32,000 nucleotides of DNA, from contig NC_017080.1 in NCBI RefSeq assembly GCF_000284115.1, forward strand, positions 3,660,001 to 3,692,000, in the 5' to 3' direction. Position numbers and translations under genes: made by a program. Positions 1 to 32,000 of the stretch are shown here, in pieces. The DNA is from Phycisphaera mikurensis NBRC 102666. GTDB taxonomy: Bacteria > Planctomycetota > Phycisphaerae > Phycisphaerales > Phycisphaeraceae. The first letter of the stretch is position 1. Each line of letters opens with the position of its first letter. The notes beneath the pieces were generated by a model. It saw only the letters and a list, made by a program, of their open reading frames with translations. It did not search any database and had not been told where the DNA came from.

Positions 1-1519
1 TGGCGGCGAGCGTGAGGCGGACGTACGCCGACATCCGGCGGATGCGTCGGACCTTCACGAGGCGCTCGACGGCGGCGGGATCGACCCGTGTGGGGAAGCC
101 GCCGCCCGCCGGCGGCTCGGCATCCAGGGCGGCGCGGAACGCGTCGTTGCCGACGGCGCCGGGCAGCACGACGCCGAGACCGGTGACGACGACGCCGTTG
201 CCGGCGGCGGCGTCGGTGTCGGCGTCGGTGTCGGCGTCGGTGTCGGCGTCGTTGCCGCGGACCGCCGGCGTCCGGGCTCCGAAACGCTCGCGGTCCGCGG
301 CGTCCCGCCGCTCGACGACCGCGAAGGTGTTGGCACCGCCGAAGCCGATCGAGAGCGCCCCGACCGCTTCCAGCGGCGGATCGGCCGGTGCGGCGGCGCC
401 GGTGACCAACGCCCGCGCGACCGCCGGCGACTCCACGTCGGCCGGGACGACGTTCGCGGTGGTCGGGAGCACCTGCGCCTCCAGGGCGTGCGTGGCGAGC
501 AGCAGCTCGACGGCGCCCGCCCCGCCGAGCGTGTGGCCCAAGCGGCTCTTGAGCGCGACGACGCGGACGCCGCCGCCGCCGAGCGCGTCGCCGAACGCCT
601 CCTCCATCGCCGCCGCCTCGCCCTGCTCGTTGCCGGGCGTGCCGGTGCCGTGGGCGCAGACCAGGCCGACCTCCGCGGGGGCCCGACCCGCCGCCCCGAG
701 CCCGGCGCGGATCGCCCGGGCGGCGCCGCGGCCGGCGGGGTCGGGCTGGGTGAGGTGGTGGGCGTCGCTGCTCTCGCCCACGCCGGCGAGGCGGAAGCCG
801 GCGCGGTGCCCGCGGGCCGCCGCGTCCGGGCCGCGCTCCAGCACCAGCACGCCGTAACCCTCTCCGAGCATCATGCCCCGCCGGTCGCGGGCAAAGGGAC
901 GCACGCCGCTGCCGCTGATCAGCCGCAGCGCGTTGAAGCCGCCGTAGGCGTACTCGCTGACGGTGTCGTAGCCGCCGGCGACGACGACGTCGAGGCTGCC
1001 GTCCTCCAGCAGGTCGCGGGCGAGGCCCAGGCTCGAGAGCCCCGAGGAGCACGCCGCGCAGCCGGTGACGCCGAGGCCCTCGACGCGGACGGGCAGGCCC
1101 GCGACCGCCGCCTGCAGCACGGCGGCGCCCTGGAAGCGTCGCAGCGCGGCGGGGTCGTCCGCGCGGAGCGCCACGCCCGCGGAGCGCATCCCGTGCAGCG
1201 TCGTCCCCATGACCACGCCGATGCGGTCGGCCGGGACGTCGCCCGCGCCGATGCCCGCGTCCGCCAGCGCGGCGGCGAGCGCGTGCCGGAGGTACGCCGC
1301 CTCGCGCGGGAGGTCGTCGCGGGCGCCCCCGGGCAGGTCCGCCGCCTGGTAGCCGGTCCGCGGTCCGCCCTCGTGCGGTTCGAGCGCGGTCAGCTCCGCC
1401 GGCCCGGCCGCTCCGCCGGCGATCAGCGACGCCCACGCGGCGTCCCGGTCCGCCCCCAGCACGCAAGCGAGCGCCCGCCCGCTGATGACGATCTCGGCGG
1501 TGTCGGTCTGGGTCTCCAC
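1..1519 (-). CDS. beta-ketoacyl-ACP synthase (KS, active-site Cys present) that continues without a stop into the N-terminus of a second KS/CLF-like domain; the 3' end runs off the left edge of the window
   Basis: My own minus-strand translation from GTG at 1519 gives VETQTDTAEIVISGRALA. It contains the catalytic GVTGCAACSSG (about 1045-1075), PFARDRRGMMLGEGYGVLVLE (about 840-900), VCAHGTGT (about 640-665) and the KS C-terminus SIGFGGANTFAVVERR (about 305-355). The same frame stays open to base 1 and reads GNGVVVTGLGVVLPGAVGNDAFRAAL...RRIRRMSAYVRLTLAA, a typical KS N-terminus. It is absent from the ORF track because it has no stop inside the window. Confidence 0.85.
   Translation of the reverse strand, partial: METQTDTAEIVISGRALACVLGADRDAAWASLIAGGAAGPAELTALEPHEGGPRTGYQAADLPGGARDDLPREAAYLRHALAAALADAGIGAGDVPADRIGVVMGTTLHGMRSAGVALRADDPAALRRFQGAAVLQAAVAGLPVRVEGLGVTGCAACSSGLSSLGLARDLLEDGSLDVVVAGGYDTVSEYAYGGFNALRLISGSGVRPFARDRRGMMLGEGYGVLVLERGPDAAARGHRAGFRLAGVGESSDAHHLTQPDPAGRGAARAIRAGLGAAGRAPAEVGLVCAHGTGTPGNEQGEAAAMEEAFGDALGGGGVRVVALKSRLGHTLGGAGAVELLLATHALEAQVLPTTANVVPADVESPAVARALVTGAAAPADPPLEAVGALSIGFGGANTFAVVERRDAADRERFGARTPAVRGNDADTDADTDADTDAAAGNGVVVTGLGVVLPGAVGNDAFRAALDAEPPAGGGFPTRVDPAAVERLVKVRRIRRMSAYVRLTLAA
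209..250 (-). repeat. tandem 12-nt repeat (GGCGTCGGTGTC x3.5) encoding a (DADT)n linker
   Basis: Direct reading: three perfect GGCGTCGGTGTC units at 209-244 plus a partial unit to 250. On the coding strand this reads GAC ACC GAC GCC = DTDA, repeated. Confidence 0.9.
254..301. repeat. 46-nt conserved-arm hairpin element, copy 1 (12-bp arms), inside the KS-KS linker coding sequence
   Basis: GCCGCGGACCGC at 254-265 and GCGGTCCGCGGC at 290-301 are perfect reverse complements. The 10-nt cores lie at 255-264 and 291-300 and are separated by exactly 26 nt. Confidence 0.8.
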
Positions 1520-1526
1520 GGGCGGT

Positions 1527-2525
1527 TCAGCGGTCGGGACGTGCGGGGGGCAGCGTAGGAACGCGGTGGGCGGGGTCTGCGCGCCCTCCCGCCGCCTCGA
1601 AGCGCGGCGACAACTCCAGCCACTGCCCGGGGTTCTCGCCGATCTCGGCGGCGAGGGCGGCGGCGAGCCGGAGCATCGCTTCGCCGGGGGCGCCGGGCCG
1701 CGGGAAGGCGGCGCCGCCGGCCACGCGGATCGGCCGGTGAAGCCGGAGCTCCACGCCGCCGGGGGTCCGCACCGCGAACACCGGGACGATGGCCGCCCCC
1801 GCCATCGCGGCGAGCTTCACCGGGCCCACGGGCAGCTCGGCGGTGCCGCCGAGGAAGGGCACGCGCACGCCACGCTGCCCGGGCATCACCCGATCGGCCT
1901 GGCACAGGACCGCGGCGCCGGCTTCCAGCCGCGCGCGGAGCGCCGTCCAGACGTCCAGCGAGTCGGGCCCGCCGACGACCGCGTCGTGAACGCCCAGCCG
2001 CCGGTGAAGCCGGGCGCGGGCGGCGTCGAAGGCCGCGAAGGGGTCCCGCTGGAAGACGACGTGGACGTCGGGCTCGAGGCCGCGGAGTGCCGCGATGCCG
2101 ACCTCGAAGGAGCCCAGGTGCGCGGTCGCGAAGACGATCCCGCCTCCGCTTGCGCGGGCCGCCGCGTGGTGCTCCCGCCCGCGGACCGCGGCGACCTGCG
2201 CCCGGAGCGCCTCGGGCTCCGCCCGGCCGGCCGCGCCCACCTCGCGGATGAAGCGGTAGAAGCTGCGGAGCACGTCGTCGGCGAGGCGGCGGCGGGCCGC
2301 CCGCGTCGCGTCGGGCCCGAGCAGGAAGGGCGCGTTGGCCACCACCCCGCCCCGCAGCGGCCCGCGGAAGGCGACGCGGCTGCCCAGCAGCAGCGGCCGC
2401 TCCACCGCGGCGAGCAGGCCGGGAAAGGCCGCGTTCGCCCCGAAGAGCAGGCGGAGGCACGCGTCGGCGGCCCGGCCGTGGACGCCCGCTCCGCCCGCGT
2501 CCCCCGCCGCCGGCTCAGCCGCCAT
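1527..2525 (-). CDS. lysophospholipid/lipid A (LpxL/HtrB-type) acyltransferase family protein
   Basis: Track ORF of 332 aa. Its overall pattern (FATAHLGSFE, VVFQRD, LCQADRV, VPFLGGTAELPVGPVKLA, IVPVF) matches the late lauroyl/myristoyl acyltransferase family that is typical of aryl-polyene clusters. It overlaps the upstream gene by 11 nt. Confidence 0.75.
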   Translation of the reverse strand: MAAEPAAGDAGGAGVHGRAADACLRLLFGANAAFPGLLAAVERPLLLGSRVAFRGPLRGGVVANAPFLLGPDATRAARRRLADDVLRSFYRFIREVGAAGRAEPEALRAQVAAVRGREHHAAARASGGGIVFATAHLGSFEVGIAALRGLEPDVHVVFQRDPFAAFDAARARLHRRLGVHDAVVGGPDSLDVWTALRARLEAGAAVLCQADRVMPGQRGVRVPFLGGTAELPVGPVKLAAMAGAAIVPVFAVRTPGGVELRLHRPIRVAGGAAFPRPGAPGEAMLRLAAALAAEIGENPGQWLELSPRFEAAGGRADPAHRVPTLPPARPDR

Positions 2526-3198
2526 AGGGCCTCACCACCTCGAAGCCCTCGGGCGCCGGCGGCTCGATGACGCAGGGTTCGGGCTTCACCTCGGGGCTGG
2601 CGAAGCGGTACGACGTCGACGAGCCGTCGCCGTCCACCGTCTCCAGAAGCCGCACCGCCCCGGTCGCCTCCTCGATCCCCAGACCGATCGATCGCAGCTG
2701 CTCGGCCACGGCGGCGTCGCGGGGCACCAGCCGCAGGCCGATCAAAGGCGGCAGAGGATCCGCCGCGTCGGCCCCCGCCCAGGCCGGCGGCTCGGCCTCC
2801 ACCACCTCGAACCGCTCGGTGAGCTCCGACAGCGGCGACGCGGGCCCGAAGCCCATCCCGCCGGCCACGCTCAGGTCGTACACCTCCACCCGCTTCTCGT
2901 CGGGGTAGACGATCCGCATCTCGCCGCCGGCGATGACGGTGGTGCCGGGCCGCGGCCGGAGCGTCTCCCAGCGGAGCGCGCCGCCGGAGGCGGTGAGCAC
3001 ACCCGAGGACGCCAGCGGCTTCCGCAGAAGCGGCGTCACCTTGCGACGCTCGAAGGCGGCGGTCATGCAGGCGTCGGCGAGGTCCGGGCGGTTCGCGTCG
3101 AGCCGCGTGAGCAGCGCCGCCATCGCCGGCTCGGGCTTCTGGGCCCGGGCGGGAGCGGCGGCGAGGAGCAGCGACAGGAGCAGGGCGATCGTCCGCAT
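2515..3198 (-). CDS. LolA-like outer-membrane lipoprotein carrier family protein (secreted)
   Basis: 227 aa with an N-terminal signal peptide, MRTIALLLSLLLAAAPARAQ. Size and position between the ACP/DH and acyltransferase genes match the LolA-like gene of APE-type clusters. The sequence-level assignment is from context and weak pattern recall. Confidence 0.55.
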   Translation of the reverse strand: MRTIALLLSLLLAAAPARAQKPEPAMAALLTRLDANRPDLADACMTAAFERRKVTPLLRKPLASSGVLTASGGALRWETLRPRPGTTVIAGGEMRIVYPDEKRVEVYDLSVAGGMGFGPASPLSELTERFEVVEAEPPAWAGADAADPLPPLIGLRLVPRDAAVAEQLRSIGLGIEEATGAVRLLETVDGDGSSTSYRFASPEVKPEPCVIEPPAPEGFEVVRPYGG

Positions 3199-3206
3199 GG
3201 CGTCTC

Positions 3207-3929
3207 TTAGCCGATCGCCAGCGACAGCGTGCCCTCGGCGACGACCTCTCCGCCGCTGTGTGCCCGCACCTCGAATGCCGTGACGCCGGCCGCCGAGGCG
3301 CCGCGCGTCGCGTGCAGCTCGAGGGTTGCCGGCGGCTTCACCGACGACCGGAAGCGGACGTCCGCCGCGGCGAGCCGGCCCCCGCCGGCGGGAGCCCCGG
3401 CCGCCTCCTCGGCGGCGAGCACGAGGCCCGCCGCCTGCGCCAGCGCTTCGGTGACCAGCACGCCGGGCACGATTGGGTTTCCCGGGAAGTGGCCCACGAA
3501 GAAGGACTCGTCGCCGGTGAGCTCCCAGCGGGCGGTCGCCGCGACACCGGGCTCCACCGATCGCAGAGCGGTGACGAAGCGGAACGGCGGCCGGTGGGGC
3601 AGGCGGTCGAGCACGGCGGCGAGGTCGACCGCGGGGGCCGCCGCCGCGGGATCGCCCCCCGCGTCGACCGGCGGATCGGCGGCTTCGAGCCGCCCGAGGT
3701 GCTCGACGATCGTGCCGACGCTGGCGAAGAGCCGCTCCGCCGAGCCGTCCCGGGCGAGCTTCACGCCGAAGCTCTTCTCGATCGAGCCCATCAGCATCAC
3801 GACGTCGAGCGAATCGAGATCGAACTCGCCGCCGATCAGCGGCATGTCGTCGGCGATGTCCGCGTCGTCGCCGAGGCGCAGGTCCCGGCGCAGGAGGTCC
3901 TTCACGCGGGTCGAGAGGGCGGCGCTCAT
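3207..3929 (-). CDS. acyl carrier protein fused to a FabZ/FabA-like (hotdog) 3-hydroxyacyl-ACP dehydratase
   Basis: Start taken at the internal ATG 3929 (MSAALSTRVKDLL). The ACP phosphopantetheine site is GGEFDLDSLDVVMLMGSIE. After an Ala/Pro linker comes the dehydratase region LPHRPPFRFV...FFVGHFPGNPIVPGVLVTEALAQ. The 39 codons upstream in the track ORF look non-coding. Confidence 0.8.
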   Translation of the reverse strand: MSAALSTRVKDLLRRDLRLGDDADIADDMPLIGGEFDLDSLDVVMLMGSIEKSFGVKLARDGSAERLFASVGTIVEHLGRLEAADPPVDAGGDPAAAAPAVDLAAVLDRLPHRPPFRFVTALRSVEPGVAATARWELTGDESFFVGHFPGNPIVPGVLVTEALAQAAGLVLAAEEAAGAPAGGGRLAAADVRFRSSVKPPATLELHATRGASAAGVTAFEVRAHSGGEVVAEGTLSLAIG

Positions 3930-3960
3930 GCGGCCACGGTCCGCGGATTCCGCTCCGGGG

Positions 3961-4779
3961 TCAAGTCGCCGCGGGCGTGTCCGCCGCGCGCCGTCCCGCC
4001 CCCCGCAGCCGCTCGGCCACCAGACGGGCGTGCAGACGCAATCCACGGAGCGAATCGGCCACCGGCCGGAAGTGCGTCACGCGACCGGTCGCCACCGCGT
4101 ACCGCCCCCCCACCGGCACCTCGACCACCCGCACCCCCAGCCGGTGGCAGCGCACGATCACCTCGGTCTCGAAGCCGAAGCGGGAGGCCGTGCATCCCGC
4201 CCGCACGACCGCCGCCAGCGGGTACACCCGCATCCCGGTCTGGCTGTCGCTCACGCGGAGGCCGCAGGCCAGCCGGACCGATCGATCGGAGACGGAGCGG
4301 CCCACCGCGGACCGCAGCGGCGTGCCCGGCAGCCGCCCCGGCCGCACGCCGAGCACGAGCGAGCCGCGATCCGCCGCGGAGGCGGCCAGCATCGCCGGGA
4401 CCGCGGCCGGGTCGTGCTGCCCGTCGGCGTCGAGGGTGACCGCATGCGTGAAGCCTCGGCCCATCGCCCAGGCGAAGCCGGTGTGCAGCGCCGCCGCCTT
4501 CCCGCGGTTGTCGGCGTGGCGGAGGCGGAACAGGTCGGCCCGCCGGGTCGCCGCGGCCGTCACCACGGCTCCGGTGGCGTCGGTGCTGCCGTCATCCACC
4601 ACGAGCGCCGGCGTGCCGGCCGGCAGGCCCGCCAGCACCGCGCCCAGCGCCGGCGCGTGGTTGAAGGCCGGCACCAGCACCAGCGGCTCGAACGCAGCCG
4701 GCGGCGCAGCCGCCCGCCGCGGGAGACCCGTGGGCGGCAGCGGCGGCGCGGGCGGGAGCGGCGGGCGGATCGACGGCAT
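3961..4779 (-). CDS. family 2 glycosyltransferase
   Basis: VLVPAFNHA, LVVDDGSTD, NRGKAAAL and TLDADGQHDP are classical GT2 (DXD) motifs. 272 aa. Confidence 0.85.
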   Translation of the reverse strand: MPSIRPPLPPAPPLPPTGLPRRAAAPPAAFEPLVLVPAFNHAPALGAVLAGLPAGTPALVVDDGSTDATGAVVTAAATRRADLFRLRHADNRGKAAALHTGFAWAMGRGFTHAVTLDADGQHDPAAVPAMLAASAADRGSLVLGVRPGRLPGTPLRSAVGRSVSDRSVRLACGLRVSDSQTGMRVYPLAAVVRAGCTASRFGFETEVIVRCHRLGVRVVEVPVGGRYAVATGRVTHFRPVADSLRGLRLHARLVAERLRGAGRRAADTPAAT

Positions 4780-4868
4780 CGGGGAGGCCGGCGGAGGGGG
4801 ATCCGCCGGCGGGCTCTGGAGGATCCTTAACGTACCCGCCCGGCGGACCCGCGGCCGGGCAAGCCGCC

Positions 4869-5780
4869 ATGGAGGAACCCCGCCGAGAACACGCCCCGAC
4901 GCCGCCCGCTTGGGCGTCGCGGGGCGCCGCCTGGGAGAGCGCCTTCCCCGGCCTGCGCTCCTTGCAGCCCGCCCCCGGCCACAGCCTCGTCGAGGCGGTG
5001 GCCCCCGCGGCGGACACCGCCGACCCGGCCGGCCTGCAAGACGCCACCCGCCTCGCCTACCGGCGCCTGCTGCGCCGGGCCGCCGACGCCCGCCTCGCCC
5101 CGCTGCGGTTCTGGAACTACGTGCCGGGCATCACCGAGCCCGCGGGCGACGCCGCTCACCGGTACATGGTCTTCAACGCCGGGCGCGCCGCGGGGATGGC
5201 CGAGGCGGGCTTTGCCGGCCGCCGCGTCGCCGCCTCCGCCGTCGGCTTCCCCGGGGACGCCGACGCCCCCCGCCTCACCGTCCAGATGCTCGCCGGCCCC
5301 GCCCCCGCCGAGCCCGCGGAGAACCCCCGCCAGGTGCCCGCTTGGCGGTACTCCGACCGCTTCGGCGACGTGCCCCCCGCCTTCGCGCGGGCGGCCCGGC
5401 TGCCGGCCTCGGCGGGGTTCCTGCCCGGCGCCCTCCTCCTCGCCGGCACCGCCAGCGTCGTCGGCGAGGAGAGCCTGCACCCCGGCGACCTCGCCGCCCA
5501 GGCCGCCGAGACCTGCACCAACCTCGCCGTGCTGCTCGCCGCGGGGGCCGGCCGTGCCCTCGCCCCGGGGGCCGCCGGCGGCGAGGAGGACGTCCATCTC
5601 GCCCGGCTCCGGGACCTGCGCGTCTACGTGAAGCGTGCGGCGGACCTGCCCGCGGTCGGCCGGATGCTCCAGGCTCGCTGCCCCGCGGCGTCGGTGTCGC
5701 TCATGCACGCGGAGATCTGCCGCCCCGAGCTGCTGCTGGAGGCGGAAGGCGTCTCCAGCGAGCGGCTCGCCGAGGCCTGA
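4869..5780 (+). CDS. FkbO/Hyg5/XanB2-family chorismatase (hydroxybenzoate-forming), RidA-like C-terminal domain
   Basis: RFWNYVPGI, YMVFNAGRA and LLAGTASVVGEESLHPGDLAAQAAETCTNLAVLL match my recollection of the chorismatase family. It is divergent from the polyene-lipid operon, as xanB2 is in xanthomonadin clusters. Confidence 0.65.
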   Translation: MEEPRREHAPTPPAWASRGAAWESAFPGLRSLQPAPGHSLVEAVAPAADTADPAGLQDATRLAYRRLLRRAADARLAPLRFWNYVPGITEPAGDAAHRYMVFNAGRAAGMAEAGFAGRRVAASAVGFPGDADAPRLTVQMLAGPAPAEPAENPRQVPAWRYSDRFGDVPPAFARAARLPASAGFLPGALLLAGTASVVGEESLHPGDLAAQAAETCTNLAVLLAAGAGRALAPGAAGGEEDVHLARLRDLRVYVKRAADLPAVGRMLQARCPAASVSLMHAEICRPELLLEAEGVSSERLAEA

Positions 5781-5788
5781 TCCGGCGG

Positions 5789-5834
5789 CCGCGGACCGCG
5801 GGCCCGAACGACGAATTGCCGCCGCGGTCCGCGG
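5789..5834. repeat. 46-nt conserved-arm hairpin element, copy 2 (13-bp arms)
   Basis: CCGCGGACCGCGG at 5789-5801 and CCGCGGTCCGCGG at 5822-5834 are perfect reverse complements. The element starts 8 nt after the chorismatase stop codon (5778-5780). Confidence 0.85.
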
Positions 5835-5924
5835 AGCCGGCCGATGCTTTTAGGATCACGGCCCGGACGCTCCCGACGCCGGGACGCTCCCGATCCCGGC
5901 CCGGCACGTCGCGGCACGACACCC

Positions 5925-6332
5925 ATGGCCCACTCCCACACCCCCGAAGCCCACGCCAAGATCCGCCGCGACCACGCGCAGGAAACCGCGGAAGACTACG
6001 TGGAGGCCGTCGCCGACCTGGTCGCCGAGCGTGGCACCTGCCGCGTGGTCGACCTCGCGGAGCGCTTCGGCGTCAGCCACGTCACGACGCTGCGGGTGGT
6101 GAAGCGGCTCGTCAGCGAGGACCTCCTCAAGACCGAGCCCCGCAAGCCGATCGAGCTGACCTCCGCCGGGAAGAAGCTCGCCGCCGCCTGCGCCCAGCGG
6201 CACGAGGCCGTCTACCGCTTCCTCCGCAAGCTCGGCGTGAGCAAGAGAGTGGCCGCCCTCGACGCCGAGGGCATCGAGCACCACCTCAGCAAGCCGACGC
6301 TGAAGGCCATGCGAGCCTTCACCGCCGGCTGA
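5925..6332 (+). CDS. mntR: DtxR/MntR-family manganese-responsive transcriptional regulator
   Basis: MAHSHTPEAHAKIRRDHAQETAEDYVEAVADLV...CRVVDLAERFGVSHVTTLRVVKRL is an MntR-like wHTH plus dimerisation domain with no SH3 domain, about 135 aa. Start set at ATG 5925 because the 27 codons upstream in the track ORF are full of rare A/T-ending codons. Confidence 0.85.
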   Translation: MAHSHTPEAHAKIRRDHAQETAEDYVEAVADLVAERGTCRVVDLAERFGVSHVTTLRVVKRLVSEDLLKTEPRKPIELTSAGKKLAAACAQRHEAVYRFLRKLGVSKRVAALDAEGIEHHLSKPTLKAMRAFTAG

Positions 6333-6356
6333 CCCCGGAGCCCGCCGCCCTTGCGC

Positions 6357-6399
6357 GGTAGCTTCCGCTACACTCCGCCGCTCCCGTAGCCGCCGCTAC
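6357..6399 (+). promoter_or_regulatory. two copies of a 15-bp dyad, (G/C)GTAGC-N4-GCTAC, 28 bp apart; candidate MntR operator pair
   Basis: GGTAGCTTCCGCTAC at 6357-6371 and CGTAGCCGCCGCTAC at 6385-6399. Each contains GTAGC and its reverse complement GCTAC. They lie between the mntR stop and the ABC-importer start (6418). Confidence 0.35.
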
Positions 6400-6417
6400 C
6401 GACCGACCCGCCCCGTC

Positions 6418-7365
6418 ATGCCCCCACGCTCCCCCCTCCGCGGCCTCTTGTTCCCCACCCTCGCCCTGCTCGCGGCGGCGCTGATCACCGGCTGCGACGA
6501 CACCGGCCCCGCCGCGACCGCGGGCGGCCGCGAGGACGGACGCACGCGGGTGGTGACCACCTTCACCATCCTCCAGGACATGGCGCAGAACGTCGCCGGC
6601 GAGGCGGCGGTCGTCGAGTCGATCACCAAGCCCGGCGCCGAGATCCACGAGTACCAGCCGACCCCGCTGGACATCGTCAAGGCCCAGGACGCCGACCTGG
6701 TGATCCGCAACGGCATGGGGCTGGAGCGGTGGTTCGAGAAGTTCATGGGCAGCGTCGCCGACGTCCCCAGCGTCGACCTCTCCGAGGGCGTGGAGCCGAT
6801 GAGCATCGGCGGGGGGCCGTACGACGGCAAGCCCAACCCGCACGCCTGGATGTCGCCGAGCAACGCCCTGATCTACGTCGAGAACATCCGCAAGGCGCTC
6901 AGCGACGTCGACCCCGCGAACGCCGAGACCTACCGGACCAACGCCGAGGCCTACGCGGCGGAGATCCGGGCGATCGAGGAGCCGACCCGCCAGAAGCTTG
7001 CGGAGATCCCCGCCGAGCGGCGCTGGCTGGTCTCCAGCGAGGGCGCCTTCAGCTACCTCGCCCGCGACAACGGGATGAAGGAGCTGTTCCTCTGGCCGGT
7101 GAACGCGGACGCCGAGGGCACGCCGCAGCAGATCCGCCGGGTGGTCGACACGATCCGCGCCAACGACATCCCCGTGGCCTTCAGCGAGAGCACGATCAGC
7201 GACAAGCCGATGCGGCAGGTCGTCGCCGAATCCGGCTCCCGCTACGGCGGCGTGCTCTACGTCGACTCGCTGACCGACGCGGGCGGCGTGGCGCCGACCT
7301 ACCTCCAGCTGCTGGCCTACAACGCGCGGACGATCGTCGACGGCTTCGAGGAAGGCTTGGAGTGA
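6418..7365 (+). CDS. metal (Mn/Fe/Zn) ABC transporter substrate-binding lipoprotein, TroA/PsaA/SitA family
   Basis: Lipobox LITGC after a signal peptide. [34 protein letters not shown] and SEGAFSYLA are typical of cluster-9 SBPs. Confidence 0.9.
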
Positions 7366-8252
7366 ACGGAGCCGGCCGCGGCGATCGACCGATCGGCCTC
7401 CGCGTGAGCGAGGTGACGGTGGCGTACAACAACGGCCACGTCGCCCTGCACGACGCGAGCTTCGAGCTGGGGCCGGGCACGATCTGCGCGCTGGTGGGCG
7501 TGAACGGCAGCGGGAAGTCGACGCTCTTCAAGGCGATCATGGGCTTCGTGAAGCCCGCCCGCGGCGGCGTGACCATCGGCGAGCTCCCGGTGAAGCGGGC
7601 CCACCGCGAGAACCTCGTGGCGTACGTGCCGCAGGCCGAGGACGTCGACTGGGACTTCCCGGTGAGCGTCTGGGACGTCGTTCTGATGGGTCGCTACGGC
7701 TCGATGAACTTCCTGCGGATCCCGCGGCAGGCGGACAAGCGGATCGCCACCGAGTCGCTGGAGCGCGTCGGCATGCTCGGCTTCAAGGACCGCCAGATCG
7801 GCGAGCTCTCCGGCGGGCAGAAGAAGCGCGTCTTCCTCGCCCGGGCGCTGGCGCAGCGCGGCCGCATCCTGCTGCTCGACGAGCCGTTCACGGGGGTGGA
7901 CGTGAAGACCGAGGCTTCCATCATCGAGCTGCTGCGGGAGCTGCGGGACGAGGGCCACCTCGTCCTGGTGAGCACGCACGACCTCGGCTCCATCCCCAGC
8001 TTCTGCGACCGCGTGGTCATCATCAACCGCACCGTGCTCGCCGCCGGCCCCACGCACGCGACCTTCACGCAGGAGAACCTCGCCCGCGCCTTCGGCGGCG
8101 CCCTCCGCGACCTGCACCTGGACCACACCGACGACCCCGGCTCGGCGCCGAACACCTACCGCGTCCTCAGCGACGACGAGGAGCCGCTGGTCTTCGGTGC
8201 CGACGGCCGCATGGTCGCCCACCGGCACCCGCACGAGGAGGAAGCGCAGTGA
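7362..8252 (+). CDS. Mn/Fe ABC transporter ATP-binding protein
   Basis: Walker [10 protein letters not shown], signature LSGGQKKR, Walker B ILLLDEP. The GTG start at 7362 overlaps the SBP stop (GTGA). The long N-terminal part of track ORF 6729..8252 is shadow sequence. Confidence 0.9.
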
Positions 8253-8343
8253 GCGATCCCGTGCCCGCGGGGAGCGTCCGGGCTCCGGGCCGATGCCGGC
8301 GCATCCCGCTGCGCGCTGCGGGTGAGGACGCGGGAGCCGCCGG

Positions 8344-9258
8344 ATGATCGAGCCGCTCCTCGTGCCGTTTCAGTACGACTACATGGTCAGGGCGATGCTC
8401 GTCAGCGGCGTCATCGGGCTCGTCTGCGGCCTGCTGTCCTGCTTCGTCACGCTCAAGGGCTGGTCGCTCATGGGCGACGCGCTCGCGCACGCGATCGTCC
8501 CGGGCGTGGCGATCACCTACTTCGCGGGGCTGCCGTTCGCGCTGGGCGCTTTCGTGAGCGGGCTGCTCGCGGCGATGGTGATGGCGCTCGTGAAGAGCCG
8601 CACGCCGATCCGCGAGGACGCGGTCATCGGCATCGTCTTCACGACCTTCTTCGCCGCCGGCGTGCTGCTGATCTCGGTCTTCCCCAGCAACATCAGCCTG
8701 AAGACGATCGTCTTCGGCAACATCCTGGGCATCGCCGACGGCGACGTCGTGCAGATGCTGCTCATCTCCGCCGTGACGCTCGCGGTGATCGGGCTGAAGT
8801 GGAAGGACCTGCTGCTGTTCTGCTTCGACCCGAACCAGGCGAGAGCGATCGGCTTGAACCCGGCAGTGCTGCACCTCACGCTGCTCACGCTGCTCGCGGG
8901 CACCGCGGTCGCGGCGCTGCAAGCGGTGGGCGCCTGCCTGGTCGTCGCGATGCTCGTGACACCCGGCGCGACCGCGTACCTGCTCACCGACCGGTTCCCG
9001 CGGATGATGCTGCTCGCGTGCCTCACGGGCACGCTCACCAGCGTGGTGGGGGCGTATGCCAGCTACTTCCTCAACGGCTCCACCGGCGGGTGCATCGTGT
9101 GCCTGCAGACGGCGGTCTTCCTGCTGGTTCTGTTTCTCGCCCCCAAGCACGGCGTCCGCGCCGGCCGCCGCCGCGGGCGCGACACGGCCGACGCGCTCCT
9201 CGCCTCCGGCGACGCCGCGCCCGTGCTGGCGACCACCTCGACCGCGGAGCGCGCTTGA
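8344..9258 (+). CDS. metal ABC transporter permease (ABC-3 family), subunit 1
   Basis: MIEPLLVPFQYDYMVRAM...TLKGWSLMGDALAHAIVPGV is a SitC/MntB-type membrane protein. Confidence 0.9.
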   Translation: MIEPLLVPFQYDYMVRAMLVSGVIGLVCGLLSCFVTLKGWSLMGDALAHAIVPGVAITYFAGLPFALGAFVSGLLAAMVMALVKSRTPIREDAVIGIVFTTFFAAGVLLISVFPSNISLKTIVFGNILGIADGDVVQMLLISAVTLAVIGLKWKDLLLFCFDPNQARAIGLNPAVLHLTLLTLLAGTAVAALQAVGACLVVAMLVTPGATAYLLTDRFPRMMLLACLTGTLTSVVGAYASYFLNGSTGGCIVCLQTAVFLLVLFLAPKHGVRAGRRRGRDTADALLASGDAAPVLATTSTAERA

Positions 9259-10118
9259 GCGTCGCGTACCTGCTCGAACCGTTCCAGTACGGCTTCATGA
9301 AGGAAGCCATGCTCATGGCCGCGCTCATCGGCGCGACCTGCGCCCTGCTCAGCTGCTACCTGGTGCTCAAGGGCTGGTCGCTGATGGGCGACGCGGTCAG
9401 CCACGCCGTGCTGCCGGGCATCGTGCTCGCGTACGTCGTCGGCCTCCCGCTGGGCGTCGGGGCCTTCTTCGCCGGCGTGCTGTGCGCCGGGAGCACCGGC
9501 TGGATCAAGAACCACAGCCGCGTCAAGGAAGACACCGTGATGGGCGTCGTCTTCACCGGGCTCTTCGCGCTGGGCCTGGTGATGTACTCCAAGATCCAGA
9601 GCGACATCCACCTGAACCACGTCCTCTTCGGCAGCCTGCTGGGCATCGAGACCGGCGACATGATCCAGGCCGTCGTCGCGTCGGGCCTGACGCTCGCCGC
9701 GGTCGCCATCTTCCGCAAAGACCTTCTGCTGTACCTCTTCGACGCGAATCAGGCCCGGGCCGTGGGCCTGAACCCGACCTTCCTGCACTACCTGTTGCTG
9801 TCGATCCTCTCGCTGACGATCGTCGCCTCGCTGCAGGCCGTGGGCATCATCCTCACCGTCGCGATGCTCATCGTGCCCGGTTGCATCGGCCAGCTGCTCG
9901 CCGACCGCTTCGGCCGGATGCTCGGGATCGCCTCGGCCGCCGCGGTTTTCTCCGCCGTCGCGGGGACGTACGCCAGCTACTTCCTCAACGGCGAGACGGG
10001 CGCCTGCATCGTGCTGGTGCAGGCGCTGATCCTCCTGCTCGCGGTCTTGTTCGCCCCCAAGCACGGCGTGCTCTCCCGCGCCCGCACCACACGCCGGGCG
10101 ACCGCGTCGGCGGCCTGA
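9255..10118 (+). CDS. metal ABC transporter permease (ABC-3 family), subunit 2
   Basis: Paralog of the preceding gene: LSVAYLLEPFQYGFMKEAM...VLKGWSLMGDAVSHAVLPGI. The conserved LLEPFQY segment lies upstream of the first ATG. The only in-frame start is TTG at 9255, overlapping the upstream stop (TTGA). Confidence 0.85.
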   Translation: MSVAYLLEPFQYGFMKEAMLMAALIGATCALLSCYLVLKGWSLMGDAVSHAVLPGIVLAYVVGLPLGVGAFFAGVLCAGSTGWIKNHSRVKEDTVMGVVFTGLFALGLVMYSKIQSDIHLNHVLFGSLLGIETGDMIQAVVASGLTLAAVAIFRKDLLLYLFDANQARAVGLNPTFLHYLLLSILSLTIVASLQAVGIILTVAMLIVPGCIGQLLADRFGRMLGIASAAAVFSAVAGTYASYFLNGETGACIVLVQALILLLAVLFAPKHGVLSRARTTRRATASAA

Positions 10119-10128
10119 CGCGCCGCCG
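10108..10128. terminator. short GC hairpin between convergent genes (possible bidirectional terminator)
   Basis: CGGCGGC at 10108-10114 pairs with GCCGCCG at 10122-10128. The 7-nt loop contains the permease stop TGA. There is no U-tract. Confidence 0.3.
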
Positions 10129-10131
10129 GCC

Positions 10132-11241
10132 TCAGGGCCGGCACGGCTTGGCCTCCGACGGCATCCACCCCCGCAGCGCCCACCGCAGGAGCAGCGCCCC
10201 CAGCACGATCGCCGAGCCCGCGGACAGCCACAGGGGGAGCATGTCGTGCCCCGCGGCGGCCTGGGCGGCCACGGGGATCGACCACGCGCTCACCAACGCG
10301 TCGGCGAGCAGGCCGCAGGCGAGCGCCCCGCCGCAGGCGCCGGCCAGGTACGCGGCACAGGCCCGGCCACCGAGCTCCTGCCGCACGATGCCGATGGTGC
10401 CCAGGTTCGTCGCCGGACCGGCGAGCAGGAAGACCAACGCGGTGCCGGGGCTTACACCGGCGAGCAGGAGCGCCGCGGCGACGGGCGTGCTCGCCGTGGC
10501 GCACAGGTACATCGGCACGCCCAGCAGCATCACGCCGAGCATCGCCGGCAGGCCGCCGCCCCAGCCCGCGATCGTGCCGGGTGGGACCAGCGTCTGGACC
10601 AGGGCGGCGAGCAGGATGCCCAGCGTCAGCCAGAGAGCGATGTCGCCGAAGAGCTCGTCGGCGGCGTAGCGGAGCGCCTCCAGCGGCTTGGGCCGGGCCG
10701 GCGCGGCGGGCTCGGCGGCGACGCCCCCGCCCGACGCGCAGCACGACGCCGCGGCGGACGCGGGCGGCGAGGAACCGCTCGCCGCGGCCGCGGCCGCGGC
10801 CGCGGGCGCGGGGAGTGGCGGGCCCTCTCTCTGGTCCGTGGCCCCCGCCAGCAGCCCCGCAAGCACCGCCGAGGACACCGCCGCCACCGGCCGGGCCACG
10901 GTCATGAACGGCCCGAGCAGAGCCCACGACAACGCGATCGAATCCGCGCCGTTCTCGGGCGTCGACACCAGGAACGACACCGTCGCCCCCTTGCCCGCCC
11001 CGCCCCGACGCAGCGTGAGCGCCGCCGGCACCACGCTGCAAGAGCACAGCGGCAGCGGCGTGCCGATGACGGCCGCCGTGAAGACCGGCCCGACGCCCCC
11101 GCCTCCGAGCCACCGCTGGAGCAAGCCGGCGGGCAGGTAGACCTTGATGAGGCCGGAGACGGCCAAGCCCAGCAGCAGCCACGGCGCCGCCTCGAGCACC
11201 ACGTGCCCGAGGTTCGAGAGGAAGAGCTGGATCCACACCAT
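10132..11241 (-). CDS. UPF0718/ArsP-type permease, SO_0444-like putative Cu/Zn (thiophilic metal) transporter
   Basis: Two-fold membrane repeat with GTPLPLCSCSVVP and GVPMYLCATASTP motifs, plus a central Ala/Pro-rich loop carrying CC (ASCCASGGG). 369 aa. Confidence 0.7.
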   Translation of the reverse strand: MVWIQLFLSNLGHVVLEAAPWLLLGLAVSGLIKVYLPAGLLQRWLGGGGVGPVFTAAVIGTPLPLCSCSVVPAALTLRRGGAGKGATVSFLVSTPENGADSIALSWALLGPFMTVARPVAAVSSAVLAGLLAGATDQREGPPLPAPAAAAAAAASGSSPPASAAASCCASGGGVAAEPAAPARPKPLEALRYAADELFGDIALWLTLGILLAALVQTLVPPGTIAGWGGGLPAMLGVMLLGVPMYLCATASTPVAAALLLAGVSPGTALVFLLAGPATNLGTIGIVRQELGGRACAAYLAGACGGALACGLLADALVSAWSIPVAAQAAAGHDMLPLWLSAGSAIVLGALLLRWALRGWMPSEAKPCRP

Positions 11242-11266
11242 GCGCCGCCAACACTAGAACCACCCG

Positions 11267-11321
11267 CGAAGGTGTCAGGTACATTCATCCGCGGCGGGGC
11301 TGAATGTTCCTGACACCTTCG
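11267..11321. repeat. 55-bp near-perfect palindrome (21-bp arms, 13-nt spacer) in a divergent intergenic region
   Basis: CGAAGGTGTCAGGTACATTCA at 11267-11287 and TGAATGTTCCTGACACCTTCG at 11301-11321 are reverse complements, 20/21. CCG flanks both sides. Confidence 0.9.
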
Positions 11322-11358
11322 CCGGATGCTGCGGCGACGAGGGCGTAGGTTGCCGGGG

Positions 11359-12129
11359 ATGCAGCCTCGCTTCCGGTCCACGTCCCGCTTCGATGCCGTC
11401 CTGTGCGACGTCGACGGCTGCCTCGTCGACGAGGCGGGCGGGCCGCTTCCGCTGGAGAAGCTCGGCCGCATCGCCGCTCACAACCGGCTCGCCCTCGACG
11501 CGGAAGACCGGCCGATCGTCACGCTCTGCACCGGCCGGCCCGAGCCTTTCGCCGAGTGCCTCGCCCGGGTGATCGGCAACCCGCTGCTGCCGATCGTCTG
11601 CGAGAACGGGGCGTGGCTGCACGACCCGACCGACAACGCGTACCTGCTCGATCCGGCCGTGACCGCCGAGGACCTCGCCGCGGTGGCGGCGCTGGAGGGC
11701 TGGGTCCGCCGGGAGCTGGGCTCCGCCGGCGTGAGCATCCAGCCGGGCAAGACCGCCTCGGTGTCGCTGTACCACCCCGATGCGGAACTCCTCGAGGCCT
11801 TCAAGCCGCGGCTGCGCGACGCCGCGGACGGCCACGGCTGGCCCTTCCGCGTCTCGGGGACCTGGAGCTACATCAACTGCGACCTCCGGAAGGTCAGCAA
11901 AGCGACCGGCATCGCCCGCTTGCTCGCACTCACCGGGATCGAGGCCGCCCGCTGCGCCGGGATCGGCGACACGGCGCACGACCTGCAGATCGCCGAGTCG
12001 GTCGCCTGGTTCGGCGTTCCCCACAACCGCGACCCGATCCTCGACGACGCGGCCGACCGGATCGCCGCCGCTCCGGGCGTCGACGGCGTCATCGAGCTCC
12101 TCGCCCACCTCGGGCCGCCGGTGCCCTGA
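11359..12129 (+). CDS. HAD-IIB (Cof/sucrose-phosphatase-like) family hydrolase
   Basis: Motif I FDAVLCDVDGCL, motif II LCTGR, and K...GDTAHD at the C-terminal end. Start set at ATG 11359. The alternative ATG 11326 adds 11 codons rich in rare codons (CGA, AGG, TTG, CGT). Confidence 0.7.
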   Translation: MQPRFRSTSRFDAVLCDVDGCLVDEAGGPLPLEKLGRIAAHNRLALDAEDRPIVTLCTGRPEPFAECLARVIGNPLLPIVCENGAWLHDPTDNAYLLDPAVTAEDLAAVAALEGWVRRELGSAGVSIQPGKTASVSLYHPDAELLEAFKPRLRDAADGHGWPFRVSGTWSYINCDLRKVSKATGIARLLALTGIEAARCAGIGDTAHDLQIAESVAWFGVPHNRDPILDDAADRIAAAPGVDGVIELLAHLGPPVP

Positions 12130-12140
12130 GGCCGCGCGTC

Positions 12141-12188
12141 CCCGCGGACCGCTCGCCCCAGGCCGCCTTCTTCGCGGCGGTCCGCGGG
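12141..12188. repeat. 46-nt conserved-arm hairpin element, copy 3 (12-bp arms)
   Basis: CCCGCGGACCGC at 12141-12152 and GCGGTCCGCGGG at 12177-12188 are perfect reverse complements. The element lies 11 nt after the HAD stop and 12 nt before the next ATG (12201). Confidence 0.85.
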
Positions 12189-12200
12189 TAGCGTCACCGC

Positions 12201-12575
12201 ATGTGGAACCTCCTCCCGATGCTGCTGCTCGCCGCGGCCCTCGCTGGCTGCGCCGCCCCCCCGCCGCCGCAGGCGGACATCGACGCCGCCGACTTCGGCG
12301 ACCCGCCGATCACGTTCCGATCCCAGATCCGCGAAGCGCTCGGGCAGACGCTGTACGACCCGCCCACCGCCCAGCTCCGCTACGAGCCGCCCTTCCGGGC
12401 CGTCGTCCGCAGCGGCGGCGGCTGGACCGCCGGCTGGGTCGTGCCCGTCGCCGTCAAGGCCCGCGGCCCCCGTGGCGCGTACTCGACCTTCCTGCCCCGC
12501 CGGTTCTTCTTCCCTTCCGGCGGCGGCTGCTTCGAGCTGCACGGCGGGCAGCAAGCGGTCCCGGCGAGCGACTGA
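12201..12575 (+). CDS. small lipoprotein of unknown function
   Basis: MWNLLPMLLLAAALAGC is a signal peptide plus lipobox. GC3 is very high throughout its 124 aa. I recognise no family. Confidence 0.6.
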   Translation: MWNLLPMLLLAAALAGCAAPPPPQADIDAADFGDPPITFRSQIREALGQTLYDPPTAQLRYEPPFRAVVRSGGGWTAGWVVPVAVKARGPRGAYSTFLPRRFFFPSGGGCFELHGGQQAVPASD

Positions 12576-12594
12576 ACCGGCCCCCTCCGCCCGC

Positions 12595-13191
12595 TCAGGA
12601 CATCGCACGCCGAGCGCACGTCCGGCAGATCCGCTCGCCGTAGGCGACGCAGTCTTGGCGTACACCGTCGGTGATGGAGGCCTCGGCGTCTTTGCCCTCC
12701 TCCGGGTTCTGCTGGGCCATGACGCCCAGGAAGCCGCCCAGGAAGTTCTTCTCGTGTTCTTCGCCGGTGTAGCGGGCGGGCATCGTGCCGTTGCCCACCC
12801 AGACCATCATGTGCTGGCTGGCGTGCAGGCTCATGTACTGCAGCGTGGACACCTTGTCGCCGGAGGGGCTGGAGGAGTGGGTGAAGCCGCCGGCGATCTT
12901 GTCCTTGAAGGAGAGCTTGAACCACTCGCCGCCGAGGCCGTCGATGACGGCCTTGAGCTGCGCCGCGACGGTGCCCATGTAGGTGGGGCTACCGAGCACG
13001 ATGGCGTCGGCGGCACGCAGCTTCTCGACGATCCCGCCGGGGTCCCGCCAGCGGCCCTCGGCGATGTCCGATCCCTGCACCCGGTAGAGCTCCGCCGTGC
13101 CGCCGGCTTGGCGAACCCCCTCGGCGAGGGCTTCGGCCATGAGGTGGGTGTGGCCGCTGGCGGAGAAGTAGACGAGCTGGACGGTGGGCAT
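12595..13191 (-). CDS. flavodoxin-fold NAD(P)H:quinone oxidoreductase (WrbA-like)
   Basis: Internal ATG at 13191 gives MPTVQLVYFSASGHTHLMAEALAEG...AIVLGSPTYMGTVAAQLKAVID...GGFTHSSSPSGDK, 198 aa. The rest of the 612-aa track ORF is shadow sequence overlapping feoB. Confidence 0.8.
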   Translation of the reverse strand: MPTVQLVYFSASGHTHLMAEALAEGVRQAGGTAELYRVQGSDIAEGRWRDPGGIVEKLRAADAIVLGSPTYMGTVAAQLKAVIDGLGGEWFKLSFKDKIAGGFTHSSSPSGDKVSTLQYMSLHASQHMMVWVGNGTMPARYTGEEHEKNFLGGFLGVMAQQNPEEGKDAEASITDGVRQDCVAYGERICRTCARRAMS

Positions 13192-13277
13192 GAGCGAGCT
13201 CTTCGGAGGGGGGACGCGTGCGTTCGAGCGTAGATCTCGCGAGGCGTGCTTGAGCCGCGTCGCTGCGCGGCCGGGCG

Positions 13278-15319
<2,042 letters not shown>

Positions 15320-15323
<4 letters not shown>

Positions 15324-15700
15324 GCCCGGGATCCGCCGGAGGAGAGGGTGAGCGGCGTGAGCCGGGTGCCGTCGGCGGCGCGGGGCTCGGCCTCGCTCCG
15401 CGTGCAGGGCTGCGCGTGCAGCCGCTCTGCCAGCCGCCGCGCCACGCCGACGCGGGAGCCGAGCACCTTCAAGATCAACGGATCGCCGATCTTGTCGACC
15501 TGCACCTTCCGGCCGACGCACAGGCCCAGCCGCTTGAGCGTGTCGGTGACGCCGGCCCGACCGGGCTCCAAGCCCGCGTCGTCGTCGACGGCGTCGATCA
15601 CGGCGACCTGCCCGCGGGCGAGGTCGACCACGCGGACCGAGCCGGGCGAGAGGCAGCCGGCTTGTGCGGGCGTGGGGGGCGAGGCGGGGGCATCGGGCAT
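15320..15700 (-). CDS. feoA: FeoA-domain protein
   Basis: VRVVDLARGQVAVIDAV...TDTLKRLGLCVGRKVQVDKIGDPLILKVLGSRVGV is a FeoA SH3-like fold. ATG 15700 is preceded by GGAG. The C-terminal tail is longer than usual. Confidence 0.8.
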
Positions 15701-15876
15701 GGGGGACTCCGGGCGGCGCGGGCAACTGCGCCGGCGTGGGTCGCAGATTACCCGCGGCAAGCCAGCGGCGGCGGTCCCCGGCGGCGGAGGGGGTGCAACC
15801 GGCGCAGACCTCCCCACGCCCCGCCCGGGGGTGCTGCCCGCGCGGCCCGGCTCAACCCGCCCGGGGCCGTCGGCCG

Positions 15877-16140
15877 ATGACCCTTCCAGCGGCCGCCCGC
15901 CACGCGGCTCGCTGGAGCTTCACCATGATGACCGCCGTCCTCGCCATCCTCTGCGTCTACCTCGCCGCCTGCTACGCCTACGGCGGCTACCTCCTCGTCG
16001 GCGTGCTCCGCGGGTCGGCGGCGGGCGAAGCCCCCGCGGCCCACGACGACGCCGTGGCGGACGGCCCGCGGGCGGCCATCCTCCGGGCCGCGCGCGAAGG
16101 CGAGGCCCGCGAGGCGCCTCCGGCCCGCATGGCCGCCTGA
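15877..16140 (+). CDS. small single-pass membrane protein, hypothetical
   Basis: 87 codons with about 93% GC3 (my count, 6 of 87 codons end in A/T). One hydrophobic helix, MMTAVLAILCVYLAACYAYGGYLLVGVL. No family recognised. Confidence 0.45.
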   Translation: MTLPAAARHAARWSFTMMTAVLAILCVYLAACYAYGGYLLVGVLRGSAAGEAPAAHDDAVADGPRAAILRAAREGEAREAPPARMAA

Positions 16141-16141
16141 G

Positions 16142-16846
16142 TCAGCCGCCGCCCCGCGTCAGCGGCAGCAGCGCCTCGGCGATCGCGAGGTCGTCGGCGG
16201 TCTTGATGACGTGCCCGCTCACCGGGCCCACCGGAAGGAAGCCGACGTCGCCGGCCCAGGTGGCGCAGCGGCCGGCGTCGGCGGCGGCCAGGAAAGCCGC
16301 CCGACGCCAGCCGGTGATGCTCCAGGTGATCCGCTGCACGGGCCGCAGCTCCTGCGAGTTGGTCTTCTCGGCGAAGGTGAAGTTGACCGGCCGTCCGTCC
16401 AGAGCGCACTCGATCTGATCGGGGATGTAGCTGACGACGGCGTCGTGCGGCGAAGCGACCGCCGCCCGCACGAAGCCGGCGACCTCGCCGGCGGTGAGCA
16501 GCGGCGCGATCGAGTGCACCTGGAAGACCCACGCGCAGGGGTGGGCCCGCAGGAACTCCGCGACGAACTGCTCGCTGGTGGCGGCGTGGCCGCCGAGCTC
16601 GGCCGGCCGGCGGTGGAAGGCCGCGCCGTGCGCCTCGGCGAGCGGGCGGAAGGCGAGGTCCTCGGAGTTGAGCCAGACGCCGTCGAAGACGCCGGCGGCG
16701 TGGCACTTGTCGATGGCCCGCGCCGCCAGCGGCACCCCGCCGAGCTCGCGGAGGTTCTTGCGGGTCAGCCGCTGGCTGCCCATGCGCGCGGGGATCATCG
16801 CGAGCACGCGGCTCGAAGCGTCCGGATCGTCTTCTTGAGCGGGCAT
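16142..16846 (-). CDS. acylneuraminate (CMP-sugar) cytidylyltransferase family protein
   Basis: Internal ATG 16846 gives MPAQEDD...RVLAMIPARMGSQRLTRKNLREL, the N-terminal signature of NeuA/KdsB-like cytidylyltransferases. 234 aa. Confidence 0.8.
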   Translation of the reverse strand: MPAQEDDPDASSRVLAMIPARMGSQRLTRKNLRELGGVPLAARAIDKCHAAGVFDGVWLNSEDLAFRPLAEAHGAAFHRRPAELGGHAATSEQFVAEFLRAHPCAWVFQVHSIAPLLTAGEVAGFVRAAVASPHDAVVSYIPDQIECALDGRPVNFTFAEKTNSQELRPVQRITWSITGWRRAAFLAAADAGRCATWAGDVGFLPVGPVSGHVIKTADDLAIAEALLPLTRGGG

Positions 16847-16874
16847 GGCGGCGACGCTACCGGCGCGGCCGGCG

Positions 16875-16920
16875 CCGCGGACCGCCGCCCGAGAACGCGG
16901 AATCTGCCGACGGTCCGCGG
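16875..16920. repeat. 46-nt conserved-arm hairpin element, copy 4 (10-bp arms)
   Basis: CCGCGGACCG at 16875-16884 and CGGTCCGCGG at 16911-16920. The element lies 28 nt upstream of the cytidylyltransferase start codon. Confidence 0.8.
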
Positions 16921-16986
16921 GCTCTGCCCGGGTCCGCTCCGCCGCCGATCTCGCGCTCGGCAGCGGCAACCCTCCCGCTCCCCGGC

Positions 16987-17173
16987 GGTGGCTCATCCAT
17001 GCCCTGGGTGTGGTGGCCGAGGGGGCGGTTGAGCGGGCACCGGGAACCACGCCCGGTCGCGTCTTCCAGCCTTCTGGGTTGTGGTCGGCTTCTGCATCGA
17101 CGGAGTCGATGAGCCACCTGTGGGGGCCGGGTGGCTCGTCAACGCCGTGGGTGTGGCGGCCGAGGCGAGCGGG
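16987..17173. repeat. imperfect direct duplication (units 16987-17037 and 17130-17173) inside a 442-bp spacer
   Basis: The first 36 nt of the two units match at 31/36 (GGTGGCTCATCCATGCCCTGGGTGTGGTGGCCGAGG versus GGTGGCTCGTCAACGCCGTGGGTGTGGCGGCCGAGG). After a 7-nt indel both continue with GAGCGGG. Confidence 0.75.
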
Positions 17174-17288
17174 TCGGAAGGCCGCGGGATCCGCGCCCGC
17201 TCGCGGATTCGGGCTGCCGGGGCTCGGTCGGCTGGCGGGTGCCGGGCCCGCGGCAAGGTGGGCCTCTCTTCGAAGGCGCGTGGTCGTG

Positions 17289-19433
17289 CTAGACGGCGGC
17301 CCGGGCCGGCCGCAGCACCGCCAGCAGCACCGTGCCGTAGACGGCAACACCCGCCACGACCAGCAGCACGAGCAGGGCGAGGAGGCCGGTGGCGTTGAGC
17401 GTTTCCGCCGACGAGGCGGCGTCGATGGCGGCCAGCGTGAGGCCCATCGCCAGCGTGCCGGTCGCGGTGCCGGCGGCGAAGCGTCGCGGGCTCGGCTCGC
17501 CCAAGGCCGGCCGCTCCGCCGACAGCGCCGCCAGCAGCCGTCGCCGCCGCAGGATCCACCCGAGCACCAGGGCCTGCCCGGTGGCCGAGGCGGCGGTCGC
17601 CCAGGCCATGCCCGCGGCGCCCAGCGGCCAGACCAGCGTCAGGTTCAGCGCGAGGTTCAGGACCACCGCGACCACCGCCACCCGCAGCGGCGTCCTCGCG
17701 TCGTCCTGGGCGTAGAAGGCACGGGTCCACAGGTGGATCAGCATGTAGGCCCAGACGGCCGAGGCGTAGCCGGTGAGGATCCGCGCGACGGCGGCGGCGT
17801 CCGCGGCGTCGAAGCTGCCCCGCTCGAAGACCGCCCGCGCCAGCGGCAGCCGCACCGCCAGCAGGCCGACGGTCGCGGGCAGACCGATGCCCAGCGAGAG
17901 CAGCAGGCCGCGTCGGAGCACGCGCGCGAAGGCGTCGCCGGGCCCGGCGGCGGCCGCCGCGAGCCGCGGGAAGATCACCGTTGCGATGGCGATGCCGAAG
18001 ACGCCCAGCGGGAATTGGTACAGCCGCTGAGCGAGGGTGAGCGTCGTCACGCCGCCGGTGCGGATGGGGTAGGCCGCCTCGAAGCCGAGCAGGCGGAAGA
18101 CCGCGTCGGGCGCGTCGGCGGGTGCGGACAGCGTGAAGGCGATCAGCCCGTCGAGCAGCGTGTTCACCTGGAACACGCCCAAGCCCAGGATCATCGGGAC
18201 CATGGCGCGGCGGGTGGCGGCCAGGGGCAACGACGCGGCCTCTCCCGCGGGCGGCGTCCCCGGCGCGGGCTGCGGGCGCACGGGACCGACGCCCCGCCGG
18301 ACCATCAGCAGCTGCAGCACCCCGAGCACGACCACCGAGACCGCGACCACGGCCACCCGCGTCCGGCCGTCCCCGGTCGCCAGCGCCGCGCCCGCCGCTG
18401 CGGCGATCATCCCCAGGTTCAGCAGCACCGGCGCGGAGGCGGCGGGGCCGAAGCGGTCGCGGGCGTGGCCGATCGCGCCCAAGAGCGCCGTCCCGCACAC
18501 CAGCGGGGCGTAGGGCAGCATCGTCGCGGTGAGGGTGAGGCCCAGGGTCGCCTTCTCGCCGCCGAGGCCCAGCGCCAGCGCCGCGAGCAGCCCCGCCTCG
18601 GCGATCAGCACGGCGCCGACGAGCCAGGCCGCGGCCTCGCGGATCACCGCGGAGGCGTAGCGGCCCGCGGCGTCGGGATCGGCGTCGAGCAGGCGGCGGT
18701 AGCGCGGGAGGAAGGCCGCGGTGAGAGCGCCCTCGCCGAAGAGCCTGCGGAACAGGTTGGGCACCATGAAGGCGACGAAGAAGGCATCCAGCAGGAGCCC
18801 CGCGCCGAAGAGCCCGGCCAGCACGGCATCGCGGGCGAGGCCGGTGACCCGCGAGAGCGTCGTCAGCGCCGAGACGAGCGAGGCGGAGCGGAACAGCCCC
18901 GGGGGTCGCGGCCGGGCGGGCGCCGGGGGAGACGCCGCGGAGGACCCGGCGGGGGCGGCGGGGGCGGCCCGCGGGCCGGCGGCCGGCAGCAGCGCGAGCG
19001 CTCGGGGGATCGCCCACGCCGCCCAGAAAGCGCCCAACACCGCGCCGGCGCCGTCCGCCGCGAGGTCGCCGAGCGTCATCTGCCGGCCCACCCACCGCTG
19101 CGTGAACTCGTCGACGAAACCCCAACCCACACCCGCCGCGGCGACGACGGCCGCCCGACGCCACCGCGACGGCCCGGCGGCGCGGCCGGGCCAAGCCGCC
19201 GCCACCGCGAGCGCCGCCAGCACGCCGAAGCCGACGAGGTGGACCATCTTGTCCAGCAGCGGCTCGCCCGCGGCCTCGGGGCCGGCGAACCTCAGCCGCG
19301 GCCAGTGCGAAGCGATCGTGAAGGCCGCCAGCGCCGGCAGGAAGGCGACGCGGGCGATGCCCCGCACCCGCCCGGCCGCGGCCGGCTCCGACGCTTCCCC
19401 GGAAGCGGCTTGCGCGTCGCGTCGCCCGCTCAA
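17289..19433 (-). CDS. murJ: VanZ-like domain fused to lipid II flippase MurJ (MviN)
   Basis: The C-terminal ~520 aa are MurJ (LVSALTTLSRVTGLARDAVLAGLFGAG, PNLFRRLFGEGALTAAFLP, LAQRLYQFPLGVFGIAIATVIFP). The N-terminal ~140 aa carry the VanZ motifs LDKMVHLVGFGVL, VDEFTQRWVGRQMTLGDLAADGAGAVLG. There is no stop and no ATG/GTG/TTG between the two parts. Start taken as TTG 19433, overlapping the upstream stop (TTGA); the alternative is GTG 19367. Confidence 0.8.
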   Translation of the reverse strand: MSGRRDAQAASGEASEPAAAGRVRGIARVAFLPALAAFTIASHWPRLRFAGPEAAGEPLLDKMVHLVGFGVLAALAVAAAWPGRAAGPSRWRRAAVVAAAGVGWGFVDEFTQRWVGRQMTLGDLAADGAGAVLGAFWAAWAIPRALALLPAAGPRAAPAAPAGSSAASPPAPARPRPPGLFRSASLVSALTTLSRVTGLARDAVLAGLFGAGLLLDAFFVAFMVPNLFRRLFGEGALTAAFLPRYRRLLDADPDAAGRYASAVIREAAAWLVGAVLIAEAGLLAALALGLGGEKATLGLTLTATMLPYAPLVCGTALLGAIGHARDRFGPAASAPVLLNLGMIAAAAGAALATGDGRTRVAVVAVSVVVLGVLQLLMVRRGVGPVRPQPAPGTPPAGEAASLPLAATRRAMVPMILGLGVFQVNTLLDGLIAFTLSAPADAPDAVFRLLGFEAAYPIRTGGVTTLTLAQRLYQFPLGVFGIAIATVIFPRLAAAAAGPGDAFARVLRRGLLLSLGIGLPATVGLLAVRLPLARAVFERGSFDAADAAAVARILTGYASAVWAYMLIHLWTRAFYAQDDARTPLRVAVVAVVLNLALNLTLVWPLGAAGMAWATAASATGQALVLGWILRRRRLLAALSAERPALGEPSPRRFAAGTATGTLAMGLTLAAIDAASSAETLNATGLLALLVLLVVAGVAVYGTVLLAVLRPARAAV

Positions 19434-21901
19434 GCCGCCGCCCCGTTGCCGGGCCCGCTCGCGAGCCGGTCCAGGGTCGCCTCGATGCGACGCCGCGCGT
19501 CGGCGTCGGGCTCGAGCCCGCCGAAGCGGGCGGCGTAGAAGGCCGCGGTCACCTCGACCACGCCGCCGTACGCGTCGGGGTCCTGCCGGGCGAGCGCCTC
19601 GGCCCAGGCGGCCGGGGTCTCCGACGCGGGCCGCTCCAGCCCGCGCCGCTCCAGCAGCTCCAGCAGGCGGGCGTAGAACCCGAAGCGGCGGACCGCGGCC
19701 CCGCCCTCGCCGGCATCGAAGGCCGCCGGCCGGCTGCGGGCCCGCCGCCGGAAGCCGCGGTGCCGCCGGAGGATGCCCCAGGCCAGCAGGCAGGCCAGCA
19801 CCGAGAGCACCACCGCGCCGCCGGCGACCGCCGCCCGCCACCGCGGCGTGACCGGCACCCAGCGTGTCCAGCCGAGCCGGTCGCTCAGCAGCGAGACGCC
19901 GGCGTTCCGCAGCGCCGCGAACGCACGCGCACGGGTCTGCGGATCGAAAGCCACCACGCGGCTGATCCAGGTGTACTCCGCGTGCTCGAGGAGGTGACGC
20001 GCCTGCCGGAGCCACGGCGGGCCGGCGCGGCGGTGCTCCGCCCGCACCAGCGCCGGCGGGGTCGCGTCGTAGGTCGTCCAGCCGGTGGGCAGCGGCGGCC
20101 CGCCGCCGGGGCGGGCCAGCGGCGGACCCAACGCCACCTCGGCCCAGGCGTGCGCGTGCTCCTGGCGCACCACGTAGTAGCCGCCCACCGCGTTGAACTC
20201 GCCGGCCCGGTACCCGGTCGCCACCCGGGCGGGGATGCCCACCGAGCGGCACAGGGCAACCAGGCCCGCGGCGAAGAGCTCGCAGTGGCCACGGCGACGC
20301 TCGAAGAGGAAGGCGATCACCGGGTCCTCCCCGGGTCCCGCCGGCGGGTTCTGCAGCGTGTAGTCGCAGTGGGTCCGCAGGAAGTTCTCCAGCCGCTCGA
20401 CCCGGCGGCGGTCGTCGGGCAGCGGCCCAGCCGCGGGGTCGCGCTCGAGCCCCGCCGCGGCGAGCACGTTCTGGGCGAGTGCCGCGACCCGGGCGGGCTG
20501 CACCTCCCAGCGTCGCGACTCGCCGCCGGGATCGGCCGGCTGCCCCGACGCCGCGCCAGCCTCCAGGGAACCGCCCACGCGGGTGATCGGCCGCAGCCAG
20601 CCGAGCCAGTGGGGCCGCCGCCCCGCCCCGCCCGCCGGCGCCTCGCCGCCGCGGCGCAGGCCCCGCCCGCCGGGGCCCGGGGACGCCTCGGGCGGCGGCG
20701 CCAGGAAGCGGTCGTAGGCCTCCGCCAGCCCCGCCTCCCGCAGCGGGACCACCGTCGCCTCGTACGCCTCCAGGGGCGAGGCGTCGCGGTCGATCGACTG
20801 GAGGCGGCGGTCGATCGGGTTGAAGCCCAGCGAGCGGAGGCCGTCGATCCGGACCCGCAGCGGCGTGCCCGCGGCCATCAGCCGCGAAGTCGGCAGGAAC
20901 AGCGTGTCCAGCGGGGCGCCCCGCTGCGTCGCCTCCAGGGACCAGTGGGTGCTGGGCCGGGCGTTTAGCGCCGCCCCCGACGCGAAGACCAGCGCCCCGG
21001 CGGCCTCGGGCGGCAGGCGCAGGAGCACGTCCTCGCGGCCCATCGCGGCGCTGCGGACCCAGCTGCGGCTCTCGGGCTCGTAGCGGTCCAGCGCCGCCCC
21101 GCGCAGCAGGAAGTCGCGGCCGTCGCGGCCGATGTTCGAGCCGTCCTGCCGCAGCGTCACGTGCAGCACGGGGCCGCCGAGGTCCCGCGTGGGCGGGGCG
21201 ACCCCCAGGTCGACGCGGGCCGCGAAGCCCGTCCCGCGGAGCCCCCCCAGCGTGCGGGCGGTGTCGCCGCGGGTGCCGCCCTCCCGCCGCGGGGTGGCGA
21301 CGAAGACCGCCGAGGCGACCAGCGCCGCCACCACGACGCCCGCGGCGAAGGCGCGGCCCATCCGCGGCGCCACCGGCGTCGGCGGCGGCGGGATCGCACC
21401 GCCGCCGAGGCGGGCGTTGCGGGCGGCGATCCGCTCGACGCTCGCCCGCATCGACAGCCGCGTGAGCGCCGCGGCCGCGACCGCGCACCACGCCATCATC
21501 GCGACGCCGTCGAGCACCGTGGACGAAAGCGTCGACGCGGCGAGCACCTGGATCAAGCCCAGCACCAGCAGGAGCGCCTCGTCCCGCGTCGTCCGGCGGG
21601 AGAGCAAGAGCATGCCCTGGAGCATCGCCGTGAAGTGCCCCATCGCCACCACCAGCTCCATCCCCGGCCGGCGCGTCTCGAGGATCATGACGCCCACCGC
21701 GACCAGCGCCCCCGCGTTGACCCAGGCGGGCCGCAGCGGCAGCGGCGAGCGGTCGCCCAGCCGGTGGCACGCCCGGACCGCGGCGTAGACCGTGAAGGCA
21801 AGCACGGCGAAAGCGGCGTTGCGCTCCGCGATCGCCAGGCAGCCCACGCCCAGCAGCGCCTGCGCGTCGAGCAGCCGGCGGGTGGAGCGGGTGAGCGTCA
21901 C
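19430..21901 (-). CDS. TgpA-like membrane transglutaminase (DUF3488 + transglutaminase core + DUF4129-like tail)
   Basis: N-terminal multi-TM region. Cys-His-Asp core: RRGHCELFAAGLVALCRSVGIPARVATGY, HAHAWAEV, TTYDATP. A C-terminal TM helix follows. GTG 21901 overlaps the DUF58 stop (GTGA). The upstream part of the 1226-aa track ORF is shadow sequence. Confidence 0.85.
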   Translation of the reverse strand: MTLTRSTRRLLDAQALLGVGCLAIAERNAAFAVLAFTVYAAVRACHRLGDRSPLPLRPAWVNAGALVAVGVMILETRRPGMELVVAMGHFTAMLQGMLLLSRRTTRDEALLLVLGLIQVLAASTLSSTVLDGVAMMAWCAVAAAALTRLSMRASVERIAARNARLGGGAIPPPPTPVAPRMGRAFAAGVVVAALVASAVFVATPRREGGTRGDTARTLGGLRGTGFAARVDLGVAPPTRDLGGPVLHVTLRQDGSNIGRDGRDFLLRGAALDRYEPESRSWVRSAAMGREDVLLRLPPEAAGALVFASGAALNARPSTHWSLEATQRGAPLDTLFLPTSRLMAAGTPLRVRIDGLRSLGFNPIDRRLQSIDRDASPLEAYEATVVPLREAGLAEAYDRFLAPPPEASPGPGGRGLRRGGEAPAGGAGRRPHWLGWLRPITRVGGSLEAGAASGQPADPGGESRRWEVQPARVAALAQNVLAAAGLERDPAAGPLPDDRRRVERLENFLRTHCDYTLQNPPAGPGEDPVIAFLFERRRGHCELFAAGLVALCRSVGIPARVATGYRAGEFNAVGGYYVVRQEHAHAWAEVALGPPLARPGGGPPLPTGWTTYDATPPALVRAEHRRAGPPWLRQARHLLEHAEYTWISRVVAFDPQTRARAFAALRNAGVSLLSDRLGWTRWVPVTPRWRAAVAGGAVVLSVLACLLAWGILRRHRGFRRRARSRPAAFDAGEGGAAVRRFGFYARLLELLERRGLERPASETPAAWAEALARQDPDAYGGVVEVTAAFYAARFGGLEPDADARRRIEATLDRLASGPGNGAAA

Positions 21902-23190
21902 CGCGTGCCCTCCGCCACCGCGTGCGCCCGGGCCGCCGCCGGTCCCGCCGCCGCCACCGCCACCGCCTGCGCGACCGGGCCTTCCGCCGCCACCGGGCGG
22001 GGGTTCCGGCCGCCCGTGGCCGCGAAGCACAGCACCGCCGCAGCCGGCTCCCCCGGTGTCGCCGCCGCCGGACACACGCGGACCGTGACGTCGTGCAGCA
22101 CCCGTGGGGAGGGGTCGGCCGCCGGCGGCGGCGCCGAGAGGTCCAGCCGGCCCAGCGCCGCCAGCAGGCGGTCGCGGTGGGCGAGCGCGTGGTGCGGCGT
22201 GAAGCCCGGCATCGACACGCCCGCCGCGTGCAGCCCGACGCGGAAGCCCCCGGCGTGGGCCCGCGCCACCAGCGATGCGGCGACGCGGATCGCGGCCTCG
22301 GCGGCCTCGGCGTCCGCCCGGTCCGCGGCTCCGCCCTCGGGCGAGCGCAGGTCCAGCAGCACCACCACCCGCGGCGGCTCGGGCCGGGCCAGCTCGCGCA
22401 CCATCAGCTCGCCCTGCCGGGCGCTGCGCTTCCAGTCCAGCGTCCGCAGCGGGTCGCCGGGCCGGTAGCCGCGGCTGCCGTAGAAGTCGCCCTCCACCCC
22501 CGGCGCCACCCGCGCCGCGACGCCGTCGGGCCCGGGCAGCGGCCGGGCGGCGCGGGCGACCAGCCGCGGCGCCAGCGGCGTGACCCCCGGCAGCACCCGC
22601 AGCACGTCCTCCTGCTCGAAGACACGCGACCGCCGGAACAGCCCCAGCGGGAACGTCGTCGAGACCTCGAATGCCGTCAGCCGCCGCTCGCCGCGGCCGG
22701 GCGCCGGCCCGGTGGCTTCCGCGAGCACCGCCGCCCCCGGCCGCACCTGCGGCACCCACGCCCACGGCAATGCGTCCACCTCCGCCGCGTCGCCCAGCTC
22801 GCGGACACGCAGCGACAGGCAGGCCAGCCGGCCGCGGTTGCGCAGCGTGTAGCCCAGCGACAGCGGCGCCCCGGCCACGCAGCGACCCGGACGCACCCGC
22901 GTCGCCTCCAGCCTCCGCAGCACGAGCGAGCCGTGCAGCAGCGCGAACGCCGCCGCGCCCGCCCCGAGCCCGAACAGCCAGAACAGCAGATTGGCCTGCG
23001 TGTACAGCGCCGTCGCCAGCACCAGCACCGCCGCGCCGAAGAAGCCGGGCGCCACCGTCCGCTCGCGGCCCCGCCAGCGGGGGCGGCCGACCGACCCGGC
23101 CGCGGCCCAACCACGCCCGCGCCGGGGCGCGGCCCCCGGCCCGGCGGCGGGAGAGCGGGAGCCGGGCGCAGGCGTCGCGGCCGGGCTCAA
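21898..23190 (-). CDS. DUF58 family protein (vWA-like fold, MoxR-associated family)
   Basis: Two N-terminal TM helices, then DFYGSRGYRPGDPLRTLDWKRSARQGELMVRE, the DUF58 signature, then VVVLLDL. Start taken as TTG 23190, overlapping the upstream stop (TTGA). The alternative GTG about 130 nt downstream would leave almost no cytoplasmic N-terminus. Confidence 0.8.
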   Translation of the reverse strand: MSPAATPAPGSRSPAAGPGAAPRRGRGWAAAGSVGRPRWRGRERTVAPGFFGAAVLVLATALYTQANLLFWLFGLGAGAAAFALLHGSLVLRRLEATRVRPGRCVAGAPLSLGYTLRNRGRLACLSLRVRELGDAAEVDALPWAWVPQVRPGAAVLAEATGPAPGRGERRLTAFEVSTTFPLGLFRRSRVFEQEDVLRVLPGVTPLAPRLVARAARPLPGPDGVAARVAPGVEGDFYGSRGYRPGDPLRTLDWKRSARQGELMVRELARPEPPRVVVLLDLRSPEGGAADRADAEAAEAAIRVAASLVARAHAGGFRVGLHAAGVSMPGFTPHHALAHRDRLLAALGRLDLSAPPPAADPSPRVLHDVTVRVCPAAATPGEPAAAVLCFAATGGRNPRPVAAEGPVAQAVAVAAAGPAAARAHAVAEGTR

Positions 23191-23645
23191 TCCAGGTACG
23201 GCCGCGCCTGCCGCAGCGTCTCGTCGAGGAAGTCCGTTGGCGACGCCGATCGGTCGCGGCCCACCGGCATCGTCACCAGCACCCGCTTGCCGCGGCCGGG
23301 CAGCGGGAAGAAGCCGACGGCGGGCGCGAAGCCTTGCCGCCGCGCCTCCAGGCCGGCGTCGATCCGGAGCACCCCGGCGCCGGCGACGTCGGGCCGCAGC
23401 TCGAACCAGCCATCGGGCCCCGACACGGCGTTGCCCGCGTCGCGGCGGTTGAGCCGCTGGGGGTTCTCCGCCAGCGCGAGCCGGACCTCCGGCAGCGGCG
23501 GCCGCGACACGAGCCGCGGGTCGTCCGCCCGCACCACCTCCACCCCCGCCGGCGCCCCCTCCACCACCCGGCCGCGCAGCGCGTACGGCGAGCAGCCCGC
23601 CGCCAGCAGCTGCGCGATCAGCAGCGGGAGCAGGACCCGGCTCAA
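23187..23645 (-). CDS. lipoprotein, possible carboxypeptidase-regulatory-like beta-sandwich
   Basis: LSRVLLPLLIAQLLAAGC is a signal peptide plus lipobox. GRVVEGAPAGVEVV...VSGPDGWFEL resembles CarboxypepD_reg-type domains. The only start upstream of the signal peptide is TTG 23645, overlapping the scpB stop (TTGA). Confidence 0.6.
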   Translation of the reverse strand: MSRVLLPLLIAQLLAAGCSPYALRGRVVEGAPAGVEVVRADDPRLVSRPPLPEVRLALAENPQRLNRRDAGNAVSGPDGWFELRPDVAGAGVLRIDAGLEARRQGFAPAVGFFPLPGRGKRVLVTMPVGRDRSASPTDFLDETLRQARPYLD

Positions 23646-24250
23646 CCGCCGCTCCCCGGCTTGGGCGCCCCATCCGCCGGCGGCAGCTCCGCCAGCGACG
23701 CCAGGCCGAACACCTCCAAAAAGCGCGGCGTGGTGCCGTAGAGGATCGGCCGGCCGACCTCCTCGGCCCGCCCCGCGATCCGCACCAGGTGCCGCTCCAT
23801 CAGCGACCGCAGCACCTCGCCGCACGCCGCCCCGCGGACCGCCTCGAGCTCCGCACGCAGCACCGGCTGGCGGTACGCCACCACCGCCAGCGTCTCGAGC
23901 GCCGCCGGCGACAGCCGCCCCGACGACCGGGAGCGGTGCAGCGAGGCCAGAAACGCCGCGTGCTCGGGCAGCGTCATCACGCGGAAGCCCCCCGCCACCG
24001 CCTCCACCCGGAAGGCCCGCCCCTCCCGCTGGTAGGCCTCGTTCAACGCCGCCACCGCTTCGTTCACCGGCTGGCTGTGCTCCAGCCCCAGCGCCTCGGC
24101 GAGCCGCCCCGCCGGCACCGCCCGCTCGGCCGAGATCAGCGCCGCCTCCACGCGGGCGGCGAGCCGCGCCGGGTCGTCCGCCGCGGCGGGCCGCTCGACG
24201 GAGGCCTCCGCCGGGGCCGACTGCGCCTGCATGCCCACGGCGGCTTCCAT
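23642..24250 (-). CDS. scpB: segregation and condensation protein B
   Basis: VEAALISAERAVPAGRLAEAL, AGGFRVMT, LSPAALETLAVVAYRQPVLRAELEAVRG and EEVGRPILYGTTPRFLEVFGL form the canonical tandem-wHTH ScpB pattern. Confidence 0.9.
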   Translation of the reverse strand: MEAAVGMQAQSAPAEASVERPAAADDPARLAARVEAALISAERAVPAGRLAEALGLEHSQPVNEAVAALNEAYQREGRAFRVEAVAGGFRVMTLPEHAAFLASLHRSRSSGRLSPAALETLAVVAYRQPVLRAELEAVRGAACGEVLRSLMERHLVRIAGRAEEVGRPILYGTTPRFLEVFGLASLAELPPADGAPKPGSGG

Positions 24251-24399
24251 CGCGGCAGCCTACCGCGGGGCGACGCCGCGGAAGGCCCCCGCGGTGCCCG
24301 CGACCCGCCGGCCGCGCCCGCTCGGCCGCTCCGCTTCCTCCCCGGGAACCGGAGAGGGCTTGCGCAGGGGCAGACCAAGCCGCTCCGTAGCATCGCGGG

Positions 24400-24774
24400 A
24401 TGGACACCCCCGACGACCGCCGGTACCTCCCCTCCCACGAGTGGCACCGCCTGCTCGACGACGGCACCGTCGAGGTCGGCATCTCCGCCTTCGCCGTCGA
24501 CGAGCTCACCGACATCACCTACGTCGAGGCCTCCGCCGCCGCCGGCGATCGCGTCGCCGCCAACGAGCCGTTCGGCGAGATCGAGTCCGTGAAGGCCACC
24601 AGCGAGCTGTACTGCGGCCTCGACGGCACCGTCACCGAGATCAACCCGGCCGTCATCGAGCGGCCCGAGACCATCAACGACGACTGCTACGGCACCGGCT
24701 GGATCCTGCGGCTGAAGCCGGACGACGCCGAACAGATGAGCGGCCTCCTGGAGGCCTCGGCCTACGCCAAGTGA
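24400..24774 (+). CDS. gcvH: glycine cleavage system H protein (lipoyl carrier)
   Basis: YLPSHEWHRL, GISAFAVDELTDITYVE and the lipoyl-lysine motif EIESVKATSELY. 124 aa. Confidence 0.95.
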   Translation: MDTPDDRRYLPSHEWHRLLDDGTVEVGISAFAVDELTDITYVEASAAAGDRVAANEPFGEIESVKATSELYCGLDGTVTEINPAVIERPETINDDCYGTGWILRLKPDDAEQMSGLLEASAYAK

Positions 24775-24938
24775 TCGCCGCGCCGAAGCGCTCATCGGAG
24801 CGCCGGCTCGTCCGGGCCGAGCCGCTGCGTACGCGGCGGGGGCGATGCCGCCGCGGATCCCCACCCGCCGGCCCGGAGCCGGCGCAGCGTCCTGCGCGTC
24901 TCCCCGCGGGCCGGATCCCAGCGGTAGGCTGCGAACCC

Positions 24939-25883
24939 GTGATCGTCGACCTCCACACCAGGATCTGGAACTCCGTCGACAGCCTCGGCGACGCCATCGC
25001 CGCGCAGGCCCGCCGCACGCGCGAGGACGCGTCCAGGGCGATCACCGCCTCCTTCGACGTCCACGAGGTGGCGATGGCGCCGGTCTCGGTCGCCGTCGTC
25101 CACGGGCTCGACAGCCACCTGCTCGACGCCCGGCTCGACGCCGGGGCCGTCGCCGCCGAGGTCGCCCGCTCCAAGGACACGCTCCTGGGCTTCGTCGGCC
25201 TCGACCCGCTCGGCGACGATCCCACCGGCCGGCTGCACGCCGCAGTCGACGACCACGGCTGCGTGGGCGTGAACCTCTGCCCCGCCGCCGGCGGCTTCCA
25301 CCCCAGCGCCACCCCCACGATGGAGCTTCTCGAGGCCGTGGCCGAGCGGGGCCTGCCGGTCTACGTGGAAGCCGGCGCCCAGCTCGCCCGCGAGGCCAAG
25401 CTCGAGTTCGCCCAGCCCTTCCTGCTCGACGAGGTGCTGCGGACCTTCCCGGAGATGAAGCTGGTGATCTCCGGCTTCGGCGAGCCCTGGCCCAACCAGA
25501 CGGTGGCGCTGCTCCGCAAGCACCCGCAGGCCTTCACCGACGTCTCGGGCCTCGTCTCCCGCCCGTGGCAGCTGTACAACGCGCTGGTCTCGGCCTGGCA
25601 GGCGGGCGTGATGGACCAGGTGCTCTTCGGCTCGGGCTTCCCCGCCGCGGATCCCGAGCGGGCGATCGTGACGCTCTACAGCGTGAACTCGCTCACCCAG
25701 GGCACGCCGCTGCCGAGCATCCCGCGCGAGCAGCTCCGCGGCGTGGTCGAGCGCGACACGCTGAAGATCCTCGGCCTGCCCGACCCCACCCCCGAGGACG
25801 CCGGCGACGCGAAGAGCTCGTCCGCCTTCGCGCGCGTGGTCGTCGAGTCCGGCCCGGGCGAGGCGGGCGCGGAGCGGAAGTGA
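24939..25883 (+). CDS. amidohydrolase-2 (TIM-barrel metal-dependent hydrolase) family protein
   Basis: GTG 24939 gives VIVDLHTRIW..., with VGVNLCP, LPVYVEAG, KLVISGFGEPW and VLFGSGFP, typical of PF04909-like hydrolases. The upstream part of the 550-aa track ORF is shadow sequence. Confidence 0.7.
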   Translation: MIVDLHTRIWNSVDSLGDAIAAQARRTREDASRAITASFDVHEVAMAPVSVAVVHGLDSHLLDARLDAGAVAAEVARSKDTLLGFVGLDPLGDDPTGRLHAAVDDHGCVGVNLCPAAGGFHPSATPTMELLEAVAERGLPVYVEAGAQLAREAKLEFAQPFLLDEVLRTFPEMKLVISGFGEPWPNQTVALLRKHPQAFTDVSGLVSRPWQLYNALVSAWQAGVMDQVLFGSGFPAADPERAIVTLYSVNSLTQGTPLPSIPREQLRGVVERDTLKILGLPDPTPEDAGDAKSSSAFARVVVESGPGEAGAERK

Positions 25884-26509
25884 AGCGGCCGCCCCGCCTC
25901 CTCGGCCCGCTCGCCGCCGCTTCGGCGCTCGCCGCCGCGCTGCTTGGCGGCTGCGCCTCGCCGTCGTCGCTGGTCGTCCGCGGGCAGGCCACGCCCGGCG
26001 GGCCGCCGGTCGAGCTCGTCGGCGACTTCGACACCGCGTGGTACCGCACCGACGACCCCAACCAGGCCACCTTCGTGCTGCTCGACGGCCCGCCCGAGCG
26101 GCCGCGGCAGGCCGCCGTCATCGAGCTGTTCTGGCGGCCCCGCTCCGGGCTCACGCCCGTCGAGCCCGCCGCCACGAACATGACGGTGACGCACCTGGTG
26201 TTCGCCCAGCGGTCGGCGGAGCTGGGGCCCGGCGTGGACGCCGGCGACCGCGGCGAGCTGGGCGTGTACGCCGGCGCGGGCTTCCTCTTCCCCCGCAAGC
26301 CCCTCGGCGGGCGCACCCTCGTCGCCGGGGTGTGGGACGCGAGCCTCCGCCTGGAGACCCGCTCCGAGGGCTTCGTCGACCTGCTGGGCCTCGCCCGCAT
26401 GACCGGGACCTTCACCGCGACCCGCGACGAGGGGAGGGTCGACGAGCTGCTCCGCGAACTCTCCCTGGAGACGCGTGACCGCCTGGGCTTCCCCCGCCCG
26501 CTCCGGTAG
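25880..26509 (+). CDS. lipoprotein of unknown function
   Basis: The GTG 25880 start overlaps the amidohydrolase stop (GTGA). VKRPPRLLGPLAAASALAAALLGGC is a signal peptide plus lipobox. 209 aa, no family recognised. Confidence 0.55.
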   Translation: MKRPPRLLGPLAAASALAAALLGGCASPSSLVVRGQATPGGPPVELVGDFDTAWYRTDDPNQATFVLLDGPPERPRQAAVIELFWRPRSGLTPVEPAATNMTVTHLVFAQRSAELGPGVDAGDRGELGVYAGAGFLFPRKPLGGRTLVAGVWDASLRLETRSEGFVDLLGLARMTGTFTATRDEGRVDELLRELSLETRDRLGFPRPLR

Positions 26510-26551
26510 CCGCGCCCGCGGGTCCGGGAGGTCCACCGGGAAGCGGCCCGC

Positions 26552-27364
26552 TCAGCCGCGCTGCTCCCGCGGGCAGAGGTAGACGCTCCTGCCCGCCTGC
26601 TTGATCTCCTCGACCGGGCCGCCGCACCCGCGGCAGGCCTCGCGGCGGTAGACCCAGAAACGCTCATCGGCGTCGAGCTCCCGCCACCCCCTTTTGCCCA
26701 CCGCCTCGGGCTCGACGCACAGGATGTGGCGGTGTCGCACGCCGACCTTCAGCAGGTACACCGCGTCGTCGTACATCGCGTCGAACACCGCCGGGTCGAC
26801 CCGCCTGCCCGGCGTCCGCGGGTCCAGCCGCGCCCGGTACAGCAGCTCCGCCCGGTAGGCGTTGCCGATGCCGCTGGTGATCCGCTGGTCCATCAGCGCC
26901 ACCCCGATCGGCGTGACGCTGCCGAGCATCCGCTCGCGGACGGCGTCCCGCGACGCCGCCGCCGCGGGCCCGAGCAGGTCGACGCCGATCCGCTTTCGGA
27001 TGGCCGCGACCTCGTCCGCCTCCAGCAGCTCGCAGGCCGTGGGCCCGGTGAGGTCGACGCCCACGCGGGAGCCCGGCGCCGTCAGCCGCCAACGCACCGC
27101 CGGCGTGGGCTCGGGCCAGCCGCCCGACGCGCGACGGATCTTCTTGAAGCGTCCGTACATGCCCAGGTGCACGTGCACGACGCCGGGCCGGTAGTGGTAG
27201 AAGAGGTGCTTGCCCAGCGGCTCCACCCGCTGCAGCTTGCAGCCGTCGATCACCGAGGCGTCCTCCGCGAAGCGGCCCTGGGGCGAGCTCGACGCGGTCC
27301 GCTTGCCGCTTAGAAGCAGGTTCTGGAAGCGGGCGTGGCGGTGGATCGTGTGTCCCTCGGGCAT
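26552..27364 (-). CDS. nei: Fpg/Nei-family DNA glycosylase/AP lyase (endonuclease VIII, Nei2-like)
   Basis: N-terminal MPEGHTIHRH (catalytic Pro2/Glu3), H2TH GIGNAYRAELLYRARL, and a C-terminal zinc finger CRGCGGPV...YLCP. Confidence 0.9.
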   Translation of the reverse strand: MPEGHTIHRHARFQNLLLSGKRTASSSPQGRFAEDASVIDGCKLQRVEPLGKHLFYHYRPGVVHVHLGMYGRFKKIRRASGGWPEPTPAVRWRLTAPGSRVGVDLTGPTACELLEADEVAAIRKRIGVDLLGPAAAASRDAVRERMLGSVTPIGVALMDQRITSGIGNAYRAELLYRARLDPRTPGRRVDPAVFDAMYDDAVYLLKVGVRHRHILCVEPEAVGKRGWRELDADERFWVYRREACRGCGGPVEEIKQAGRSVYLCPREQRG

Positions 27365-27443
27365 GGCGGGGCGACCCTACGGAGCAGCCGGGTGCCGTTC
27401 CAAGACCGGGCCTCCGGCGGAGCGGCGCCACGTACGCTCGGGC

Positions 27444-28724
27444 GTGCCCGCCCTCGCCCCCCCGACCTCCACCGCCTTCGACGTCGACGCGCTGCGGGCT
27501 TGCTTCCCGATCCTCACCCGCGAGGTGCACGGCAAGCCGCTGGTCTACCTCGACAACGCCGCCTCAGCGCAGAAGCCCGACGCCGTCATCGACGCCGTCT
27601 CGGAGTACTACCGCCAGCACCACGCCAACGTCCACCGCGGCCTGCACGTGCTCGCCGAAGAGGCGACGGCGCTCTACGAGGGCGCGCGTTCCGCCTTCGC
27701 CCGCTTCATCAACGCGGGCACGCCGCAGGAGTGCGTCTTCGTCCGCGGGGCCACCGAGGCGATCAACCTCGTCGCCGGCTCGATGACGCGGCCGGGCCAT
27801 GCGCTCTCGCTGCGGCCCGGCGACAGAGTGCTGCTGACCGGGATGGAGCACCACTCCAACATCGTGCCGTGGCAGCTGGCCTGCGAGGCGACCGGGGCCG
27901 AGATCGTCGTCGCCGGCGTGCTCGACGACGGCTCGCTCGACGCCGACGCGTTCCAAGCGCACCTGGACGCGGGCGGCGTGAAGATCGCGAGCTTCGTGTG
28001 GGTGAGCAACGCGCTGGGCACGGTCAACCCGGCGAAGGCGCTGACCGCCGCGGCGCAGGCCGCCGGCGCCGCCGTGCTCGTCGACGCGTGCCAAGCCGCC
28101 CCGCACCTGAAGATGGACGTGGCCGACCTCGGCTGCGACTTCCTCGCGGTGTCCGGCCACAAGATGTTCGGGCCCACCGGCATCGGCGTGCTCTACGGCC
28201 GGGCGGAGCGGCTGGCCGCCATGCCGCCCTACCAGGGCGGCGGCGAGATGATCCAGCGGGTGAGCTTCGAGAAGAGCACCTACGCCGACCCGCCGCACCG
28301 CTTCGAGGCCGGGACGCCGAACATGGCCGGGGCCGCGGGCTTGGGCGCCGCGGTGCGATTCATGGAGGACGAGCTCGTCAGCGATCCTCTGGTCTGGGAA
28401 GCCGCGCAGGCGCACGAGCACGCGCTGCTGGAGCGGGCGACGCGGCGGCTCGAAGCGATCGAGGGGCTCCGCATCCTCGGCACCGCGCCGGGCAAGGCCG
28501 CGGTCGTCTCGTTCCTCGTCGACGGCGTCCACCCCTACGACCTGGGCCCGGTGCTGGACCGCGCGGGCGTCGCGATCCGGACCGGCCACCACTGCACCGA
28601 GCCGCTGATGGCCCGCTTCGGCGTGCCGGCCACGGCCCGGGCCAGCTTCGCCTTCTACAACACGCTGGACGAGGCCGACGCCTTCGCCGACGCCCTGGAG
28701 CGTGGGCTCCGCTTCTTCCGCTGA
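27444..28724 (+). CDS. sufS: cysteine desulfurase, SufS/CsdA type (class V aminotransferase group II)
   Basis: FPILTREVHGKPLVYLDNAASAQKP, the PLP lysine SGHKMFGPTGIGVLYG, and the active-site region RTGHHCTEPLM. GTG 27444 is preferred. The alternative ATG 27363 would overlap the divergent nei start and adds codons with poor usage. Confidence 0.88.
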   Translation: MPALAPPTSTAFDVDALRACFPILTREVHGKPLVYLDNAASAQKPDAVIDAVSEYYRQHHANVHRGLHVLAEEATALYEGARSAFARFINAGTPQECVFVRGATEAINLVAGSMTRPGHALSLRPGDRVLLTGMEHHSNIVPWQLACEATGAEIVVAGVLDDGSLDADAFQAHLDAGGVKIASFVWVSNALGTVNPAKALTAAAQAAGAAVLVDACQAAPHLKMDVADLGCDFLAVSGHKMFGPTGIGVLYGRAERLAAMPPYQGGGEMIQRVSFEKSTYADPPHRFEAGTPNMAGAAGLGAAVRFMEDELVSDPLVWEAAQAHEHALLERATRRLEAIEGLRILGTAPGKAAVVSFLVDGVHPYDLGPVLDRAGVAIRTGHHCTEPLMARFGVPATARASFAFYNTLDEADAFADALERGLRFFR

Positions 28725-28730
28725 GGCGTC

Positions 28731-28776
28731 CCGCGGACCGCGAGCCGGTCACGGCGGGAACGCCGGCGGTCCGCGG
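28731..28776. repeat. 46-nt conserved-arm hairpin element, copy 5 (11-bp arms)
   Basis: CCGCGGACCGC at 28731-28741 and GCGGTCCGCGG at 28766-28776. The element lies 6 nt after the sufS stop and 19 nt before the next ATG (28796). Confidence 0.85.
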
Positions 28777-28795
28777 CTCCGTACGCTCGCCGCCC

Positions 28796-29458
28796 ATGCC
28801 ACGCTTCGACCTCGCGCTCTTCGACCTCGACGGGACGCTCATCAACTCGCTGCCCGACATCACCGCCGCGGGCAACCACGCGATGCGGACCGTCGGCCGG
28901 CCGGAGATCACCGAGCAGCAGTGCCGCTTCTACGCGGGCCAGGGCCTGCCCAACTTCATCATCACGGCGCTGGGGCCGGATCACCAGGACCTCTACGACG
29001 CCGCGCTCGCCGCGCACCTGGGCTACTACCGGGACCACGGCGGCACGCTGACCCGCGTGTTCCCCGGGGTGGACGGCCTGCTCGACCGGCTCAAGGAGGC
29101 CGGGCTGAAGCGGGCCATCCTCTCGAACAAGCCCCACGCCGCGACGCTCGGCGACGCGGAGCGGCTGCTGGGGCGGCACGCCTTTGACGCGGTGATCGGC
29201 CACCGCGACGGGTACGAGGTGAAGCCCGACACGAGGAGCGCCACCGAGATCATCGAGCGGCTGGGCGTGGAGCCGGACCGGGTCGCATACGTGGGCGACA
29301 CGGCGGCGGACATGCTCACGGCGAAGCGGAGCGGCTTCTACGCCGTGGGCGTGACGTACGGCTTCCGCGAGCGGGCGGAGCTGGAGGAGCACGGCGCGGA
29401 CGCCATCGTCGACGACGCGGCGGGGGTGGGGGACGCGATCCTCGGGACCGACCGGTAG
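28796..29458 (+). CDS. HAD-IA hydrolase, phosphoglycolate phosphatase-like
   Basis: MPRFDLALFDLDGTLINS (motif I), ILSNK (motif II), and K...YVGDTAADMLTAKRSG (motifs III/IV). 220 aa. Confidence 0.85.
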   Translation: MPRFDLALFDLDGTLINSLPDITAAGNHAMRTVGRPEITEQQCRFYAGQGLPNFIITALGPDHQDLYDAALAAHLGYYRDHGGTLTRVFPGVDGLLDRLKEAGLKRAILSNKPHAATLGDAERLLGRHAFDAVIGHRDGYEVKPDTRSATEIIERLGVEPDRVAYVGDTAADMLTAKRSGFYAVGVTYGFRERAELEEHGADAIVDDAAGVGDAILGTDR

Positions 29459-29478
29459 CGCCTCGCACCCGAACCACG

Positions 29479-29507
29479 GGCGGGAGCCGCGAGCGGGAGC
29501 TCCCGCC
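29479..29507. terminator. GC hairpin between convergent genes (possible bidirectional terminator)
   Basis: GGCGGGAGC at 29479-29487 pairs with GCTCCCGCC at 29499-29507 (9 bp). It is followed by TTG only, with no U-tract. Confidence 0.4.
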
Positions 29508-29533
29508 TTGCCTCCGGCGGGCCGGGGTCCGGC

Positions 29534-30952
29534 CTATCCGTCGAGCAGCCAGGCCCGCAGCGCCCGCACCGACGCGGCGGCCGCGGCGTCGTCCTCCGGC
29601 CGCTTGAGCACCGGCTTGAGCGCCGCGGCCACGGCGGCGCGGTCGGCCCGGCTCCAGGCCTCGCCCGCCTCGGGGGCGGCGGGCACCACCAGGGCGTCGC
29701 GGCGGGCGTGGGTGCGCTGCCGGACGACGGCGAGGTGCAGCTTGGCGCGGCCGAGCAGGACGAAGGCGAGGTTCACGTTGTTGCTGGGACCCACGCGGGC
29801 GAGGCGGCCGCCGAGGTCCTGGCCGAGCACCTTCATCTTCGCCGCCTGGGTGGCGCCGGCCCAGGCGGTGGCCCCGCCGATGAGGGCGCCGGCGCCCGCG
29901 ACCAGGCCCATCGAGAGCCCGGCGAAGTGCAAATCGGCGAGGGCGCCCACGCCGCCGCCGAGGATCGCCCCGGTGGCGGCGAGCTGCGCCGGCGTGGCGC
30001 CGAAGCGGCTCCACGAGCCCTCGGCGAAGAGGTCCTCACCGGTGACGCCGGCCTCGTCCATCGCGGGCTCCTCGCGCTCGACGCGGACGAAGTCGTAGAG
30101 GTCCTCGACGGCGTCGCGGCTGCGGGCCTCCAGCGCGCGGACGCCGTCGGCGTAGCGCCGCATCAGCTCGTCCTTGGCCGCGGCGGGGTCGCCGGTGGGC
30201 GGGAGGCGCTTCTCGGCGGAGAAGCGCATCGCGGCGACCACGGCGCGGGCGATGACGCCGCAGGCGTCCTCCCGGCGTCCCGTCGCGTCGCGCTCGAGCA
30301 CCTCCACGGCCCGGTCCAGCGGCGCCCGCCAGGCCTCCCGCATCTGGCCGAAGGCCCGGAGCAGGTCCAGCCGCTTCGCGTGGTCGGCGGTGAGCGGGTC
30401 GAAGACGCGCACGATGCGGAAGTACTGGCCGAGGGCACGCTCCCAGGCTTCGGCGTGGGCGGCCTCGCCCCCCTGGGCCTCGGACAAGAACGGGTTGATC
30501 AGGCCCAAGGAGGGGGCCCCCGTCCACCGCAGCACCTCCATCTCCGCCTCGTACTCCGGCCCGTAGGGCGCCGAGCCATCGACGACGTAGAGGATCCCCG
30601 CCGGCTCGCCGCCACGCTCCCCCATCACCGCCCCGAGCAGCGCGTGCTCGTCGGGGTACCGGCCCGCCGTGGCCGGATCGCCGAGGAAGGCCCGCACGGC
30701 GGCGGGCCGCTCCTCGGCGTTCTCCGCCCGGGCTTGGAGGTCCTCGAGCACGCGGCGGCTGCGCTGGAACCCGGGGGTGTCCACCAGCTCGTAGAGCACC
30801 TCGCCGTCGACCGACATCGGGTACGCGTCGGCCGCGGTGGTGGTGCCCGGCGTGGGCGACACCGCGACGCGGTCGTCGCGGGCGAGGGTCGCGACGATCG
30901 AGGACTTGCCCTTGTTGGGGTGGCCGACGACGGCGAAGCGGGGGACGCTCAT
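29534..30952 (-). CDS. GTPase / DUF3482 domain protein
   Basis: ATG 30952 gives MSVPRFAVVGHPNKGKSSIVATL (P-loop), then DTPGF (G3). The C-terminal Gly-zipper hydrophobic segment GAILGGGVGALADLHFAGLSMGLVAGAGALIGGATAWAG is as I recall for GTPase/DUF3482 proteins. Confidence 0.7.
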   Translation of the reverse strand: MSVPRFAVVGHPNKGKSSIVATLARDDRVAVSPTPGTTTAADAYPMSVDGEVLYELVDTPGFQRSRRVLEDLQARAENAEERPAAVRAFLGDPATAGRYPDEHALLGAVMGERGGEPAGILYVVDGSAPYGPEYEAEMEVLRWTGAPSLGLINPFLSEAQGGEAAHAEAWERALGQYFRIVRVFDPLTADHAKRLDLLRAFGQMREAWRAPLDRAVEVLERDATGRREDACGVIARAVVAAMRFSAEKRLPPTGDPAAAKDELMRRYADGVRALEARSRDAVEDLYDFVRVEREEPAMDEAGVTGEDLFAEGSWSRFGATPAQLAATGAILGGGVGALADLHFAGLSMGLVAGAGALIGGATAWAGATQAAKMKVLGQDLGGRLARVGPSNNVNLAFVLLGRAKLHLAVVRQRTHARRDALVVPAAPEAGEAWSRADRAAVAAALKPVLKRPEDDAAAAASVRALRAWLLDG

Positions 30953-31046
30953 CGCGGCTCTGCCTTGGGATTTTGCGACGGGGGAAGCGGCACGCGGCGA
31001 GTGTGCGCTAGCCTCGGCGGTTCCGCAAAACCCCGGCCCCGACGAC

Positions 31047-31904
31047 ATGGCACCGCAGGAAGAGATCCAGAAGCTCAAGCAGGAACTCGCCGAGGCGGAG
31101 GCCGCCCGGGCCGAGGTGGAGGCCCGCGACGCGAAGCTCCAGCGGGAGGTCGGGCAGATCGCGCGGATCCACCAGGCGCTGCTGCCCGACCAGATGCCCG
31201 ACGTCGCGGGCGTGCGGCTGGCGGTGCGGCACGCGGCGCCCAACCGGGCCGGCGGCGACTACTACGACGTCATCCCGCTCCAACGCGACGAGGCGCTCTC
31301 GGCCGAGGCCTCCGACCCCTGGCTGCTGATCATCGCCGACGCCTCGGGGCACGGGCCCGCCGCCGCGGTCATCATGGCGATGATCCAGGCGGTGCTGCAC
31401 GGGTACCGCGGCGACGCGCGGGGCCCGGGCCCGGTGATGAGCTTCGTGAACGCGGAGATGGTGAAGAAAGCCGTCCCCGGCTCCTTCACCACCGCCGTGC
31501 TCGGGCTGCTGGACCCGCGGAAGAGCACCTTCAGCTACGCGATCGCCGGGCACCACCCGCCGCTGCTGCGGCGCGAAGGGGAGCCGGTTGTCGAGCTGCC
31601 CTCCGAGGAGGCGGGCCTCCCGCTGGGCGTGGCCGAGGACGAGGGCGCCGGCCGGCACGAGATCCACCCGCTGCGGCCCGGCGACGCCGTGCTGCTCTAC
31701 ACCGACGGAGCGATCGAGACGCGCAACCCCGCGGGCGAGCAGTTCGGGCTCGGGCGTCTCAAGGCGGCGCTGGAAGCCGCCGCCGGCACACCCGATCAGC
31801 AGCTCGACGCGGTGGTGGGCGCGATCGACGCGCACCGGGCGGGCGGGCCGATGGAGGACGACCGCACGCTGCTGATGTTCCAGGCGGAGGCCACGGAGCC
31901 GTAG
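31047..31904 (+). CDS. PP2C-family (SpoIIE/RsbU-type) serine phosphatase with N-terminal coiled coil
   Basis: IHQALLP...GGDYYDVIP, LLIIADASGHGPAAAVIMA, LLYTDGAIE and DDRTLLMF are canonical SpoIIE-domain motifs. The N-terminal EEIQKLKQELAEAEAARAEVEARDAKLQ is a coiled coil. Confidence 0.85.
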   Translation: MAPQEEIQKLKQELAEAEAARAEVEARDAKLQREVGQIARIHQALLPDQMPDVAGVRLAVRHAAPNRAGGDYYDVIPLQRDEALSAEASDPWLLIIADASGHGPAAAVIMAMIQAVLHGYRGDARGPGPVMSFVNAEMVKKAVPGSFTTAVLGLLDPRKSTFSYAIAGHHPPLLRREGEPVVELPSEEAGLPLGVAEDEGAGRHEIHPLRPGDAVLLYTDGAIETRNPAGEQFGLGRLKAALEAAAGTPDQQLDAVVGAIDAHRAGGPMEDDRTLLMFQAEATEP

Positions 31905-31928
31905 GCCGGGGCGGTGGCCCCGGCCTAC
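31901..31928. terminator. 12-bp/4-nt-loop hairpin shared by convergent genes; both stop codons lie in the arms
   Basis: GTAGGCCGGGGC-GGTG-GCCCCGGCCTAC. TAG of the + gene lies at 31902-31904 and TAG of the - gene at 31925-31927. Confidence 0.55.
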
Positions 31929-32000
31929 GGGAGGTCGGCGGGCGCGGGCGGGTCCAGGCGGGTCCAGGGGTCGCCGGCGGCGGCGAGGCGGCCGGCCCAG
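31925..32000 (-). CDS. 3' end (about 24 codons) of an unidentified convergent gene entering from the right edge
   Basis: The minus-strand frame reads WAGRLAAAGDPWTRLDPPAPADLP-stop, and every codon ends in G or C. It is too short to identify. Confidence 0.35.
   Translation of the reverse strand, partial: WAGRLAAAGDPWTRLDPPAPADLP

Follow-up and report, generated by a model that had tools for sequence, protein, structure and literature searches.

A 46-nt hairpin repeat family with invariant arms and fixed spacing in Phycisphaera mikurensis and its close relatives

The 46-nt hairpin elements of Phycisphaera mikurensis, a marine planctomycete, belong to a dispersed family in which two inverted 10-base arms, CCGCGGACCG and CGGTCCGCGG, are kept perfect at a constant distance while the bases between them have diverged almost to randomness. 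On balance, we favour the view that they are lineage-specific miniature palindromic repeats of P. mikurensis and close relatives, similar in kind to the REP and REPIN sequences known from proteobacteria. As far as we found, the family has not been described before; Rfam 15 gives no match at gathering score in the window, and literature searches with the arm sequences and for palindromes of Phycisphaera mikurensis returned nothing relevant. By the window, we mean the whole 32,000-nt stretch of the P. mikurensis NBRC 102666 chromosome that was analysed (positions 3,660,001 to 3,692,000 of NC_017080.1). Exact protein matches also locate it on contig JACHEL010000015.1 of assembly GCA_014207395.1.

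A preliminary description of this DNA had listed five CCGCGGACCG-N26-CGGTCCGCGG sites, and all five are confirmed. Searching the window for CCGCGGACCG-N(20-32)-CGGTCCGCGG, with the gap left free, returns matches at 255, 5789, 12142, 16875 and 28731, and the gap is 26 nt in each. The full copies, with their scores against a covariance model built from 49 copies of the family, are as follows.

255 to 300, plus strand: full copy inside the fused KS-CLF gene, which is on the minus strand (53.3 bits on the plus strand, 46.8 bits on the minus strand)
5789 to 5834, plus strand: full copy, intergenic, 8 nt past the stop of an FkbO-like chorismatase gene (52.0 bits)
12142 to 12187, plus strand: full copy, intercistronic, 12 nt past the stop of a HAD hydrolase gene (44.7 bits)
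16875 to 16920, plus strand: full copy in the 440-nt spacer between the MurJ and cytidylyltransferase genes, both on the minus strand (56.6 bits)
28731 to 28776, plus strand: full copy, intercistronic, 6 nt past the stop of a SufS-like cysteine desulfurase gene (53.3 bits)

Pfam and the database gene calls bear out most of the gene context that had been proposed, namely the stop codons 8, 12 and 6 nt before three of the copies and the KS-CLF linker location of another. Two distances are corrected: the copy at 12142 ends 13 nt (not 12 nt) before the ATG of the next gene, which encodes 124 amino acids, and the copy at 16875 lies 29 nt (not 28 nt) upstream of the minus-strand cytidylyltransferase ATG. 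The copies at 5789, 12142 and 28731 all sit between co-directional plus-strand genes. The first is upstream of a DtxR-family regulator gene and has a stem that reaches 13 bp; the last is separated by 19 nt from the ATG of the HAD gene that follows and has no counterpart in the equivalent spacer after SufS in two relatives, from which we conclude that intergenic copies turn over. Judged by GC3 frame analysis and Pfam, the window is an ordinary chromosomal stretch. Its genes include those of an aryl-polyene-like lipid cluster, namely a fused KS-CLF, an LpxL-like acyltransferase, ACP-FabA, GT2, and an FkbO-like chorismatase. Also encoded are a DtxR regulator together with a Mn/Zn ABC transporter, FeoAB, MurJ, a transglutaminase, ScpB, GcvH, Fpg, SufS, and HAD hydrolases.

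At 75% G+C, the window called for careful composition controls. In 100 dinucleotide-preserving shuffles, the pattern found five times in the real sequence did not occur once, and exact 10-mer arms number 16 in the window as against 1.5 +/- 1.3 expected from Markov-1 simulations. The covariance model separates the five copies (44.7-56.6 bits) from the next best match in the window at 19.6 bits. The scores are bimodal with few intermediates, which indicates that copies are either essentially intact or gone. That next best match (24262-24295; partial, E = 0.03) is a G+C-rich hairpin-like stretch lacking the family arms, in the divergent ScpB/GcvH spacer. Together with its flanks, the window gives about 50 kb of the 3,803,225-bp chromosome, in which we count seven exact and two damaged copies, or roughly one exact copy per 7 kb. 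The two exact copies outside the window are in the SMC gene and 2 nt past the stop of a DNA methyltransferase gene; a further copy outside it, with one mismatch, is inside a DUF2868 gene. Extrapolated from these 50 kb or so, the genome would hold several hundred copies.

Each element consists of arms of 10 bases, usually extended by an 11th Y-R pair, that enclose 24-26 bases. We collected 67 distinct exact-pattern matches and took as the family the 54 in which position 11 is a pyrimidine and position 36 a purine; the 13 that fail this rule look like chance matches. In the orientation-aware profile of the 54 copies, the arms are invariant (the scan required them) and positions 11 (C/T) and 36 (G/A) are fixed by the filter. 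Beyond these, the profile shows a G-C preference at positions 13/34 and, at 27-31, the A-rich stretch GAAAC. This patch is independent of the filter and gives the element a polarity, the asymmetry gain being 85 as against 66.5 +/- 4 in a symmetric null. The interiors had been described as unconserved. This holds for most of their length, since the six P. mikurensis interiors share a mean identity of 36% compared with 32 +/- 2% after shuffling, but it does not hold for the polar A-rich patch at 27-31. Folding predicts stable hairpins for the copies. The pair 11-36 alternates between C-G and U-A (19 copies of each, 16 exceptions; permutation p = 0.002, to which lineage structure may contribute), covariation at the interior pairs 12-35 to 18-29 is within chance, and overall the covariation beyond the invariant pairs is weak.

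Extension of the stem outwards is not above chance. The flanks show a weak (GA)AT ... ATTC preference in one lineage only, and the AT...AT flanks behave as independent features of each arm. Within the 10-11 nt of an arm there are only the small internal palindromes CCGCGG and CGGWCCG, and no GTAG/CGTC tag is found at the end of the palindrome (GTAG follows only the copy at 12142). Two other ideas about the origin of the element were considered and set aside. CRISPR-like or locally templated interiors are rejected, as the 12-mer matches of the interiors elsewhere are only self-overlaps and G+C-rich chance hits; derivation of the arms from tRNA was dropped, the flanking GAATCC being only superficially T-loop-like.

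The proteins most closely related to the fused KS-CLF come from Phycisphaerae, and the two nearest (76-78% identical) are encoded on contigs of 72% G+C (metagenome-assembled) and 64% G+C (Logan). The family is present in both of these relatives with identical arms and the exact 26-nt gap: there are five exact copies in 21 kb and two in another 11 kb of the 72% G+C relative, and two exact copies in 15 kb of the 64% G+C relative. An exact-pattern scan of metagenome contigs found 53 loci, mostly from one marine assembly (about 40 contigs); the same scan of a viral contig collection found no match. No copy occurs in 21 kb from a Planctomycetota genome with a SufS of 62% identity. Copies in the near relatives and none in this stretch of a more distant planctomycete suggest that the family is limited to a narrow Phycisphaera-like clade, within which it is common to at least three species with G+C contents from 64% to 76%. 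In unrelated high-GC genomes, gaps of 14-40 nt are spread evenly with no excess at 26 among the 120 chance matches listed.

We note some further features of the related contigs. Some spacers hold two copies at a distance of 90-210 nt, in either orientation relative to each other; these pairs occur at 790-967 of contig L143, 1429-1685 of L148, and 6242-6378 of L125 (the 72% G+C relative), and recall the clustered arrangements described for REPs. KS-CLF of the 72% G+C relative is called as two ORFs of 319 and 437 amino acids (L125, 9019-11314 and 12302-13617); a 764-aa version falls in the same 90% cluster, which suggests a frameshift or an assembly error. An IS3-family element (HTH_Tnp_1 and rve) is inserted downstream of KS-CLF in this relative.

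The strongest evidence on what is being kept comes from copies at orthologous positions. In the protein alignment, the copy in the KS-CLF linker takes one and the same position in each of the three species, and a copy in the acyltransferase gene is intact in the two relatives and reduced to one arm in P. mikurensis. Between the orthologous copies, the arms are identical at 20/20 positions and the interiors at 11/26 and 16/26 (hand count). The four-fold silent sites of the surrounding genes are 0.60-0.70 identical across the species, and at that divergence, the probability of 20/20 unchanged bases is about 1e-4 per species pair. We conclude that the arms are under purifying selection. The constraint acts on the nucleic acid rather than on the protein, as two reading frames are used and the linker peptide around the KS-CLF copy is not conserved. 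Read in frame, the window's KS-CLF copy is AADRERFGARTPAVRG, in the interdomain linker. The frame ADR...VRG is used in KS-CLF, the acyltransferase, and DUF2868, and PRT...RSA in SMC and in MurJ of a relative. The gap was 26 in every copy returned by searches that did not fix it, and its constancy after so much substitution implies selection on length as well. The earlier proposal that selection acts on the stem, through the arms and their spacing, is thus strongly supported by the cross-species comparison; both are under purifying selection at the level of DNA or RNA.

Since the interiors are near random, recent copying cannot explain the perfect arms. They reflect either selection at each locus, which would imply a function for the host, or old copies being overwritten from a master pool.

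The window holds traces of decay in addition to the five full copies.

22283 to 22328, no strand assigned: probable decaying copy in a DUF58 gene, with the right arm exact, two mismatches in the left arm (ACGCGGATCG), and a gap of 26
2179 to 2224, no strand assigned: remnant copy in the LpxL-like acyltransferase gene, with the arm at 2179-2188 exact and four mismatches in its partner
3937 to 3946, minus strand: solitary half-site, aaTCCGCGGACCGTG in the minus-strand reading, 5 nt upstream of the ACP-FabA gene ATG
1354 to 1363, 4305 to 4314, and 23832 to 23841, no strand assigned: solitary exact half-sites with no recognisable partner, the first in coding sequence

What survives of the acyltransferase copy is the half-site at 2179-2188; the two related species have intact copies at the same codons, and single-arm remnants are thus left when an element decays. 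The three partnerless half-sites could be chance occurrences or copies that have decayed further. The half-site at 3937-3946 is different. It had been called solitary, which is correct in that it is a single arm, but it is not a stray one: together with an upstream cgacTTGACC block, it is conserved before the ACP-dehydratase start in three species, with the bases between and after them varying. It may be a promoter or operator element or a fixed remnant. Its conservation shows that a single arm can be maintained alone and points to recognition of the arm with no need of a hairpin. The cgacTTGACC block (about 3958-3967 in the window, which is 8559-8568 of L123; about 6415-6424 in L125; about 297-306 in L126) precedes the half-site by 11-12 nt and the ACP-FabA start by about 30 nt in the three species, a spacing that would suit the -35 element of a promoter for a leaderless or very short-leader transcript.

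[quoted passage not shown] The family has much in common with the REPIN/RAYT system of P. fluorescens SBW25 (Bertels & Rainey 2011, PMC3116915): the ends are invariant and inverted, the spacer is of fixed length and less conserved, and a hairpin is predicted. In both, copies are numerous and mostly extragenic, single ends persist as remnants, no target duplications are seen, and the elements persist vertically in related species. The P. mikurensis elements are dispersed and mainly extragenic, with conserved inverted ends, a constant spacer, a hairpin, and decayed singlets. There are also clear differences. The element is 46 bp compared with about 100 bp, and each end of a REPIN is itself a REP, a palindrome of at least 20 nt, whereas the ends here are arms of 10-11 nt and are not REPs. 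About a fifth of the copies are in frame in genes, the host is a planctomycete, the interiors have diverged almost to randomness around perfect arms, and no RAYT is found in the loci examined. Membership of the REP/REPIN class is therefore not established, and we speak of likeness only.

The likeness leads us to suggest the following model. When single-stranded, as DNA or RNA, the arms would form a 10-11 bp G+C stem, and a sequence-specific protein would recognise the base of that stem. This protein would copy the element, or replace old copies with new ones, as the RAYT tyrosine transposases do for REPINs, and such copying or replacement could keep the arms uniform while the interiors drift. 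Copies transcribed past stop codons are probably mRNA hairpins that would protect upstream 3' ends or modulate termination or re-initiation, as for the REPs of E. coli; we propose this role since most copies are transcribed within operons just past stops. Liang, Rudd and Deutscher (2015) reportedly found an effect on termination and trans-translation for E. coli REPs located no further than about 15 nt from a stop. A purely replicative origin of the perfect arms needs copy replacement or selection at the level of the locus. A tblastn search of about 300 kb of P. mikurensis and related loci with an approximate E. coli RayT as query gave nothing below E = 2.5, and Y1_Tnp is absent from the gene lists of the examined loci. 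No insertion polymorphism was observed, the sole second assembly being probably of the same strain. Three readings had been offered for the element in the preliminary description. The REP-like repeat fits best, and the other two, an RNA element and a site for a dimeric protein, stand beside it as less probable rivals.

Other known systems are further away. REPs are known both downstream of ORFs and within genes (PMC3733652). Like the E. coli REP/BIME sequences and the GTAG/CGTC superfamilies (Di Nocera et al. 2013, PMC3733652), the family consists of short G+C-rich palindromes near stops, located between co-directional or convergent genes with some inside ORFs, and thought to act as mRNA hairpins. 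It differs from them in having no GTAG/CGTC head, a loop of 24-26 nt instead of a few bases, a perfect rather than a bulged stem, and an arm that is unchanged across species 12 GC points apart. The Rickettsia palindromic elements (RPE) are similarly palindromic repeats inserted in frame into protein-coding genes and tolerated there as additional peptide in loops or linkers; however, they measure 100-150 bp and show conservation throughout, whereas the present element adds 16 codons of which the arms alone are conserved. There is no sequence relation to the RPE, and we regard this as a likeness of behaviour, not as membership. Integron attC sites are also imperfect palindromes after ORFs with conserved outer inverted boxes and a variable centre, and they are recognised as folded single strands. 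They differ in being 57 to 141 bp, in their RYYYAAC/GTTRRRY boxes, and in forming cassette arrays beside an integrase, while the family is of fixed length and scattered among housekeeping-gene neighbours.

The observations on the arms also bear on another possibility, that the element is a binding site for a host protein. The double-stranded arms would be bound by an abundant nucleoid-associated or chromosome-organising factor or by a global regulator, as two inverted half-sites at a fixed centre-to-centre distance of 36 bp, and selection would keep each site intact wherever it stands. Such selection would account for arms that are perfect at orthologous loci when the silent sites are near saturation, for a spacing that is strict in all copies from searches with no preset gap, for sites tolerated in two reading frames inside genes, and for the bimodal covariance scores. 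The conserved half-site in a promoter-like position beside the TTGACC block in three species is also readily understood. It is the near-random interiors and this solitary half-site that keep the idea alive, although we consider it unlikely. A symmetric dimer site would not need the polarity of the interior, nor would it explain the strong preference for the first 1-16 nt past stops or the tendency of the pair 11-36 to remain complementary. Moreover, a centre distance of 36 bp is no whole number of helical turns, and no candidate protein is known. In the most developed form of the idea, which we hold to be just as doubtful, the arms are genome-wide sites of a conserved DNA- or RNA-binding protein of Phycisphaerales that measures the fixed 26-nt interval, with no transposase involved. 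The sites would then be held even in coding sequence, and the single arm could regulate the aryl-polyene-type lipid cluster. If true, this would be a new kind of chromosome- or transcriptome-wide cis-element in a phylum of unusual cell biology.

The placement of the copies raises the question of a role in RNA. About 75% of the 54 copies are outside coding frames, and about a fifth are read in frame within coding sequence (KS-CLF, SMC, DUF2868, the acyltransferase, and MurJ of a relative). Thirteen copies start 1-16 nt past a stop codon and 17 within 35 nt, as judged by a crude GC3-based gene caller and by database gene calls. A dedicated RNA cis-element would be an operon hairpin that is bound or cut by a sequence-specific protein or nuclease and sets the transcript boundaries, stability, or translational coupling of its neighbours. 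Three of the five window copies are placed as this would require, between co-directional genes and 6-12 nt past a stop, two of them ending 13-19 nt before the next start, and the predicted stems are stable. The polarity agrees as well: in 13 of the 17 stop-proximal copies (p about 0.05), and in 9 of the 11 with confident calls, the A-rich patch is in the mRNA sense. Orientation across the chromosome tells against it. All seven P. mikurensis copies point in the same chromosomal direction (score differences 2.9-11.3 bits; two-sided p about 0.016), but just four of them are in sense orientation relative to the local gene; in related contigs, the orientation is mixed. Some copies are in divergent promoter regions or antisense in genes, none matches an Rfam family, and a generic stabiliser hairpin would need no invariant stem sequence. 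We think that this explanation of the whole family is improbable.

A cut-and-paste MITE, in which the arms would be terminal inverted repeats for the transposase of a resident insertion sequence, is very improbable. The inverted repeats at both ends are indeed perfect, the copies are dispersed, and there is an IS3-family element in one related locus. Nevertheless, direct repeats of 1-5 nt flanking the copies are no commoner than in permutations, so that no target-site duplication is apparent; 46 bp is far under known MITE sizes, no IS with matching ends is found in the loci examined, and the interiors are unrelated between copies. The notion that the copies are intrinsic terminators, or a coincidence of Ala-Asp-Arg and Val-Arg-Gly codon strings in a 75% G+C genome, can be dismissed with near certainty, even though several copies follow stops and nine coding copies read ADR...VRG: the copies have no T-run, G+C-rich tails, and loops of 24-26 nt, they occur inside operons and inside genes, and a terminator scan of 1-20000, which covers four copies, flags none of them, while for the codon strings, the shuffles give no matches, most copies are non-coding, a second frame is used, and unrelated high-GC genomes show no preference for 26 nt. 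The preliminary description had named such AADR/AVRG strings as the finding that would undo it; with about three-quarters of the copies intergenic, a second frame in use, and a gap that is always 26, that account is rejected.

REP and REPIN biology rests almost wholly on gamma-proteobacteria, and a planctomycete family of minimal architecture would widen the picture. The family is in effect a natural experiment on the target of selection, which here is the sequence of the arms together with the length and not the loop. In the orthologous copies within genes, selection on DNA or RNA is seen despite coding constraints, which implies a sequence-specific protein partner. In practical terms, Phycisphaera-like genomes can readily be recognised in metagenomes by the motif, which also calls for caution with gene callers and operon predictions in this clade.

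Several other features of the window were noted in passing. Next to the copy at 255, a tandem 12-nt unit, (GGTGTCGGCGTC)n, at 215-254 is translated as a DADT repeat of the interdomain linker of KS-CLF, in place of which the relatives have different low-complexity linkers. A 36-nt direct repeat (16987-17022 and 17130-17165; 86% identical, 143 nt apart) adjoins the copy at 16875 in the unusually long 440-nt MurJ/cytidylyltransferase spacer. ARAGORN calls a 96-nt tRNA-Arg(TCG) at 19657-19752 on the minus strand, within the coding region of the transglutaminase-like (TgpA) gene; this is probably a false positive, as the coding region has strong GC3 periodicity. Finally, a 31-nt inverted repeat, CCCGCGAAGGTGTCAGGTACATTCATCCGCG / CGGGGCTGAATGTTCCTGACACCTTCGCCGG, with arms that are 87% complementary and 1 nt apart, fills the divergent spacer between the genes of an ArsP-like permease and a HAD protein at 11263-11325. 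It is unrelated to the 46-nt family and looks like an operator or a bidirectional hairpin.
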